NCBI GenBank assembly: GCA_039680665.1
Contig: JBDKSM010000138.1
Coordinates: 18,135-82,134 of the forward strand
DNA: 64,000 nt
Direction of reading: 5' to 3'
Origin: Syntrophaceae bacterium
Lineage (GTDB): Bacteria > Desulfobacterota > Desulfomonilia > UBA1062
Shown here one piece after another: positions 1 to 64,000 of the stretch; position 1 is the first letter of the stretch, and each line of letters opens with the position of its first letter. The position numbers and the translations under genes were made by a program. The notes under the pieces were generated by a model. The model had not been told where the DNA came from and made no database searches. It was given only the letters and a program-made list of their open reading frames with translations.

Positions 1-766
1 ACTCTACCCCATGGCCTGCGACTTGGGCGTCAAGTTCGAATTTGGTTCGCCCTTGAAGAAAGAAAACCTCTCCTCCCTGGCGCCGGGCACCATCATTGCC
101 TGCGGCCTGACGCCCCAGGTCTATGATATGCTGAATATCCCCTACCGCACATGGTACGGCTGGATCTCGCGTGGTGAGATCGGTTTTGACGGCCGTTCCT
201 GGATCTGGTTTGACGAAGGTATCACCGAATACGGCTATTTAAGCTCGGTTAACGATTACTATTTCGACCTGCTGTTTTCCATCAGACCGGTCTCCAAGGA
301 GACCTTGGAGCGCTATAAGGAGTCCATCAAGCGCCATCAGGGTGTGGAGCACGACAACTGGCAGTACGCCACCGGAGCGGTGCCGGTGGCCGACCCGAGC
401 AACCCGCAGCTCGTGCGGGGCGGCAACATCTACTGCGGCACGATCAGCGGGTTCATGGACCCCATGGGCTGGTTCGGGATCACGGGCGCCATTATCTCCG
501 GCAAGATCGCGGCCATGGCCGTGAGTGATATGAACGCTGCCCAGCGTGAGTTCGCCCGCTTCTCCGTACATTTCAAGCGCGCGCTGTATATCAAAAACTA
601 CCTCTGGTATCCCTTCATCCGGCCCAACGTGACCGGGATGGAAAAGGCCGTCAATCTGATCGGATCAAAACGCCTTGAGAAAATTCTGGGAGCGATTATT
701 CGAGAGGATCGACACATTCCCCTGTTCGCCATCCCGGGCTTCGCCCATATCGGCAGCTGCTATTAA
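1..766 (+). CDS. FAD-dependent oxidoreductase, geranylgeranyl-reductase-like; 5'-truncated at window edge
   Basis: Reading frame open to nt 1. C-terminal FAD-binding-type segment (GNIYCGTISGFMDPMGWFGITGAI). Stop at 764-766. Confidence 0.5.
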   Translation, partial: LYPMACDLGVKFEFGSPLKKENLSSLAPGTIIACGLTPQVYDMLNIPYRTWYGWISRGEIGFDGRSWIWFDEGITEYGYLSSVNDYYFDLLFSIRPVSKETLERYKESIKRHQGVEHDNWQYATGAVPVADPSNPQLVRGGNIYCGTISGFMDPMGWFGITGAIISGKIAAMAVSDMNAAQREFARFSVHFKRALYIKNYLWYPFIRPNVTGMEKAVNLIGSKRLEKILGAIIREDRHIPLFAIPGFAHIGSCY

Positions 767-794
767 ACAACACCTCATTAAAGGAGAAGAAGGC

Positions 795-1532
795 ATGAAA
801 AGATGCAGCGTGATTATCGGTTCGGTCCTGGTTTTACTGCTGTGCTCCTCGTCACTGATGGCAGGGGAAGAGGGCAAGGTGGGGCCCTGGGAGAAGATCA
901 ATGAAAAAGACGGCATCATGGTTTACGCGCGCACCAACTCGCGCGTACCCTTGAAGGAAGTCCGTTGCGTGGGCGTGATCAACAGCTCGGCCGCGAACAT
1001 AGAGAATATGATGCGCGACTGGGACGCCTACAAGAAGATCCTCTTCATGTCCAAGAAGGCCGAATCGGCCGCGATGCCCTTCTGTAAAGCCAGCCCCGAT
1101 ACCTACTGCGCCTATCTGCTGCAGGGGGCGCCCTGGCCGGTTGAGGACCGCGACGGTTACGGCAGCCTGGATTTCTATGTCCATAAGCCGACCAATGAGG
1201 TGCTCGTCAAAGTCACGGTGGGGGAAAATACGATGCCGCTCACCAAGGGTGTAACCCGCGTTCCGTTCTGCGAGATGGAGTGGATGATCAAACCGATCGA
1301 TGCCGCGCATTGCCAGGTAATCTACCAGAACATGCTCCTGCCGGGCGGCGCCGTCGACAAGCTCCCGGCGCCGGTTATCAATTATGTCATGAAGTACTTC
1401 GGCGTCTTTACCTTCCAGAATATCCGTAAGCTGGCCAAAGAGGATAAATACCAGCACGCCAAGGGCTATATCACGCAACGGGAATGGCCCGAGGAGCTGC
1501 GCTGCTATGCTGAAGAAGTCAAAACAAAATAA
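795..1532 (+). CDS. secreted START/SRPBCC-like lipid-binding domain protein
   Basis: AAGGAG RBS precedes ATG 795. N-terminal signal peptide (MKRCSVIIGSVLVLLLCSSSLMA). START-like fold signature by eye. The listed ORF start 675 overlaps the upstream gene, so start 795 is preferred. Confidence 0.5.
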   Translation: MKRCSVIIGSVLVLLLCSSSLMAGEEGKVGPWEKINEKDGIMVYARTNSRVPLKEVRCVGVINSSAANIENMMRDWDAYKKILFMSKKAESAAMPFCKASPDTYCAYLLQGAPWPVEDRDGYGSLDFYVHKPTNEVLVKVTVGENTMPLTKGVTRVPFCEMEWMIKPIDAAHCQVIYQNMLLPGGAVDKLPAPVINYVMKYFGVFTFQNIRKLAKEDKYQHAKGYITQREWPEELRCYAEEVKTK

Positions 1533-1559
1533 CTACTATAACGGATAAGGAGCGAAAAT

Positions 1560-3041
1560 ATGAAAGCATTGATCATGGGTGGTGGAATGTCGGGTTTGGC
1601 TACGGCCGTCAATCTCCTGGAACAGGGCTTTGAGGTGGAGATCATCGAGGCGGATGAGATCTTCGGTGGCCGCGCCAATTCATGGCTGGATGAAGACGGG
1701 GATATGATCGACAATGCCCTGCACGTCTTCTTCCCCTACTATGTCAACCTGATGGCATTTTTCAAGAAGATGGGCATTGAGAAAAACCTGCTTTGGAAAC
1801 AGCCGGAATTCTATTATGCCCAGGACAACGGCAATCAGCCGGTGCTGGGCTTCAAGAATCTGCCGGCGCCGTTGCATGCCGCCGGCGCGACCTTTGGACT
1901 GGTGGGCAAATATCAGGGCATCCCCAAGTGGAAGATGCTTATGGCCCTTATTCCGTTCGCTTCGGTGGTCATGAAGTCCAAGCAGGAAATGGATAAGCTG
2001 GATGACATGTCCTGGGGCGAGTGGTGCATCCGGCATGCGCCCAAGGGCGCCTTCAAGTTCTTCGATCCGGCCGCGCATGGGCTCACCTTCACCGAACCCT
2101 ATGCGCTCTCGGCCAAGGTCATGGGCAACTGGGCCGCCAAGGTCGGGGCCGGTTATGAATATTCCCGTCTGGCCTTTGCCAACGGGGGCTTGGGCGAAAT
2201 TTGGGTCGGCAGCTGCCTGGACTACATCAAGAAGAAGGGCGGCAGATTCGAGACCAAGAAGGCGGTCACGGTCATCAACGTCGAGGACGGCAAGATCACC
2301 GAGGTTATCGTGAACGGCAAGGAAAAGCGTACCGCCGATATCTACGTCTCGGCCATGAGCCCGTACGCGCTGCGCAAGCTCATCCCCCAATCAAGCTTCA
2401 AGTACTCCTATTTCCAGGATATCTGCTACTTCGAGAATTCTCCCTCCCTGTCCATCCAGATCTGGTTCGACAAGAAGCTCACGGACGTGGATGTAACCTT
2501 TTTCTCCACCGACTGCATCTTCAACACGTATGCGGACCTGTCCAATGTCCTGCCGCATATCTTCAAGGGCGGCAGCATGATGGAGATGGTCATCTCGCCG
2601 GCCGACGCCGTTCGGCACATGCCCGACGAGGTCATTTATGACAAGACCATTGCCGACATCAAGCGCCTCTTCCCCGCGGCGCGGGACGCCAAGGTCAAGA
2701 AGTACAAGGTGGTGCGCGAGCGCCAGGGTGTCTATCGCCCCTACCCGGGTATGGAGAAGCACCGGCCTTATCAGCGTTCGCCCTATGCCAACTTCTACCT
2801 TACGGGCGACTGGACCAAGACGCATGTCAGTTCCGGCGGCATGGAAGCGGCTATCTGGACCGCCAACCACTGCTCCGAGCTGATCCTTGAGGACAAGCTC
2901 AAGAAGACGGTCAAGCTCAATACCGAGTTCAATCCATCGGCCGGTCTGGTTCCGCTCATGAAGGCCGCGCAGCCCCTCGCGCTTGTCGGAATGGCTATCG
3001 CGGGGCTCAAGATGCTTAAACGGTTGATAGCTTCCCGTTAG
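1560..3041 (+). CDS. FAD-dependent oxidoreductase, phytoene-desaturase/amine-oxidase superfamily (HpnE/CrtI-like)
   Basis: N-terminal Rossmann dinucleotide motif (MKALIMGGGMSGLATA...EADEIFGGRA). 493 aa. AAGGAG RBS. Confidence 0.7.
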   Translation: MKALIMGGGMSGLATAVNLLEQGFEVEIIEADEIFGGRANSWLDEDGDMIDNALHVFFPYYVNLMAFFKKMGIEKNLLWKQPEFYYAQDNGNQPVLGFKNLPAPLHAAGATFGLVGKYQGIPKWKMLMALIPFASVVMKSKQEMDKLDDMSWGEWCIRHAPKGAFKFFDPAAHGLTFTEPYALSAKVMGNWAAKVGAGYEYSRLAFANGGLGEIWVGSCLDYIKKKGGRFETKKAVTVINVEDGKITEVIVNGKEKRTADIYVSAMSPYALRKLIPQSSFKYSYFQDICYFENSPSLSIQIWFDKKLTDVDVTFFSTDCIFNTYADLSNVLPHIFKGGSMMEMVISPADAVRHMPDEVIYDKTIADIKRLFPAARDAKVKKYKVVRERQGVYRPYPGMEKHRPYQRSPYANFYLTGDWTKTHVSSGGMEAAIWTANHCSELILEDKLKKTVKLNTEFNPSAGLVPLMKAAQPLALVGMAIAGLKMLKRLIASR

Positions 3042-3066
3042 GGAGGGATTTTCCCACTTCATGGAA

Positions 3067-3092
3067 GGGGGCAGATCATTTGCCCCCTTTTC
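3067..3092 (+). terminator. rho-independent terminator
   Basis: GGGGGCA-7 nt loop-TGCCCCC stem followed by TTTTC, 25 nt after the stop of the 1560-3041 gene. Confidence 0.6.
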
Positions 3093-3183
3093 ATCTGATG
3101 GATACCTCCAAGGTGTCTGTACAAATTGCCACCGCCAATGGTAAGATCGGCAACCATGATCAAACATCAGGAATGGAGAAGCG

Positions 3184-3786
3184 TTGAAAGAATATAAAAA
3201 AAAACGTTTTAAGCCGGAGATTCGCAGGGCGCAGATCGTTGAAGCGACCAAGGAATTGATCCTTGAAAGAGGACTGGCCTGGGCTTCGGTGATCAGGATA
3301 TCCAAAGCCTTGGGTATAAGCCAGGCGACGCTCTATTACCATTTCAAGAGTCGGCGTGAGATCCTGCTGGAGACCTTGTCATCGATTGTCAATGAGAGCA
3401 TCCTTAAGGTTTTGCCGGTGCGACCGGCTGAAAATGCCGAAGATTTCATACGACAGGCCGCGCGCAGCGTTTATGAATTGACGCTGGCCGATCCCCGGCT
3501 TTCGCGCTTGATTTTCGAGTTCGTCTGCGCGCCGCCCACCGAAGATTTGCGTGAAGAGATACAGCTGATATTCTCAAGCTCCATCGGTATGATCGAAGAG
3601 GCCGTCCGGCAAGGTATCCGCGAGGGGCTCTTCAAAGACGATCTCGATGTGACCGTGGTGGCATGGGAGATCGCCTCCCTGGGTATTGCGCTGAATATCG
3701 GCATCATGGTGGAAATGCCCAACTTCCTCTCCATGGAACAGGCCCTGAGCGCCGTCGAACGGATACTTCAAGCCATAAAAAGATAA
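3184..3786 (+). CDS. TetR/AcrR family transcriptional regulator (TTG start)
   Basis: N-terminal TetR HTH (AQIVEATKELILERGLAWASVIRISKALGISQATLYYHF). About 200 aa. Confidence 0.8.
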   Translation: MKEYKKKRFKPEIRRAQIVEATKELILERGLAWASVIRISKALGISQATLYYHFKSRREILLETLSSIVNESILKVLPVRPAENAEDFIRQAARSVYELTLADPRLSRLIFEFVCAPPTEDLREEIQLIFSSSIGMIEEAVRQGIREGLFKDDLDVTVVAWEIASLGIALNIGIMVEMPNFLSMEQALSAVERILQAIKR

Positions 3787-3894
3787 GGGCATGGGTGTGC
3801 CACGCTTCAGGTGATTGTTTGTCTAAGGACTTACCTTCGCGCCGCTACGCCAAAGGGCTGTGCGTTGGGGCCTGGCGCATGCGTCCGGAGAGCC

Positions 3895-5262
3895 TTAGGT
3901 AAGTTTTTTGTGCCGGTAGCGGAAGGTATGGTGGTTCATGCCAAGCAGCTTGGCGGCCTGGGTCTCATTGCCGTGAGCCAGGGACAGGGCGGTGTCGATG
4001 TAATAGCGCTGTATATCGGCTTCCAGTTGTTCCAGATCGACGCCGGCGCTGGTCAGGACCGGCAATTCCACCGGGCCTACAGTGCGTAAGCTCCCCTTGT
4101 CCAGGCGCAGATCCTGGGACTCAAGTTCGGGCCCGGCGCCGAGGAGCACCGCCCGTTCGATCACGTTTTTGAGCTCGCGCACGTTGCCGGGCCAGGGGTA
4201 TTCCAGCAACGTTTGGCGCGCCTGGGGGCTGATGCCGGTAAAGGTCTTGTGAAATTTCTTGCCGAACTCCAGCAGGAAGTAGGTGGCCAAGGGGATGATA
4301 TCCGCGGGACGTTCGCCCAATGAAGGCAGGCGCACCGTGATGACCCCTAAGCGGAAATAGAGGTCCTGGCGGAAGGTCCCCTCCTCGATCATGTGGGCGA
4401 TATCCTTGTTCGTGGCCGAAACCACCCGGGTCTTGATTGAAAGAGGCTTAGTGCCGCCCACGCGGTAGAACTCGCCGTTTTCCAAAAAGCGCAGAAGCTT
4501 GGCCTGGGCTTCCACACTCAAGTCGCCCACCTCGTCTAAGAGCAGGGTCCCACCCGCGGCCTCTTCGATGAGACCCTTTTTGCCGCTTGGCGCCGCCCCG
4601 CTGAAGGCCCCTTTTTCATATCCGAAGAGCTCGCTCTCGATCAGGTGCGGCGGTATGGCGGCGCAGTTGAGCGTAATGAAGGGGCCCCGGAAATTGGGGC
4701 TGCGGTAGTGGATGGCGCCGGCGATCAGCTCCTTGCCGGTCCCGGTCTCGCCGACGATGAGCACCGGTGTGTCCGGGCTTAAGGCGATCTTGGTAATGAA
4801 CTCCATGAGATCCTGTAGGGCTTGGCTTTCGGCGATGAAGCAGGGCTGGTTCTCCTCCAGGTAGGCCTGCTGCAGCGCCTGCACCTCCTTGCGCAGGCGG
4901 ATGGTCTCGAAGGCGCGCCGGATGGTCGCCTCCAGGGCGTCCATGACAATGGGTTTGACCACATAGTCATAGGCGCCTTGCTTCATGGCGGAGATCACGG
5001 TGGCGGTGTCCTCATAGGCCGTGATCATGATCACCAGACCTTCCGGAGAGAGTTTTTTCATGCGGCCCAGGGCCTCGATGCCGTTCATGCCCGGTAGGCC
5101 GATGTCGAGGAGCACCAGATCGGGTTGGCCTCTCTGTATGGCCGCCAACGCCGCTTCGGCCGTGGCGAAGCTCTTGACGATGTAGGCGTCTTCCAGGGCC
5201 ATGGTGATGCCCTCCCGGATGGTCTGCTCATCATCCACGATGTAGATCGTATAGCCTACCAT
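3895..5262 (-). CDS. sigma-54-dependent response regulator (NtrC family: receiver + AAA+ + Fis HTH)
   Basis: Receiver domain (IVDDE...LVLLDIGLPGMNG). Walker A (GETGTGKE). GAFSGA motif. C-terminal HTH. Confidence 0.9.
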   Translation of the reverse strand: MVGYTIYIVDDEQTIREGITMALEDAYIVKSFATAEAALAAIQRGQPDLVLLDIGLPGMNGIEALGRMKKLSPEGLVIMITAYEDTATVISAMKQGAYDYVVKPIVMDALEATIRRAFETIRLRKEVQALQQAYLEENQPCFIAESQALQDLMEFITKIALSPDTPVLIVGETGTGKELIAGAIHYRSPNFRGPFITLNCAAIPPHLIESELFGYEKGAFSGAAPSGKKGLIEEAAGGTLLLDEVGDLSVEAQAKLLRFLENGEFYRVGGTKPLSIKTRVVSATNKDIAHMIEEGTFRQDLYFRLGVITVRLPSLGERPADIIPLATYFLLEFGKKFHKTFTGISPQARQTLLEYPWPGNVRELKNVIERAVLLGAGPELESQDLRLDKGSLRTVGPVELPVLTSAGVDLEQLEADIQRYYIDTALSLAHGNETQAAKLLGMNHHTFRYRHKKLT

Positions 5263-6417
5263 CTAAGTCCTCCCATGCGCCCGCGGGAGCTCAATAATGA
5301 AATCCGCTCCGCCCAAGGTGCTTTCATCCATGCGCAGATAGCCCTTGTGATCCGAGATGATCCGATGGCACAGCGACAAGCCGATGCCGGTGGAATCTGA
5401 TTTGGTGGTATAAAAGGGGTCGAAGATCTTGCCTCTTAGGTGCGGCGGGATGCCGGGCCCGGAGTCCGCTACCCTCACCACCACGTGCCCGGGCTCGATG
5501 GACGAGCTGATCGTGATGTGTTTGTCGCCGCCTGAGCCCTGCATGGCTTCGGCGGCATTAGTGATCAGGTTCAGGAGCACCTGTTCGATCATCTGTGGAT
5601 CAAGGCGGCAGATGCCTTTGCCCGGCGCGAGGTTCGACGTGAGCACGATCCCGGCCTTGCGCAGCGTCACCGCGGCCAGCCTAATGGCGTCCTCGATCGG
5701 GGCATTGATGTTGCACAGAATGAACTTCGGCTCGCTGGGCTTGGAAAAATCCATGATGCGCCGAATGACGGCGTCGATCCTGAGCGAGGCCTCCTGTATA
5801 TTGGTGATGATGTCCGGTACCTTGTGCAGGCCCTGGCCCGAATCGAGGAGCTTTTTGAGCATGGTCAAATAGATGTTGATCCCGGAGAGGGGATTGCGTA
5901 TCTCATGCGCCAGTCCGGCGGCCATCCGGCCCAGCGAGGCCATTTTGTCCTCCATGGAGATCATCTGCTCTAGTTTGCGGGCCCTGGTGATATCAATCAT
6001 GTTGAGCAGCAGGGCCTCGCGTCCATGGTACTGGATGATGCATCCCCGGCTCTGAATCCATTTCATTTGCGAGGGCGCCCCCTCTTTTTCCCAGCTCATG
6101 TAACGGAAGTCCACATCCACGTTGCGGATCTCTTCATGCCAGGCCATCGCGTACTTTTCTCTCACACGCTCGATATCGTCCGGGTGTACGCGCTCGAAGG
6201 GCAGCGGCTTGCCCAACATCGGCATGCTGCCCGCGATGCGCTGCTGCTCGGGGTTGAGATACACCACGCGGTAGTCCTGGATAATGCAAATGCCGGTCAG
6301 AGAATTCTCCACCATGTCCTGAAAAGGTTTGATCTGTTCCCAATACTCACTATTTTCGCACTGGGTACAGTCAAGCACCTTTTTTCGGCCGGATTTCCTC
6401 GATTTTTCAGCGGCCAT
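5263..6417 (-). CDS. cytoplasmic PAS-domain sensor histidine kinase
   Basis: H-box (LAHEIRNPLSGI). HATPase N/G boxes. No TM segments. Immediately upstream of the NtrC-like gene (stop/start adjacent). Confidence 0.85.
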   Translation of the reverse strand: MAAEKSRKSGRKKVLDCTQCENSEYWEQIKPFQDMVENSLTGICIIQDYRVVYLNPEQQRIAGSMPMLGKPLPFERVHPDDIERVREKYAMAWHEEIRNVDVDFRYMSWEKEGAPSQMKWIQSRGCIIQYHGREALLLNMIDITRARKLEQMISMEDKMASLGRMAAGLAHEIRNPLSGINIYLTMLKKLLDSGQGLHKVPDIITNIQEASLRIDAVIRRIMDFSKPSEPKFILCNINAPIEDAIRLAAVTLRKAGIVLTSNLAPGKGICRLDPQMIEQVLLNLITNAAEAMQGSGGDKHITISSSIEPGHVVVRVADSGPGIPPHLRGKIFDPFYTTKSDSTGIGLSLCHRIISDHKGYLRMDESTLGGADFIIELPRAHGRT

Positions 6418-6698
6418 CCATATCTCCCGTAGTTATAGCGGTCTTGGCGCCTAGAAGTGGATCTAACACAATCCGCCACCTCCCGGCAAGCTTCACGAAG
6501 ATACTCTGGGCCGGGCTATGGTTGTTTGCGCCTACACTAACCATGGCGCTCAACCGCAGCGATAGGTATTTGAATTTTGAAAAATGCAGATCGAATATTT
6601 GCGAGATTTTACGTCATCCTCACCAGATTTGTTTTCTCCTATGGCTATTATATATCTTTGTTTATTGGTCTGATTTCGACATAGGGTCTCCCCTGGAA

Positions 6699-6719
6699 AG
6701 CCCTGGCATGGATGGTGCA
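6699..6719 (+). promoter_or_regulatory. sigma-54 (-24/-12) promoter candidate
   Basis: cTGGCATggatgGTGCA. GG at 6705-6706 and GC at 6717-6718 with canonical 12-nt spacing, about 70 nt upstream of ATG 6790. Divergent from the sigma-54 two-component system. Confidence 0.6.
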
Positions 6720-6789
6720 CTAAGGCATCCAAGCGAGGGATGAACAAAGGAACTCATACAAGAAAACAAAACTAGAGGAGGATTCAGCA

Positions 6790-8154
6790 ATGATCAAAGA
6801 CATCATGCTCTACAACGATTTCGATGCGCGCAAGGAATATGACGTCATCGTCGTCGGTTCCGGTCCGGCCGGCGCCACTGTCGCCAAAAAAATGGCCAGG
6901 GCAGGGAAAAGCGTCCTGATCCTGGAGCGTGGCATGGAGATCAATTGGATTAAGCAGAACTCAGTGGCCCAGGGCCTGCAGCTCAAGAACTGTGGCTTAA
7001 GTTTCAGCAAGGAATTCAACTTCGTCGGCATCGGCAACGCCTATGGCGGAGCCACCAATGTGTACTGCGGCACGGCCGTGGAACCGGCCTACGGCATGTT
7101 CGACGAGGTGGGCGTTGATTTGAGGGCGGACGCCAAGGAGCTGGCCGATGAAATGTGGGTCGTCAAGGCCCCAGACAATATGGTGGGAGAAGGCAATATT
7201 CGCCTGCGCGACGCCGCCCGCGACTGCGGCTACAATTGGGACAATATCCAAAAGCATATCAACATGGATATGTGCATTCCCAACTGCAGTGAATGCATGC
7301 TCTCCTGCGGTCGCGGCGCCAAGTGGACGGCCCGCATCCCGGCCGACGACGCCATCCGGCACGGCGGCACCGTGCTCTGCAACACGCGCGTCACTAATGT
7401 CATCGTAGAGAACGGCAAAGTGACAGGAGTCCAGGGGAAACGTTTCGGCATGAACTTCGAGGCCCATGGCAAGAGCGTGGTCCTTGCGGCGGGTGTCTCC
7501 GACGTGGGGATCCTGAGGAAAGCCGGCATCGACGGCGCCGGTCGCACCTTTGCCTGCGACTTCCTGGTATTTACCGGCGGCGTGGTGGACGGCGTGACCT
7601 CCTACCGCTGCATGGACATGGCCGTGGGCACTTTGGAAGATTGGAACGACGGCTTTATCATGACCGAGCTCGGGCCCACCTGGGCCATGCACGCCATGAT
7701 GCTGTCCCTGGCGCCACAGAAGATCATGAGCCTGCTCAGAACATTTAAATACACCTGGATCATGACCAAGGTTCAGGATCAGCTCGCCGGGGAAATCTAT
7801 CCGGACAACAAGGTTTTCGGTTTCTCCAAGCCGGTCATGCCCGAAGACCAGCGGCGTATGAAGGCGGGTGACCAGAAGGCGCGTAATATCCTGAAGAAGA
7901 TGAAGGCCGATAACATCGTCACCTTGCCCCATTGCGGCGCACACCCTTGCGCCACGGCCAAGATCGGCGATGTGGTGGACACCAACCTCGAGACCGAGGT
8001 GAAGAACCTCTATGTCTGCGACGCCAGCGTCTTCCCGCGCGCCATGGGTCTGCCGGTGGTATGGACCGTGGCCGCTTTGGGCAATCGCCTGGCCAAGCAT
8101 ATGGTTGCCACCGAAATCATGGGCGGCAAGGCCACCAAGGCAAAAAATAAATAA
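6790..8154 (+). CDS. GMC-family FAD oxidoreductase
   Basis: N-terminal DVIVVGSGPAGATVA Rossmann motif. C-terminal GMC signature region (HPCATAKIGDVVD...VCDASVFP). GAGGAGG RBS. Confidence 0.8.
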   Translation: MIKDIMLYNDFDARKEYDVIVVGSGPAGATVAKKMARAGKSVLILERGMEINWIKQNSVAQGLQLKNCGLSFSKEFNFVGIGNAYGGATNVYCGTAVEPAYGMFDEVGVDLRADAKELADEMWVVKAPDNMVGEGNIRLRDAARDCGYNWDNIQKHINMDMCIPNCSECMLSCGRGAKWTARIPADDAIRHGGTVLCNTRVTNVIVENGKVTGVQGKRFGMNFEAHGKSVVLAAGVSDVGILRKAGIDGAGRTFACDFLVFTGGVVDGVTSYRCMDMAVGTLEDWNDGFIMTELGPTWAMHAMMLSLAPQKIMSLLRTFKYTWIMTKVQDQLAGEIYPDNKVFGFSKPVMPEDQRRMKAGDQKARNILKKMKADNIVTLPHCGAHPCATAKIGDVVDTNLETEVKNLYVCDASVFPRAMGLPVVWTVAALGNRLAKHMVATEIMGGKATKAKNK

Positions 8155-8346
8155 CAGGGCCTTGAATGTACGGCTGGCGTCCATGCGGGCAAGGACGCAT
8201 GGACGCCAGTCCGCTGGCCACCGGCCTATAAACATCCGCACTTGAATTGAGGACAGGGGCGCGGGCTGCCGAGAATCACCGCTGTAGTGGATGCGGGTAT
8301 GGAGGTTCAATTCGCCCGTAATATTTTGAGGAGGGTTATTAATCCT

Positions 8347-9594
8347 ATGGGAAAGAGGATGCATTGGCGCTGTAAAAATAATAGGATAAGATTCGGAGTA
8401 TTGGTTTGCCTGGTTGGGGTTGCGATTCTGGCTTTGCAATCACCCGCGCTGGCATATGTTTATAAATGGAATGCCGAGCCCCCCATGCTCGCCAACGACC
8501 CGGAATGGAATAAAGTAAAGACCCTGTGGCGCAATCATGCCGGAGGCAAGAATCTGGACGAGATCATCGTCATTCTCACCAATCTCAAAAGCAAATATCC
8601 GGATAAAATCGAGGTCTACTTATGTTTGGCCAAGGCGTATAATCTACACGCCTGGTATTTCGGCAAGGACAAACGCGGATATTTCGAAAAAGGGGAGATG
8701 TGTGCCGTCCAGGCCTGTAAAATGCAGACTGCCAACCCATATGCCATCCGCGCACTCGTCGAGGCATTGGTATTTAACCGCGACAGGAACTATATCTTTT
8801 CCCATTACGGCGAGTATCTCAAATCCGTGGCGCCCATGCAAGAAGCCTACGGTGAGGTGCTGCCGGAGATGGCGCAATACCCGGAATGGAACGCCTTCCT
8901 GCCGCTTTGGCAGGCACGGATCGATATGGAAAAGGCCAAGGCCGCGGCGGCGCTGGCCGAAAAAATGGCCCAGGCCCACCCCCAGGATGCCTTGGCCCAA
9001 GTCTGGGCCGCGCGGGTGTACTATTACATCGGCGAGGTTAATACCTCACTGAAGGAGCATGATAAGAAGGCCATCCCCAATTACGAAAAAGGCATTGCCT
9101 ATGCCGGAAAAGCGTTGAAGCTCGATCCCCAATACGTGCCCGCGAATCACTGGTATGTGTTGAATCTGGCGCGGTCCATCCAGTTTACAAGTTTGATGAA
9201 CAAGGCACGCTATCTCATGGATCTCTTGCACCCCGCGCTTTTATGCGCCAGAGAGGATGTCGGTTACTTCTACTTCAATATATTGGACATCGTCGGCACC
9301 ATGATCACCTACGGCGGCTGGGTAACGGAGAAAGGCATGAAGATGGTTGGCATCAGCGTGGACATGATCACGAATGGCCTTGAGCTGGCCGAGATGCTTC
9401 ACCCGGATTACGATTACCTGCCATATTGCCACGCCGATGTTCTGGCTTACAAGGGCAAGAAGAAGGAGGCCATGGCGATACTCGAGAGGGTTCTGGCCCG
9501 CAATCCGGATATTAACAATCTGATCCCGGAGAATCATAACTATCAGCGCGAGGCCAGGATGCTTTATGAGGCCATACAGCAGGGCAAGCGTTAA
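8347..9594 (+). CDS. secreted hypothetical protein, TPR-like helical repeats
   Basis: Start chosen at ATG 8347 (GAGGAGGG RBS). Signal peptide (MGKRMHWRCKNNRIRFGVLVCLVGVAILALQSPALA). Helical-repeat composition. No recognisable catalytic motif. Confidence 0.5.
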   Translation: MGKRMHWRCKNNRIRFGVLVCLVGVAILALQSPALAYVYKWNAEPPMLANDPEWNKVKTLWRNHAGGKNLDEIIVILTNLKSKYPDKIEVYLCLAKAYNLHAWYFGKDKRGYFEKGEMCAVQACKMQTANPYAIRALVEALVFNRDRNYIFSHYGEYLKSVAPMQEAYGEVLPEMAQYPEWNAFLPLWQARIDMEKAKAAAALAEKMAQAHPQDALAQVWAARVYYYIGEVNTSLKEHDKKAIPNYEKGIAYAGKALKLDPQYVPANHWYVLNLARSIQFTSLMNKARYLMDLLHPALLCAREDVGYFYFNILDIVGTMITYGGWVTEKGMKMVGISVDMITNGLELAEMLHPDYDYLPYCHADVLAYKGKKKEAMAILERVLARNPDINNLIPENHNYQREARMLYEAIQQGKR

Positions 9595-9915
9595 TACGGA
9601 TGTCATAAGGAGAGTTTGCTGAATTGCTCAATCATCAGGGCCCGGATGCAACAGGCCGGTATGTCCGGTATGTTTGCTCTGGGCCTTGGTGGTATTTCGC
9701 TCAATCGGTCTTGATCTCTAGGAGTTGAACGAGAACTTTCTGTTTTCGATGATTCGTATGATGATAGGGCCGGGTCGTTGCTAGATGGATTTGAGTTTTT
9801 GGTAATTGCAATTTGCAATATTTCGATGATTCCCCCCCGCTCTTAAGGATTGCCGATCATGATTGCCCATAACCAATTAATATTTTGGAGTAAATATATT
9901 CCCATCTCCCGCACG

Positions 9916-9936
9916 AGCCCTGGCATGAATGGTGCT
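9916..9936 (+). promoter_or_regulatory. sigma-54 (-24/-12) promoter candidate for ech operon
   Basis: aGCCCTGGCATgaatgGTGCt. GG at 9922-9923 and GC at 9934-9935. About 60 nt upstream of echA. 19 of 21 nt identical to the element at 6699-6719. Confidence 0.6.
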
Positions 9937-9995
9937 ATGGGGGTGTAGGTGCCGCTGAAGGCACGGATGCATTCTTAGGAAAAGGGGTACGCACT

Positions 9996-11903
9996 ATGAC
10001 AGCGCTGTTATTTTTGATACTCTTTCCACTCATTCCGGCCGTGCTGCTGTTGGCCGTCAAGCATGACGGCGCGCGCGGTGTCATCACGCGCCTGGCCGTG
10101 GGCGTCATTGTCGCTGCCTCCATCGGGCTGCCCTGGCTCATGAATGCGGGCCTGCCCGTCTATTTCAGCTTCGATGCCGAGTGGGCCGGCAAGGCTATGT
10201 TTTTCATCGAGATCTTCCTGGCCGGGCTGATATTTTTCTTGGGTCTCAAATACAAGCACTATCTGACGTCAGTCCTGATCACCCTGCAGTTCGCGTTGAT
10301 GGCCTGGTATGAGTTCTCCCTGTCAGGTACGGTTACCATTCAACAGCATCTCTTCCTCGACCGCCTCTCGCTCATTATGGCGATCATTATCGGGGTCATC
10401 GGCGGACTCATCTGTGTTTATGCCCTGGGTTACATGCGCGATTTCCATGACCACCACCGCGAAATGCCGGATCGCAGACCATATTTTTTCTTCGTCATGT
10501 TCGTCTTCCTTTCCGCCATGTTCGGGCTGGTCTTCGCCAACAACCTGGTGTGGCTGTTCTTCTTCTGGGAAGTCACAACCTTATGCTCCTTCTTGTTGAT
10601 CGGCTATACCAAGACGGCTGAGGCCACCGCCAATGCCTTCAAGGCCCTGATCATGAACCTGGGCGGCGGCCTGGCCTTTGCCGGAGCCATCGTCTGGTTG
10701 GCTTGGTCGGGCGGTCCCCTTGAGCTCAAGGCCCTTATCGCCTCGCCCCAGGCTATGGTCATGATCCCGGTGGCGCTGCTGTGCTTCGCCGGCATCACCA
10801 AATCGGCCCAGATGCCGTTTTCCTCCTGGCTCTTAGGCGCCATGGTGGCCCCTACGCCGACCTCGGCCCTGCTGCATTCCAGCACCATGGTCAAGGCCGG
10901 TGTTTATCTGGTCCTGCGTCTGGCGCCGGTCCTGGCTGGCAGCTATGTCGGCGCCGCGGTGGCCTTGGTGGGCGGCGTCACCTTTCTGCTGGCGGCCTTC
11001 ATCGCCATCTCGCAGAGCAACGCCAAGAAGGTGCTGGCCTATTCGACCGTATCCAACCTGGGCCTGATCGTCACCTGCGCCGGCGTCGGCACCGCGGCCG
11101 CGGTCTGGGCCGGGATCTTCCTGATCATCTTCCACGCCGTAGCCAAGTCGCTGCTCTTCCTGTGCGTGGGCACGCTGGAGCACCGCATCGGCAGCCGTGA
11201 TATCGAGGACATGGACAACATCCTGATCAAGATGCCCACCCTGGCCGTCATGGTGCTGATCGGCATCGGCGGGATGTTCGTGGCCCCCTTCGGCATGCTC
11301 ATCAGCAAGTGGGCCGCCATCCGGGCCTTTGTCCATGCCGGCCCCGTCATGAGCCCGATCCTGATCCTGCTCCTGGCCTACGGCAGCGCGGTCACGGTCT
11401 TTTTCTGGACCAAGTGGATGGCCAAAATCATGGAGGTCAGCGTGCTGCGCACCGGCCATGATCCGCTGGAAGACGCCATATCGTATGACGAGCGCTTCGC
11501 CCACTGGGCGCATACGGTGCTCACAATCGGCGTCTGCCTGGCCTTCCCGCTCGTATCCAGCCAGCTGGTCGAGCCGTATGTCGCCGAGGTCTTCGGGCAG
11601 GCCGCGGGCATGGAGGCGGGCAATCTCATGCTGACCGGCATCATGGTGGCGCTGATCCTGATCCTGCCGACAATCGCCTTCCCGTATCAGAGGAAGGCCG
11701 GGTATGTCTTCGGCACCGCCTACATGGCAGGACTCAATGAGTATCCGGACCGCATGTATGACGGATCACTCTCGCAGCGCCGCAAGGCCACCTTAAAAAA
11801 TTACTACCTCGCCGGAATCTTCGGCGAAGAAAAATTCATGAAAGTCGGGGTGTTGGCAGGGACCTGCCTGCTGGCACTCATGCTGGGAGCGGCACTCTTA
11901 TGA
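9996..11903 (+). CDS. echA: energy-converting [NiFe] hydrogenase membrane subunit EchA (NuoL/HyfB-like antiporter subunit)
   Basis: 635-aa polytopic membrane protein with NuoL/MnhA-type motifs. First gene of a 6-gene complex-I-like hydrogenase operon. Confidence 0.8.
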   Translation: MTALLFLILFPLIPAVLLLAVKHDGARGVITRLAVGVIVAASIGLPWLMNAGLPVYFSFDAEWAGKAMFFIEIFLAGLIFFLGLKYKHYLTSVLITLQFALMAWYEFSLSGTVTIQQHLFLDRLSLIMAIIIGVIGGLICVYALGYMRDFHDHHREMPDRRPYFFFVMFVFLSAMFGLVFANNLVWLFFFWEVTTLCSFLLIGYTKTAEATANAFKALIMNLGGGLAFAGAIVWLAWSGGPLELKALIASPQAMVMIPVALLCFAGITKSAQMPFSSWLLGAMVAPTPTSALLHSSTMVKAGVYLVLRLAPVLAGSYVGAAVALVGGVTFLLAAFIAISQSNAKKVLAYSTVSNLGLIVTCAGVGTAAAVWAGIFLIIFHAVAKSLLFLCVGTLEHRIGSRDIEDMDNILIKMPTLAVMVLIGIGGMFVAPFGMLISKWAAIRAFVHAGPVMSPILILLLAYGSAVTVFFWTKWMAKIMEVSVLRTGHDPLEDAISYDERFAHWAHTVLTIGVCLAFPLVSSQLVEPYVAEVFGQAAGMEAGNLMLTGIMVALILILPTIAFPYQRKAGYVFGTAYMAGLNEYPDRMYDGSLSQRRKATLKNYYLAGIFGEEKFMKVGVLAGTCLLALMLGAALL

Positions 11904-12760
11904 AAACCATCGCCATCGGTATCGCGTATGTCATACTGGCCCCGGTCATCGGCGGGCTGTTGGTCGGACTGGACCGCATCATCTCGGCGCGTATGCAACG
12001 CAGGGTCGGCCCGCCCATCCTGCAGCCGTTCTATGACATATTCAAGCTCCTCCAGAAGAAGACCGTGGTGGTCAACCGCCTGCAGAACCCTGCTATTTTC
12101 TGCCACCTCTTTTTCATGATCGCCACGGGCTTCTTGTTTTTCGAGGGCAGTGACATCCTTCTGATCATCTTCGTGCTCACGCTTTCCGGGGTCTTCCTGG
12201 TCCTGGCCGCCTCGGCCTCGGGATCGCCCTTCTCGCATATCGGCGCCGAACGCGAGCTCATTCTCATGACGGCCTACGAGCCCATGGTGCTCATGATGCT
12301 GGTCGGCATCTACAAGGTCACGGACAGCTTCCACTTCTACGCCATATTGGAGAGCGCTAAGCCCCTGATCGTTTACCTGCCCGGGATCTTTGTGGGCTTC
12401 CTTTATATCCTGACCATGAAGCTCAGGAAATCGCCCTTCGATATCTCCTATTCGCATCACGCCCACCAGGAGCTGGTCAAGGGCATCATGTCGGATATGT
12501 CGGGTAAGTCCATCGCCATGGTCGAGATCGCGCACTGGTATGAGAACGTCTTCCTCTTAGGCCTTGTCTATCTCTTCTTCGGCTTCTCGCCCGTGCTGGG
12601 TATCGCGGCCGTGATCCTGACCTATGTATTCGAGATCCTTGTTGACAATACCTTCGCCCGTTTCCGCTGGGAGCTCGCCTTCCGCTCGGCCTGGCTGGTA
12701 GCCCTGGTGCTGGGCGGCGGGAACCTGATCGCACTGTACGCCCTGATGGGAGGAGCATGA
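11900..12760 (+). CDS. echB: Ech hydrogenase membrane subunit EchB (NuoH/HycD-like)
   Basis: NuoH-like N-terminus (ARMQRRVGPPILQPFYDIFKLL). 4-nt overlap with echA. Confidence 0.8.
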   Translation: MKTIAIGIAYVILAPVIGGLLVGLDRIISARMQRRVGPPILQPFYDIFKLLQKKTVVVNRLQNPAIFCHLFFMIATGFLFFEGSDILLIIFVLTLSGVFLVLAASASGSPFSHIGAERELILMTAYEPMVLMMLVGIYKVTDSFHFYAILESAKPLIVYLPGIFVGFLYILTMKLRKSPFDISYSHHAHQELVKGIMSDMSGKSIAMVEIAHWYENVFLLGLVYLFFGFSPVLGIAAVILTYVFEILVDNTFARFRWELAFRSAWLVALVLGGGNLIALYALMGGA

Positions 12761-12761
12761 T

Positions 12762-13193
12762 ATGGCTTACTTCAAGAAATCACCCTGGCTCATTCATTAC
12801 GACGGGTCGAGCTGCAACGGCTGCGACATCGAGGTGCTGGCATGCCTGACGCCCTTATACGATGTCGAGCGTTTCGGCATCATCAACACCGGCAATCCCA
12901 AGCATGCCGATATCTTCCTGGTCACGGGCTCGGTCAATCAGCAGAACGTGGATATCATCCGCAACATCTATAACCAGATGCCCGAGCCCAAGGTGGTGAT
13001 CGCCGCCGGCATCTGCGCCTGTTCGGGCGGGATCTTCGCCGAGTGTTACAACGTCATGGGCGGCATCGACAAGGTCATCCCGGTGGACGTGTATGTCCAG
13101 GGCTGCGCGGTGCGGCCCGAGGCCATCATCGACGGTGTCGTCAAGGCTTTAGCCATCTTAGAAGAACGCTACGCGCGTGCAAAGGCGGCATAA
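12762..13193 (+). CDS. echC: Ech hydrogenase small subunit EchC (NuoB-like)
   Basis: NuoB-type Cys ligands (SCNGC...GxCAxSGG). 143 aa. Confidence 0.8.
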   Translation: MAYFKKSPWLIHYDGSSCNGCDIEVLACLTPLYDVERFGIINTGNPKHADIFLVTGSVNQQNVDIIRNIYNQMPEPKVVIAAGICACSGGIFAECYNVMGGIDKVIPVDVYVQGCAVRPEAIIDGVVKALAILEERYARAKAA

Positions 13194-13195
13194 TT

Positions 13196-13567
13196 ATGAA
13201 CGCTAAGCGAACCATGATCAAAATGGAAAACCAGGAACTCCTCAAGGCGGTTGAGGGTTACTGCGCGCAGGGGTACCGCCTCGTCCAGATCTGTTGCGTC
13301 AAGGAAACCGAAGGACTTGTGCTCCACTACACCTTTGACAAAGACTACGACCTCATCGATCTGAGCATCAGCATCGCCGAAGGAGCCCCGGTCCCGAGCA
13401 TCACGACGATTTACCCCTGCGCCTTTCTCTACGAGAACGAGATCCACGATCTCTTTGGGCTGACCATCCAGGACATCAACGTGGATTTCAAGGGGCTGCT
13501 CTACAAGGTAACGGTGGCCAGACCGTTCAATCCAGCCGTCGACCCAGCGGCCCGCGAGAGGAGCTAG
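13196..13567 (+). CDS. echD: Ech hydrogenase subunit EchD (NuoC-like)
   Basis: ATG at 13196 follows echC stop by 2 nt. NuoC-like fold by eye. The listed ORF 13043-13567 is an artefactual 5' extension. Confidence 0.7.
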   Translation: MNAKRTMIKMENQELLKAVEGYCAQGYRLVQICCVKETEGLVLHYTFDKDYDLIDLSISIAEGAPVPSITTIYPCAFLYENEIHDLFGLTIQDINVDFKGLLYKVTVARPFNPAVDPAARERS

Positions 13568-13570
13568 GCC

Positions 13571-14665
13571 ATGTCATCCGTCTCATCGTCCAAACATACC
13601 GTCATCCCCTTCGGACCCCAGCATCCGGTGCTGCCCGAACCCCTGCACTTTGATTTCGTGCTGGAGGATGAAAAGATTGTCGATGTCATCCCCTCCATCG
13701 GGTATGTCCACCGCGGGCTGGAGATCCTGGCCAGCAAAAAGGAATTCACCGAGTTTGTCTATGTCGCCGAGCGCATATGCGGCATCTGCAGCTTCATCCA
13801 CGGCATGGGGTACTGCGAGGCCCTGGAGGAGATCATGCACATCGAGGTGCCGGGGCGCGCCCAAAACCTGCGGGTGATCTGGAGCGAGCTTTCCCGCGTG
13901 CATAGCCACCTCCTCTGGTTGGGCTTGGCCGCGGACGCCTTCGGATTCGAGAACCTTTTCATGCAGGCCTGGCGGGCCCGTGAAGGCGTGCTCGACATCA
14001 TCGAGGAGACCACCGGCGCACGTGTCATCTTTGGGGCCTGCAAGATCGGAGGCGTACGCAAGGATATCGATGGCGACACGCTTTCACGTATCGCGGATGT
14101 CCTTAACAAGCTGCAAAGCGAGGTCCAGGCGGTCTGTGACATCTTCCTGAAGGACAGCTCGGTGAAACACCGCCTATGCGGAGTGGGCCTCCTCTCTCGG
14201 GAAGATGCCTATGCCTTGGGCGCGGTGGGACCCATGCTGCGCGCCAGCGGGCTGGCCTATGATTGTCGCAAGCTGGGCTATGCCGCCTTTTCCGACATCA
14301 ATTTTTCCATCGTGACCGAGACGGACGGCGACTGCTACGCACGCTGTAGCGTGCGTATCCGCGAGATCTACCAGTCCTTCGACATCATCCGCCAGACCAT
14401 AGCCAAGATGCCGGGCGGCGAAATCTGCGCCAAGTTCAAGGGCGTGCCGGACGGTGAAGCGCTGGTACGCTTCGAACAGCCGCGCGGCGAAGTGGTCTAT
14501 TACGTCAAGGCCAACGGCACCAAGTTTCTGACGCGCTTCCGCGCCCGCACCCCCACCTTCGCCAATATCCCGGCCATGATGCAGGTGCTGAAAGGCGCAA
14601 ACTTCGCGGATGTTCCCACCATCGTCCTTACCATCGACCCGTGCATCAGCTGTACCGAGAGGTGA
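13571..14665 (+). CDS. echE: Ech [NiFe] hydrogenase large subunit EchE (NuoD-like)
   Basis: N-terminal RICGICSFIHG and C-terminal DPCISCTER Ni-Fe CxxC ligand pairs. Confidence 0.85.
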   Translation: MSSVSSSKHTVIPFGPQHPVLPEPLHFDFVLEDEKIVDVIPSIGYVHRGLEILASKKEFTEFVYVAERICGICSFIHGMGYCEALEEIMHIEVPGRAQNLRVIWSELSRVHSHLLWLGLAADAFGFENLFMQAWRAREGVLDIIEETTGARVIFGACKIGGVRKDIDGDTLSRIADVLNKLQSEVQAVCDIFLKDSSVKHRLCGVGLLSREDAYALGAVGPMLRASGLAYDCRKLGYAAFSDINFSIVTETDGDCYARCSVRIREIYQSFDIIRQTIAKMPGGEICAKFKGVPDGEALVRFEQPRGEVVYYVKANGTKFLTRFRARTPTFANIPAMMQVLKGANFADVPTIVLTIDPCISCTER

Positions 14666-14668
14666 ACA

Positions 14669-15019
14669 ATGGCATTTTTCAGCATGGCAGGATCAACACT
14701 AGCGAATCTCTTCAAGAAACCGGCCACGCGCCTGTATCCGGCGGTCGAGCCTAAATGCTCGGCCATCACCCGCGGCCACGTGGCTATTGAGGTAAACCAG
14801 TGCGTCTTCTGCGGCATCTGCGGTAAGAAGTGCCCCACGCTGGCCATCGAAGTGAACCGCGAGGCCAAGACCTGGGAGATTCAGCGGCTCAAGTGCATCG
14901 CCTGCGCCAATTGCTGCGAGGCCTGCCCCAAGCACTGCCTGCGCATGGACAGCGCTTATTCCCAGCCGGTGTCGTCTTTGGAAAAAGAGCTCGCGCACGA
15001 GGTGGCCAGGGGTGCATGA
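14669..15019 (+). CDS. echF: Ech hydrogenase 2x[4Fe-4S] ferredoxin subunit EchF (NuoI-like)
   Basis: Two CxxCxxCxxxCP motifs. Confidence 0.8.
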   Translation: MAFFSMAGSTLANLFKKPATRLYPAVEPKCSAITRGHVAIEVNQCVFCGICGKKCPTLAIEVNREAKTWEIQRLKCIACANCCEACPKHCLRMDSAYSQPVSSLEKELAHEVARGA

Positions 15020-15443
15020 ATTCGCACTAGCAGCCGAGATCGTCGGCATCGCCGCTGACAAGGCCGCGCAAGGAGGCCCTGCCGGTGTGCCGCATATCGA
15101 GCTTATCATCGACGAGATGAGCGGCTGCTCTGCCCAAAGGCTGGGCCAGTATTTCGAGTTCCTCTCCGAGGAAGCCGGTCTTGCCGGCGCCAGGCTTACG
15201 GTAACCGCTACCAAGGCGCGCATGGAATGTTTGAGCTGCGGCACTGCCTTCGAGCGTCGGCGCTTTGCGCTCACCTGCCCTGTCTGTATGGGAACGGCGC
15301 GGCCAAGCCCGGCCGCCCAAACCCTGATCATCGATGATTGCGAAATTCTAACACACACAGCCAACCCTCTTTTCCCCTTTGTTTCACGGCTAGAGCAAAA
15401 GAAGGTCGCCCATCCAACCCCCACCCCACAAGGGTTAAAATAG
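15012..15443 (+). CDS. hypA: hydrogenase nickel-insertion protein HypA (GTG start, C-terminally extended)
   Basis: MHEFALAAEIV N-terminus. CxxC...CxxC zinc finger (CLSCG...CPVCMG). Overlaps echF by 8 nt. Confidence 0.75.
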   Translation: MHEFALAAEIVGIAADKAAQGGPAGVPHIELIIDEMSGCSAQRLGQYFEFLSEEAGLAGARLTVTATKARMECLSCGTAFERRRFALTCPVCMGTARPSPAAQTLIIDDCEILTHTANPLFPFVSRLEQKKVAHPTPTPQGLK

Positions 15444-15459
15444 GGCGACCTTCTTTTGC
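15395..15459 (+). repeat. 17-bp perfect inverted repeat / long stem-loop spanning the hypA stop
   Basis: GCAAAAGAAGGTCGCCC (15395-15411) and GGGCGACCTTCTTTTGC (15443-15459) with a 31-nt loop, followed by T-rich sequence. Confidence 0.6.
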
Positions 15460-15543
15460 GACCGCCATGATCTGGAAGGGGAACGCAAAGACCAGTAATA
15501 CGGCGATAGGGTTGGAAAGAACCTGATACTAAGAGGAGGAAAC

Positions 15544-17496
15544 ATGGGTAAAGGCTATATGGGAAAGATCCTCACCGTTGATCTTGATAACGCGACCTGG
15601 ACGGAAGAACAGGTAAGCGATGAGATCTATGAGCAGTATCTTGCCGGGCAAGGGCTGGGCGCCTACATTCTGTATAACCGCATCCCGGCCGGGGCCGATC
15701 CGCTGGGACCCGACAACCTGCTGGGCTTCATGGCCGGACTCCTGACCGGCACCGGCAGCCTCTTTTCCGGACGCTGGACCGTGGTGGGCAAATCACCCTT
15801 GACCGGCGGCTGGGGCGACGCCAATTGCGGCGGCCAGTTCGCGCCGGCCATCAAACGCTGCGGTTATGACGGTATCTTCTTCAAGGGCATCAGTGCCAAG
15901 CCGGTCTATCTGCTGATCGAACACGGCAAGATCGAGCTCAAGGACGCTACCGGGCTGTGGGGCAAAGACGCCGTGGAGACCGAGGAAATCCTCATGGAAG
16001 AACACGGCACGGATGTCCGCGTGGCCACCATTGGGCAGTCGGGAGAAAACCTCTCGCTTATCTCCGGCATCTGCAACGACCGCGGCCGCATCGCCGCCCG
16101 CTCGGGTTTGGGCGCGGTCATGGGTTCCAAGAAGCTCAAGGCCGTAGTCTTGAAAGGGTGCCTGCGCATCGGGACGGATAACGATTACGAGATCAAGCGC
16201 ATCAGCCAGAAATGCAACCGCTGGGTGCAGTTCCATCTTCCCAAATGGCCTGGGTTCTTGAACGCCTACCTGGGCGCGGGCATAGGGCTTCTCCCCTCCC
16301 AGATGGCCATCGACGGCTTTCTCTACAAGGTTCTGAACCGGATCTGGGGCACCAGCAGCATGAACCAGATGTCGATCGGCATGGGCGACTCGCCTATCAA
16401 GAACTGGAAGGGCAGCAACGTGGACTTTGGACTGAAGAAATCGAAGACCGTCAATGCCGATGTATTCACTAAATGCGAGACCGTGAAGTATCATTGCTAT
16501 TCCTGCCCCCTGGGCTGCGGCGGGATCTGTTCGATCAGCGGCAAATATACCGAGACCCACAAGCCCGAATACGAAACCGTGCTGGCTTTAGGCGGACTTG
16601 TCATGAATGAAGACGCCGACAGCATCTTCTACCTCAATGAGGTTCTCAACCGCGCCGGTATGGATACCATCTCGGCTGGCGGCACCGTGGCCTATGCCAT
16701 TGAATGCTTTGAAAAGGGCATCCTTACCCGCGAAGATACCGGCGGCCTTGAGCTCACCTGGGGTAACACCGAGGCTATCGTGGCCCTAATCGAAAAGATG
16801 GTAAAACGCGAGGGCATCGGCGAAATTCTGGCCGACGGCTCCAAGGCGGCCGCCAAAAAGATCGGTAAAGGGTCCATCGACTACGCCATCCAGGCCGGAG
16901 GCCAGGAACCGGCCATGCACGACGGCCGCGGAGATCCGGGCTTCGGTCTGCATTACTCGGTCGAGCCCACCCCGGGACGGCATACGATTGGGTCCCAGCT
17001 GTATTATGAAATGTTCCAGCTCTGGAAGGCGGTCAAGGGGTTGCCCAAGATCAAACCTCTGTATCACAAGGACGAGAAATACGTCGCGGATGAGGGCAAG
17101 ACTCTGCAGGCCGCGGCCTGCAGTAAGTACATGAACATCGTCAATGCCTGCGGCATGTGTCTGTTCGGGGTCTTCCTGGGCATCAAACGCATCCCGACCT
17201 TTGACTGGATCAATGCCGCCACGGGCTGGGACATGAGCCCTAACGACTACATGGATATCGGTGAGCGTATCCAGACCATCAAGCAGGCCTTCAATGTCAA
17301 GCACGGGATCGAGCCCAGGGAGTACAAGCTCTCCGATCGGGCCTTAGGTCTTCCGCCGCTTACCGAAGGCGCCAACAAGGGGCGCACCGTCCCGATCGAC
17401 AAGCTCAGGCACGATTACTGGCAGCACTTCGATTGGGACCCGCAGACCGGCAAACCGACCGAGAAGGCCCTCAAGCGTCTGGGCATTCAATCCTAA
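15544..17496 (+). CDS. aor: tungsten-type aldehyde:ferredoxin oxidoreductase
   Basis: Typical AOR N-terminus (MGKGYMGKILTVDL). 650 aa. AGGAGG RBS. Confidence 0.85.
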   Translation: MGKGYMGKILTVDLDNATWTEEQVSDEIYEQYLAGQGLGAYILYNRIPAGADPLGPDNLLGFMAGLLTGTGSLFSGRWTVVGKSPLTGGWGDANCGGQFAPAIKRCGYDGIFFKGISAKPVYLLIEHGKIELKDATGLWGKDAVETEEILMEEHGTDVRVATIGQSGENLSLISGICNDRGRIAARSGLGAVMGSKKLKAVVLKGCLRIGTDNDYEIKRISQKCNRWVQFHLPKWPGFLNAYLGAGIGLLPSQMAIDGFLYKVLNRIWGTSSMNQMSIGMGDSPIKNWKGSNVDFGLKKSKTVNADVFTKCETVKYHCYSCPLGCGGICSISGKYTETHKPEYETVLALGGLVMNEDADSIFYLNEVLNRAGMDTISAGGTVAYAIECFEKGILTREDTGGLELTWGNTEAIVALIEKMVKREGIGEILADGSKAAAKKIGKGSIDYAIQAGGQEPAMHDGRGDPGFGLHYSVEPTPGRHTIGSQLYYEMFQLWKAVKGLPKIKPLYHKDEKYVADEGKTLQAAACSKYMNIVNACGMCLFGVFLGIKRIPTFDWINAATGWDMSPNDYMDIGERIQTIKQAFNVKHGIEPREYKLSDRALGLPPLTEGANKGRTVPIDKLRHDYWQHFDWDPQTGKPTEKALKRLGIQS

Positions 17497-17506
17497 GGAG
17501 GCGCAC

Positions 17507-17959
17507 ATGTCGTATTCCATAACCGAAATCTGCACCGGCTGCGGGGCCTGCGTCCGGGTCTGCCCGGCTCAGGCCATCAGCGGTGAAAAGAAAAAACCCC
17601 ACACCATCAAGGCGGAGTTGTGCATCGACTGCGGTGCCTGCGGACGCGTCTGCCCCAAGGGCGGTATCCGGAATAGCATCGGGCATACCTGCGCGGCCGT
17701 CAAACGCACCCTTTGGCCAAAGCCCCAGATCGACAACAAGACCTGCATGTCCTGCAGTATCTGCATCGACGCCTGCCCGGCCGGTTGTCTGGCGCTCTCC
17801 GGCGCCTCCGGCAAGGACCCCCACGGCCACCCCTATCTGGCCGATGAAAAGAAGTGCATCGCCTGCGGTTACTGCGCCGTCGAATGCCCGGTCATGGCCA
17901 TCATCATGGCCGTCCCCCAACCGGAGCCGGCGCAAGCGGCAGCCCCGGAGAGCGTATAG
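17507..17959 (+). CDS. poly-ferredoxin (four [4Fe-4S] motifs), putative AOR electron acceptor
   Basis: Four CxxCxxCxxxCP motifs in 150 aa. Confidence 0.8.
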   Translation: MSYSITEICTGCGACVRVCPAQAISGEKKKPHTIKAELCIDCGACGRVCPKGGIRNSIGHTCAAVKRTLWPKPQIDNKTCMSCSICIDACPAGCLALSGASGKDPHGHPYLADEKKCIACGYCAVECPVMAIIMAVPQPEPAQAAAPESV

Positions 17960-18235
17960 GGTCTTATCCCATCCTCTTTCCCCAACAGAGGGAAAGGGGA
18001 TGGAGAAGGACTCTCGTCTCAGGACTTCATATTCAACGCCATTATTTAACCTACATCACTGAGTAGACCTGGCCGTTCATCAAGACTCTTCCTTCAAATA
18101 CCCCACGCTTTGGACCAGGATGATTCTTTGATGGTCTGCCAGGCGTATGGCCTTGGGCAGGACTCCTTGGCGAAGGAAGCTCTGATAACCGTGGTCAGAT
18201 GCGCCTGGGCGCAATAGAAATACATTCGCTTGAAT

Positions 18236-18278
18236 AAAAAGTCGCCCCCAGTGGATGGGCAGGATCACTGGGGGCGAC
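18236..18278 (-). terminator. rho-independent terminator of the Fe-ADH gene
   Basis: Perfect 13-bp stem (GTCGCCCCCAGTG / CACTGGGGGCGAC) with a 12-nt loop, followed on the minus strand by UUUUUAUU. Confidence 0.7.
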
Positions 18279-18367
18279 GGCTGATGGGGTGATACGATGA
18301 TTGGTTTAGTAAATACTTTTCAAGATCGCCATGCCGTCGTCATATTTATATGCAATCATGGTGTTGG

Positions 18368-19603
18368 CTAGGCTTTGAGCGATCTGATAACCGCCATGCA
18401 ATCCTTTTTGCACATGATTTTCGGCACGGGATAGGTGGGGTTGCATTCAAGCAATGCGCGCTCCGCGATGAGCGGGATGTCGGCGTCCTTGATGCAATCG
18501 AACTTGTTCGGGATGTTCATTCTCTGGTTGAGGGCCTTGACGGCTTCGATAAAAGCCTTGGCCTTCGCTGCATTGCTCATGCCGGGTTTGGAAACGCCGA
18601 TCAGTTCCGCAAGCTGGGCCAGGGGCTTGTGCGCCGCTTCGCCGTACCATTCCAGGACATAGGGCATGATAACCGACATGGCCAGTCCATGCGGAACGTT
18701 ATACATGCCGCCGAGGTTGTGGCCGATGCCGTGCACGTAACCGACCCCGCCCCGTGTGAACGTATACCCCGCGTAATATGCGGCCCGCAGCATCTGTCCG
18801 CGCGCTTCAAGGTCTTTGCCGTCTTTATAGGCTTTCTCAATGTTGTTGAAGATCATTTCAACGGCCAGAAGGGCTTTTACCGTGGTATCCGTACTATTAT
18901 AGAACTTGCCGATATAGGACTCGACCGCATGCGTCAAGGCATCCATGCCCGTTGTCGAGGTAATGTGAGGCGGAAGGCCGACGGTCAGCACCGGGTCAAG
19001 CACCGCGTAGCGCGGACGGATGACCGGGTCGGTGATTGGAGATTTTTCATGTGTCTGAGGGTTCGATACGACCGCCGCGATGGTGGTCTCGGAACCCGTA
19101 CCGGCGGTGGTCGGAACCGCGAAGATCGTCGGAGGGAAAAGCGATCCCATTTTAATGGCGGGAAGCATGACCTTGAACAGCCCCCGCATCTGGTTGACCG
19201 ATCGCGCCGGGCGGGCAACCCGTGCGCCCACGCCTTTGGCGCAATCCATCGGGGATCCGCCGCCGAAGGCTATGATTGCTTGGCAGTTGTTGGCATGATA
19301 GATTTTCAGGGCGGCTTCTATGTTGTCGAAGGTGGGATTGGGTTGCACCTGATCATAGAGCGCATACTGAACACCTGCAGCTCCGAGGGCCTCAAAAAGT
19401 GAATCGAGCAGGTGCAGGCTCATAAGGACAGGGTCGGTGACTACCAGAACTCTGGTGAAGCCTTTATTTTTGATGACCGCGGGTAGTTTCTTTATGCTAT
19501 CCGCCCCATCGATGATTTCGGGTTCGATCCAGGGCAGAACCTTCATTCCCAGACCCATGACGAATTGATAGATGCGATAATACACTTTTTTTAAAATCCA
19601 CAT
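18368..19603 (-). CDS. iron-containing (group III) alcohol dehydrogenase
   Basis: Fe-ADH family signature regions (GGGSPMDCAKG; His-rich metal site GxxHxxxH). GGAGGT RBS. Confidence 0.85.
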   Translation of the reverse strand: MWILKKVYYRIYQFVMGLGMKVLPWIEPEIIDGADSIKKLPAVIKNKGFTRVLVVTDPVLMSLHLLDSLFEALGAAGVQYALYDQVQPNPTFDNIEAALKIYHANNCQAIIAFGGGSPMDCAKGVGARVARPARSVNQMRGLFKVMLPAIKMGSLFPPTIFAVPTTAGTGSETTIAAVVSNPQTHEKSPITDPVIRPRYAVLDPVLTVGLPPHITSTTGMDALTHAVESYIGKFYNSTDTTVKALLAVEMIFNNIEKAYKDGKDLEARGQMLRAAYYAGYTFTRGGVGYVHGIGHNLGGMYNVPHGLAMSVIMPYVLEWYGEAAHKPLAQLAELIGVSKPGMSNAAKAKAFIEAVKALNQRMNIPNKFDCIKDADIPLIAERALLECNPTYPVPKIMCKKDCMAVIRSLKA

Positions 19604-20025
19604 GATAATGACCTCCGATTTTTATTTATTTTTACCGGTTATAACGGCAGAGCGGTTATTGTTACAACCTAATTCTTGTATCCGTACACGTGCCATAAAA
19701 AGCAGCGGCGTTATATCCTGTCGTAAACCGAAGAGCCCCATTCCGGACGGCATCGAGCGCATGGTCCGTTGCCCCGAAACTCTCTTAGAAGGGCAACCGT
19801 GCGTATACAGTAGTAACTTGTGCATGTTCCTCATCCTTCCTTGTGCAAGGCACAAGGTGCTCCTTTTGTTTGTGGCTTACTTGGTCGGGTAAAAAGCATG
19901 AAGTGTGCCATGCCTTGGCATATTTTATCGCTAATCATATCAATAAAATGGAGCAGGCATGGTTGCTCCAAAGGGCGTGAAATAGAAATATTTCAATGCC
20001 TGTTTTGAAATATCTCTATGGAGCA

Positions 20026-20950
20026 TTACACCCCGGCGCCTTTCTCGGATATTGGTTGAGGTATGGCGGCGTAGGTGCGGCAGGCAATGACTATGATGCA
20101 GCCGCTCAGCATGCACGGGCTCACCGGTTCGTGAAAGAGCAGCAGCCCCGTCCACATATTGATCACCGGGGAGAGCATGCAGAGCCCCTTCCGTGGCGCC
20201 GATGTACTTGTAGGCATGGGGCATGCGCAATTGTGCTGCGGCGGCGCAGGTGCCCCACACGCTAAAAGCGTAATCCATGGCAGGTCCGGGAACGAGTAGC
20301 CGCCGGCCTGGGCCGGCCCGGCCGCGATCAAAAGGCCGAAGAAGCACTGGCAAAAGAGGATGGCCCGTGAAGAGTCGGTCGCATGCAGCTTCTTGATGGA
20401 CAGGATGGCCAAGCCCGAGAGCTGTCCTCCAAGAGCGCCAGCAGGTCGTGCCATGCCATGGAATTCAGACCTTCGGCCGGGACAATGATCAGATAGAGAC
20501 CTATGAAGGCCGAAATTACCGAGATCCACAAACACCAGGCGATATGCGGTTTTTGAGGAGCAGGGGCGCAAAGAGTCCGGCCCACGGGGGGTAGCTGTAG
20601 GTGAGGATGGCGGCCTTGGCCCGGCCGATACGCGTGATGGAATAGAAATAGATGCATGCCGCGGTATTGCTGAAGAAGCCGCGGATGAAGAGCCAGGGCA
20701 GGTTGACGAACTTTAAGGGATCGCGCAGCCAGGCGGATATGACAAGAACAACGGCGATGCTGATGATGAATCGGAACGGGGATGTCTGCCAGGCATTGAC
20801 GCCGAAGGCCTGGTTGGCTATCCTGACCAGAACCGCCATCAGGCTGAAGATGCCGGTCGAGCTTATCATCCACAGGATGCCGTGTAGTGTGTCTGAGGGT
20901 CTTCTGATCATGCCATGCCGCGCCCCTGTTCTCACGGAAAAACACGCCAT
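20026..20950 (-). pseudogene. degraded DMT/EamA-family transporter (multiple frameshifts)
   Basis: EamA-like TM segments are split across all three minus-strand frames (ORFs 20516-20950, 20328-21086, 20026-20571, 19940-20353). No single intact frame. Confidence 0.4.
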
Positions 20951-21244
20951 GAAATCTTCTTATTTGATGGAGGAGATCAATAAAACCACGGCCGTGCCCA
21001 TGGTAGCCATGCAGGAAATCGTCGCCGCCAGCGCCGAGCAATCCATCGGCGTGGAAGAGCATAACCGGGGATCGTTCAGGTGGCAAAGACCACCCAGAGT
21101 AATGCCGCCAGTTTGAATCATTCGACCGAGTAAATGGTGCATCTGATGCGCATGTTCAAGACCAGGTCATGTTAGCCAGAGTGCTTTATGACGGCGATTA
21201 AGCGCTTGATCTCGGGAACGCGGCTGTCGTTGGGTAGCGTGGAT

Positions 21245-21883
21245 TTATCGGACATGGGCTTGACCTGCCAAGCGCGGGCAAGGTTCCTCCACGCTGTCTT
21301 TATGGACGCCGATGCGGTAGACGAAGATGGGGTCGTTGAAGATCGTCTCCGTAGCCTTGATGATCTCCTCCTCGCGCCAGCCGGGGATGGGGAAGTTGGC
21401 GCTGAAGACCATTGCGCCTTCGGGCAGTTCGCTCTCCAGTTTCTCCCCCAGGCGGGGCATGATATCGACGAAGAGATAGCAGTAGATGCAGTCCACGGCC
21501 GAGAAGTCCTCGTGCCAGAAATCGCGGAAGAACACCCGCGACTTGAGCCCGAGGAGCTTGATCCTGAGGCGCGTCATCAGGTACGCGATTGGGTTGATCT
21601 CATACCCGGTGGCGCTCACACCGTAGCGCTTTTCGATGGAAGCCAGAAAGCGGCCGTCTCCGGTGCCGAGCTCACGGATGCTCTTGAAGCGCGCAAAATC
21701 CACCGCGTCCGTGAGCCGCCGGATCATCACCCCTGGCGTCGGGACGAACATGGCCCCTCCGGTACGGTGATGCACGGCCACGATCACCATGGAAAAGATG
21801 AACAAGACCGCAAAGGCGATCAGGCTAATGCCGAGGATAGCGAGGAGGGCGGTCTGCATGGTCTTAAAGGGGCCAACACTCAA
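21245..21883 (-). CDS. membrane-anchored class I SAM-dependent methyltransferase
   Basis: N-terminal TM helix. Motif I (ELGTGDGRF). Confidence 0.65.
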   Translation of the reverse strand: MSVGPFKTMQTALLAILGISLIAFAVLFIFSMVIVAVHHRTGGAMFVPTPGVMIRRLTDAVDFARFKSIRELGTGDGRFLASIEKRYGVSATGYEINPIAYLMTRLRIKLLGLKSRVFFRDFWHEDFSAVDCIYCYLFVDIMPRLGEKLESELPEGAMVFSANFPIPGWREEEIIKATETIFNDPIFVYRIGVHKDSVEEPCPRLAGQAHVR

Positions 21884-22644
21884 GGATAGTCGATCTTGTA
21901 ATTGTCGATGATGACCTGCCGGGTGCGCTGCATGAGCTCCGGCAAGTCATCGTGGGTGTAGCCGGTGGTCTCGATGGGGTCGCCCACCACGACCTCGATG
22001 GGTCCGGGCGTAAAACACAGGCTTTTTTTGGGCAGCACCTTGCGGCTGCCGTTGACCGTGACCGGCAAGATGGGTAGGCCTTTCTCGACCGCCATGGTGA
22101 AACCGCCTTTCTTGAATTCCTGTATCCGACCGTCCGGGGAGCGCGTGCCTTCGGCGAAGAACATCACGCTCACGCCGGGCGGCAGGCGGTCCACCCCTTC
22201 GTGGATGGTCTTGATGGCCTGGGCGTGGTTGGAGCGGTCGATGAAGATATTGCGGGCGACATACAGCGCATATCCGAACAGAGGTATTGTGCGGAGCTCC
22301 TGCTTGATGATCCATCGGAACTGGATTCTCAAGGTGGTGACCAGGGCCAGTATGTCATACTCGGACTGGTGATTGGAGACGATGATATAGGATTGGCCGG
22401 GTTTGATCTTTTCCCTGTTTTTAATGCGTGGGTGCACGTTCGTCATGAAGAGGAGAAAGAAGGCCCAGAGCTTGGAGATGGAAAACGCCAGGTTGCCGGT
22501 GGTGCTCATGAGAGCCGCCATGGTCATGGGGAGAAACAACATCACCGTAGCGATGCCGGCCCAGAAACTGATCCAGATGACCTTGCACGTCCTCGTCAGA
22601 CCTGTCTGCATAGCCCGGTGCTCCTGTTTCATATGCTTAAGCAA
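21880..22644 (-). CDS. 1-acyl-sn-glycerol-3-phosphate (lysophospholipid) acyltransferase, PlsC family
   Basis: HX4D motif (NHQSEYD). FAEGTRS block. N-terminal TM. 4-nt overlap with the downstream methyltransferase. Confidence 0.8.
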   Translation of the reverse strand: MLKHMKQEHRAMQTGLTRTCKVIWISFWAGIATVMLFLPMTMAALMSTTGNLAFSISKLWAFFLLFMTNVHPRIKNREKIKPGQSYIIVSNHQSEYDILALVTTLRIQFRWIIKQELRTIPLFGYALYVARNIFIDRSNHAQAIKTIHEGVDRLPPGVSVMFFAEGTRSPDGRIQEFKKGGFTMAVEKGLPILPVTVNGSRKVLPKKSLCFTPGPIEVVVGDPIETTGYTHDDLPELMQRTRQVIIDNYKIDYP

Positions 22645-22690
22645 ATTATAACCATTGGCACTGTCTCGGTCAATGGTTTTGCCGCATCCC

Positions 22691-23368
22691 TTACAGCAGC
22701 GTTTCCATCACGAAATAGAAGAAGCACAGGTTGCCCAGATAGATGATCATGACCGTGAAGGCGGCCCCCAGGCGATACCATATGGCGCGGCCCAACGAAG
22801 CTTCATAGGCCAGGAAGGCACTGAGTCCGAACAGTATCTCGGGCACGATCAGGTAGAGCGCCACATGGGCGACGGTGGTAACGTCCCGGGCATACCAGAT
22901 CGGTACCGCCCACAAGACTGTTTCCGATCCTACGAACAGCAAGAAAGATGACAGACATACCGCCAGAATGACATATTTCCGGGACGTGCGCAGGGCCAAG
23001 CGCTGTCCCAGGAATACGGTGATGAACAGGGGGATCACCCATAATCCGCCCATAAAGGCCGGGACCGCGCCGACACGCAGAGAACCCGTATCCGGAAATA
23101 CCAGCACGTTCAGCTGCGCGGCCAGGAACCAGTCCGGGAAGATCTGCAGGATGCTTAAAGGAAAAAGGAAGAGCCACAGGCGGGTCCATTCCGGATAGCC
23201 TTGCCGCATCCCGGTGATCGGGAGCGCAAGGTTGTACGCAATGACCAGGGCGCTCAAGCGGGGTCCGACCGGCAGCGCGCCCGGGATCATCAGGACCACC
23301 ACGGCGACCAGGGTAAAGAGGCCGTGCAGGATCAGGCAATCGCGTTCCATACGGTCAAGGGGCTGCAT
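22691..23368 (-). CDS. polytopic membrane protein of unknown function (lipid-operon member)
   Basis: About 7 hydrophobic helices. No catalytic motif recognised. Confidence 0.5.
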   Translation of the reverse strand: MQPLDRMERDCLILHGLFTLVAVVVLMIPGALPVGPRLSALVIAYNLALPITGMRQGYPEWTRLWLFLFPLSILQIFPDWFLAAQLNVLVFPDTGSLRVGAVPAFMGGLWVIPLFITVFLGQRLALRTSRKYVILAVCLSSFLLFVGSETVLWAVPIWYARDVTTVAHVALYLIVPEILFGLSAFLAYEASLGRAIWYRLGAAFTVMIIYLGNLCFFYFVMETLL

Positions 23369-23456
23369 GCGTTCTTAGACCTCCTTCATAAAGAGTACTT
23401 GAAAAAGAGCGACGGATCATTATCATGATCATGACTTTGACAGCAAGGAGGGTAAC

Positions 23457-25829
23457 ATGTCGGTGCCTGCAATGAAAGCGGTAATTGAACCAGGAGGGGA
23501 GAGCCCCCGTTTCGAGCGCATCAAGCAAACTCTGCTCTCAAGCAAGGTGCATCTCTGCCCGGAAAGGGCCGAACTGATCACTACGTTCTTCAAAAAACAC
23601 GATAACCGCCGCGAACCCATGGTGGTCAGGCGGTCCAGGGCCTTGGGCTACCTGCTGGAACACAAAGCCATCCGGATTTATCCGGAGGAACTGATCGTGG
23701 GCAATATGGGGACGCGGCGCATCTCGGCCATCATGCAGCCGGAACTGGCCAGCGTCTTTATGAGCGAAGAGCTGCTCTGGATCGACAAGCGCGCCACCAC
23801 GCCCTTTGAAATGCCCTGGCGTGAACGCCTGCGCCTGCTCCTCTCCGTCCATCCTTACTGGCTGGTACGCAACATGGCGCTCAAGGCCTTCTTCCCGCGT
23901 TTTCATACCATGGCGCGCTATGTGGCCGAACAGCTGAACGCCACCTACTATCTCATCAACGAGGCCGGCGGTATCGGACATTTCCTGCCCAATTACGAGA
24001 AGGTGCTCAAACTGGGCCTGCGGGGATACCTGGCGGCCCTGGAGGGCAAGGACGGCGATTTCCATCGCGCGGCGTGCATCGCCTGTGAGGCGTTAGCCGC
24101 CTATGCCGGCCGGGTGGCCGCAACCGCCCAGGCGCTCTCGGAAAAGGAGCGCGACCCGCGGCGCGCCGCGGAACTTCAGGAGATCGCGCGCATCTGCCGC
24201 AAGGTGCCCATGGACCCGCCTGAGACGTTGCACGAGGCCTTGCAGGCCCTCTGGCTCACCCATATGGCCGTCAATATGGAGGGGCTCAACTCGGCCATCT
24301 CATTCGGCCGTATCGATCAATACCTCTACCCTTACTACCAGGCCGATCTCGACGCCGGCCGGATCACCCCGGACGAGGCCCGCGAGCTGCTGCTGCTCTT
24401 TTCCGCCAAGGCCGTGGAGCATGTCTTCCTGCTCTCCGAGCGTACCAGCCAGTATCACGGCGGGTACCTGGTGGTGCAGGCCGCGATTATCGGCGGCATG
24501 GATAAAGAGGGTCAAGACGCCACCAATGCCTTGACCTATCTCTTCCTGGACGTGATGGAGCAGCTCGGCCTGCGTGATCCAAACTATCAGGCGCGCATTC
24601 ATAGAGACAGCCCGCCTGATTACCTTCAGCGGGTGGTCGATGTGGCCCGGCACGGCGGCGGCATGCCGGCCTTGTTCGGCGATGAGGCCGCCATCGCCGC
24701 GCTTGTCAGCCATGGCTATCCTCTTCAAGAGGCGCGCAACTATGCCGTGGTAGGATGCGTGGAACTGTCACTGCCGGGCAAGAGTTTTTTCTCCACCGAT
24801 GCCGGGCTCTTCAACCTGCCCTTGTGTCTTGAACTGGCCTTGAATAGAGGTAAGCGCTTCGGGAAACGCCGGCGGCTGGGCGCCAAAACCCCGGACCCGG
24901 CCAATTTCAAATGCATCGAGCAGGTCATCGAGGCCTTCCGCTGCCAGGTGGATTTCATGGTGGCCCGTATGATCGCGGATCTCAAGGTCATGGAGCAAGG
25001 CAACCGCGACTATCACCCCACGCCGTTCTCCTCCCTGCTCGTAGATGGGTGCCTGGAGACGGGCAAGGATGTCACGGCTGGCGGCGCCGTCTACAACTCC
25101 AGCGGCGTGCAGGGGGTGGGGATCGCGGATGTGGCCGATTCGCTCGCCGCCCTGCAGGAGGTCGTGTTCAAGCACAAGAAATATTCGCTCGCCACTCTCA
25201 TAGAAGCCCTGAAGAACAACTTCGAGGGACAAGAGATGCTGCGCGCTGAGCTCCTGAAGTCCCCTAAGTTCGGCAACGATCAACCGCTGCCCGACGCCTA
25301 TGCCGATCTGGCGGCGCACATCTACCATGACGCCCTGGCCAAACACCGCAACATCCGCGGCGGAGGCTATGTGCCGGGCTTTTATTCCGTCACCTGCCAC
25401 GTGGCCTTCGGCAAGCGCTCCCCGGCCCTGCCCAGCGGCCGAGAAGCCGGCGAACCTTTCGCCTCCAGCCTAGGGCCCTGCAACGGTAGTGACCGCCGGG
25501 GACCTACCGCGCTTTTGAATTCGGTGGCGCATGTGGATTCCAAACTGGCCATGAACGGCTATGCCCTGAACCTGCGCTTCGATCCTGAGACCTTGGCCGG
25601 TGAAAAGGGCGTGACGGTCCTGTCGGCGCTGGTGGAAGGCTTCTTCTCCCAGGGCGGCATGGAGATGCAGCTCAATGTCTTGGACCCGGAGAAGCTGGAA
25701 GACGCCCGGACCCACCCCGGTAAATACCCGGGACTGGTAGTGCGCGTGGCCGGGTACTGCGCCTATTTCGACGACCTGCCCGACGCCACCAAAGAGGAGA
25801 TCATCGCGCGCACGCGGCTGCGGGCATAA
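23457..25829 (+). CDS. glycyl-radical enzyme, PFL2/dehydratase-eliminase type
   Basis: C-terminal glycine-radical motif (VVRVAGYCAYF). Thiyl loop (VVGCVELS, a Cys-x-Glu arrangement). 790 aa. AAGGAGGG RBS. Confidence 0.85.
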   Translation: MSVPAMKAVIEPGGESPRFERIKQTLLSSKVHLCPERAELITTFFKKHDNRREPMVVRRSRALGYLLEHKAIRIYPEELIVGNMGTRRISAIMQPELASVFMSEELLWIDKRATTPFEMPWRERLRLLLSVHPYWLVRNMALKAFFPRFHTMARYVAEQLNATYYLINEAGGIGHFLPNYEKVLKLGLRGYLAALEGKDGDFHRAACIACEALAAYAGRVAATAQALSEKERDPRRAAELQEIARICRKVPMDPPETLHEALQALWLTHMAVNMEGLNSAISFGRIDQYLYPYYQADLDAGRITPDEARELLLLFSAKAVEHVFLLSERTSQYHGGYLVVQAAIIGGMDKEGQDATNALTYLFLDVMEQLGLRDPNYQARIHRDSPPDYLQRVVDVARHGGGMPALFGDEAAIAALVSHGYPLQEARNYAVVGCVELSLPGKSFFSTDAGLFNLPLCLELALNRGKRFGKRRRLGAKTPDPANFKCIEQVIEAFRCQVDFMVARMIADLKVMEQGNRDYHPTPFSSLLVDGCLETGKDVTAGGAVYNSSGVQGVGIADVADSLAALQEVVFKHKKYSLATLIEALKNNFEGQEMLRAELLKSPKFGNDQPLPDAYADLAAHIYHDALAKHRNIRGGGYVPGFYSVTCHVAFGKRSPALPSGREAGEPFASSLGPCNGSDRRGPTALLNSVAHVDSKLAMNGYALNLRFDPETLAGEKGVTVLSALVEGFFSQGGMEMQLNVLDPEKLEDARTHPGKYPGLVVRVAGYCAYFDDLPDATKEEIIARTRLRA

Positions 25830-25923
25830 CGGGAGATGCTCAAGCAGAGGTTGCCTACGGGTATTATGACGTTCACGTCCTCAATCCATTCGGCCACGCA
25901 TATACGCACATGAAAGGAGTGGA

Positions 25924-26205
25924 ATGATGAAAAAGAAATACAAGGCCGGCACCTTTTGTGTCGATATCCAGTGCCCCCGGCATAAGGACCTGGAATCTCT
26001 GGAAGGCGATGTGTATCTGGAAAAGAAAAGGACCCTTTGCAAGGATTGCAATGCCTGGAAATTTTTTCTCTGGCTTGACGAGCATGATTATCGGATCGTG
26101 AGCACCCTTAACGAGATGCCCGCTAAAGAGCTTGCCGCCAGGCTCAAAGGGATTGACCCCGTGACCGTGGAGCATCTCACCATAGACGAGATTCTCTGTA
26201 TCTAG
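25924..26205 (+). CDS. small Cys4 (zinc-ribbon-like) hypothetical protein
   Basis: 93 aa. CxxxxC...CxxC. AAAGGAG RBS. Followed by a terminator. Confidence 0.5.
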   Translation: MMKKKYKAGTFCVDIQCPRHKDLESLEGDVYLEKKRTLCKDCNAWKFFLWLDEHDYRIVSTLNEMPAKELAARLKGIDPVTVEHLTIDEILCI

Positions 26206-26209
26206 GGAA

Positions 26210-26245
26210 AAGCCAGGGGAACGCGTATTCCCCTGGCTTTTATTC
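26210..26245. terminator. bidirectional rho-independent terminator
   Basis: AAGCCAGGGGAA-cgcgta-TTCCCCTGGCTT followed by TTTATT. Sits between convergent genes. Confidence 0.7.
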
Positions 26246-26253
26246 GGTATCCA

Positions 26254-28953
26254 TTATTTCGTCTTGGCTTTGAATATGGATGTCAGGGGCTTGGCGGCCT
26301 TTTTGAAGGCAATTCTCAGCTTACGTTTCAACACGCTCTTGATAATCACCGGTTTCAGGTTTTTGAATTCAATATTTTGAGCGTCATATTTTTTTACCAG
26401 TTTGATTGCCTCAAACTTACATTTGGTTGTGCACATTCCGCACCCTACGCACAGGTCTTCATCGACAACCGTAGCGCCGCAGCTCAAGCAACGTTCCGTT
26501 TCTTTCTTTACCTGCTCTTCTGTAAAGGTGCCGCGCAGATCCTTGAAGGTTTTATCGGATCTATCTCCGTCGACATGGGCTGCTCGTTGTCTTGGAAGAC
26601 GATCATACCCTTCGAGATCCACGTTCGCTTTATCAAACGCACGGTAGGCTCTCTTCGTACGGCCCATAACAAGGCTCTGTCCGGGCTGCACGAAGCGGTG
26701 GATCGAGATCGCGCCTTCTTTGCCCAGAGCGATAGCATCAATAGCGAACTTTGGTCCGGTTACGGCATCGCCGCCGGCGAATACATCGGGTTCTCCGGTT
26801 TGGTATGTCTCAGGATCCGCCTTAATGGTCTGGTTGGGATTCAATGCCTGGCTACTTTCTGCAATCAACGTACCCCAATCAATTGCCTGGCCGACCGAGA
26901 TCAAGACCTGATCCGCCTCGACGGTCTTCGTGTCATTTTCATCATATTGGGGGTTAAACCTTTTCTTCTCATCGAAGACGGAAATGCATTTTTTGAATTC
27001 CACACCCGTGACGCGTCCGTTTTCGGCAAGGATACGTTTGGGTCCCCAGGAATTGTTGATGGTGATGCCTTCTGATGTTGCTTCTTCAATTTCTTCGTCC
27101 AGGGCCGGCATTTCTTTCCGGTTTTCCAGACAGTACATAGCAACTTTTGAAGCGCCGACTCGTGTAGCGGCTCTGGCTACATCGATGGCGACGTTACCGC
27201 CGCCGATGACAAGCACGATCCCTTCGAGTTTTGCGCCTTCTCCCAAGTTGACATTCCGTAAGAAATCAACACCGGTGATAACACCTTGGGCATCTTCACC
27301 TTCGATACCGAGCTTTCTGCCCGCCTGGGCTCCGATGGCAAGATAGAAGGCTTTGAACCCCTGAGACCTCAAGTCCTTTAGACTTACATCTTTGCCGACT
27401 TCAACGCCGGTTTTAAACTCAACGCCTAACTCTTTCAAAATGTCGATTTCCGCATGAATGACATCTCGTTCGAGCCTAAAAGAGGGGATGCCGAGTGTCA
27501 GCATGCCGCCGAGCGCTTTTTGTTTTTCAAATACGGTTACCTTATACCCGTCAATAGCCAGGTAGTAAGCACAAGAGAGTCCGGCAGGACCGGCACCGAC
27601 AATGGCAATCTTTTTCCCGTACTGATGTCTTAGCCGTGGCACATAGCGGTGTTCCGCCCTCAGATCCTGTTCCGCGATGAATTTCTTGATATCATCGATG
27701 GCGATTGGATCATCGATGTCGCCTCTGGTACACGCGGATTCACAATATCTCGGGCAGACGCGTCCGCATACGGCCGGGAAAGGATTTTCATGCTTGATGA
27801 GCTCCAGGGCGTCCCGGTATTTTCCCTGGGAGGCCAGCTTGATATATCCCTGAATGCCGATATGGGCAGGACATTCCGCTTTACAGGGACTCGTGCCGGT
27901 AGCGACCACAACCTGTCTGTTCATACGATAATCGGGATTCCATTTGTCCGGGCCCCACTCGGTATTACTGGGAAGCTCTCTTCTCTTTTGTTTCGGCAGA
28001 GGACCTTTGGTGCAGATTTTTTGACCTAATCTCAAAGCATTAACAGGACAGTTTTCAACGCACTCTCCGCAGGCAACGCATTTATCTTTGTCCACCTGTG
28101 CCACGTAGTTGGAACGTACCATATCGGTGTTGTAGAACATCTCGGCCGTTCTTAAAGAAAGGCACCCGCATCCGCAGCAGTTACAGATCGCGTGCGTTTT
28201 CCCGGGACCGTCCGTGTTCGGTATCTGATGTATCAGGCCGTTTTCTTCCGCTCTTTTAATGATTTCAAAGGCCTCTGCACGGGTGATCTCGCGTCCTCTG
28301 CCGGTGCGGATATAGTATTCAGCGGCATGCCCCATCTGAATACACATATCTTCCTTCAGGTGGCCGCAGCCTTCTCCCATGATTTCTCTGGTTGTGCGGC
28401 AGGAACAGTTCGAAACCGAAAATAATGTATTTTCATTCAGGTACTTAGAAACTTCCTCGTATGAGGCCCTTCTCTTTTCCGCCATAATCGATTCTTCGAT
28501 CGGGATAACGCGCATCAAGCCCATGCCGACAGGGAAAATACCGGCCGTCAGCGGGCCTCGTACTCTTCCGTAGGCCTCCATGGCCTCGGCAATTTGCGGA
28601 TACTTTTTAACGTTTTCTATTTTGTTGACCATGCATTCCATGATGCCCGGAATCCAGGTATCATACCAATATTTATCAACACCGTCCTTTTTATTGACAA
28701 AGCAGACGCCGAGGTCCGCCAATGCTTCCAGCTGTTTTGTCGATTCCTCGATGGATTTACCGCACTTGGCGGCAACTTCTTCCGCACTCTGTGGGATACG
28801 GAACTCAAGGACGAGTGCCACTTCCGCCATTTCTTCCGTAACAACGGGCTCCAGAATTCTATATTCCGGATCTTCGGGCTTGATGGCGTCTTTTGCGCCG
28901 CGTTTCTTTTTACTGACCTTATTAGCAAAATCCAATACCTTTTCTTTTGCCAT
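26254..28953 (-). CDS. multi-domain Fe-S flavoprotein: N-terminal Cys-rich domain + GltD/NfnB-like FAD/NAD(P) oxidoreductase core + C-terminal 2x[4Fe-4S] ferredoxin (YgfK-like architecture)
   Basis: 899 aa. GltD-type helical Fe-S segment (VCGRVCPRYCESACTRG). GAGPAGLSCAYYL and a second GGGNVAIDVA dinucleotide motif. Ferredoxin CxxCxxCxxxC at both ends. CNCCGCGC cluster. Confidence 0.65.
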   Translation of the reverse strand: MAKEKVLDFANKVSKKKRGAKDAIKPEDPEYRILEPVVTEEMAEVALVLEFRIPQSAEEVAAKCGKSIEESTKQLEALADLGVCFVNKKDGVDKYWYDTWIPGIMECMVNKIENVKKYPQIAEAMEAYGRVRGPLTAGIFPVGMGLMRVIPIEESIMAEKRRASYEEVSKYLNENTLFSVSNCSCRTTREIMGEGCGHLKEDMCIQMGHAAEYYIRTGRGREITRAEAFEIIKRAEENGLIHQIPNTDGPGKTHAICNCCGCGCLSLRTAEMFYNTDMVRSNYVAQVDKDKCVACGECVENCPVNALRLGQKICTKGPLPKQKRRELPSNTEWGPDKWNPDYRMNRQVVVATGTSPCKAECPAHIGIQGYIKLASQGKYRDALELIKHENPFPAVCGRVCPRYCESACTRGDIDDPIAIDDIKKFIAEQDLRAEHRYVPRLRHQYGKKIAIVGAGPAGLSCAYYLAIDGYKVTVFEKQKALGGMLTLGIPSFRLERDVIHAEIDILKELGVEFKTGVEVGKDVSLKDLRSQGFKAFYLAIGAQAGRKLGIEGEDAQGVITGVDFLRNVNLGEGAKLEGIVLVIGGGNVAIDVARAATRVGASKVAMYCLENRKEMPALDEEIEEATSEGITINNSWGPKRILAENGRVTGVEFKKCISVFDEKKRFNPQYDENDTKTVEADQVLISVGQAIDWGTLIAESSQALNPNQTIKADPETYQTGEPDVFAGGDAVTGPKFAIDAIALGKEGAISIHRFVQPGQSLVMGRTKRAYRAFDKANVDLEGYDRLPRQRAAHVDGDRSDKTFKDLRGTFTEEQVKKETERCLSCGATVVDEDLCVGCGMCTTKCKFEAIKLVKKYDAQNIEFKNLKPVIIKSVLKRKLRIAFKKAAKPLTSIFKAKTK

Positions 28954-29155
28954 GGGGTGTCGCCTCCTAGATGCTGCTTTCGCGTTTGTGGTTATTTATC
29001 GTGACAATTCTTATGTCCTTTACACAGCCACCACGCCCGGATCTTAGAGCCATTTTGGCCAATCGTGCGGGCGTATCTTGGAATCTTCCCGCCTTTTATC
29101 AAGAATCATCCCTGCGCCGGTGAAGGCGGCCATACGCACCGGCGCAGGGGTATGT

Positions 29156-30211
29156 TTAGTCCGCCAGGGCCTTGATGAGTTTGTATTGCTTGAGATCCGT
29201 GAAGAGTTCGCCCGTGTAAGGATTGCGCTTGGTCTTGGCGATCTTGTAGATCATGTAGCCGAATACGGCCACGTTCGAGAGCAGTGCCAGCAGGCTTACC
29301 ACAAACAATGCCGTCGTATCAGGCGTGGCCGAGACCACGGGATATAAACCCTCTTTGGTTAATGCCATGCCTTTTGCCGCTGCCGCAATCTGTGCGCTGG
29401 CAACCGATTGCACCGCAAAGGACCCCTTGTCGATAAATAAGGGGAAGGTCTGGGCGAACATACACCAAAGGGCCAGCGTCTGGGCGCGGTGTTGCAGCCA
29501 GGCGCCCTTGCCGACGGTGAAGGCGCAGATCGTGGGCGCGATCAATAGCGCCAGGCCACAGTACCAGGAGTGACCAGGCAGACAGTTGTAGGTGTAGGCA
29601 AAGTTCCAGAGATCATAGGCAATGATCCAGAACCAGAGCATATCCGGCCAGAGCATGTCCATGCTTGTGTCTTTGGCGGTCTTTTTACGGACACAGATCC
29701 CGAACCAGCCCGTGATCGTGATGATGTTCAGGATGCCGGCGATGCCATTCATATAGTTCCATGAGCCGCCGATGTAGTATTGCATCTGATTGTGCAGGAA
29801 CTCAATGGTGGGAACTTGGTAGATTGCACCGACCTCAAAGTCGCGCATAACCGCTTCCATGATGTTGATGGCCAGGATCAGCGGCGGGAAGCACAACGCC
29901 CATTTCATTTGGCTTAAGCGCCACTCGGTACCGTCTTTGCGTTTGCCGCGCAGGTGCCTGATGCACCAGAAACCGATGCAGCCGGCGGTCGATGAATACA
30001 CCTTGGCCACATGGAACCAGTCCATATAGGCCGTATCCTTCAAAGCCGTCAGCCATAACACCGTCAGGATGATGGGCAAAACAACAAACATGGCAAACCC
30101 TGCCCATTTGTATCTGCGCCCGACTTCATTCGATACGAACAATGCGACCAGAACCGCGAACCAAACAAGCCACACTAAAATGGAACTGACGTCCGTGCTG
30201 AAAGTAAACAT
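29156..30211 (-). CDS. Trp-rich polytopic membrane protein of unknown function
   Basis: 351 aa with about 9 TM helices. No recognisable family. Confidence 0.5.
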   Translation of the reverse strand: MFTFSTDVSSILVWLVWFAVLVALFVSNEVGRRYKWAGFAMFVVLPIILTVLWLTALKDTAYMDWFHVAKVYSSTAGCIGFWCIRHLRGKRKDGTEWRLSQMKWALCFPPLILAINIMEAVMRDFEVGAIYQVPTIEFLHNQMQYYIGGSWNYMNGIAGILNIITITGWFGICVRKKTAKDTSMDMLWPDMLWFWIIAYDLWNFAYTYNCLPGHSWYCGLALLIAPTICAFTVGKGAWLQHRAQTLALWCMFAQTFPLFIDKGSFAVQSVASAQIAAAAKGMALTKEGLYPVVSATPDTTALFVVSLLALLSNVAVFGYMIYKIAKTKRNPYTGELFTDLKQYKLIKALAD

Positions 30212-30356
30212 CTCTACACCTCCACGTTGCCGTTAATTTTTTATGAGTTGCCGGATGTCCGTAATTTTAACGGTGCCGACTGGACCATCGGTATTTCTCT
30301 TGAGTCCAAGCATTATCGCTCCCTGGTACTTTTATGAGCCTCGCTTTAAATGTCAC

Positions 30357-30366
30357 TGGTATACCA
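30357..30366. promoter_or_regulatory. candidate GntR/FadR-type operator
   Basis: Perfect 10-bp palindrome TGGTATACCA fitting the GntR consensus (GT-N-AC core), in the divergent intergenic region. A partial second copy CTGGTATATGG lies at 30468-30478. Confidence 0.55.
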
Positions 30367-30521
30367 CATACCAAAAGCCTTATCGGATAATTTAGAAAGA
30401 TGCAATAGCATAATTATGAGAATTATATTTATCTTGAAAAGTGGCCGAATGGATGTTAACAAATCATCTGGTATATGGCTGAGCCAATACGAGAAATGAT
30501 GGATGAGAAAGGACGGCTAGG

Positions 30522-31229
30522 ATGAAATTTGCAAAACTCAGCGCCCCCAGCCTGAAAGAGCTGTTCATCAGAGAGATCGAAGGCATGATCCTGTCCGGCA
30601 AGCTGCCCATCGGTTCCAAGCTTCCGACCGAGCGTGAGCTGTCCACGTCCATGGGCGTGAGCCGCGCCGTGGTGAACTCAGGGCTCATTGAAATGACCCG
30701 CAAAGGTTTTGTCGAGATGAAGCCCAGGGTGGGCGCCATCGTGGCGGATTACCGCCGTCATGGTACGACCGAAACGTTAACCTCCATCATGCATTACAAC
30801 GGCGGCGTGCTGCCCAAGGCCGACATCAAATCGCTCCTGGAATTCAGGATTGTCTTCGAGACCCTGGCGTTGGAGCTGGGCGTGCCCCGCGCCACCAAGG
30901 ATGACCTGAAAAGACTCAAATCAATCGCGGAACAGTACAGCGCCGCGGACAGCCCCGCGGCCGCGGCTCAGGCCATCTACGACTTTCACCATGAAATCAG
31001 CGTGATATCCGGCAACACCATCCTGCCGATTATCTTCTATTCCTTCAGCACATTGCAGCAGATGCTCTGGACCCGCTACTTTGAGCTCTATGGTCATGAA
31101 AAACTGCAGCAAACCACCTGGGAGCTCTACCACCTCATCGAAAAGCGCGACACCAAAGGCGCCATCGCCAATCTCACCAGCTCCATCAATGAGACCATCA
31201 GCGGCAAAGCCCCGATTTACTACGAATAG
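30522..31229 (+). CDS. GntR family transcriptional regulator (FadR/FCD C-terminal domain)
   Basis: GntR winged HTH (GSKLPTERELSTSMGVSRAVVNSGL). FCD-like helical C-terminus. Confidence 0.8.
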   Translation: MKFAKLSAPSLKELFIREIEGMILSGKLPIGSKLPTERELSTSMGVSRAVVNSGLIEMTRKGFVEMKPRVGAIVADYRRHGTTETLTSIMHYNGGVLPKADIKSLLEFRIVFETLALELGVPRATKDDLKRLKSIAEQYSAADSPAAAAQAIYDFHHEISVISGNTILPIIFYSFSTLQQMLWTRYFELYGHEKLQQTTWELYHLIEKRDTKGAIANLTSSINETISGKAPIYYE

Positions 31230-31301
31230 ATGCCTTCCTTGCCCATCCCATGAGTACAGGCTGCCTAACTTTTTCAGCGGCCTGTTCCCATGGGGTCATT
31301 G

Positions 31302-31930
31302 TCACGCAGTACCCGGTGTCCCCTCAGGCAGCGAAGGCGCTCCGGCCACGTTCGCGTTGCGCTTCAAGTCCTCATAGAAGATGGTCAGGCAGGTCTGGAA
31401 ATACGGCACGATCCAGAGAAACCCGATCCCCAGAGTCAGTATGCCCAAGAAGGTCCACCCGATGAACCGGCATCCCAGGCAGAAGAGCCTCCATTTATGC
31501 CCGCGCATGAGTTCCTTGCTTTGCGTAATAGCCGCCAACCCCTCCATGCCGGGATTGTCCGCCAGGATGAAGAAGGTCATGGCATAGCTCAAGGCCGCGA
31601 TGATGCCCGGTATGATGAGCAGCAGAGTCCAGAGCAGGGTGAAGAGCGTGCGCAGCAGATAGGCCAGGAAGGCATTGACGAAACGCCGGAAGCCCTCGAA
31701 AAGCTGGGAGAGCCGCATATCCCGCGTGCGCACAAAGCTTAAGTACACCAGACAGTAACCCAGCATCAGCGGCCCTGAGATCACGATGCCGGCCAGCCAG
31801 CCGATCACCGGGATGCAGTTCAGCAGGAAGATGATCGAGAAATACACGGCCGAAGCCAGGATCGGCAGCTTCCAGTTCCCTTCAACATCGCACGGGCCTG
31901 GCTGGTTGTCTCGGCATTCAACAAGGCCAT
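31302..31930 (-). CDS. DUF975-family membrane protein, apparent -1 frameshift near N-terminus
   Basis: ATG 31930 with GGAGGTG RBS encodes MALLNAETTSQARAMLKG. The DUF975-like continuation (NWKLPILASAVYF...) is in another frame. The frames join at a GGGAA/AAC homopolymer around 31876-31880. Confidence 0.5.
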
Positions 31931-31955
31931 GTGTCCACCTCCTTATTTTTTGAAT

Positions 31956-31986
31956 CCACTGGCAAGGCTGAAGCCTTTGCCAGTGG
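31956..31986. other. near-perfect 13-bp stem-loop between ankyrin and DUF975 genes
   Basis: CCACTGGCAAGGC-tgaa-GCCTTTGCCAGTGG. Flanked by a T-run on the plus strand. Confidence 0.5.
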
Positions 31987-32069
31987 CACACACGCATCTC
32001 ATTGTAACAGGGCCACCCGCCGTCCCGATCTCCTTCCTCTTTCTGCGACAACAAGATAGGAGAATGCCA

Positions 32070-33938
32070 TTATTGTGTTTTGTAGTTTTCCAAGAGCTTC
32101 ACCACTTTTGAATTTGATAATGCACTACTTTTTGCCATATCCAGCGGAGTTTCACCACTATTGGTCCTTAAATTCGGATTGGCCCCTTGCCTTAAAAGAA
32201 AATCAACTTTAGCTAGATTTCCGTGAAGGGCTGCATATGCCAAGGCTGTGTGACCAGATTCGTCTTGGGCATTGATTTCAGCTCCTCTTTCAAGCAACAT
32301 TTTTAAGCATTCGAGATCATGGCTCCGAGCTGTTGCTTGTATCAATATTGTCGAACCCTGGGGTGTTCTGGCATTGGGATCCGCCCCATTATCTAAGAAG
32401 AGCCGAATACCATTACAGTTCAAGTACCCCTGGGCGACACCTAAAGCTAATGCTGTATAGCCTTCTTTGTCCTTTGCGTTGATTGCAGAACCTCTTTCCA
32501 AGAGCAGACCTATAACTTCGTTTAATCCTTTTAAGGACGCCCACATTAATGCTGTCCGACCATTTGCTGACTTTGCATTGATGACTGCTCCATTATCTAG
32601 CAATAACCTGACCTTTCCAACTGTGCGAGTTTGTTCTGAGGTGTAAGAGTAAGGTGGCAGTACCATCAACACCGTCAGTCCATCTTTGTCCTTCACATTT
32701 GGATCGGCCCCTCTTTTAAGCAACAAACTGACGATTTCTTGTTTGCCCTGTTCGACAGCAGCTATAAGTGCCGTTCTGCCATCTCTGTTGGTTGTATGAA
32801 TGTTTGCACCCCTGTCCAATAGCAAGTTTACATTTTCGGCATTCTCTGATCTTGAAGCAATCATCAATGGAGTTATTCCATTCTTTCCTGATGCATTGAC
32901 ATCGGCTCCCTTGTCCAGCAACAGCTTAATGCTGTCGGCTCGTCCACTGGCTGCAAATATCAATGCAGTCGCACCATCATTTTGTTTTGCGTTGACATTG
33001 GCCCCCTTTTCCAGCAGTAGCCTGACAACTTCGGGGCCGTCAGGCCTGCCAGCCGTAACTGCATAATTCAAGGCATTCCATTCATTCTGGTCCTTTGTAT
33101 TGACATCTGCTCCTTTGTCCAGCAACAGCCTAATCAGGTCGGTTGATCCCCCAGTAATCGCAAACATCAACGCAGTCGAACCGTCTTCCCGCATTGCATT
33201 GACATATGCACCTTTTTCAAGCAGCAAACGTACGATGCTGACATTACCCCATAAGGTGGCAGAAATTAGCGCAGTCTCCCCATCCTTTGGTGTTACATTG
33301 ACTTTGGCATTATGGTTTAGAAGTAATCGTATTAAATCTTCCTTATTCTGTCTCACGGCAATCATCAATGCCGTTCGGCCTTTTGCATCTTGTGCATTAA
33401 CATCAGCACCTCGGCTGATCATCTTGGCAATTTGTTTTGGCTCCGCATCTTTTTCGATTGCGTAGACAAGAGGGGGCTTTCTTTCTTTCGCTATGTTTTC
33501 AACAAACTTCCCAGTATCAGTATTGAAAAACATAGTCGTCTTTTCGCTTGGACAGCACAAGGCATCGCTACTCTTGTACTCCAGCAGTTCGACTACCAGT
33601 TTTTGTCCGGCAAATTTCTTCACCGAACCATATCGAAGGTCGATACTGTCGCTGAATATCCATTTCCCGGACCGTTTAATAAATAAGGCAGCAGAGCAAT
33701 GCACATTCGCTGGGTTACTTGCTCCCTCATTGGCCCCACCCGGCAAATTCTCATCTTCGCAATAATATTCCACCCGCTGTGTTGCGTCAGCGTTGCAAAA
33801 AGCCTTCCGTTCGATAATCAGTTTGTTGTTTTTGAAGTATTCCGCAATAGACTTTGGTACTGATTGGCCGCCAGAATGGGCTAATGTCGATTGGGCAAAA
33901 ATAGCAAACAGTAACACGCTTGGAATGAATATTTTCAC
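32070..33938 (-). CDS. secreted ankyrin-repeat protein (about 13 ANK repeats) with a unique N-terminal Cys-containing domain
   Basis: Signal peptide (MKIFIPSVLLFAIFAQSTLA). Repeated (GxTALmxAaxxGhxxxVxxLLxxGAdvN) units. Gene is visibly more AT-rich than its flanks. Confidence 0.85.
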   Translation of the reverse strand: MKIFIPSVLLFAIFAQSTLAHSGGQSVPKSIAEYFKNNKLIIERKAFCNADATQRVEYYCEDENLPGGANEGASNPANVHCSAALFIKRSGKWIFSDSIDLRYGSVKKFAGQKLVVELLEYKSSDALCCPSEKTTMFFNTDTGKFVENIAKERKPPLVYAIEKDAEPKQIAKMISRGADVNAQDAKGRTALMIAVRQNKEDLIRLLLNHNAKVNVTPKDGETALISATLWGNVSIVRLLLEKGAYVNAMREDGSTALMFAITGGSTDLIRLLLDKGADVNTKDQNEWNALNYAVTAGRPDGPEVVRLLLEKGANVNAKQNDGATALIFAASGRADSIKLLLDKGADVNASGKNGITPLMIASRSENAENVNLLLDRGANIHTTNRDGRTALIAAVEQGKQEIVSLLLKRGADPNVKDKDGLTVLMVLPPYSYTSEQTRTVGKVRLLLDNGAVINAKSANGRTALMWASLKGLNEVIGLLLERGSAINAKDKEGYTALALGVAQGYLNCNGIRLFLDNGADPNARTPQGSTILIQATARSHDLECLKMLLERGAEINAQDESGHTALAYAALHGNLAKVDFLLRQGANPNLRTNSGETPLDMAKSSALSNSKVVKLLENYKTQ

Positions 33939-34083
33939 GTCAAACTCCGTTTTCTATTTTGGCCATCAGAATATTTTTCCTTGAACGCGCCCTGCGGGTA
34001 GCCTTGACAAGCGATAATGGAACAGGCCCTTTTCTTGGTGCCATGGGCAAAGACAACGTCTTGCCTGTGGAGAATGTGATTCT

Positions 34084-34461
34084 TTATGCCACATTCTTGA
34101 TGGTCCTGTACGGTTGAATGAGCACCTCCGCCGAGATTCCTAAGCCGGTATGAAGGCTTCTGATCATCTCCATGGTGAGCGAACGCTTTCGGTTTAGGAT
34201 TTCTGAAACACGCGTTCGGCTCCCGATGAACGGCTCCAGATCATGGCGAGAAAGCCCACGGCTTTCCATATGATACAGGATGGCTTCGATGGGATCAGGG
34301 AGCGGGACAGCATACTGTTTTTCCTCATAGGCTTCCGCAAGGGTGGTCAGAACCTCGAGGCGATCGGCTTGCTCGGTGCCGGACTTTGCGTCAAGGAGCC
34401 GTTCAATTTCTTTGAGCGCGGCCTCATAATCGGTTTCTGTCTTTATGGGTTTAATCTTCAT
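34084..34461 (-). CDS. HigA-family antitoxin-like HTH protein (no cognate toxin gene adjacent)
   Basis: Colinear similarity to HigA (N-terminal ...YEAALKEIERLLD; C-terminal HTH RTRVSEILNRKRSLTMEMIRSLHTGLGISAEVLI). Start uncertain (ATG 34461 or TTG 34512). Confidence 0.65.
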   Translation of the reverse strand: MKIKPIKTETDYEAALKEIERLLDAKSGTEQADRLEVLTTLAEAYEEKQYAVPLPDPIEAILYHMESRGLSRHDLEPFIGSRTRVSEILNRKRSLTMEMIRSLHTGLGISAEVLIQPYRTIKNVA

Positions 34462-34613
34462 TTCAATATTGCTGATAAGTATGCCCTGATCCCAAATGGG
34501 GAGCAAGTGCAAACTTCACTGTGTGCTCTTTTAGGAAACCGTGGGGTTGGGTATGAGCTTTTGCGGTTTTGCTTTAAATATGATACGCATCTCTTATAAC
34601 CGTGTAATGGAGT

Positions 34614-35168
34614 GTGCCTATGGCCAAAGCAAAACCTGCGGTACTGTCATTGGGCAAGCGCGTCAAGGAAGCGCGGTCGCGTTTAGGAATCAGTCTGGAT
34701 GAGCTGGCACAGCGGAGCGGCTACACCGCCAAGGTCATCAGCGCCATAGAGGAGGAGCAGATGGTCCCGCCCGTGGCCTTGATCCTCCAGTTGAGCCGCA
34801 TCCTCAAGCTCGACATGGAGTCCGATGATTCAGCCGGGACCACGGCTACGCGCTTGCGGGCCAGGAGCCACAAGCGGCGCGTGGACTCCTATGCCTATCA
34901 GGCCCTGACCAGGCCCAAGACGGACATGCACTTGAGGGCCTATCAGGTGACGATCGAACCCAATACGGAACATAAAGGCGTTGAGTACCATCACGAGGGC
35001 GAGGAGTTCGTCTACGTGCTCGAAGGCGAGCTTGTAATCCAGATCGGTGAAAATATGAACACCGTCAAGAAAGGCCAGAGCATCCATTTCGATTCCTCGC
35101 TGCATCACAAGCTCAATAACCCTTCATCCCAGACGGCCATGCTCCTGGTGGTCATTTACGTACCGTAA
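34614..35168 (+). CDS. XRE-family HTH + cupin domain transcriptional regulator
   Basis: N-terminal HTH (LGKRVKEARSRLGISLDELAQRSGY). C-terminal cupin motifs (HHEGEEFVYVLEG...SIHF). Confidence 0.8.
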   Translation: MPMAKAKPAVLSLGKRVKEARSRLGISLDELAQRSGYTAKVISAIEEEQMVPPVALILQLSRILKLDMESDDSAGTTATRLRARSHKRRVDSYAYQALTRPKTDMHLRAYQVTIEPNTEHKGVEYHHEGEEFVYVLEGELVIQIGENMNTVKKGQSIHFDSSLHHKLNNPSSQTAMLLVVIYVP

Positions 35169-35178
35169 AGGAAAACCC

Positions 35179-36318
35179 ATGTCTTTCCCCATTACCACGG
35201 AACAAGAAATGATCCGGCTCATGGCGCACGATTTCAGCCGCAAGGAGCTGGAGCCCTTTGCCGCTCAGTGGGACAAGAGTGAGCACTTCCCTTTGGAGGC
35301 GGTGCGGAAGATGGGAGAGCTCGGCCTGTTGGGCATGCTGGTCCCCTTCGAATACGGCGGCACCGCGGCCGGGGCGGTGAGCTATTCGCTGGCCCTGCAG
35401 GAGATCGCCTATGCCTGCGCCTCGACCGCGGTGACCATGTCCGTGACCACCCTTTCCCAGGACCCGATCCTGAAATTCGGCAGCGAGGTACAGAAGCAGA
35501 AATACCTGGCGCCTCTGGCGCGAGGGGAATACCTGGGGGCCTTTGCCATCACGGAACCGGGGGCGGGCTCCGACCCGGGCGGCATGACCATGCGGGCTGA
35601 AGCTAAGGGCGGGTATTATCTGGTCAACGGCACCAAGGTCTTCATCACCAACGGCGGCTATGCCGACGTGGTGATCCTGGTGGCCCGCACCACGCCGGAA
35701 AAGGCCAACCGGGGGCTGTCGGCCTTTATCGTCGAGAAGGGCCTGCCCGGGTTTTCCATTGGGCATAAAGAGGACAAGATGGGCTTGCGCGCCTCCAACA
35801 CCGTGGAGCTGGTGTTCGAGGACTGCCGCATCCCGGCTGAAAATATCCTGGGCCGGGAGGGTCTGGGGTTCAAGATCGCCATGCTGGCCTTGGACAGCGG
35901 GAGGATCGGGATCGCCTCACAATCCATAGGGATTGCGCGCGCCTGCCTGGATGAGGCCCTTGCCTATGCCAAGACGCGCCGGCAGTTCGGCCGCGCCATC
36001 GGCGCTTTCCAGGCCGTGCAATGGATGATCGCGGATACCGCCACCCAGATCGAGGCCGCCCGGCTTCTGACCCTGTCGGCGGCGAGCCTTAAGGACCAAG
36101 GGCTGCCATATACCAAGGAGGCCTCCATGGCCAAGCTCTTTGCCTCGGAGATGTGCAACCAGGCCGCTTACAAGGCCCTGCAGATCCATGGCGGCTACGG
36201 CTACATGAAGGAGTTCAAGATCGAGCGGCTCTACCGTGATGCACGCGTGACCGCCATCTACGAAGGCACCTCCGAGATCCAGCGGCTCGTGATCGCACGG
36301 GAAGTGAGCGGCGGCTAG
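35179..36318 (+). CDS. acyl-CoA dehydrogenase (short/branched-chain type)
   Basis: ACAD family motifs throughout (FAITEPGAGSDPGG...; C-terminal QIHGGYGY). Confidence 0.9.
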   Translation: MSFPITTEQEMIRLMAHDFSRKELEPFAAQWDKSEHFPLEAVRKMGELGLLGMLVPFEYGGTAAGAVSYSLALQEIAYACASTAVTMSVTTLSQDPILKFGSEVQKQKYLAPLARGEYLGAFAITEPGAGSDPGGMTMRAEAKGGYYLVNGTKVFITNGGYADVVILVARTTPEKANRGLSAFIVEKGLPGFSIGHKEDKMGLRASNTVELVFEDCRIPAENILGREGLGFKIAMLALDSGRIGIASQSIGIARACLDEALAYAKTRRQFGRAIGAFQAVQWMIADTATQIEAARLLTLSAASLKDQGLPYTKEASMAKLFASEMCNQAAYKALQIHGGYGYMKEFKIERLYRDARVTAIYEGTSEIQRLVIAREVSGG

Positions 36319-36411
36319 GACTTCTATATCAATACAGCGATGCGGATTTCCGTGGCAAGAACGGAAATCCGCATCATCGTGAAACAGGTTTAAGCCTTGG
36401 GCTTTTGTCTC

Positions 36412-38061
36412 TTACCAGGACGCGGCGCTGGCGATGAAGCACCCGCCTCCGGATGAGCCGCCGCCGGAATCGTCGGTCGCCGCCTGTGAGGCCCCTTTGC
36501 CCGTACCGCTTTCCGTCTCGGCATCAACCGCAGCCGCGGTCGCGACATCGGCGGCTTCTACCTTGGCCAGCCAGGCGCCCACTTTAGGAAAGACCTCAGA
36601 GGGCGTCTTCTTGCCGATTACCAGGTCGACATGGGCCGTGCCTTCGATGGTGTACCATTCATCCAGGCTATGGGGGGTCTTTTTCGATATGATATCCTGG
36701 TAGGCGTAGAGCGGGTTGACGAGCGAGCCCGAGTCGGAGAGACAGGCGATTATCGGGACCGTGACACGGTCCATGTGTTCGCTGTAGTAATAGTAACCGT
36801 CACGGCCTGGGTCCGGGGTTGGAGGTATAATCGTGCCCTGGTTCTCGATCCCGTTCATCCAGAATTCCCGTATGGTTTGGTTCAAGCCGTTGTCCATGTA
36901 ATGTGCCAGACAGCGCACGCTGCAGCCGGAGAGGACATAGCGCGCCATGAAATCCTGCATGTAGCGGTTGGTGTCCTGCATGTACCAGAAGTCCAGATAC
37001 CCGAACAGACTGTTTTCCATGCCGTTTATGAGGTAGATCTGATCCCAGGTATTGATGGCGCCGAACAGGACCTGCTCGATCGTTACCGTCACTTCGGTGG
37101 GGAAGAGCTGGAAGAGGCTCTGGGAGGCCACGTCCAGGGGCAGATAAAACCGTGAGCTCATGAGCGACCAGAAGATGTCGGTGTTCAAGTAGGACGGCAG
37201 CGGCGGCCTCCCGGCAGGGTCCAGGGCGATAAAGCCTTTGATATCGGCGTTGCGAGCGATTGCCAGGAGCGGATCGGCCTTGACGTGCGGCTGGTAGCCT
37301 TCCTCGCCCGCGGCCTTATAGAACGCGGTCTTATCCACCTGGCCGTTATAATCGAGATAGCAGCCCTGCAAGTAGGCATAGCTGACCAGGCCCCCGGTGC
37401 TGTGTCCGCCGATGTACATACGTTTGCCGGTGAGAGTTTTGACCTTGGCTATTGCCGCCGGGACATCAAGCGTGGCCCAGGTGTCCAGGGTGTTGAGCGT
37501 GCATTTATTGTCGCCTTGGCTGCGCATAGTAAGGCGGCCGGTATCGCGGTAATTGGCGAACCAGGGGTCGTAGCCCTGAAGCCAGAGGTAATGCGCCATG
37601 CTGTAGTAGCGCATCTTGTCGGCCTGGATGGAGGGCTCGAGCACCGGTTGGCCGTCCTTGTACAGCGCTTTCCCCTGGGCGTCCTTGGCAATGGCCCAGT
37701 CGGCTACCGCATCGGGCAGGTTCAGCCGGCTGTAGGAGTTCTGCATGACCTCGGGTGTACACGCAAGATACTGGTTCATGTTTTCCACGATGCCTGTGAA
37801 GAGCAGCACCGGGGTGCCCTGGTCGCGGAAGGCCGAGTTCGCATCAGGGCGATAGCGGTACAGCATGATGGTGGTGCCGTCATCGGCCGGTGTGCTGTAG
37901 ATGCCCTGAGGATCATACGGCACGCTGGAGGCCTGCGCCGTCTGCGGCATCATGGACATCCCGAGGCAGAAGGCCAGGACCAGAGTTGGAACCAAGTATA
38001 ATTTCCCGTAAACCTCCTCTTTGAGAATAAACCAAATGTTAAACAAAACGTCGCCAACCAT
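36412..38061 (-). CDS. secreted alpha/beta-hydrolase (lipase/esterase-like) paralog A with low-complexity linker and C-terminal G-x-CFI tail
   Basis: GGHSTGG nucleophile elbow. Conserved DPGRDGYYYY and TAHVDLV (His) blocks. Paralog of 56265-57758. Start uncertain (ATG 38061 with G-rich RBS, or upstream ATG 38145). Confidence 0.7.
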   Translation of the reverse strand: MVGDVLFNIWFILKEEVYGKLYLVPTLVLAFCLGMSMMPQTAQASSVPYDPQGIYSTPADDGTTIMLYRYRPDANSAFRDQGTPVLLFTGIVENMNQYLACTPEVMQNSYSRLNLPDAVADWAIAKDAQGKALYKDGQPVLEPSIQADKMRYYSMAHYLWLQGYDPWFANYRDTGRLTMRSQGDNKCTLNTLDTWATLDVPAAIAKVKTLTGKRMYIGGHSTGGLVSYAYLQGCYLDYNGQVDKTAFYKAAGEEGYQPHVKADPLLAIARNADIKGFIALDPAGRPPLPSYLNTDIFWSLMSSRFYLPLDVASQSLFQLFPTEVTVTIEQVLFGAINTWDQIYLINGMENSLFGYLDFWYMQDTNRYMQDFMARYVLSGCSVRCLAHYMDNGLNQTIREFWMNGIENQGTIIPPTPDPGRDGYYYYSEHMDRVTVPIIACLSDSGSLVNPLYAYQDIISKKTPHSLDEWYTIEGTAHVDLVIGKKTPSEVFPKVGAWLAKVEAADVATAAAVDAETESGTGKGASQAATDDSGGGSSGGGCFIASAASW

Positions 38062-38082
38062 ATGATCCCCCCTGTAAAAAAA

Positions 38083-38098
38083 GATTTGCATGCAAATC
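38083..38098. promoter_or_regulatory. 16-bp perfect palindrome upstream of lipase paralog A
   Basis: GATTTGCATGCAAATC, about 22 nt upstream of ATG 38061 on the minus strand. Confidence 0.35.
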
Positions 38099-38461
38099 GG
38101 AACAATATATGTTTTATTATTTAGCAATACCTGTACCAAGGCCAAAAACGGTGTTGCTCACCGGATCGCACGCGCTGCTGGTCAATTTAAAAACACTTGT
38201 GTAATTAACGCTAAATCATTCGAGCTTACCCATTGTGTAAATACAAATTCAAGACCGGACATGTTCTGATTTGGCTGAAAAAATGAGCCCCTCCAGAGTG
38301 GTAAAGGGATAATAATTTACCGAACGGTAATAATTTACACTGCCCTTGGCAAAAAAGTACCCTTTAAGTTTTGTAAAGTCACGGATCTGGTTATTGACTT
38401 GGAGCCCGACATGACGGCATGCTTTGTCTCTGGTACGGTACTCAATCGCACGGAGGATTGC

Positions 38462-39316
38462 ATGCGTGATCTCAAGGGAAAGGTAGCGGCCATCACCGGC
38501 GCCGCATCCGGTATCGGAAGGGCTCTGGCAATCAACCTGGCCGAGCACGGCTGTCATGTTGCTCTGTCCGATATCGATGCCGCGGGGCTTGGGCAGACCG
38601 CCGATCAGCTTAAGCGCTATCCGATAACTGTCACCACGCACGTGGTGGACGTCGCCCGGCGGGAACAGGTCGCCCGGTATGTCGCAGAGGTTGTGCGCTC
38701 TCACGGCGGGGTGCATTTGCTGATCAACAACGCTGGGGTCGTGGTCACGGAAACGTTGGAGGACATAAGCTATGCAGACTTTGAATGGCTTATGGGCATC
38801 AATCTCTGGGGCGTGGTCTACGGCTGCAAGGAGTTTCTCCCCTATCTGAAGCAGCAGGGCGAGGCCCATATCGTCAATATGAGCAGCGTCAACGGCATCT
38901 ACACCGATCCCAACAATGGGGCTTATTGCACATCGAAATTCGCGGTGCGAGGATTCACCGAGACCCTGTGCCAGGAGTTGAGCTCAACATCGGTAAAGGT
39001 ATCCTGCGTGCATCCCGGCGGAGTTAAGACCGACATCGCCCGCCATGCCCGGTTCTACAAGGTTTCGGATGGTTCCCTGAGCAAGGACGATGCTGCCAGG
39101 CTGTTCGACCTCATTGCGCGTACCCCGGCCGATACGGCGGCCAAAGTTATTATCGCCGGTATCAAGAAGAACCGGGCGCGCATCATGGTGGGCCCCGATG
39201 CCTATGTCTTGGACTGGCTCAAGCGCTTGTTCCCGGTGGGCTTCCAGAAATTCGTAGGCCGCAAGGATGCGTTGGCCTGGGTCAAAAAGAAAGCCGGCAT
39301 GAACGTAGACAAATAA
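38462..39316 (+). CDS. short-chain dehydrogenase/reductase (SDR)
   Basis: TGAASGIGRA cofactor motif. YxxxK catalytic pair (YCTSK). GGAGG RBS before ATG 38462. Confidence 0.85.
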   Translation: MRDLKGKVAAITGAASGIGRALAINLAEHGCHVALSDIDAAGLGQTADQLKRYPITVTTHVVDVARREQVARYVAEVVRSHGGVHLLINNAGVVVTETLEDISYADFEWLMGINLWGVVYGCKEFLPYLKQQGEAHIVNMSSVNGIYTDPNNGAYCTSKFAVRGFTETLCQELSSTSVKVSCVHPGGVKTDIARHARFYKVSDGSLSKDDAARLFDLIARTPADTAAKVIIAGIKKNRARIMVGPDAYVLDWLKRLFPVGFQKFVGRKDALAWVKKKAGMNVDK

Positions 39317-39335
39317 AATAGGAGAGGAGGTTCAT

Positions 39336-40022
39336 ATGCATATTTGTGGAAAGAATGGGGTGCGGTATTGCGCGGTTATTGTGCTGATCCTGCTTGTGGC
39401 GGCTCCGTGCGCTTTTGCGCAAGGGTATGCCAAGCAGGGATTCTATCTTGGTCTGTATCTACCGTATAATGCCGTGGGTGACGAAGACTTTGACGGGAAA
39501 TCCTACATGACCGATGACAACCAAGAGGTCATGGTCCTTTTGCCGGAGATTGACAGTGCTTTTGGACTGGGTCTGGCCTTCGGCTATCGATTTTCCAAGG
39601 CCTCCTTTGAGATAAATTATCTTCAGTCCAGCCATGATGCCGACTGGAGCAATGCGGGATGGGTCGCCACGGGGGATGAGGCCGAGCTTTCCATTTTCAA
39701 CCTGGATGCCAGATACTACTTCAATACCGGAGATGCTGTGCAGCCCTTTATCTATGGCGGCATCAATCTGACGACCCTGACCGCCAAGGATTTCGCCGCC
39801 GATCCATACAGTTCGGACGACGCGGAATTTCGTGGGGCCGGGTTCAATATCGGCGGCGGTGTGGCGTTTTACCTCACCCCTCAGTTCGCGTTGACCGGGA
39901 CAGTGCTCTATCGCTATGTGAAAATGGAAGATCTTGATGCCGCAGGGGTATCCGGCGAGATCGATCACTCCCTGAATGCCAGCGACGTCAACTTTATGCT
40001 GGGCACTTCGTTTACTTTCTGA
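39336..40022 (+). CDS. outer-membrane beta-barrel protein (OmpA/OmpW-like small porin)
   Basis: Signal peptide. Alternating beta-strand pattern. C-terminal aromatic residue (…TSFTF). Confidence 0.7.
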   Translation: MHICGKNGVRYCAVIVLILLVAAPCAFAQGYAKQGFYLGLYLPYNAVGDEDFDGKSYMTDDNQEVMVLLPEIDSAFGLGLAFGYRFSKASFEINYLQSSHDADWSNAGWVATGDEAELSIFNLDARYYFNTGDAVQPFIYGGINLTTLTAKDFAADPYSSDDAEFRGAGFNIGGGVAFYLTPQFALTGTVLYRYVKMEDLDAAGVSGEIDHSLNASDVNFMLGTSFTF

Positions 40023-40044
40023 TGCCCCTGATTTAAGAGGGTTG

Positions 40045-41298
40045 TTACAATATCGCGCCGAGGTCGAAGTTTTCGAGATGGTCCTTGCCCAATGAAACCA
40101 GAGTCATCTTTTCGTTCACGAATATTGTGCGGGCCAGCTCGATCACGGCCTCGGCGCTGACGGCGTTGATCTTGCTCAGGACTTCGTCGATCGGGACATC
40201 GCGCTCGTAGTAGAGCTCATTCTTGGCGATCGAACTCATGCGGTTTTCCGTGCTTTCGCGGGCCAGCAAGAGATTGCCGCGGATCAATGCCTTGACCTCT
40301 TCCAGGTTCATATCGCCCAAATCGCCGTTTTTAATGCGCTTGAATTGGGTCCCCACAACATCCACGGTTTTGAAGATATTCTCCGGGCTGGTGGCGGCAT
40401 AGACCGCCATGACCCCGCAATCCAGATAGGCGCTTAGATAGGAATAGATGGAATATACCAGCCCCAGTTTCTCACGTGCTTCCTGGAAGAGCATGGAGCT
40501 CATGCTGCCGCCTAAAATGGTGTTCAAAACGATATAGGTCCAGCGGTTTTCATCGCGCATGGCCGGGCCGATGGTGCCTAAGGTGAAATGGATCTGTTCC
40601 AGGTCCTTGGCATGGATGGCGCGGTTGCCACCCATGCGTGGTTTGTCGAGCTCGCCTGAGCGCTTGTAGGCGGGCAAACTCGAAAAGTAGGGGGCGGCTA
40701 GGTCGAAGAGTTGCTGGTGCTTGAGGTTGCCGACCCCGGAGATCACGATCGATCCGGCATCATAGCATTGCTTGATGTAGCTTTGAATATCGTCGCGGCC
40801 GATGCTGACGACCGTCTCGGCCGTCCCCAGGATAGAGGTGCCCAGGGGTGATTTATGGAAGAAGGCTTCGGCAAAGAGGTCGTTGATATAATCATCCGGC
40901 GTGTCCTCGGTCATGCCGATTTCCTGGAGCACGACCCGTTTCTCCTTTTCCAGTTCTTCCGGGTCGAAAAGCGAGTTCAAGAACAGGTCGAAAAGCACGT
41001 CGGCGGCCTTGGCCAGGGACTCGTCCAGGACCTTGACATAATAGACGGTGTATTCCTTGGCGGTCTGGGCGTTCAACACCCCCCCCAGGGCGTCGATATC
41101 CTTGGCAATCTGCAGTGCGTCGCGTTTGGCGGTGCCTTTGAAGAGCATGTGCTCGGCAAAATGAGCCATACCCAGCTGTTTGGCCGGGTCCTGGCGGGAC
41201 CCGCTCTTGACCCAGATTCCGAGCGAGACCGACCGCATATGCGGCATGGTCTCGCTCAGGATACGCACACCATTGGCGAGCCGGGTGATCTCGGGCAT
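40045..41298 (-). CDS. M16 family zinc metallopeptidase (pitrilysin-like)
   Basis: Inverted zincin motif HFAEH...E near N-terminus. 417 aa. Confidence 0.85.
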   Translation of the reverse strand: MPEITRLANGVRILSETMPHMRSVSLGIWVKSGSRQDPAKQLGMAHFAEHMLFKGTAKRDALQIAKDIDALGGVLNAQTAKEYTVYYVKVLDESLAKAADVLFDLFLNSLFDPEELEKEKRVVLQEIGMTEDTPDDYINDLFAEAFFHKSPLGTSILGTAETVVSIGRDDIQSYIKQCYDAGSIVISGVGNLKHQQLFDLAAPYFSSLPAYKRSGELDKPRMGGNRAIHAKDLEQIHFTLGTIGPAMRDENRWTYIVLNTILGGSMSSMLFQEAREKLGLVYSIYSYLSAYLDCGVMAVYAATSPENIFKTVDVVGTQFKRIKNGDLGDMNLEEVKALIRGNLLLARESTENRMSSIAKNELYYERDVPIDEVLSKINAVSAEAVIELARTIFVNEKMTLVSLGKDHLENFDLGAIL

Positions 41299-41305
41299 GC
41301 TGTTT

Positions 41306-43387
41306 TTAAGCGCCGGTACTCTTGAGCGCCTCTTTGCGGCTCAGTCTGATCTTGCCGTTCTTGTCGATGCCGATCACCTTGACCACGATCTCATCGCCTT
41401 CACTGACGACTTCTCGCACGTCCTTGACCTTCTCGTGCGCCAGCTGGGAGATGTGCACCAGACCCTGGTCGCCGGACGGCAGCTCCACGAAGGCGCCGAA
41501 ATCCATGATCTTGACGACCTTGCCCGGGTAGACCTTGTCGATCTCGACCTCTTCGGTCAGGGTGTTGATGATCTCCACGGCCATGCGGGCATGCTCCTCG
41601 TCAGGCGAGAAGATATCCACCTTGCCCGAGTCGTCGATCTCGATCTTGGTGCCGGTCTTGGCGGTGATGTCCTTGATGACCTTGCCGCCAGGACCGATGA
41701 CGGTACGGATCTTTTCCGGGTTGATGGTGATGGAATAGATGCGCGGGGCATAGGGCGAGATCTCCGCCCGGGGCTGATTGATGGTCTGCCCCATGATGTC
41801 CAAAATCTTCAGACGACCGATCTTGGCCTTTTCCAGGGCCGAAGACAAAACCGCCTCCGGGATGCCGGAGATCTTAATGTCCATCTGCAGGGCAGTCACG
41901 CCTTCGTTGGTTCCGGCCACCTTGAAGTCCATGTCGCCCAGGTGATCCTCATCGCCCAGGATATCGGTAAGTACGAGATATTCGTCACCCTCTTGGATGA
42001 GGCCCATGGCGATGCCGGCCACCGGCTTACGGATAGGCACGCCCGCGTCCATCAGCGACATGGAGCCGCTGCATACCGTGGCCATGGATGAACTGCCGTT
42101 GGACTCCAGGATCTCGGAGACCAGCCGGATGGTATAGGGGAAAGTGCCTTCGGCCGGCAGCACCTGAGCCAGAGCGCGCTCGGCCAGATTGCCGTGCCCG
42201 ATCTCACGCCGGCTGGGGCTGCGCAACGGTTTGACCTCGCCCACGCAAAACGGCGGGAAGGTATAGTGCAGCATAAAGGATTTGGTCGATTCGCCCAGCA
42301 AGGATTCCAGCCGCTGCTCGTCGCGCGGGGTCCCTAAGGTGGTGATCGCCAGGGCCTGGGTCTCGCCGCGGGTAAAGAGCGCCGATCCATGGGTGCGCGG
42401 CAGGAGCTTGGTGTTGCATGCGATCGGCCGGATATCATCCAGAGAGCGACCGTCCAGGCGCTTTTTCTGGCTGCGAATGAGTCCGCGTACGAATTCCCGT
42501 TCCAGGGTCTCTATCACGTGCCGCACATGCACAAGCTTCTCTTCACCCGCTTCCTGGTAGCGTTCAAGGATTTCGGCCTTGATCTTGTCGAAAGCGGCGT
42601 GGCGCTCCAGCTTGCCGGGCGTGGTCAACGCCTGGCCTACCCGGTCGCCTACCAGGTTCTTGATCTCGACATACAGCGCCGGATCTTCCTGCGGTGGTGT
42701 GACCACGAGCTTGGGTTTGCCGACCTTGGCGCGCAGCTCTTCCTGGGCCTCGATGATCTCGCGGATACGGCCATGCGCGAAAAGGATGGCGTCCAGGATG
42801 GTCTTTTCAGGCAATTCCTTGGCCTCACCCTCGACCATGACAATGGCGTCCTTGGTGCCGACGACCATGAGTTCCAGGTCGCTTAAGGCCAGCTGGGCAT
42901 AGGACGGATCGATGATGAAATTGCCGTCGACGCGGCCGATGCGAACCCCGCCGATGGGTCCGGCAAAAGGGATGCTCGAGATATGCAGGGCCGCCGAGGC
43001 GCCGTTGATAGCCATGACGTCCGGGCTTGACTCCGGGTCGGCCGACAAGACGCTGGCGATGATCTGCAGTTCGTTGTAGAACCCGTCGGGAAAGAGCGGC
43101 CGGATGGGTCGGTCGATTAAGCGCGCCGTCAGGATCTCCTGATCGCCGGGGCGGCCTTCACGTTTGATGAATCCGCCCGGGATGCGCCCCGCGGCATAGG
43201 ACATTTCCTGATAATCCACCACCAGGGGCAGAAAATCGATGCCCTTGCGCACATCCTTGGATACCGTGGCGGTTACGAGCACGACACTGTCGCCCTGGTA
43301 GACGAGTACGGAACCATCCGCCTGCTTCGCTACCGTCCCCACATCGAAGATGAGGGGTTTAACGTTACCTTTGGTTTCTACGCGCAT
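41306..43387 (-). CDS. pnp: polynucleotide phosphorylase
   Basis: Two RNase PH domains plus KH and S1 domains. 693 aa. Downstream of rpsO. Confidence 0.95.
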   Translation of the reverse strand: MRVETKGNVKPLIFDVGTVAKQADGSVLVYQGDSVVLVTATVSKDVRKGIDFLPLVVDYQEMSYAAGRIPGGFIKREGRPGDQEILTARLIDRPIRPLFPDGFYNELQIIASVLSADPESSPDVMAINGASAALHISSIPFAGPIGGVRIGRVDGNFIIDPSYAQLALSDLELMVVGTKDAIVMVEGEAKELPEKTILDAILFAHGRIREIIEAQEELRAKVGKPKLVVTPPQEDPALYVEIKNLVGDRVGQALTTPGKLERHAAFDKIKAEILERYQEAGEEKLVHVRHVIETLEREFVRGLIRSQKKRLDGRSLDDIRPIACNTKLLPRTHGSALFTRGETQALAITTLGTPRDEQRLESLLGESTKSFMLHYTFPPFCVGEVKPLRSPSRREIGHGNLAERALAQVLPAEGTFPYTIRLVSEILESNGSSSMATVCSGSMSLMDAGVPIRKPVAGIAMGLIQEGDEYLVLTDILGDEDHLGDMDFKVAGTNEGVTALQMDIKISGIPEAVLSSALEKAKIGRLKILDIMGQTINQPRAEISPYAPRIYSITINPEKIRTVIGPGGKVIKDITAKTGTKIEIDDSGKVDIFSPDEEHARMAVEIINTLTEEVEIDKVYPGKVVKIMDFGAFVELPSGDQGLVHISQLAHEKVKDVREVVSEGDEIVVKVIGIDKNGKIRLSRKEALKSTGA

Positions 43388-43393
43388 AAGTTC

Positions 43394-43663
43394 CTACTTC
43401 CGGAGGTTCAAGGCTTTGACGATCTCGCGGTAGCGTTTCACGTCGATTTCCTTGAGATAGTTTAAGAGCCTGCGGCGCTGACCAACGAGCATTAAGAGAC
43501 CCCGGCGTGAATGGTGATCCTTCTTATGGGTCTTGAAGTGTTCGGTCAGAGAGTTGATCCGGTTGGTCAGAAGGGCCACCTGAACCTCGGGGGATCCGGT
43601 ATCGCCCTCATGGAGTTTGAACTTATCAATAATTTCCTTTTTGATTTGCACATTTAAAGCCAC
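43394..43663 (-). CDS. rpsO: 30S ribosomal protein S15
   Basis: 89 aa. Conserved S15 sequence (…[35 protein letters not shown]…). Confidence 0.95.
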
Positions 43664-43738
43664 GGTACTTCCTCCTCATTTTTTTTCTCCTGTATTTGGG
43701 TGCTGACGTTAACACACCCTTGACAACGCTGTAAATAG

Positions 43739-44641
43739 CTAAAAGGGCTGGAAACCCCTTTCGATAAACCCAAAGATACCCCCTTGACGCTGCACTTTAG
43801 CGACACACAGCAGTTGATCGGAGGTATTGACCAGGGCGAGATAGCTCCCATCTGGCACCTCGGGGCGATCGATCAGGCCCGCGAATTGGATGGGCCTGCC
43901 GTCCATGATCTCGGCCTGACCCGCGGCGGTCACTCGGGCCGTGGGCAGATGCAGGGCCTCCGGTAAGGGGATGAGCCCAAAGGTCCCTGTTGTTGCCCGG
44001 GCCTCCAGTTCCTCCAGGGTCAGGGCCTTTTCCAGGCTAAAGCCCTCGCTCTTCAGACGCCTGAGCTCGCGCAGATATCCGCCGAAACCCAGGGCGGCTC
44101 CCAGATCGCGGGCAATGGCGCGGATATAAGTGCCGCGCGAACAGACGATGCGTATTTCGAGGCTGTCCCGGTTATGCGCCAGGATCTCCATGTGGGCGAT
44201 ATGGATTTCTTTGGCGCGCGGGGTTACGGGTTGATTGGCGCGCTTCAAGCGGTACAGCGGCGTGCCGCCGAACTTCTGGGCGCAATAGTCGGGCGGTGTC
44301 TGCATGACCAGGCCGGTATGCGCCTGGATCCATTCCTGAACCTTATCCAGTTTGAGCTCGGCCTGGGGAAAGCTCGCCAGCGCCGTTCCGGTGATATCGT
44401 CGGTGTCGGTGGACATCTCGATCCCGATGCGGGCGGTGTATTCCTTGGGCTGATCCTGGAGAAAGGGCAGGCACTTGGTGCCTTGCCCGATTCCGATGCA
44501 TAAGAGCCCGGTGGCAAAGGGGTCGAGGCTGCCGAAATGCCCGCCGCGTTTGGTCTTCAGGATGCGCATGACGCGATCCAAGGCCCGGCGCGAGGTGATG
44601 CCCGCCGGCTTGTCAATGAGTACTACGCCGTCTTGGACCAT
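43739..44641 (-). CDS. truB: tRNA pseudouridine(55) synthase
   Basis: LIDKPAGITS...GHFGSLDPFATG motif with catalytic Asp. Confidence 0.9.
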   Translation of the reverse strand: MVQDGVVLIDKPAGITSRRALDRVMRILKTKRGGHFGSLDPFATGLLCIGIGQGTKCLPFLQDQPKEYTARIGIEMSTDTDDITGTALASFPQAELKLDKVQEWIQAHTGLVMQTPPDYCAQKFGGTPLYRLKRANQPVTPRAKEIHIAHMEILAHNRDSLEIRIVCSRGTYIRAIARDLGAALGFGGYLRELRRLKSEGFSLEKALTLEELEARATTGTFGLIPLPEALHLPTARVTAAGQAEIMDGRPIQFAGLIDRPEVPDGSYLALVNTSDQLLCVAKVQRQGGIFGFIERGFQPF

Positions 44642-45552
44642 CGCTTGCCTTCCTCAACGATCGTTTGTATAAGTTCCGCGGCCCGACCCGGCACGGTAAA
44701 GCCGGCCGCCCGGTCGTGTCCACCTCCGCCGAAAGCCTCGGCCGTCAGGCGCGCCGCCGGCGTATGCCGGCTGCGCATGGAACAGCGGACCGTTTCGCCG
44801 TCGCCGTCGCGGGCCAGGATGCTCAGATCGGCCCCGGCCAGGCTGGCGAGCTCCTCAACGATCCCGGAGGCGTCCTGCGTCGTGGCGCCCAGGATCTCAA
44901 AATCATGTGTCGTCAGATAACTGGCGTAAACGCCGTCTACGATGATGAGCCGCTCGAGGGCCAGGCACAGGATACGATACCAACGCAAGGGCTTGTTGCG
45001 TTTCAAGCGGCTGGCTATGGCATGCGGGTCCGCGCCGAGGCGGACCAAGTCGCTGGCGATCTCGAAGACGCGTAAGGACGTGTTGGCATGCGTAAAGCCA
45101 CCGGTGTCGCCGAAGATGCCCATGTAGAGATTGGAGGCCATGGCCTCGTCGATCGCTATGTCCATGGCCCTGAGGAGCTCGAAGACCATCTCGCTGGCCG
45201 AGGACCTGCTAGCCTCCACCCAGCGGATGGAGCCGTAATTCGTAGTGGTGCGGTGATGGTCGATGATCGCCACCGTGCCGGCCGGCCGGACCTCCTTGAG
45301 CATTCCCGGGTCCGACACATCCACCAGCAAGGAGATCTCGGGCGTAAAGGCGGATGCCACCTTCGGCGGCGCGTCAAGGATCAACATTTCCGGGGCCGCG
45401 GTCGGGTAAACCACCCGTACGGTCTTGCCCAGGCGTTCAAGGCCGTATGCCAGGGCCGTGCTTGAACCCACGGCGTCTTCGTCCGGCCAGGCATGGGTTA
45501 TGATTTCGAAGCGCGTATGCGCCTGAATATACTCAATGAGAGCCTTCATCAT
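44623..45552 (-). CDS. nrnA: DHH/DHHA1 phosphoesterase (NrnA-like bifunctional oligoribonuclease/pAp phosphatase)
   Basis: DHH motif (AIIDHHRTT). DHHA1 GGGH motif. Start taken at MMKALIEY. Confidence 0.6.
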   Translation of the reverse strand: MMKALIEYIQAHTRFEIITHAWPDEDAVGSSTALAYGLERLGKTVRVVYPTAAPEMLILDAPPKVASAFTPEISLLVDVSDPGMLKEVRPAGTVAIIDHHRTTTNYGSIRWVEASRSSASEMVFELLRAMDIAIDEAMASNLYMGIFGDTGGFTHANTSLRVFEIASDLVRLGADPHAIASRLKRNKPLRWYRILCLALERLIIVDGVYASYLTTHDFEILGATTQDASGIVEELASLAGADLSILARDGDGETVRCSMRSRHTPAARLTAEAFGGGGHDRAAGFTVPGRAAELIQTIVEEGKRWSKTA

Positions 45553-45895
45553 CGGCCTTAATCTTGTCCAGAATTTCGTCGATGTGCGTACCGTAATCGA
45601 ACGAGGTATCATAGGTGAATGTCAGGCTGGGGACGGTCTTGATCGTGAGCATGCTTTTGAGCTCATAACGGAAGAACCCCTCGGCGCTCTTGAGACCCTG
45701 CAGGGCGGCTTCCCTAAGCTCGTCGTCGCGGATGCAGAAGAAGACGTGCGCATGCTTCAAGTCGGCGCTGACTTCCACGCCCGTGATCGTCACTTCGGCC
45801 ACGCGGGGGTCCTTGACCTTGCGCAGGAGCAGATCCGCCAGGCTTTCCCTTAAGAGATCGCCCACGCGGGCTTGGCGTAAGGAGGGCTTTCTCAT
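45533..45895 (-). CDS. rbfA: ribosome-binding factor A
   Basis: 120 aa. RbfA KH-like fold sequence (…DPRVAEVTITGVEVSADLKHAHVFF…). Confidence 0.9.
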   Translation of the reverse strand: MRKPSLRQARVGDLLRESLADLLLRKVKDPRVAEVTITGVEVSADLKHAHVFFCIRDDELREAALQGLKSAEGFFRYELKSMLTIKTVPSLTFTYDTSFDYGTHIDEILDKIKADDEGSH

Positions 45896-46176
45896 AGATG
45901 CAGGATCTCCATGTCGCTGCCGATGACCTCAACCTCGTCCTGATTGAAAAAGGTATTCATAATCTTATCGAGCATGCTGTTGACGAACCCGGCGTCATTG
46001 CTTACCACGGCCAGGCCCAAGGTGGCGGCCTGCCATTTATCGAGATCGTCCACCTCGGCCACCGAAGCGCCCATATGGGAGAGACGGTCCTTGATGGACT
46101 TGATCACCTTGCGTTTCTCCTTGAGCGAGCGCGCGCCCTGGATCTGCATGCGCACCTTCAGGGTCCCGACGATCAC
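45892..46176 (-). CDS. DUF503 family protein (YlxP-like)
   Basis: 94 aa. Conserved position between infB and rbfA. Confidence 0.7.
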   Translation of the reverse strand: MIVGTLKVRMQIQGARSLKEKRKVIKSIKDRLSHMGASVAEVDDLDKWQAATLGLAVVSNDAGFVNSMLDKIMNTFFNQDEVEVIGSDMEILHL

Positions 46177-48665
46177 GGCGTGGCTTTCTCCTTGGTATAG
46201 ACCTCGACGATATCTCCTTCCTTGAGATCGTTATACCCGTCCAGTCCGATGCCGCATTCATAACCGCCCACGACCTCGCGCACATCATCCTTGAAGCGTT
46301 TGAGTGAGCCGATTTTGCCTTCGTAGACGAGATCGCCGGCGCGGATGAGCTTGGCGTCGGCATTGCGTGTGATCTTGCCTTCCAGGACCATGCAGCCCGC
46401 GATGGTGCCGATCTTGGAGATCTTGAAAACGCTGCGGATCTCGGCCTTGCCTTGCAGCACGTCCTCGTAGACCGGTTCGAGCATGCCGGCCAGCGACTGC
46501 TTGATATCGTCGATTAAATCGTAGATCACGGTATAGAGCTTGATATCGATACCGTAATGCTTGGCCACGACCTTGGATTTGGGGTCGGGTTTGACATTGA
46601 ATCCCACGATGACGGCCTGGGTGGTCGAAGCCAGGAGGATATCATTTTCCGTGATGCCGCCCACGGCATAATGCACCACGTTGACCCGGATGCCTTCACC
46701 GGTTTCAAGACCCTTGACGACCCCTACAATGGCCTCGACCGTACCGTGCACATCGCCCTTGATGATAAGGTTCAGCGCCTTGAGCCGGCCTTCCATGACC
46801 TGGCTGTAGAGGTCTTCGAGTGTCACCTGGGCCTTGGGTTCAACCGTGGTCACATGGCGGGCCTCCTGGGCGAGGTAGTCCACGATCTCGCGTGCCTTCT
46901 TCTCATTCGGCACCACGAAGAAGCGATCCCCGGCCATGGGCGGAGTGGTCAGACCGATGATCTCGACCGGGGTGGCCGGCAGGGCCTTCGATATGGGGTT
47001 GCCGCGGAAATCAAACATGGCCCTTACCCGCCCCCAGGTATTGCCGACCACGAAGATATCGCCCTGTTTGAGCTCGCCGCTCTGGATCAGCATGGTGGAC
47101 ATGGGACCACGGCTCTTATCGAGTTTGGATTCCAGCACCGCCCCGCGCGCCGGACCCTTGGCGACGGCCTTCAAGTCCAGCATTTCAGCCTGGAGCAGGA
47201 TCATTTCCAGAAGTTCCTCGATGCCGGTATGTTTCTTGGCCGAGACCTCGACGAAGATTGTATCGCCGCCCCAGGCTTCGGGCAACAGGCCCAAATCCGA
47301 GAGCTGTTCCTTGACGCGTTGGGGATTGGCGTTGGGTTTGTCGATCTTGTTTACGGCCACAATGATGGGGATCTGGGCCGCCCGGGCATGGTTGATGGCC
47401 TCCTTGGTCTGCTCCATGACTCCGTCATCGGCGGCCACCACCAGAACCACGAAATCGGTGACCTGCGCCCCGCGGGCGCGCATGGAGGTAAAGGCCTCAT
47501 GGCCGGGGGTATCGATAAAGGAGATGGTTTTATCCTTCAAGTGGGCCTGATAGGCGCCGATATGCTGCGTGATGCCGCCGAACTCGCTCTCGGTCACATT
47601 TTCGGAGCGGATAGCATCTAAGAGTGAGGTCTTGCCATGGTCGACATGACCCATGATCGTCACCACGGGCGGACGTGGACTCATGTCTTCCGGGCTATAT
47701 TGGGGTTCATTGATATAATCTTCCTTGATGTCGTCGCGGGCCTCCTCGACCTCGAAGCCCATCTCACCCGCCGCCAGAATGGCCTCTTCAGAGTTGAGGT
47801 ACTGGTTCTCACTGGTGCTCAGGCCCAGACCAGCGAGAACCCTGGTCACGGCAGAAACCTTGACCCGCATCTCGCGCGCCAGATTGAGGACCGTGATGGT
47901 CCGGCCGATCCAGATCTTTTTCTTCACCGGCAGCGGCGCCAGCGGTTTTTTCTCCCTACCCTTGAAGGCCCGTTTGCCGTGTGAGGGCTTGCTGTCATCG
48001 TAGATCTCGAACTGGGTGAAGACCTCTTTTTCCTTCTCTTTTTCCTTGAACTTGGGGGCCTTCTTGATCGGCGCGCGGGCCGGTTTCTCCTCCACGACCT
48101 CGGGGGCCGCGGCTTCTACCTTGCCTTTTTTCTTGGCCTTTTTCTTTTTCTTTTCTTCTTCCTCGGCGGTTGTGGCCGGTTTGGGCGGCTCGGCCTTGGC
48201 GGCCTCGGAGGCTACGACAGGCGCGGGTTCGACCACCGGCGCTACCGGCGCGGGCGCTGTTTCGATCTCGGGTGCGGCCTTGAGCGGGCGTTCTTTGGCC
48301 GGTGCGGCCTTGGGACTCGGCGCGCTGACGGCCGGGGCCTCGGCTTCAACCTCAACCGGGGCCGCCGTCTTAACGGGCGCCTCTTCTTCCTTGGACGCTT
48401 CGGCCTCCGCCGGCGTGGTCGGGCGGGCACGGCGTCTGATCACCTTCGAGCTGACCCGCTCTTCTTCAAAGGCCTCAGGCTTGGCCTCATCATGTTGCTT
48501 TTCACTCTCCCGTTCGAGCCGTTTCTTGATGCGCTCGATGTCGTGCACATCCACCATGCTCATGTTGTTCTCGACGGAAATGGCCAGATCCTTGGCGATC
48601 TTGAGCAGATCCTTGGCATCGATGGCCAGCTTGGCAGCTAATTCAAACACTCTCATTTTTTTCAT
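46173..48665 (-). CDS. infB: translation initiation factor IF-2
   Basis: GTP-binding domain (GHVDHGKTSLLD...DTPGHEAF...NKID). Start chosen at MKKMRVFELA (ATG 48665), just after the ylxR stop. Ala/Pro/Glu/Lys-rich N-terminal linker. Confidence 0.95.
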   Translation of the reverse strand: MKKMRVFELAAKLAIDAKDLLKIAKDLAISVENNMSMVDVHDIERIKKRLERESEKQHDEAKPEAFEEERVSSKVIRRRARPTTPAEAEASKEEEAPVKTAAPVEVEAEAPAVSAPSPKAAPAKERPLKAAPEIETAPAPVAPVVEPAPVVASEAAKAEPPKPATTAEEEEKKKKKAKKKGKVEAAAPEVVEEKPARAPIKKAPKFKEKEKEKEVFTQFEIYDDSKPSHGKRAFKGREKKPLAPLPVKKKIWIGRTITVLNLAREMRVKVSAVTRVLAGLGLSTSENQYLNSEEAILAAGEMGFEVEEARDDIKEDYINEPQYSPEDMSPRPPVVTIMGHVDHGKTSLLDAIRSENVTESEFGGITQHIGAYQAHLKDKTISFIDTPGHEAFTSMRARGAQVTDFVVLVVAADDGVMEQTKEAINHARAAQIPIIVAVNKIDKPNANPQRVKEQLSDLGLLPEAWGGDTIFVEVSAKKHTGIEELLEMILLQAEMLDLKAVAKGPARGAVLESKLDKSRGPMSTMLIQSGELKQGDIFVVGNTWGRVRAMFDFRGNPISKALPATPVEIIGLTTPPMAGDRFFVVPNEKKAREIVDYLAQEARHVTTVEPKAQVTLEDLYSQVMEGRLKALNLIIKGDVHGTVEAIVGVVKGLETGEGIRVNVVHYAVGGITENDILLASTTQAVIVGFNVKPDPKSKVVAKHYGIDIKLYTVIYDLIDDIKQSLAGMLEPVYEDVLQGKAEIRSVFKISKIGTIAGCMVLEGKITRNADAKLIRAGDLVYEGKIGSLKRFKDDVREVVGGYECGIGLDGYNDLKEGDIVEVYTKEKATP

Positions 48666-48666
48666 G

Positions 48667-49140
48667 CTAGAACACCTCTGAAGACAGCCTTTCAAGTAAC
48701 TTCAGATCCCGCGCAAGCGCGGGCAGAAATGGGTAACCTTCCTTGATCGGGGCAGGACAGGCATATCCGTTGGGTTCAGCGCCGTGACGGGCGTGTTCGC
48801 ACAATGCATGGGCGACACGTCCCAGGTCCGACCGGTCCGCAGCGCCGGATTCGCTCAGATACCCCATCCTGGCCGCACGCACGACCGCGCGGGCGATTCC
48901 GCCGGTGTAGTGCTTCCGCATTTCTTCCACGAGGGTCCTTATCTCGGTAAGGGAAAGGTTAAAGCGCGGGTGTCTGGACTTGGAAGCCTTGCGCAGACAG
49001 GAGATATCAGGGCACACATACCCCCCGCGGCCCTGCGCCCGCCGGGAGGCGTCGAAGCATATGGCGCCGTCCGGCCGTTTCACCAGCCGCAGGAGCTCAT
49101 GCCGGGGAAACACCCCTTTGCATCCCAGACACTGCCGCAT
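48667..49140 (-). CDS. YlxR/DUF448 family RNA-binding protein with C-terminal extension
   Basis: MRQCLGCKGVFPRHELLRLV...GRGGYVC motif. Confidence 0.65.
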   Translation of the reverse strand: MRQCLGCKGVFPRHELLRLVKRPDGAICFDASRRAQGRGGYVCPDISCLRKASKSRHPRFNLSLTEIRTLVEEMRKHYTGGIARAVVRAARMGYLSESGAADRSDLGRVAHALCEHARHGAEPNGYACPAPIKEGYPFLPALARDLKLLERLSSEVF

Positions 49141-49150
49141 AGGAAAGGTC

Positions 49151-50389
49151 CTATCCCTCATGTACGATCCGATTCGCCTTTTCAATCAAAACCTTGGCCA
49201 GATCCTCATCCACGCCTTCAACCTCGATGAGCTTTTCCACCGTGGTCTTGGCCAGGTCGTTGATGGTCCTGAATTTCTCTTCCTGGAGGGCTTCCGCCAG
49301 GGCCTCGTCGATCTCCTCCAGCCGGGAAAGGGCGTGTTTGTCTTCCGAGGAGATTACCTCTTCCATGCCCTCGGAGCGCACATCGATCTTCCAGCCCGTC
49401 AGCTTGGCCACCAGCCTCACATTCTGGCCTTTGCGCCCGATGGCCAGACTGAGCTGATCATCCGCCACCACGACGTCCATGGCCCGCGCGCCCTTATCCA
49501 CGATCACCTTGGATACCCGCGCGGGCGAGAGGGCATTGCAGACAAAGCGCACCGGGTCTTCCGACCAGACCACGATATCCTGGCGCTCACCCCTGAGCTC
49601 CTGGATGACGTTCTGGACGCGCGCGCCTTTGACCCCTACGCAGGTGCCCACCGGGTCCACGCCGGTGTCGTGCGAGCGCACGGCGATTTTGGCCCTTATA
49701 CCTGGCTCGCGGGCCACGGCCACGATCTCGACGATACCCTCGGCGATCTCGGGCACCTCCATCTCGAAGAGTTTTTCCAGGAACTTGGGATGCGTGCGCG
49801 ACAGCTCGATCTGCGGCGACTTGAGCGACTTGGTTACATCCAGGATATAGGCCTGCACCCGATCGCCGCGCCGGAAGCTTTCGCCCGGGATCTGCTCCTT
49901 CTCCTTGAGGATGGCCTCGGCCTTGCCGAGGTTCACGATCACGTCGCGGCGGTCGAAACGGTGCACGAACCCGGATATGATGGCGCCCTTGCGGTCGATG
50001 AATTCTTTGTATACCGCGTCGCGCTCGACCTCCTTGACCTTCTGCATGATGACCTGCTTGGCGTTCTGCGCGGCGATGCGGCCGAGCTTGGAGGTGTCCA
50101 GTTTCTCACCCAGCTCGTCCCCGATCTCGCAGCTCGGGTCCAGGTGGCGCGCATTCTCAAGATCGATCTGCATATAAGGTTCGGTGACATCGTCCGAGAC
50201 CACCTTGAACTGGAAGACCTCGACCTCGTCGATCTCGGGATTATACTGGGCTTCGATGTTGGGGTAGTCACCATATACCTTTTTAGCCGCCGAGAGGACC
50301 GCCGCCTCCACCACATGGACCAGGTCGTCCTGCCTGATACCCTTTTCCTTTACGATCTGCTCGATCACCTTCGATATATTTAAAACCAT
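49151..50389 (-). CDS. nusA: transcription termination/antitermination factor NusA
   Basis: N-terminal domain, S1 and two KH domains. 412 aa. Confidence 0.95.
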   Translation of the reverse strand: MVLNISKVIEQIVKEKGIRQDDLVHVVEAAVLSAAKKVYGDYPNIEAQYNPEIDEVEVFQFKVVSDDVTEPYMQIDLENARHLDPSCEIGDELGEKLDTSKLGRIAAQNAKQVIMQKVKEVERDAVYKEFIDRKGAIISGFVHRFDRRDVIVNLGKAEAILKEKEQIPGESFRRGDRVQAYILDVTKSLKSPQIELSRTHPKFLEKLFEMEVPEIAEGIVEIVAVAREPGIRAKIAVRSHDTGVDPVGTCVGVKGARVQNVIQELRGERQDIVVWSEDPVRFVCNALSPARVSKVIVDKGARAMDVVVADDQLSLAIGRKGQNVRLVAKLTGWKIDVRSEGMEEVISSEDKHALSRLEEIDEALAEALQEEKFRTINDLAKTTVEKLIEVEGVDEDLAKVLIEKANRIVHEG

Positions 50390-50398
50390 ACCCTCTCC

Positions 50399-50833
50399 CT
50401 AAAACTCAAAGTCGAGATTGGCCTTCACAATATCCGCCATAACGATGTTTTCCGTAACGCCGTTAACTTCCAGACGCAGGTTTTCACCTTCCACGCCTTG
50501 CAGCACTCCGCACCTGCTCCCCTGCTTCAGGATCAGCTTCACCCGTCGGCCGGTAAAGTGTTCGTAATCGGTGCGGCTTGTCAGCCGGCGGGTAAGACCC
50601 GGGGAAGAAACCTCGAGGCGGTAGCGGCCCGGTATATAATCCAGCGTGTCCAGGGTGAGACCCACGCGGCGGGTCACGGCCACACAGTCTTCGAGCGTCA
50701 CCCCCTTGGGCGTATCAATGGTCAGCCGCAAGAGCCCCTGGCTGAAGCTCACCTCGATGAGATCGTATCCCATCGAGGCGATTTCGCCGCCAACAGCGCC
50801 ACGCACTTTTTCAGTGATCTCTTCCGCTCGCAT
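50399..50833 (-). CDS. rimP: ribosome maturation factor RimP
   Basis: Start taken at MRAEEITEKV. The longer listed ORF runs into the tRNA gene. Confidence 0.8.
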   Translation of the reverse strand: MRAEEITEKVRGAVGGEIASMGYDLIEVSFSQGLLRLTIDTPKGVTLEDCVAVTRRVGLTLDTLDYIPGRYRLEVSSPGLTRRLTSRTDYEHFTGRRVKLILKQGSRCGVLQGVEGENLRLEVNGVTENIVMADIVKANLDFEF

Positions 50834-50888
50834 ATGAAACAAAAAAGTGGGCAAAAGCCCACTTCTCCCTCCCTCGCGCTCGCATTTC

Positions 50889-50964
50889 TGGAGCGGGCAA
50901 CGGGGTTCGAACCCGCGACATTCAGCTTGGGAAGCTGACACTCTACCAGCTGAGCTATGCCCGC
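50889..50964 (-). tRNA. tRNA-Gly (anticodon CCC)
   Basis: 76 nt. 7-bp acceptor stem GCGGGCA/TGCCCGC. Anticodon loop TTCCCAA. T-loop TTCGAAC. Encoded 3' CCA. Confidence 0.85.
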
Positions 50965-51114
50965 CCAGTGACTTCTAATAGACTAGGAGCATAGGATTTG
51001 TCAACTGCTTAAAAGCCCGCTTGCCCGCAGGCCCCATGTGTTCCAGGGGGTTCTGGCAAGTTTTGACATTGAACAATACGCGGGCATTGGGTATAGGGAG
51101 GCGGGACGTTCATA

Positions 51115-52137
51115 ATGATTAACTTGCTCGACCTTGACCGAGACGCCATCAAGACCCTGATCGACGATAAGCCCTATCGCGGCGATCAGGTCTTCCAATG
51201 GCTCTACCAGAAGCGTATCGACGACATCGCCAGGATGTCCAACCTGCCCAAGGATCTGCGTGAGCGGATCGCGCGCCAGGCCGTGATCGCGTATCCGAGC
51301 ATCGCCCGGCATCAGGTGGCGGCTGATACGACCGAAAAGTTCGCGTACCGGCTCGCTGACGGGCAGATCATCGAAAGCGTGCTCATCCCCGAAGAAGATC
51401 ACTGGACCATCTGCGTTTCATCCCAGGTCGGCTGCGCCATGGGTTGCCGCTTCTGCTGCACCGCGCAGCAGGGCTTCAAGCGCAACCTCACCCCGGGCGA
51501 GATCCTGGCCCAGGTGCTCATGCCCATGCAGCGCTATCCCGAGCGCCTGTTCCGCAACATCGTGGTCATGGGCATGGGCGAACCGCTGCTCAACTATGCC
51601 AATGTGGTCCAGGCCGTGAGCATCCTGTCCGACGAGCAGGGCCCGGACATCTCCACGCGCCGTATCACCATTTCCACCTGCGGCATCATTCCGCATCTCA
51701 AAACACTCTGGGAGGATACGCATGTCGGCCTGGCCGTTTCATTGAACGCCGCCATGGACGCCAAACGAACGGAACTCATGCCGATCAATGCCAAATACCC
51801 GTTGCCCCAGTTGATGGAGGCCTTGCGGGCCTATCCCCTCCCCCCCCGACGGCGCATCACCATCGAGTATGTTATGCTGGGCGGCGTCAACGACAGCCTT
51901 ACCGACGCCAAGGCGCTGGTAAAGACCCTGCACGGCGTACGCTGCAAGGTGAATCTGATACCCTTCAATCCCTGGACGGGCGCGCCGTTTACGGCCCCCG
52001 AGCCCGCGGCGGTACTGGCCTTCCAGGCCTACCTGAAAGAATGTGATTTCAGCGTACTGATCCGCCGGGAACGCGGCCGGGATATCCAGGCCGCCTGCGG
52101 ACAGCTGGCCGGTGGAATGTCGGCGGGGATGGGATAA
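51115..52137 (+). CDS. rlmN: 23S rRNA/tRNA (adenine-C2)-methyltransferase, radical SAM
   Basis: CAMGCRFCC radical-SAM motif. RlmN N-terminal region. Confidence 0.9.
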   Translation: MINLLDLDRDAIKTLIDDKPYRGDQVFQWLYQKRIDDIARMSNLPKDLRERIARQAVIAYPSIARHQVAADTTEKFAYRLADGQIIESVLIPEEDHWTICVSSQVGCAMGCRFCCTAQQGFKRNLTPGEILAQVLMPMQRYPERLFRNIVVMGMGEPLLNYANVVQAVSILSDEQGPDISTRRITISTCGIIPHLKTLWEDTHVGLAVSLNAAMDAKRTELMPINAKYPLPQLMEALRAYPLPPRRRITIEYVMLGGVNDSLTDAKALVKTLHGVRCKVNLIPFNPWTGAPFTAPEPAAVLAFQAYLKECDFSVLIRRERGRDIQAACGQLAGGMSAGMG

Positions 52138-52230
52138 GCCCCCCATCTAGTACGCGCCCGGCTTGAAGTTCTGCTTGAATAAAACATACCAGTTGACGAT
52201 ATACTGCATCAAAGGGGAATGTATATGACG

Positions 52231-53010
52231 ATGAAAAAAGTACTGTTCTTGATCATGATATCGTTGCTCGCTTCGTGCGCCGCCATATCGACGCAGAAAC
52301 GGGAAATTTCGCGTCCCATGGTGAAGCTCGGCATGGAAAAGGTCGCCAAGAACGATCTTCAGGGCGCCTTGATCGACTTCAAGAAGGCTGAGGAGGCCAA
52401 TCCGTCCGATCCCGAGGTTTATTATGGTCTGGCGCTTACCTATCGTCAATGGGGCAAACCGCAACTGGCCTTGGATTATGTCGATAAGGCCATCCGATAT
52501 GGAAACAAGCTCGGATTCGAGCATCCGGGCATGAAGAGCGAGGCCTATAACCTCAAAGGCGATATCCTCAACGGTCTCAAACGCTATGACGAGGCCATGG
52601 ACAACTTTAAAAAGGCCCTGAAGGATGATTTCTATACCACCCCCGAGTTTACCCTCTATAACATGGCCGTAATCTATATGATGCAAGGCAAGATTGATGA
52701 CGCACAGGCCAGCCTGAATACCGCCTTGACCAAGAATTCGCACTATGCCCCGGCCTGGCTTCTGGTGGGCAAAATCAATGCCCAGAAAGGTTCCAACGCC
52801 CAGGCCGAAAGCGCCTTCAAGCATGCCCTGCTGGAGTTCCCCGATTTTACCGAGGCGCATTGGGATCTGGCCCTTATCTATATCAAGGACGAAGACTACA
52901 AATCAGCGGCCGAACACCTGCGCGAGGTCGTACGCTTGGACAAAGACGGACCGTTCGGCAAACAGGCTCAACGTACGCTTAATGACATGGGTGCTTCCGG
53001 GGATCGATAG
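52231..53010 (+). CDS. TPR-repeat lipoprotein (PilF/PilW-like)
   Basis: Lipobox LLASC. Several TPR repeats. Start could also be 52219. Confidence 0.7.
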   Translation: MKKVLFLIMISLLASCAAISTQKREISRPMVKLGMEKVAKNDLQGALIDFKKAEEANPSDPEVYYGLALTYRQWGKPQLALDYVDKAIRYGNKLGFEHPGMKSEAYNLKGDILNGLKRYDEAMDNFKKALKDDFYTTPEFTLYNMAVIYMMQGKIDDAQASLNTALTKNSHYAPAWLLVGKINAQKGSNAQAESAFKHALLEFPDFTEAHWDLALIYIKDEDYKSAAEHLREVVRLDKDGPFGKQAQRTLNDMGASGDR

Positions 53011-54108
53011 ATGGGCAATTGTACCCTGTGGATCGCCGGGGAGATCGCCAAGGATCTGGGACTGACCGGGCATGAATTTCCCAGCCAGATCCTGGAAGTC
53101 AAACAACTGTTGTACGAGGTTCTAAAGGACGGTCAGCCCCGCGATATCATCATGCTGCCGTTTTTCAGGAACTATACCGAGGTCGTCGGGCATATCCGCG
53201 ACCGCGGCATCGTCGGCCCCATTATCATTTATACCCAGGGTGAGACCCTGTTCATGAATATCAGCGATATGGCCAGCCAAGGTGTACTCTTCATGGACGC
53301 ATCGCGCTTCGGCAAACCCATGATGGTTGGGTTTCTTACCTTTCTGCGCCTGAGCCAAGAAGCAATCAAGCCCGAGACCGAACCGGAGCAACCCCCTCAA
53401 AAAGTCCCCTCTAGGGCTACCGGAGACATGGAGGAGATCAAGGAGATGCTACGGCAGATCATGCGTCGCCGGACCAGGCTGCTGGTTACGTGCCAGTTCC
53501 GTGAAGACTTGCCCACCTTAAGCGTTACCTGTGAGGTCATTCAGATGGTGGGCGAGGTCGAAACCAAACTGGTGCTGGACAAGTTCAACCCCCAGGAGTT
53601 TGTGGGGCTTTACCGCACTATGGCCAAGGGCAAGCCGTTGGTGGCCTATGTGAGCACGGATGAGGAATCGCTTGGTTTCGAGCTCAGAGTCGTGCACACG
53701 GTCATGGATAAGATCACGGTCCTGCTGCCCGCGACCATGTTCGACAATAAACGCCGGTTTTTCCGCGTGGAGCCTGACGTCAAAGATCCGGTTACCATGC
53801 ACATCCTACCTGAAAACAGCGCCACCAAAGCCTTCATGGTGCGGGACGTGAGTGAAGGCGGGATCGGCTTGAATGCGCCGTTTGCGGGCCTGAACTTGAA
53901 CGCGATCTACCCGATAGCGCTTACGCTTCCGGGTGGCAAACTGATCCTGGGCAGTGCCAACACGGTGTTCAAAGAAGTCATACGTGCCGATCTGTTCAAT
54001 TACGGCATGATTTTGATCCTCAATGAAACCGATATCGTCAGTGTGCGACAATATGTGTATAAACGCCAGGCCGGAATCCTGGCGGCCATCCGCAATCAGG
54101 ATCTATGA
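53011..54108 (+). CDS. PilZ domain-containing protein (putative c-di-GMP receptor)
   Basis: C-terminal PilZ motifs (RRFFRV...; DVSEGGIGL). Start abuts the upstream stop. Confidence 0.7.
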
Positions 54109-55935
54109 AGTTTGCAGCCCCAGCTTGACGGCCTGAATGCCGGCCGGGGTCATGCCTTCGATCAGCACGGCCTGCCCTAGAGTGGACGGCCGCACCGAAG
54201 CGAGGCGAGCCTTGAGCTCGTTGGATAGACCAGACAGCGCGGAATAATCGAAATCTTCCGGTATACGGATATGTTCAAGGTTCTTGAGGCGTCCGATCTC
54301 GCCCCGCTGGCGCTCGATATAGCCGGCATACTTGATGCCGGTCTCCGCCTCGATGCTTACGAGTCTCGGCTGCGGCGGCACGAGGTTCAAGCGCTGCAGG
54401 TCGTCCAGATGGACCTCCGGCCTTTTCAGGAGACGTTCCAGGGTAGTTTTCTCCCCCGCCTCGGTCTTATCCGGCGTAAGCGCCGCCGGGATGGCCACGG
54501 ATGTACGCATCAGCGTGGTCCGCAATTGTTCGATCTGATCCGCGAGTTCCTGTACTTGCGCGCACCGAGCAGGAGTGATGAGCCCGAGATCAGAGGCCCG
54601 TACGGAAAGCCGGAACAAGGCATTGGTTTCGCGCAACAGCAGCCGGTACTCGGCGCGCGAGGTGAACAGGCGGTAGGGCTCGCTGGTGCCGCGCGTGGTC
54701 AGGTCGTCGATCATGACCGCGATATAGGCCTCGGACCGATCGAGCACGAACGGGTCTTGTCCCCTGACCGCCAAGGCGGCGTTGATGCCGGCCATGATAC
54801 CCTGGCCTGCGGCTTCCTCGTAACCGGATGTTCCATTGACCTGTCCGGCCAGGTACAAACCGGGAACGGTCTTGGCCTCGAGCGTACGTTTGAGCTGCGT
54901 AGGCAGGATAAAATCATATTCGATGGCATAGGCCGGCCTGAGGATCTCGGCCCTTTCAAGGCCCGGCACGGAACGTACGATTTCCCACTGCAGCGCGGCC
55001 GGCAGGGAATTTCCCAGGCCCGAGGCGTATACCTCCCTGGTGTCGATGCCTTCGGGCTCGATGATCACCTGGTGCCCGGCGCGGTCGCCGAAGCGCATGA
55101 TCTTGTCCTCCAGCGAAGGGCAGTAACGCGCCGGAGTCCCGGTGATGGCCCCGGAATACAAGGGACTGGCCATGATATTATCCCGGATGATCCGGTGCGT
55201 CTCGGCCGTGGTGCGCGTCAGATAGCAGGGCAGCTGCGGCAGCTCAGAGGGTGTGGAGCCAAAACCCAACGGCAGGCATCCTTGCTCCGGGTCCTGGTGC
55301 TCCATGGCCGCCAGATCGAGACTGTCCCGGTGCAGCCTTGGCGGCGTGCCGGTCTTGAGTCTGCCGGTCTTGAGCCCGAGAGCTTTCAAAGCCTCGGAGA
55401 GTTCGTCCGCGCCCTCTTCCCCTGCCCGACCCGCCGGATAATGCTGGGTGCCGATATAAATAAGCCCCGAAAGGAAAGTGCCCGCAGCGATAATCACCGC
55501 TTTGCCCGAGCAGAAATCACCCTTCTGGTCGACCACGCCCGTGACGCGTCCACCTTCGGTCATGATCCGCACGACCTTGGCCTGCCGCAGATGCACCCCG
55601 GAGCATTCCAGCCTGGACTTGATGGCGGCCTCATAGCGCCGCCGGTCGTTCTGGGTGCGCGTGGCCCGCACGGCCGGACCCTTCTTGGTGTTGAGCACCC
55701 GGTATTGGATGGCCGTGGCGTCCGCGGCCTCGGCCATGATGCCGCCCAGGGCGTCGATCTCCTTGACCAGATGGCTCTTGGCCAGCCCGCCGATCGACGG
55801 GCTGCAGGGCATGCGGCCGATGGTGTCCAGATTGATCGTGAACAGCGCCACCTCGCACCCCAGCTTGCCGGCCGCCACGGCGGCCTCGGCCCCGGCATGC
55901 CCGCCGCCCACGACAATGATGTCGAAACGCTCCAT
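54103..55935 (-). CDS. mnmG: tRNA uridine-5-carboxymethylaminomethyl modification enzyme MnmG (GidA)
   Basis: [22 protein letters not shown] motif. About 610 aa. Confidence 0.9.
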
Positions 55936-56264
55936 AGCCCTTCCCTCTAGGGCAAATTGAAACATCACGCAAGGACATAAAAACTCGCGCTTCTGATGGA
56001 GATGACAGCTGGTTCATGGAAACATGGTTATTTGAAATCCGTTCGCAGATAGGGTTCTTGATCACAGGAAGTCCTTACGGTGCCCTCCTGTTGTGGGCCA
56101 TGGCTGGCACTGAAACTTATAGCTTGACAAGTATTATGAAAATATAATCTATTATAATCTATAATTTACTAATCGTGTAAAGAACTTTTCGCGTCTTGGC
56201 CCGGTCAGGAAACCAAGGAAAAGATCTTTTTGAGAAGACAATCCACGAATGAGGAGAATCGACG

Positions 56265-57758
56265 ATGGAAATGAAGAACAACCGGTGGATGCATGTAGTT
56301 TTGTGCTGTCTTATTTGTCTCTGGCTGGCCGTACCGGCAATGGCTGCTGACGGTCTCTTCTCGACCGTTACCGATGATGGAGTGACGCTCAAGATGTTGC
56401 GCTATCGCCCTGCACCGGATGCAAACTTCAGGGTCGGTGGCCAGCCGGTTCTGTTGTTCCCGGGAATTGTATGCAACATGAATGCGTTTCTCAGCTTTAC
56501 CCCGGAAGAGCGCACGAAGGACTATGCCGGTATGACCCTGCCTGTGCCCATTGCCGACTGGGCCAAGGATGACCCTTATATTCAGGCTGATCCCATGAGG
56601 TATTACAGTCTTGCCCACTATCTGTGGCTGAAAGGCTATGATGTGTGGCTCGCCAATTACCGCGGCACCGGACGCGGCGAATTCGTGAGCGACAAAGGCA
56701 ATCTCCTGACGAATAACGATGTTTGGGGCATTCTTGATGCCGTTGCCTGCGTAAACAAGGTTGTCGAGGTGACCGGTCAGGCGCCCTTCATCGGCGGTCA
56801 CAGCACGGGCGGCTTTACGTGTTATGCCTACCTGCAAGGCGCCACCTTTGATCTGGATGAACTCAAGGAGGGGGCCGCGAACGGGTATACACCGCATGTG
56901 AAGGCCAACCCTCTCCTGGCTGCGGCGCGCAATGCCATGATCAAGGGCTATATTGCCCTCGACCCGGGTTTAACGCCTAACGTGCCTCAGAGTATTGATG
57001 TGCCGCTCATGTGGGAGATCTTCGGACAGGCGGGCTACCTTGATTTGGATACCCTCATGGAAAATGTCGTCAACCCCCTGATCACGGACAGCGATATCAT
57101 GATCACCGCCATTGATACGGTCATGGACCTGATCACCGAGGTCAACAGTGAATACGGTGAATATCTCGACATCATCCCCTGTCTTGATTTCTGGTACATG
57201 GCCAACATGCATCCTTTCGTGAACGACTTCTTCGCCCGCTATGCCTGTTCGAGCGTCTATATCCGCGGGCTCGGCCAGTGGGGCGATATCGGTCTGCATA
57301 GGTCTATCCGTGAGTTCTGGAGAAACGGCGCAGAGAATAAGGATGTCGTCCAGGCCCCTGAGCCGGATCCCGGCAGGGATGGTTACTATTACTATGACAG
57401 GAACATGCATCTCTTGACCATTCCGACGATTGCTATCCTTTCCTATTCCGACGCCCTGGTGAGAGCAGATGATGTGATCACGTATCTCATGGAGGCCAAG
57501 ACCTATAATGCTGGCGACGAGTACCATCTTATCCCCAATTCTGCGCACCTGGATGTAATCTGCGGACTCAACGCCCCATACATTACCTTCCCGCTGATCG
57601 GAGTATGGCTCGATAAGGAATGCGCCAAGCAGGCTGCTCAAGCGGGAACGGGTTCGGCCTCGGCCGAAGATGCCAAAGCCGCAAACACTGCTACCAGCGG
57701 TTCCTCCGATGGGAGCAGCAAAGGTATGTGCTTTATCGAAACCGTGCTTGGAGCATAA
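56265..57758 (+). CDS. secreted alpha/beta-hydrolase (lipase/esterase-like) paralog B with low-complexity linker and C-terminal G-x-CFI tail
   Basis: Signal peptide (…CLWLAVPAMAADG). GGHSTGG. DPGRDGYYYY. SAHLDVI. C-terminal …GSSDGSSKGMCFIETVLGA. GAGGAG RBS. Confidence 0.8.
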   Translation: MEMKNNRWMHVVLCCLICLWLAVPAMAADGLFSTVTDDGVTLKMLRYRPAPDANFRVGGQPVLLFPGIVCNMNAFLSFTPEERTKDYAGMTLPVPIADWAKDDPYIQADPMRYYSLAHYLWLKGYDVWLANYRGTGRGEFVSDKGNLLTNNDVWGILDAVACVNKVVEVTGQAPFIGGHSTGGFTCYAYLQGATFDLDELKEGAANGYTPHVKANPLLAAARNAMIKGYIALDPGLTPNVPQSIDVPLMWEIFGQAGYLDLDTLMENVVNPLITDSDIMITAIDTVMDLITEVNSEYGEYLDIIPCLDFWYMANMHPFVNDFFARYACSSVYIRGLGQWGDIGLHRSIREFWRNGAENKDVVQAPEPDPGRDGYYYYDRNMHLLTIPTIAILSYSDALVRADDVITYLMEAKTYNAGDEYHLIPNSAHLDVICGLNAPYITFPLIGVWLDKECAKQAAQAGTGSASAEDAKAANTATSGSSDGSSKGMCFIETVLGA

Positions 57759-57820
57759 ATCATCCCGATCCAAGACATCGGCTTGTGCTTTGAGTGGGCC
57801 GTAAGCCGGTCCGGAAATAC

Positions 57821-57851
57821 AAACGCCTCCCTTATCAATCGGGAGGCGTTT
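57821..57851. terminator. bidirectional rho-independent terminator between convergent genes
   Basis: AAACGCCTCCC-9 nt-GGGAGGCGTTT perfect 11-bp stem followed by T-rich sequence. Confidence 0.7.
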
Positions 57852-57855
57852 ACTT

Positions 57856-58230
57856 TTACGTTTCTATCAGGCTTTGCACCTTGAATAGGATGATATGCGG
57901 CGGAGAGGGCTTTACCAGATAGAGATTGGCGCCGGCTTCATGGGCCTTGCGGCGGTGTTCGGCACCGCTCTCGGTGGTGAGCATGATGATTGGAAGGTCT
58001 TTCAAATCAGGATTGCCGCGGATATTGCTGATCAGCTCGATGCCGTCCATATTGGGCATATTCAGGTCGGAGATCACCAGTTTGACGTCCGGGTGCTGGG
58101 CCAGTTTTTCCAAGGCATCGATGCCGTCCACGGCCTCCACGCACTTGAAGTTCTTGGGTTTGAGCGTGTGCACGAGAATTTTGCGCACGGTCACGGAGTC
58201 ATCGACGATCAGTATCTTTGCCATGGACAT
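57856..58230 (-). CDS. cheY: CheY-like single-domain response regulator
   Basis: KILIVDDS...D...K receiver motifs. 124 aa. Confidence 0.85.
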   Translation of the reverse strand: MSMAKILIVDDSVTVRKILVHTLKPKNFKCVEAVDGIDALEKLAQHPDVKLVISDLNMPNMDGIELISNIRGNPDLKDLPIIMLTTESGAEHRRKAHEAGANLYLVKPSPPHIILFKVQSLIET

Positions 58231-58237
58231 CTACCAC

Positions 58238-59098
58238 CTACTCTTTCTTATAGCCCAGCGCACCGGGAAAATGCACCAGCTTGAAGGCGCGCGTGATGTT
58301 GTGCAGCGATTCGGAGTGGCCGATGAACAGATAGCCGCCGGGGTTGATGTTGTCATAGAGATGCGAGACGATTTTTTTGCGGGCCGCGTCATCGAAATAG
58401 ATCAACACGTTGCGGCAGAAGATGATGTCGAAGCCCTTCATGAGCTGCATACGCTGGGAATCCATGAAGTTCAGGAACTGGAGCTCGACCAGGGCACGGA
58501 TCTCGTCCGTGACCACGAACTGGGAGTTTTCGGCCTTGAAGTATTTCTGGCGTACTTCGACCGGGACGCCGCGCAGGGCATACTCATTATACGTGGCCAG
58601 TTTGGCGCTACGCAGAGCCTTCTCGCTGATATCGCTGGCATAGATCTTGATGTCCCACTCGCGTAAGGTATCCTGGAGCAGCTCTTTGAGCACGATGCCC
58701 AAGGTGTAGGCCTCCTCGCCGGTGGAGCAGCCGGCCGACCAGAGCCTGAGCGTTTTCTCCCCGGCCTTCTGACGGCGCGTCATGACATCGGGCAGCGCCT
58801 TTTCGGCAAAGGCCTCGATCTGGGGGGGGCTTCGGAAGAAACTGGTCTCGTTGGTGGTGATGGTGTCGTAGAGCGACCGCAATTCCTTGGCCGCCTGGGG
58901 GTCGTACTTGAGCAGGTAGTAGTACTTCTCGTAATCGGTGAAATTGTAGGCCTTGAGCCGGAAGGTCAACCGGTTTTCTAAGAGGCTCTTCTTGGAATCG
59001 GCGAAGTATATGCCGGATTTTTCGTAGATGAAGTCTCTCAGCTGCAGAAATTGTTCACCGGTCATCAGGATTCCGCTGGGCTGGCTGGCTAATTCCAT
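58238..59098 (-). CDS. cheR: chemotaxis protein methyltransferase CheR
   Basis: CheR N- and SAM-MTase domains (LRLWSAGCSTGEEAYTLG). Confidence 0.9.
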   Translation of the reverse strand: MELASQPSGILMTGEQFLQLRDFIYEKSGIYFADSKKSLLENRLTFRLKAYNFTDYEKYYYLLKYDPQAAKELRSLYDTITTNETSFFRSPPQIEAFAEKALPDVMTRRQKAGEKTLRLWSAGCSTGEEAYTLGIVLKELLQDTLREWDIKIYASDISEKALRSAKLATYNEYALRGVPVEVRQKYFKAENSQFVVTDEIRALVELQFLNFMDSQRMQLMKGFDIIFCRNVLIYFDDAARKKIVSHLYDNINPGGYLFIGHSESLHNITRAFKLVHFPGALGYKKE

Positions 59099-59116
59099 GG
59101 GGCTTCCCTCACATCC

Positions 59117-59980
59117 TCACTCGCTCATCGACTTGATGTATTCCCGCACGGTGTCCGCGAGCGAATCCATCTCAAAGGTGATGCGTTCAAGATCCAATTC
59201 ATCCATGGGGTAGCGGTGTTCGATCAGGGTCTGCCAGCCCGTCTGATCGGCGAGCACGAACGATAACTTGTCGCCGCCGTAGGAAAGCTGTTTGGCCTTG
59301 GCCAACAGATCGGCGATGGAGATCAAGGCCGTCATGGGTTTGAATTGGGACATCTCCGGGGCATGATGCCAGCGGATGATATCCCGTAAGTAATCGGGCA
59401 GGTTCCAACGCTCGGCCAGGAAGGCGCCGACTTCCATGTGGGTTGTGCCCAGAACTTCCTGTTCAGCTTCATACAGCGGGCAATCGCGCGTGATGGAAAG
59501 GTCGAGGGCCTTGTTGAAATCGTCGCGTACGGTGTAGTCGAGCACGATCTTGCCGATGTCGTGCAGCAACCCGCCGACAAACTCGCGACCCTGGGTTTCC
59601 ATCCTGATCTTGCGCGCCATGGTGCGTGCGACAATGGCGGTCGCTACGCAGTGGTCCCAGAAGGACTCCCAGATGAACCCCTTTTTGCTGGTGAACGTGG
59701 AGATAACCGATACCGATGAGGTGATGTTGATGATCTCGGACAGACCCAGTATGGTAATGGCGCGCTGGATGGTTTCCACCGGTTTGTCCCCGCGTTTATA
59801 GAACGAGGAGTTGGCCATCTTGAGCATCTTGGTCGCCAGCGGGGGATCTTTGTGGATCACCTCAGAGAGCTTGGAAATGCTCACATTTGGCGCATGTGCC
59901 AGGGAGAGCGCCTCCATGGCCACCGCCGGCAAGGTGGGCAGATCGTCGATCTTTTTGATCTTTTCGAGGATGCTTGTCAT
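59117..59980 (-). CDS. HDOD domain-containing signalling protein
   Basis: HDOD signature (LPTLPAVA...LLHDIGKIVL). Confidence 0.75.
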   Translation of the reverse strand: MTSILEKIKKIDDLPTLPAVAMEALSLAHAPNVSISKLSEVIHKDPPLATKMLKMANSSFYKRGDKPVETIQRAITILGLSEIINITSSVSVISTFTSKKGFIWESFWDHCVATAIVARTMARKIRMETQGREFVGGLLHDIGKIVLDYTVRDDFNKALDLSITRDCPLYEAEQEVLGTTHMEVGAFLAERWNLPDYLRDIIRWHHAPEMSQFKPMTALISIADLLAKAKQLSYGGDKLSFVLADQTGWQTLIEHRYPMDELDLERITFEMDSLADTVREYIKSMSE

Positions 59981-59981
59981 G

Positions 59982-61892
59982 TCAGGATTCCAGCCCTTTC
60001 AGTTTGTCGATCGCCTGTGATACACTACGGGCGACATCCAGATTCGTATCGTCAATATAGATCTCCAGCTCATCGGCCAGGGCTTCATCGCCCCATTCCC
60101 CCAGGGTGTTGATCGCCGCGATGCGCAGGAAATCCTGAGAGCCGGCCAGGATCGACAGGAGGCGGGCCTTGGCTTCATCGTCATGGAATTGCCCCAGGGC
60201 CTCAATGGCATGGTAGGCTATCCACATGTCGTCGCTGCGTATGGCGTCATCCAGCACCGACCGTAACTTGGCAAGGCGCTGCTGGCCGATGATATCGAGG
60301 ATTACGAAGCGGATATCATGCGATTCATCATTGAGCAAGGCCTTCAGCTTTTCCAGGGACAGCGGCAACCCGGCGTCCTTGGCGGTCTGAACTGATCGCA
60401 GGCGTACCTCGACGGTGCTGTCGTCCAGCATCTTGAGCACGGACTCGGCCAGCATGGGGGCATTCAGCCGCGCCAGTCCCGAGATACCCATGATGCGCAT
60501 CTGGGGATCGGCATGGTGCAGGAGACTCAAGAACGCCCCCTGGGCCTTAGCCGATCCGATCTTGGCGATCGCGTACAGGGAAGCGTCGCGGAGATCGGCG
60601 TACGGATGCGCTAGAAAGATCTTCAGATCGTCGATATCATCCGGATTGCCCATGGTCCCCACGGCCCGGATGGCATAACACGCCACGTGTCCGTCCTTGT
60701 CGTGGATCAAGGCCTTGAACGTCTCGCGGCTCTCAGGCGAGGCGATCGAGCATAACGCCTCCACATACGCCCGCTTGACATAGCCTTGGGCGTCATGGAT
60801 GCGCACATTGATCGCATGGGTCTCTTCATCGCCCCCGATGCGGCCCAAAATCCGTGCGCCCAGTATCTTGAGCTTTTCATCCTCGGCATCGAGCAGGTTT
60901 AGCAAGGCCTGCTTGTCGCCAATGGAACTCAAGGTGTTCTGAATGTCATCCCAAAGGTCCGGTCGGCTGTCAGGGTCGGTCTCCTCGGCCAGCTCGATGA
61001 TCTTCTGGATGCTGGCGCGATCCCCGATGGTAGACAAGGCCGTGAGCATATACTTAAGCACATCATCGTCGGCATCGCGCAAACGTTCGTCGATGATCCC
61101 TTTCAGACAGGCTATAGCGGTGTTTGAAAGGGAGGTTATGGAAGGGATCACCTTAAGAATGGTGCTTACGATTGCCAGGCGGATATAGGGGGTCGCTTCC
61201 GGGATCATATCCATGAGCGGATGGATCACTTTATCAGAAGGGATGGTGGCCAGGGTCTCGAGGATGGCCGACAGGGTGATCTCGTCATTGGACCAACGCT
61301 TAAGCTCGGACAGCAGAAAATCGACGACCTCGGGATGGGCGATTTTTGCCAGGGCCTCGATCACGGAGAATCTGATCCACTCCTCGTCATTGATCAAGGC
61401 CTTCAGATGCTCAAAGGCTTTTGCGTTGCCGATTATCCCCAATGATATCACGGTCTGGTTGCGAACATTGGCGTTTTCATCAAACAGGCATTCGATCAGG
61501 GTTTCCAAGCTCTCGTGATTGCCGATAGATCCCAGCACATCCACGATAAAGAGCCGTAGACGGTCGTCGGGACTGTGGGCCAGCGCATGCAGGATGTCCA
61601 GGCCGTCTTCGCCGATGCGGCGCAGGATCTCGATGGCGGTATTGCGGATACCGGCATCCGCGCTCCCGACCAAGGGCGCGATGCGCTTGACCGCCGCATG
61701 GCCGCCAAGAATGATGATGGTGTCCTGGGCCACCTCGCGCACGGCCTCGTTCCGGTCTTGGACCAGTTTTTCGAGCCGATCAAGGGCTTCTTCCCCGCCG
61801 ATATCGGCCAACAGCGAGGCCGCTTGCCTTCTTTCGGCCGGATCAGCCGAAGCCGCCAATTTGTCGATCGCGGATAGCTCCATACACGTCAT
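59982..61892 (-). CDS. HEAT/PBS-lyase repeat protein
   Basis: Many (xxVRxxAxxALGxIGdxxA) HEAT-like repeats over 636 aa. Confidence 0.7.
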   Translation of the reverse strand: MTCMELSAIDKLAASADPAERRQAASLLADIGGEEALDRLEKLVQDRNEAVREVAQDTIIILGGHAAVKRIAPLVGSADAGIRNTAIEILRRIGEDGLDILHALAHSPDDRLRLFIVDVLGSIGNHESLETLIECLFDENANVRNQTVISLGIIGNAKAFEHLKALINDEEWIRFSVIEALAKIAHPEVVDFLLSELKRWSNDEITLSAILETLATIPSDKVIHPLMDMIPEATPYIRLAIVSTILKVIPSITSLSNTAIACLKGIIDERLRDADDDVLKYMLTALSTIGDRASIQKIIELAEETDPDSRPDLWDDIQNTLSSIGDKQALLNLLDAEDEKLKILGARILGRIGGDEETHAINVRIHDAQGYVKRAYVEALCSIASPESRETFKALIHDKDGHVACYAIRAVGTMGNPDDIDDLKIFLAHPYADLRDASLYAIAKIGSAKAQGAFLSLLHHADPQMRIMGISGLARLNAPMLAESVLKMLDDSTVEVRLRSVQTAKDAGLPLSLEKLKALLNDESHDIRFVILDIIGQQRLAKLRSVLDDAIRSDDMWIAYHAIEALGQFHDDEAKARLLSILAGSQDFLRIAAINTLGEWGDEALADELEIYIDDTNLDVARSVSQAIDKLKGLES

Positions 61893-61910
61893 CCTCTAAA
61901 AACCATGATC

Positions 61911-62582
61911 TTATTTAAGATCGTAACGCGTGAAGGTCACATCGGAAACATCATAGGCCCGCAAACTTTCCTTTAACATCTCGGTGATCTCGAACTGGGT
62001 ATAGACCTCGACATTCTTGTTCAAAGTCTCGTTGATCAGGGCGCGGATCTCATACTGCCGGTCCCTGACGTTGGCGGCTGTTTTCGGATTCACGGACAGG
62101 ACCACCTCGGCCATTAACAGACCGGCTTTGCCCTGTTTCTGGGGCGTATACAGGACCATGAAAGGATCCAGGGTGATCTCGCCCGCGTTCAGGACGTTCA
62201 AGGGTTTGGGTGCCAGACTTTGGGTGGATGGAGTCACGGCGGCAGATTTCTGCGAGTTCTTGTGCCAGAGATACCCCCCCACGCCCATGACCAGCAGTAC
62301 GACGACGGATAACGCCGCGGCGGCGATGATGATCGTGGTGCGCCGGGAGGAGGCAGGCTTTTGTGCGGCCGTCTCTTCCGGGGTTTCAGCCGCATCGGTT
62401 GACTCGGAGGATTCCTGATTGGCTAAAGGGATGCCGTCCTTGTCGAGATCGACCTTGCCCTGTTTGGCCAGGGCGATGCCGTCCTTATCAAGTTCAACCT
62501 TGCCCGGCGTTCCAGCGGATTGGTTATCGGGCAGTTTGATGCCGTCTTTGTCGAGCTCGGCCTTCTTACCGGGTTTGGCCAC
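61911..62582 (-). CDS. FliL-like flagellar basal-body-associated protein with N-terminal tandem repeats
   Basis: Single TM helix plus FliL-type periplasmic domain (…GEITLDPFMV…). N-terminus has three ELDKDGI(K/A/P)L repeat units. Confidence 0.65.
   Translation of the reverse strand: MAKPGKKAELDKDGIKLPDNQSAGTPGKVELDKDGIALAKQGKVDLDKDGIPLANQESSESTDAAETPEETAAQKPASSRRTTIIIAAAALSVVVLLVMGVGGYLWHKNSQKSAAVTPSTQSLAPKPLNVLNAGEITLDPFMVLYTPQKQGKAGLLMAEVVLSVNPKTAANVRDRQYEIRALINETLNKNVEVYTQFEITEMLKESLRAYDVSDVTFTRYDLK
62423..62565 (-). repeat. three imperfect tandem DNA repeats (63- and 45-nt periods) encoding the ELDKDGI units
   Basis: GATGCCGTCCTTGTCGAGATCGACCTTGCC-like units starting at 62430, 62475 and 62538. 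Confidence 0.7.
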
Positions 62583-62594
62583 GAACGACCTCGA

Positions 62595-62978
62595 TTATTT
62601 ATTGAAAATTTGTTCGATCTTTTTACCCAAGGTTTCGGCCGTGAAAGGCTTGACAATATAGTTGTTGACCCCAGATTTCACGGCCTCGATAATATTCTCC
62701 TGCTGAGCCTCGGCCGTAACCATCAGGAAGGGTATGTCGCGCAAAGCGTCGTCGGCCCGGACTATCTTCAGGAGTTCGAGCCCGGTCATCTTGGGCATGT
62801 TCCAATCGGAAATGACCATGTCGATCTTTTCCTTCTGCAGGATGTCCAGTCCGGTCGAGCCGTCATCTGCTTCCAGAATATTATTGAACCCCAGCTGGCG
62901 TAAGATATTCTTAACGATCCTGCGCATGGTCGAAAAATCGTCCACGACAAGTATTTTCATGTTCTTGTCAAGTGTCAT
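62595..62978 (-). CDS. cheY: CheY-like single-domain response regulator
   Basis: Receiver motifs (ILVVDDF...D...K). 127 aa. GGGAGGATTGA RBS. Confidence 0.85.
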
Positions 62979-63005
62979 TCAATCCTCCCGGCGTTCTTTT
63001 TATTC

Positions 63006-63033
63006 TCATCGAAATTCGGGGGAAAAATCTTTA
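63006..63033 (-). promoter_or_regulatory. sigma-28 (FliA)-type promoter candidate upstream of cheY
   Basis: Minus-strand TAAAGATT-N11-TTCGATGA resembles TAAAGTTT-N11-GCCGATAA. About 20-nt leader to the RBS. Confidence 0.5.
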
Positions 63034-63131
63034 GGGATGAGGGCTGTAGGGCTTAAGGGATTGAAAGGGAAACACTCGCCCCAAGCCTTCCCCGGATCAG
63101 AGCCTTCATGGCTGATCCTCGCCCCCTGGTT

Positions 63132-63902
63132 TTAATCCCGGATCTCCTTGAGGATTTTCTGCATTTTGGAGCGAAGGCGCAGGACGGACTTGGTATGGAT
63201 CTGCGATACGCGCGATTCGGTGAACTTCAGCACGTGTCCGATCTCTTTCATGGTCAGCTCATCGTAGTAGTACAGTGAAATCACCATGCGTTCCTTCTCG
63301 GGCAGGGACTGGATGGCCTTGGCCACCATATCGCGGATCTCTCCAAGGCCGATCTTATGGGTGGGCCAATCCTTCTCATCCTGCATGATGTATTCGAGGA
63401 GGTTGCGCTTTGAGGCATCCTGGTTGTCCTCGCCGAGGTCATCAAGGCTTAAGAGCGATACCGAGGCCGTTTCGGACAGGAGCCGATAGAAGCTGTCCAT
63501 ATCGATTTCGAGCTCAAGGGCCACCTCTTCGTCGCTGGCCGGGCGTCCCAGGAGGGTTTCCAGCCTGCCATAAGCCTCCTCGATCTTGCGCGCCTTCTGA
63601 CGGATGGAGCGCGGAACCCAGTCCATGGACCTGAGTTCGTCAAGCATGGCGCCCCGGATGCGGAACTCGGCATAGGTTTTGAACTTGATGTTTTTGGAGG
63701 CGTCGAATTTTTCCATGGCGTCGATCAGGCCGATCACCCCGGCGTTGATCAGATCATGGATGTCGATATGCGGCGGCAACCGCATGGCGATGCGGCTGGC
63801 GATATATTTGATCAGCGGGGCGAATTCATTGATGACCTTGGCCCTGATTTTCGGGTTGGTCTTCTCTTCTTCAGTAAGATCCGGAAACGCTATGTCCTGC
63901 AT
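63132..63902 (-). CDS. fliA: flagellar sigma factor sigma-28
   Basis: Sigma-70 regions 2, 3 and 4 (…YYYDELTMKEIGHVLKFTESRVSQIH…). 256 aa. Confidence 0.9.
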   Translation of the reverse strand: MQDIAFPDLTEEEKTNPKIRAKVINEFAPLIKYIASRIAMRLPPHIDIHDLINAGVIGLIDAMEKFDASKNIKFKTYAEFRIRGAMLDELRSMDWVPRSIRQKARKIEEAYGRLETLLGRPASDEEVALELEIDMDSFYRLLSETASVSLLSLDDLGEDNQDASKRNLLEYIMQDEKDWPTHKIGLGEIRDMVAKAIQSLPEKERMVISLYYYDELTMKEIGHVLKFTESRVSQIHTKSVLRLRSKMQKILKEIRD

Positions 63903-64000
63903 GGTTCATCACCTTGCCCTGGTTAAGAAGGAGCCGTTTAAAAAAGAACTGTATATTCCCGCTGCTGTATGCGGGGGCGGCTTGTTCCAATCGCTTCACA

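What the first reader, a model, noticed from the sequence alone, without database searches (positions are those of the whole stretch)
36412..36570. Two paralogous secreted alpha/beta-hydrolases share a conserved C-terminal module: a low-complexity linker followed by a G-x-C-F-I tail
The genes at 36412-38061 (-) and 56265-57758 (+) are clear paralogs. They are colinear with a GGHSTGG nucleophile elbow, a DPGRDGYYYY block and a (T/S)AH(V/L)D(L/V) His block. Both end the catalytic domain at FP-x-(V/I)G-x-WL-x-K. Both then carry a 35-40 aa Ala/Gly/Ser/Thr/Asp linker and finish with GGGCFIASAASW or KGMCFIETVLGA. The Cys-Phe-Ile core, about 9 residues from the C-terminus, is conserved although the linkers have diverged. 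The tail is too short to be a PEP-CTERM, GlyGly-CTERM or LPXTG-type TM sorting domain. It is not at the extreme end as a CaaX box would be. A conserved short Cys-containing tag after a flexible linker on two secreted enzymes suggests an uncharacterised post-translational anchoring, processing or lipidation signal. Paralog B's tail is at 57723-57755.
Basis: seen in the sequence. Interest (0 to 1): 0.7.

Follow-up and report, generated by a model that had tools for sequence, protein, structure and literature searches.

The report
Short CFI-box C-terminal sorting tag
Two secreted lipase-like enzymes of a Syntrophaceae bacterium end in a short Cys-Phe-Ile tail that NCBI curators already list as an untested "putative sorting motif", and the same tail sits on many unrelated exported proteins.

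Summary
Genes A (36412-38061, -) and B (56265-57758, +) are 43%-identical, gastric-lipase-like alpha/beta hydrolases. Each has a signal peptide, a 37-40 aa low-complexity linker and a 9-residue tail (CFIASAASW, CFIETVLGA).

The tail is not a new kind of element. It is the short form of the "CFI-box", curated as NCBIfam NF041763 ("CFI-box putative sorting motif"). It is also the first residues of the widespread NF041770 "CFI-box-CTERM" domain, which adds a helical region, a TM helix and an Arg cluster. Both window tails score below NCBI's cut-off, so the genes are annotated only as hypothetical or alpha/beta hydrolase.

- 28 of 120 hydrolase homologs keep CF[IV] 7-15 residues from the end, or 30 in one case, while their linkers diverge.
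- Other homologs carry a Cys + TM + Arg signal or no extension.
- Unrelated S8 proteases show the same swaps: short CFI, long CFI-box-CTERM, Cys/TM/Arg, T9SS domain.
- A metagenome scan found G(n)-C-F-I-x-T-[IVM]-[FL] ending at least 19 unrelated exported protein families.
- AlphaFold gives pLDDT below 50 for the tail, so it is not modelled as part of the hydrolase fold.

The most likely role is a portable surface-sorting or anchoring tag that acts through its invariant Cys. No processing enzyme was found and the function is untested.

The parts
36412..38061 (-). Gene A: exported lipase-like alpha/beta hydrolase, 549 aa, with a C-terminal linker and CFI tail. The mechanical ORF extends to a TTG at 38145.
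   Evidence: ORF. It is 43% identical to B. Pfam gives only weak Hydrolase_4/Abhydrolase_6 hits. A promoter-like site at 38145-38116 favours the ATG at 38061. The NCBI ortholog is MEN6474762.1, 'hypothetical protein ABFD81_12165' of a Syntrophaceae bacterium.
37930..38061 (-). Probable Sec signal peptide of A: MVGDVLFNIWFILKEEVYGKLYLVPTLVLAFCLGMSMMPQTAQA|SS.
   Evidence: Read from the sequence: a hydrophobic core followed by an A-Q-A cleavage-type site. No signal-peptide predictor was available.
37390..37410 (-). Nucleophile elbow GGHSTGG of A (catalytic Ser).
   Evidence: The G, S and G of the elbow are invariant in the 56-sequence alignment and the other four residues are nearly invariant.
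36442..36561 (-). 40-aa low-complexity Ala/Gly/Ser/Thr/Asp linker of A.
   Evidence: The equivalent region of B is disordered in the AlphaFold model. Linkers of homologs are not conserved.
36415..36441 (-). CFI-box tail of A, CFIASAASW. The Cys codon is 36439-36441 and the stop is 36412-36414.
   Evidence: NF041763 scores 14.0 bits on the tail against a cut-off of 15.9, covering model positions 2-12 of 14. It is the top window hit of a long-form CFI-box-CTERM HMM built here (E = 0.006). The degenerate pattern is unique in the window.
56265..57758 (+). Gene B: exported lipase-like alpha/beta hydrolase, 497 aa, with a C-terminal linker and CFI tail.
   Evidence: ORF. Pfam Abhydrolase_1 scores 30 bits. 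The AlphaFold model has mean pLDDT 91.4. Its best PDB folds are gastric and lysosomal acid lipases 1k8q, 6v7n and 1hlg, with E from 1e-16 to 1e-14. The NCBI ortholog is MEN6474780.1, 'alpha/beta fold hydrolase'.
56265..56345 (+). Probable Sec signal peptide of B: MEMKNNRWMHVVLCCLICLWLAVPAMA|ADG.
   Evidence: Read from the sequence. The model shows an N-terminal helix at residues 5-25.
56793..56813 (+). Nucleophile elbow GGHSTGG of B.
57618..57728 (+). 37-aa low-complexity linker of B (ECAKQAAQAGTGSASAEDAKAANTATSGSSDGSSKGM).
   Evidence: Block-mean pLDDT is 69 over residues 461-470 and 49 over 471-480.
57729..57755 (+). CFI-box tail of B, CFIETVLGA. The 7-residue core CFIETVL fits the short-form consensus C-F-I-x-T-[IVM]-[FL]. 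The stop is 57756-57758.
   Evidence: The consensus comes from 26 distinct tails of unrelated proteins. Residues 475-497 have pLDDT below 50. NF041763 gives no hit, because Lys-Gly-Met replaces the poly-Gly run before the Cys.

Best explanation
The two tails are short-form CFI-boxes. This is a portable C-terminal module of Sec-exported proteins: a flexible Gly/Ser/Asp-rich spacer, then C-F-I-x-[TS]-hydrophobic-hydrophobic, then 0-5 further residues and the stop codon.

**Shown**
- The module sits on many unrelated exported proteins.
- It is under selection independently of the enzyme domain.
- In orthologs it is exchanged for the long CFI-box-CTERM membrane anchor, for Cys/TM/Arg tripartite signals, for T9SS domains, or for nothing.

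**Inferred mechanism**
- After export and signal-peptide removal, the disordered spacer presents the 7-residue core to an envelope factor that has not been identified.
- The invariant Cys is the reactive residue. It is most likely S-lipidated or otherwise thio-linked.
- The few residues downstream may then be trimmed. This is the same logic as CaaX and MYXO-CTERM processing, but without a TM segment.
- The result would be a lipase-like hydrolase tethered to the cell surface on a roughly 40-aa stalk rather than released.

A is a variant whose box (CFIASAA) resembles the long-form box CFIATAAYGS. B carries the canonical short core (CFIETVL).
For: **Identity as a CFI-box**
- NF041763 is the only family hit by the A tail. 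It is hit by 14 of 25 hydrolase tails; the only other family hit, retention_LapA, matched one tail at E = 0.3.
- All 10 short tails tested from unrelated proteins hit it at 13.6-18.5 bits. Model positions 8-14 correspond to C-F-I-x-T-V-F.

**Portability**
- S8 protease homologs end in GGGGCFIRTVLPW, GGGCFIKTILH, GGGCFISTILP or GGGGGCFIATAAFGKKMK.
- Their relatives carry the long CFI-box-CTERM, GCGS/TM/RRRR tails or T9SS domains instead.
- A pattern with no stop codon in it gave 37 hits in ORFs of at least 120 aa. In 32 of them the Cys lies no more than 12 residues from the stop.
- These fall into at least 19 unrelated clusters, including SBBP and NHL propellers, a GDSL lipase, a Sortilin/BNR protein and a multicopper oxidase.

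**Selection**
- 28 of 120 hydrolase homologs keep C-F-[IV] while their linkers diverge.

**Accessibility**
- The tail and linker have pLDDT below 50, while the enzyme domain scores above 90.

**Sorting-signal criteria**
- Criteria 1, 3, 6, 7 and 8 of Haft (bioRxiv 10.1101/2023.06.07.544157) are met.

**Analogy for the Cys**
- MYXO-CTERM has an invariant Cys. Cleavage by the CPBP protease MrtX requires it. The protein is predicted to be lipidated and reaches the surface through the T2SS (PMC11980579).
- T2SS E, F or D genes lie within 8 kb of long-form CFI genes in 8 of 120 loci.
Against: - There is no TM helix and no basic cluster. An intramembrane protease of the known sortase-like classes would have no membrane-embedded substrate segment to act on.
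- No candidate processing enzyme lies near A, B, their paralog, the short-form S8 genes, 120 long-form loci or 51 short-form loci.
- Both window tails score below NCBI's cut-off, and B gives no HMM hit at all.
- Multiple occurrence within one genome is shown only for three paralogous hydrolases.
- Modification of the Cys is pure analogy. No experiment or publication on the CFI-box was found.
Confidence: 0.5

Rival explanations
1. Non-covalent docking peptide. The short amphipathic or hydrophobic core (F, I, V/I, F/L) binds a groove or a beta-barrel edge of an envelope protein. It tethers the enzyme without any chemistry at the Cys, or through a reversible disulfide.
For: - The core is only 7 residues, is hydrophobic and sits at the end of a disordered spacer.
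- No processing enzyme was found.
- The residues after the core vary in number and kind. That fits recognition of an internal peptide better than exact C-terminal chemistry.
Against: - Absolute invariance of Cys, and near-invariance of Thr or Ser four residues later, is unusual for a purely hydrophobic docking peptide.
- No receptor candidate recurs next to these genes.
- No stand-alone remainder of the long-form domain occurs in the window or in the flanking loci of the same genome.
Confidence: 0.2
2. Outer-membrane translocation signal. The tag marks periplasmic intermediates for export by a type II secretion system or a related pathway, and the protein is then released rather than anchored.
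For: - T2SS E, F and D genes, confirmed by Pfam, lie within 8 kb of long-form CFI genes in 8 of 120 loci.
- GlyGly-CTERM and MYXO-CTERM proteins are T2SS cargo (PMC11980579; abstract of 10.64898/2026.02.05.703148).
Against: - T2SS substrates are generally recognised as folded proteins, not through a linear C-terminal tag (general knowledge).
- The long spacer and the interchange with membrane-anchoring modules, long CFI-box-CTERM and Cys/TM/Arg, point to tethering.
- T2SS linkage was seen only for long-form genes, and in a minority of loci.
Confidence: 0.12
3. Evolutionary relic. The short tail is what remains after truncation of a long CFI-box-CTERM anchor, and it has no function of its own.
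For: - The A tail (CFIASAA) resembles the long-form box CFIATAAYGS.
- The L121-type S8 proteases end in CFIATAAFGKKMK, which looks like a truncated long form.
Against: - The short form has its own consensus, T-[IVM]-[FL], in place of TAAYGS.
- It has a tightly constrained length, mostly 8-9 residues from the Cys, across at least 19 unrelated clusters.
- It persists in hydrolase orthologs down to about 43% identity while the adjacent linkers have randomised.
- NCBI built a separate model for it.
Confidence: 0.05
4. Intrapeptide cross-link or redox element. The invariant Cys and the Thr or Ser four residues later are joined, as in a lanthionine-type or radical-SAM thioether. Alternatively the Cys binds a metal or cofactor, giving a small stable cap rather than a sorting tag.
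For: C and T/S at positions i and i+4 are the two polar invariants of both the short and long forms. The lineages concerned are anaerobes rich in radical-SAM enzymes (general knowledge).
Against: - No maturase gene recurs next to these genes.
- The carriers are large Sec-exported proteins of many families, not RiPP precursors.
- The interchange with classical anchoring signals is not explained.
Confidence: 0.05
5. Enzyme-specific role. The tail would act as an autoinhibitory plug, or as a disulfide partner for the hydrolase domain.
For: Many B-type homologs have a second Cys just after the WLDK motif, as in WLDKEC and WLDKIC.
Against: - A lacks that Cys.
- The identical tail occurs on proteases, propellers, oxidases and lectin-domain proteins.
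- AlphaFold does not dock the tail onto the domain.
Confidence: 0.03

Closest known systems
NCBIfam NF041763 'sort_motif_CFI' (CFI-box putative sorting motif-containing protein; 14-position HMM)
   Same: - It models the same thing: a Gly-rich run followed by C-F-I-x-T-[VI]-[FL] at the extreme C-terminus of exported proteins.
- B's core CFIETVL fits it residue by residue.
- A's tail is its only NCBIfam hit.
   Different: - Both window proteins fall below the curated cut-off. A scores 14.0 against 15.9 bits and B gives no hit.
- B has K-G-M in place of poly-Gly. A has S-A-A in place of T-[VI]-[FL].
- The family carries only a 'putative' label. No publication or experiment was found.
NCBIfam NF041770 'CFI-box-CTERM domain' (long form)
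   Same: - It begins with the same poly-Gly plus CFI(A)T box.
- It is also C-terminal on signal-peptide proteins of unrelated families.
- It replaces the short tail in S8 protease orthologs (P0273 and P0285 against P0270-P0272).
   Different: - The long form continues for about 100 residues: a conserved helical region (VLRxFRDxxLLTN..GRxFVxxYYxxSPPxAxxI), a TM helix and an Arg cluster.
- The window proteins stop 8 residues after the Cys.
- The long form is very common, with 23,701 clusters at 50% identity at E <= 1e-10.
MYXO-CTERM / myxosortase (MrtX) and the related JDVT-, Synerg- and CGP-CTERM signals
   Same: - They are C-terminal tags of exported proteins with an invariant Cys that follows Gly or low-complexity sequence.
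- They occur on unrelated proteins.
- Homologs carry alternative signals or none.
- The proposed logic is the same: lipidate the Cys, remove what follows, display on the surface.
   Different: - These are tripartite signals (motif, TM helix, Arg cluster) cleaved by a CPBP intramembrane protease.
- The CFI tail has no TM helix and no basic cluster.
- No CPBP gene lies nearby.
- The signature residues differ: GCGC and the like against CFIxT.
Eukaryotic CaaX box processing (prenyltransferase, Rce1, Icmt)
   Same: Both have a Cys near the C-terminus followed by hydrophobic residues (F, I) and no TM segment. Both would use a lipidate-then-trim logic. Rce1 belongs to the same CPBP superfamily as the myxosortases.
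   Different: - The CaaX Cys is exactly fourth from the end and acts in the cytosol.
- Here the Cys is mostly 7-12 residues from the end, on Sec-exported proteins, with a further conserved Thr and two hydrophobic residues.
- No bacterial prenyltransferase link is known.
LPXTG/sortase, PEP-CTERM/exosortase, PGF-CTERM/archaeosortase, GlyGly-CTERM/rhombosortase
   Same: All combine a C-terminal position, a preceding low-complexity stalk, a one-to-many distribution and swapping among homologs.
   Different: All of these require a TM helix and a basic tail, and each has an identified enzyme family. The short CFI-box has neither.

Membership tests
NCBIfam NF041763 CFI-box putative sorting motif (short form) | HMM score at or above the curated cut-off of 15.9 bits | tested here: not met
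   The A tail scores 14.0 bits on a 20-aa query, 11.8 on 24 aa and 9.4 on 54 aa. The full-length protein is not reported at E <= 1. B is never reported. For comparison, 5 of 10 short tails from unrelated proteins pass the cut-off.
NCBIfam NF041763 CFI-box putative sorting motif (short form) | Core C-F-I-x-T-[IVM]-[FL] | tested here: met
   B has CFIETVL, an exact fit. A has CFIASAA, which keeps C-F-I and a hydroxyl residue at position +4 but has Ala-Ala at +5 and +6. The consensus comes from 26 distinct tails and from the model alignment.
NCBIfam NF041763 CFI-box putative sorting motif (short form) | The motif ends the protein, with the Cys about 7-12 residues from the C-terminus | tested here: met
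   The Cys is the 9th residue from the end in both A and B. Each true stop is followed by a hairpin. The reference distribution is 8 residues in 13 cases, 9 in 11, 7 in 4 and 10 in 2.
NCBIfam NF041763 CFI-box putative sorting motif (short form) | Gly run immediately before the Cys | tested here: inconclusive
   A has GGG before the Cys. B has K-G-M, and other B-type orthologs have GGM, GGT or STF. In the reference set the Gly run of 3-11 was imposed by the search pattern, so how necessary it is remains unknown.
NCBIfam NF041763 CFI-box putative sorting motif (short form) | Carried by exported proteins of unrelated families | tested here: met
   Signal-peptide-like N-termini are seen on A, B and the complete metagenome ORFs. 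The carriers are alpha/beta hydrolases, S8 proteases, propellers, a GDSL lipase and a multicopper oxidase. No signal-peptide predictor was available.
NCBIfam NF041770 CFI-box-CTERM domain (long form) | A 69-position domain after the box, followed by a TM helix and an Arg cluster | tested here: not met
   The proteins end 8 residues after the Cys. The long-form HMM matches only the box: 13.5 bits for A and 4.8 for B. True members score 108-113 bits.
Tripartite C-terminal sorting signals (criteria of Haft, bioRxiv 10.1101/2023.06.07.544157) | 1) at the C-terminus; 3) at least 3 near-invariant signature residues; 6) N-terminal signal peptide | tested here: met
   The criteria are quoted.
Tripartite C-terminal sorting signals (criteria of Haft, bioRxiv 10.1101/2023.06.07.544157) | 2) multiple occurrences in one genome | tested here: inconclusive
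   Three copies occur in the Syntrophaceae MAG: A, B and P0040 (ABFD81_05325). The P0040 locus has a tetranucleotide correlation of 0.98 with the window. All three are paralogous hydrolases. The whole genome could not be scanned.
Tripartite C-terminal sorting signals (criteria of Haft, bioRxiv 10.1101/2023.06.07.544157) | 4) TM helix and 5) basic cluster after the motif | tested here: not met
   Only 6 residues follow CFI (ASAASW, ETVLGA). They contain no hydrophobic span and no Arg or Lys.
Tripartite C-terminal sorting signals (criteria of Haft, bioRxiv 10.1101/2023.06.07.544157) | 7) shared by proteins with no other similarity; 8) homologs lack it or carry another signal | tested here: met
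   At least 19 unrelated clusters carry it. Hydrolase homologs have GCGS/TM/Arg tails, other tails or none. S8 homologs have the long CFI domain, Cys/TM/Arg tails or T9SS domains.
Tripartite C-terminal sorting signals (criteria of Haft, bioRxiv 10.1101/2023.06.07.544157) | Cognate processing enzyme that co-occurs | tested here: inconclusive
   No recurrent protease or transferase lies within 8-10 kb in any locus set. Genome-wide phylogenetic profiling cannot be done with these tools.
CaaX box | Cys exactly fourth from the C-terminus, on a cytosolic protein | tested here: not met
   The Cys is 9th from the end, and the proteins carry signal peptides.
Hint / intein-like autoprocessing (G|C-F junction) | A Hint domain of about 130-150 aa following the Cys | tested here: not met
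   Only 8 residues follow the Cys. There is no coding room downstream.
Alpha/beta hydrolase fold, gastric/lysosomal acid lipase-like (enzyme domain only) | Fold with a G-x-S-x-G elbow and conserved Asp and His blocks | tested here: met
   Abhydrolase_1 scores 30 bits for B. The Foldseek top hits are 1k8q, 6v7n and 1hlg, E from 1e-16 to 1e-14, TM-score normalised to target about 0.7. S180, D430 and H428 are invariant. There is no sequence-level PDB relative, and the substrate was not tested.

The most novel reading that the evidence does not exclude
The short CFI-box would be the substrate tag of a sorting system that has not been discovered. It would be the first prokaryotic C-terminal sorting signal that works without a transmembrane segment. 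In this reading a CaaX-like, extracytoplasmic 'modify the Cys, then trim' pathway, or a covalent thio-linkage to an envelope component, tethers dozens of exoenzymes in Thermodesulfobacteriota (Desulfobacterota) and probably in the other, so far unplaced, lineages seen in metagenomes. The long CFI-box-CTERM would be the membrane-held version of the same substrate.
Probability: 0.25. Interest if true: 0.75.

Novelty: new member of a known kind. Interest (0 to 1): 0.35.

Why it matters
**What changes for these genes.** The finding gives a better reading of two, and with paralog P0040 three, 'hypothetical' or generic hydrolase genes of a syntrophic Syntrophaceae bacterium. They are probably surface-tethered lipase-like exoenzymes.

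**Wider point.** The CFI-box is an orphan. It is curated as a 'putative sorting motif' but has no publication, no identified enzyme and no experiment. The short form lacks the TM helix and basic cluster that every characterised sortase-type signal needs.

**What this analysis adds.**
- The short form is interchangeable with the long CFI-box-CTERM anchor and with Cys/TM/Arg signals inside two unrelated enzyme families.
- Its core is a 7-residue unit, C-F-I-x-T-[IVM]-[FL].
- NCBI's cut-off misses real instances such as A and B.

If the tag is a TM-independent anchoring signal, it would be a new mechanism of surface display in environmentally important anaerobes, and a compact tag for engineering.

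Tried and rejected
**Ideas rejected**
- **Read-through or a downstream CTERM domain.** Each stop is followed by a hairpin, and the neighbouring gene lies about 95-100 bp away.
- **Long-form domain, or a stand-alone remainder of it, in this genome region.** An HMM search of the six-frame translations of the window and of L001-L003, L125-L127 matched only the tails themselves.
- **Known CTERM models for the alternative GCGS/TM/Arg tails.** Only sub-threshold, generic TM matches appeared: Loki-CTERM, LPXTG and JDVT.
- **Pfam domain for the tail or for the long form.** None was found.
- **Dedicated sorting enzyme in the neighbourhood.**
  - All-against-all clustering of ORFs from 120 long-form loci gave no conserved protease or transferase.
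  - The same was true for 51 short-form loci plus the window.
  - Inspection of the A, B, P0040, P0271, P0272 and P0025 loci found nothing either.
  - The multi-TM proteins of the window are hydrogenase/complex-I-like subunits (judged from their sequences, not scanned) and DUF6989, DUF5692 and DUF975 proteins, not CPBP, rhomboid or exosortase enzymes.
- **OMP beta-barrel genes near A and near P0040 as a conserved partner.** They are not homologous (E = 0.023).

**Searches that could not be run or gave nothing useful**
- **AlphaFold model of the long-form domain, to see how the box packs.** Confidence was low (pLDDT 66, box below 50), so it is uninformative.
- **Literature searches** for CFI-box, CFIATAAYG, GGCFI, NF041763 and similar terms found nothing relevant.
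- **Additional short tails in 870 kb around long-form genes.** Only L121 and L046 turned up, and both had been picked by the search pattern itself.
- **Same-genome origin of other short-form contigs.** Tetranucleotide correlation reached at most 0.85, except for the P0040 locus.


Full report
**1. The observation**

- Gene A is the ORF 36412-38145 on the minus strand. Its likely start is the ATG at 38061, because a promoter-like site overlaps 38145-38116. Gene B is 56265-57758 on the plus strand. Both are as described.
- They are clear paralogs: BLASTP gives 43% identity and E = 1e-121.
- GGHSTGG, DPGRDGYYYY, the AH(V/L)D block and FPx(V/I)GxWLxK are all present at the stated places.
- After WL(A/D)K come 40 aa (A) and 37 aa (B) of Ala/Gly/Ser/Thr/Asp-rich sequence. 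The tails follow: CFIASAASW (36415-36441) and CFIETVLGA (57729-57755), with the Cys ninth from the end in both.
- Each stop codon is followed by a hairpin, and the neighbouring gene is about 95-100 bp away. Nothing is hidden downstream.
- Among window ORFs of at least 150 aa, no other one ends in CFI.

**2. The enzymes**

- Pfam sees only weak alpha/beta-hydrolase matches, and no solved structure is detectable by sequence.
- An AlphaFold model of B built on 56 homologs is confident: mean pLDDT 91.4 and pTM 0.88.
- Its closest solved folds are dog and human gastric lipase and lysosomal acid lipase (1k8q, 1hlg, 6v7n), with E from 1e-16 to 1e-14.
- Both proteins start with signal-peptide-like sequences ending in A-x-A. 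This is by inspection, since no predictor was available.
- The organism is a Syntrophaceae MAG with NCBI locus tags ABFD81_. There A is annotated 'hypothetical protein' and B 'alpha/beta fold hydrolase'.
- The same MAG has a third paralog with a CFI tail (P0040...GGGCFIVSARF) and a fourth without one (P0014).
- The P0040 locus has a tetranucleotide correlation of 0.98 with the window.

**3. The tail within the hydrolase family**

Of the 120 best homologs, 28 end in CF[IV].
- C and F are invariant and I is present in 26 of the 28.
- A small or hydroxyl residue is common two positions later.
- The distance from Cys to the end is 7-11 residues in 25 of the 28 (mode 9); the other three are 13, 15 and 30.
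- The preceding linkers share only their composition.

The other homologs fall into four groups.
- Twelve end in an acidic linker, then [FG]GCGSxAxA, a TM helix and an Arg/Lys cluster. This is a classic tripartite signal that no NCBIfam model captures.
- Another clade ends in NPxNTxTPAxR[IV]DE.
- Archaeal members end in Y..TPH.
- Many stop right after WLxK.

In the model of B, the residues from 475 to the end have pLDDT below 50. The tail is therefore conserved, modular and unstructured.

**4. What the tail is**

- Scanning the tails against NCBIfam gives one meaningful family: NF041763, 'CFI-box putative sorting motif-containing protein', a 14-position model.
- A scores 14.0 bits against a cut-off of 15.9, and B is not reported.
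- Fourteen of 25 family tails match it; the only other family hit, retention_LapA, matched one tail at E = 0.3.

- 115 of them contain the box, nearly all as the same architecture: poly-Gly, then CFIATAA[YF]GS, then a conserved helical region of about 55 aa, a TM helix and an Arg cluster. The whole runs about 100-115 residues from the Cys to the stop.
- This is NCBIfam NF041770 'CFI-box-CTERM domain', scoring 108-113 bits. NCBI uses that name in annotation.
- The family is very large: 23,701 clusters at 50% identity at E <= 1e-10. The domain is C-terminal in nearly all of the best hits, on proteins of 122 to over 2,000 aa.
- Carriers are concentrated in Desulfobacterota (Geobacter, Smithella, Syntrophales, Desulfobacteraceae, Desulfobulbaceae), Nitrospirota, Omnitrophota, Planctomycetota, Chloroflexota and NC10, with some Gammaproteobacteria.

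**5. The short form is a distinct, portable unit**

One genome hit, L121, is an S8 subtilase ending in ...SSGGGGGCFIATAAFGKKMK. Its homologs include:
- three close relatives with the same tail;
- three at 40-44% identity ending in ...GGGGCFIRTVLPW, ...GGGCFIKTILH and ...GGGCFISTILP, with the Cys 8-9 residues from the end;
- two with the full long CFI-box-CTERM (Cys at -103 and -105);
- three with a Cys motif plus TM plus Arg, one of which is the same GCGS type seen in the hydrolases;
- many with T9SS C-terminal domains.

A metagenome scan for GGG-CFI-x-T-[VIM]-[LF], with no stop codon in the pattern, gave 51 loci.
- 37 hits lie in ORFs of at least 120 aa.
- In 32 of those the Cys is no more than 12 residues from the stop: 8 residues in 13 cases, 9 in 11 and 7 in 4. 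Four of the other five lie within 27 residues of the stop and one lies 150 residues from it.
- The 26 distinct tails define a 7-residue core, C-F-I-x-T-[IVM]-[FL], followed by 0-5 variable residues.
- The carriers fall into at least 19 unrelated clusters.
- These include SBBP and NHL beta-propellers, a GDSL lipase with a LamG domain, a Sortilin/BNR protein, a multicopper oxidase and S8 proteases. Signal peptides are visible on the complete ones.

All ten such tails tested hit NF041763 at 13.6-18.5 bits, and model positions 8-14 align to C-F-I-x-T-V-F. NF041763 is therefore the model of exactly this short form.
- B's CFIETVL fits the core perfectly but lacks the poly-Gly run that contributes much of the score.
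- A's CFIASAA is intermediate between the short core and the long-form box.

**6. Mechanism**

What is shown:
- The module is at the C-terminus, exposed, and under selection.
- It is carried by unrelated exported proteins.
- It is interchangeable with bona fide membrane-anchoring C-terminal signals.

These satisfy Haft's criteria 1, 3, 6, 7 and 8 for sorting signals. Criteria 4 and 5, the TM helix and basic cluster, fail.

What is inferred:
- The tag probably retains or anchors the protein at the cell envelope, with the invariant Cys as the reactive group.
- The closest worked example is MYXO-CTERM. Its invariant Cys is required for cleavage by the CPBP protease myxosortase. The protein is predicted to be lipidated and reaches the surface through the T2SS (PMC11980579).
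- The long spacer resembles the stalks that precede LPXTG, PEP-CTERM and PGF-CTERM signals.
- T2SS E, F and D genes lie within 8 kb of long-form CFI genes in 8 of 120 loci, which is a weak hint of the same route.
- Because the short form has no TM segment, any enzyme must act on a soluble or peripherally bound tail. In that respect the logic is closer to CaaX processing than to the sortase-type systems.

No enzyme candidate emerged from any neighbourhood analysis.

Rivals that remain open are a non-covalent docking peptide, an outer-membrane export signal and a Cys-Thr cross-link. A relic of truncation and an enzyme-specific role are disfavoured by the data in section 5.

An AlphaFold model of the long-form domain was too uncertain to show how the box is used: pLDDT 66 overall and below 50 for the box.

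**7. Novelty and verdict**

Its interpretation is supported as far as sequence analysis can go.
- The motif is already curated by NCBI in two models, although no paper in the library mentions it.
- The window contributes two sub-threshold members, three with the paralog, on a lipase-like hydrolase family. It is a new member of a known, uncharacterised kind.
- Interest is moderate. The CFI-box is a genuine orphan, and the TM-less short form is mechanistically puzzling. This window adds substrates, not the missing enzyme.

Noticed in passing
Homologs P0018, P0020, P0022, P0024, P0025, P0028, P0031-P0034, P0036, P0037 (hydrolases) and P0281 (S8 protease): These proteins end in an acidic or Ser-rich linker, then [FG]GCGSxAxA(S), 10-15 further residues, a TM helix and an Arg/Lys cluster. 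This is a tripartite, Cys-containing C-terminal signal. It matches no NCBIfam CTERM model above cut-off, giving only generic TM similarity to Loki-CTERM, LPXTG and JDVT-CTERM. It may be an uncurated sorting signal of Spirochaetota and Syntrophales.
   Followed up: partly
Homologs P0078-P0110 (hydrolase subclade): A conserved C-terminal extension, ...VDALPxNPxNTxTPAxR[IV]DE, replaces the CFI tail. It has no family match and its role is unknown. Archaeoglobus-type homologs (P0060-P0064, P0070 and others) instead end in Y..TPH.
   Followed up: no
Loci L010, L013, L024, L027, L032, L035, L042, L101; also L084, L085, L093, L113: Type II secretion genes lie within 8 kb of long-form CFI-box-CTERM genes in 8 of 120 loci. 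Pfam confirmed T2SSE, T2SSF and the Secretin/GspD N0 domain. A PDZ-domain protein, possibly GspC-like, recurs next to them in four NC10/Chloroflexi loci.
   Followed up: partly
L125 12292-13323, L180 10461-11318, and also L146 and L156: A Peptidase_S58 (DmpA-like) gene sits directly downstream of the short-CFI S8 protease. In L125 it overlaps the S8 gene by 28 nt. This is family-specific synteny and probably an operon.
   Followed up: no
P0386, P0387, P0388, P0398: A few proteins carry two matches to the CFI-box-CTERM profile, or an internal copy. In P0387 (1142 aa), for example, the domain lies at residues 609-715. These may be gene fusions, mis-called genes or true internal copies.
   Followed up: no
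L045 (Thermoplasmata archaeon MAG): An archaeal protein has a CFI-box (GGGCFIATAALGS) followed by only about 60 residues that include the TM segment. The conserved FRD...YY..SPP region is missing. It is an intermediate between the long and short forms.
   Followed up: no
window 39336-40022 (+) and L126 14570-15247 (-): Small OMP_b-brl outer-membrane proteins lie 1-3 kb from gene A and from its paralog P0040. They are not homologous to each other (E = 0.023), so this is probably coincidence.
   Followed up: yes
window 22691-23368 (-), 29156-30211 (-), 31302-32054 (-): Three multi-pass membrane proteins of unknown function: DUF6989, DUF5692 and DUF975. None resembles a known sorting protease.
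   Followed up: partly
window 53011-54108 (+) and 57856-62582 (-): Gene B is flanked by a PilZ-domain protein upstream. Downstream lies a chemotaxis-like cluster: a response regulator, CheR, an HDOD/HD protein, a HEAT-repeat protein and then, beyond the window, FliA, a ParA-family ATPase (MinD/FlhG-like), FlhF and FlhA. There is no evident functional link to the hydrolase.
   Followed up: no
window 36631-37155 (+), 37285-38001 (+), 54271-55950 (+), 56205-56897 (-), 56970-57773 (-): Long ORFs run antisense to genes A, B and mnmG. They have low-complexity, Arg/Gly/Pro-rich translations. They are most likely by-products of the 56% G+C content and not genes.
   Followed up: no
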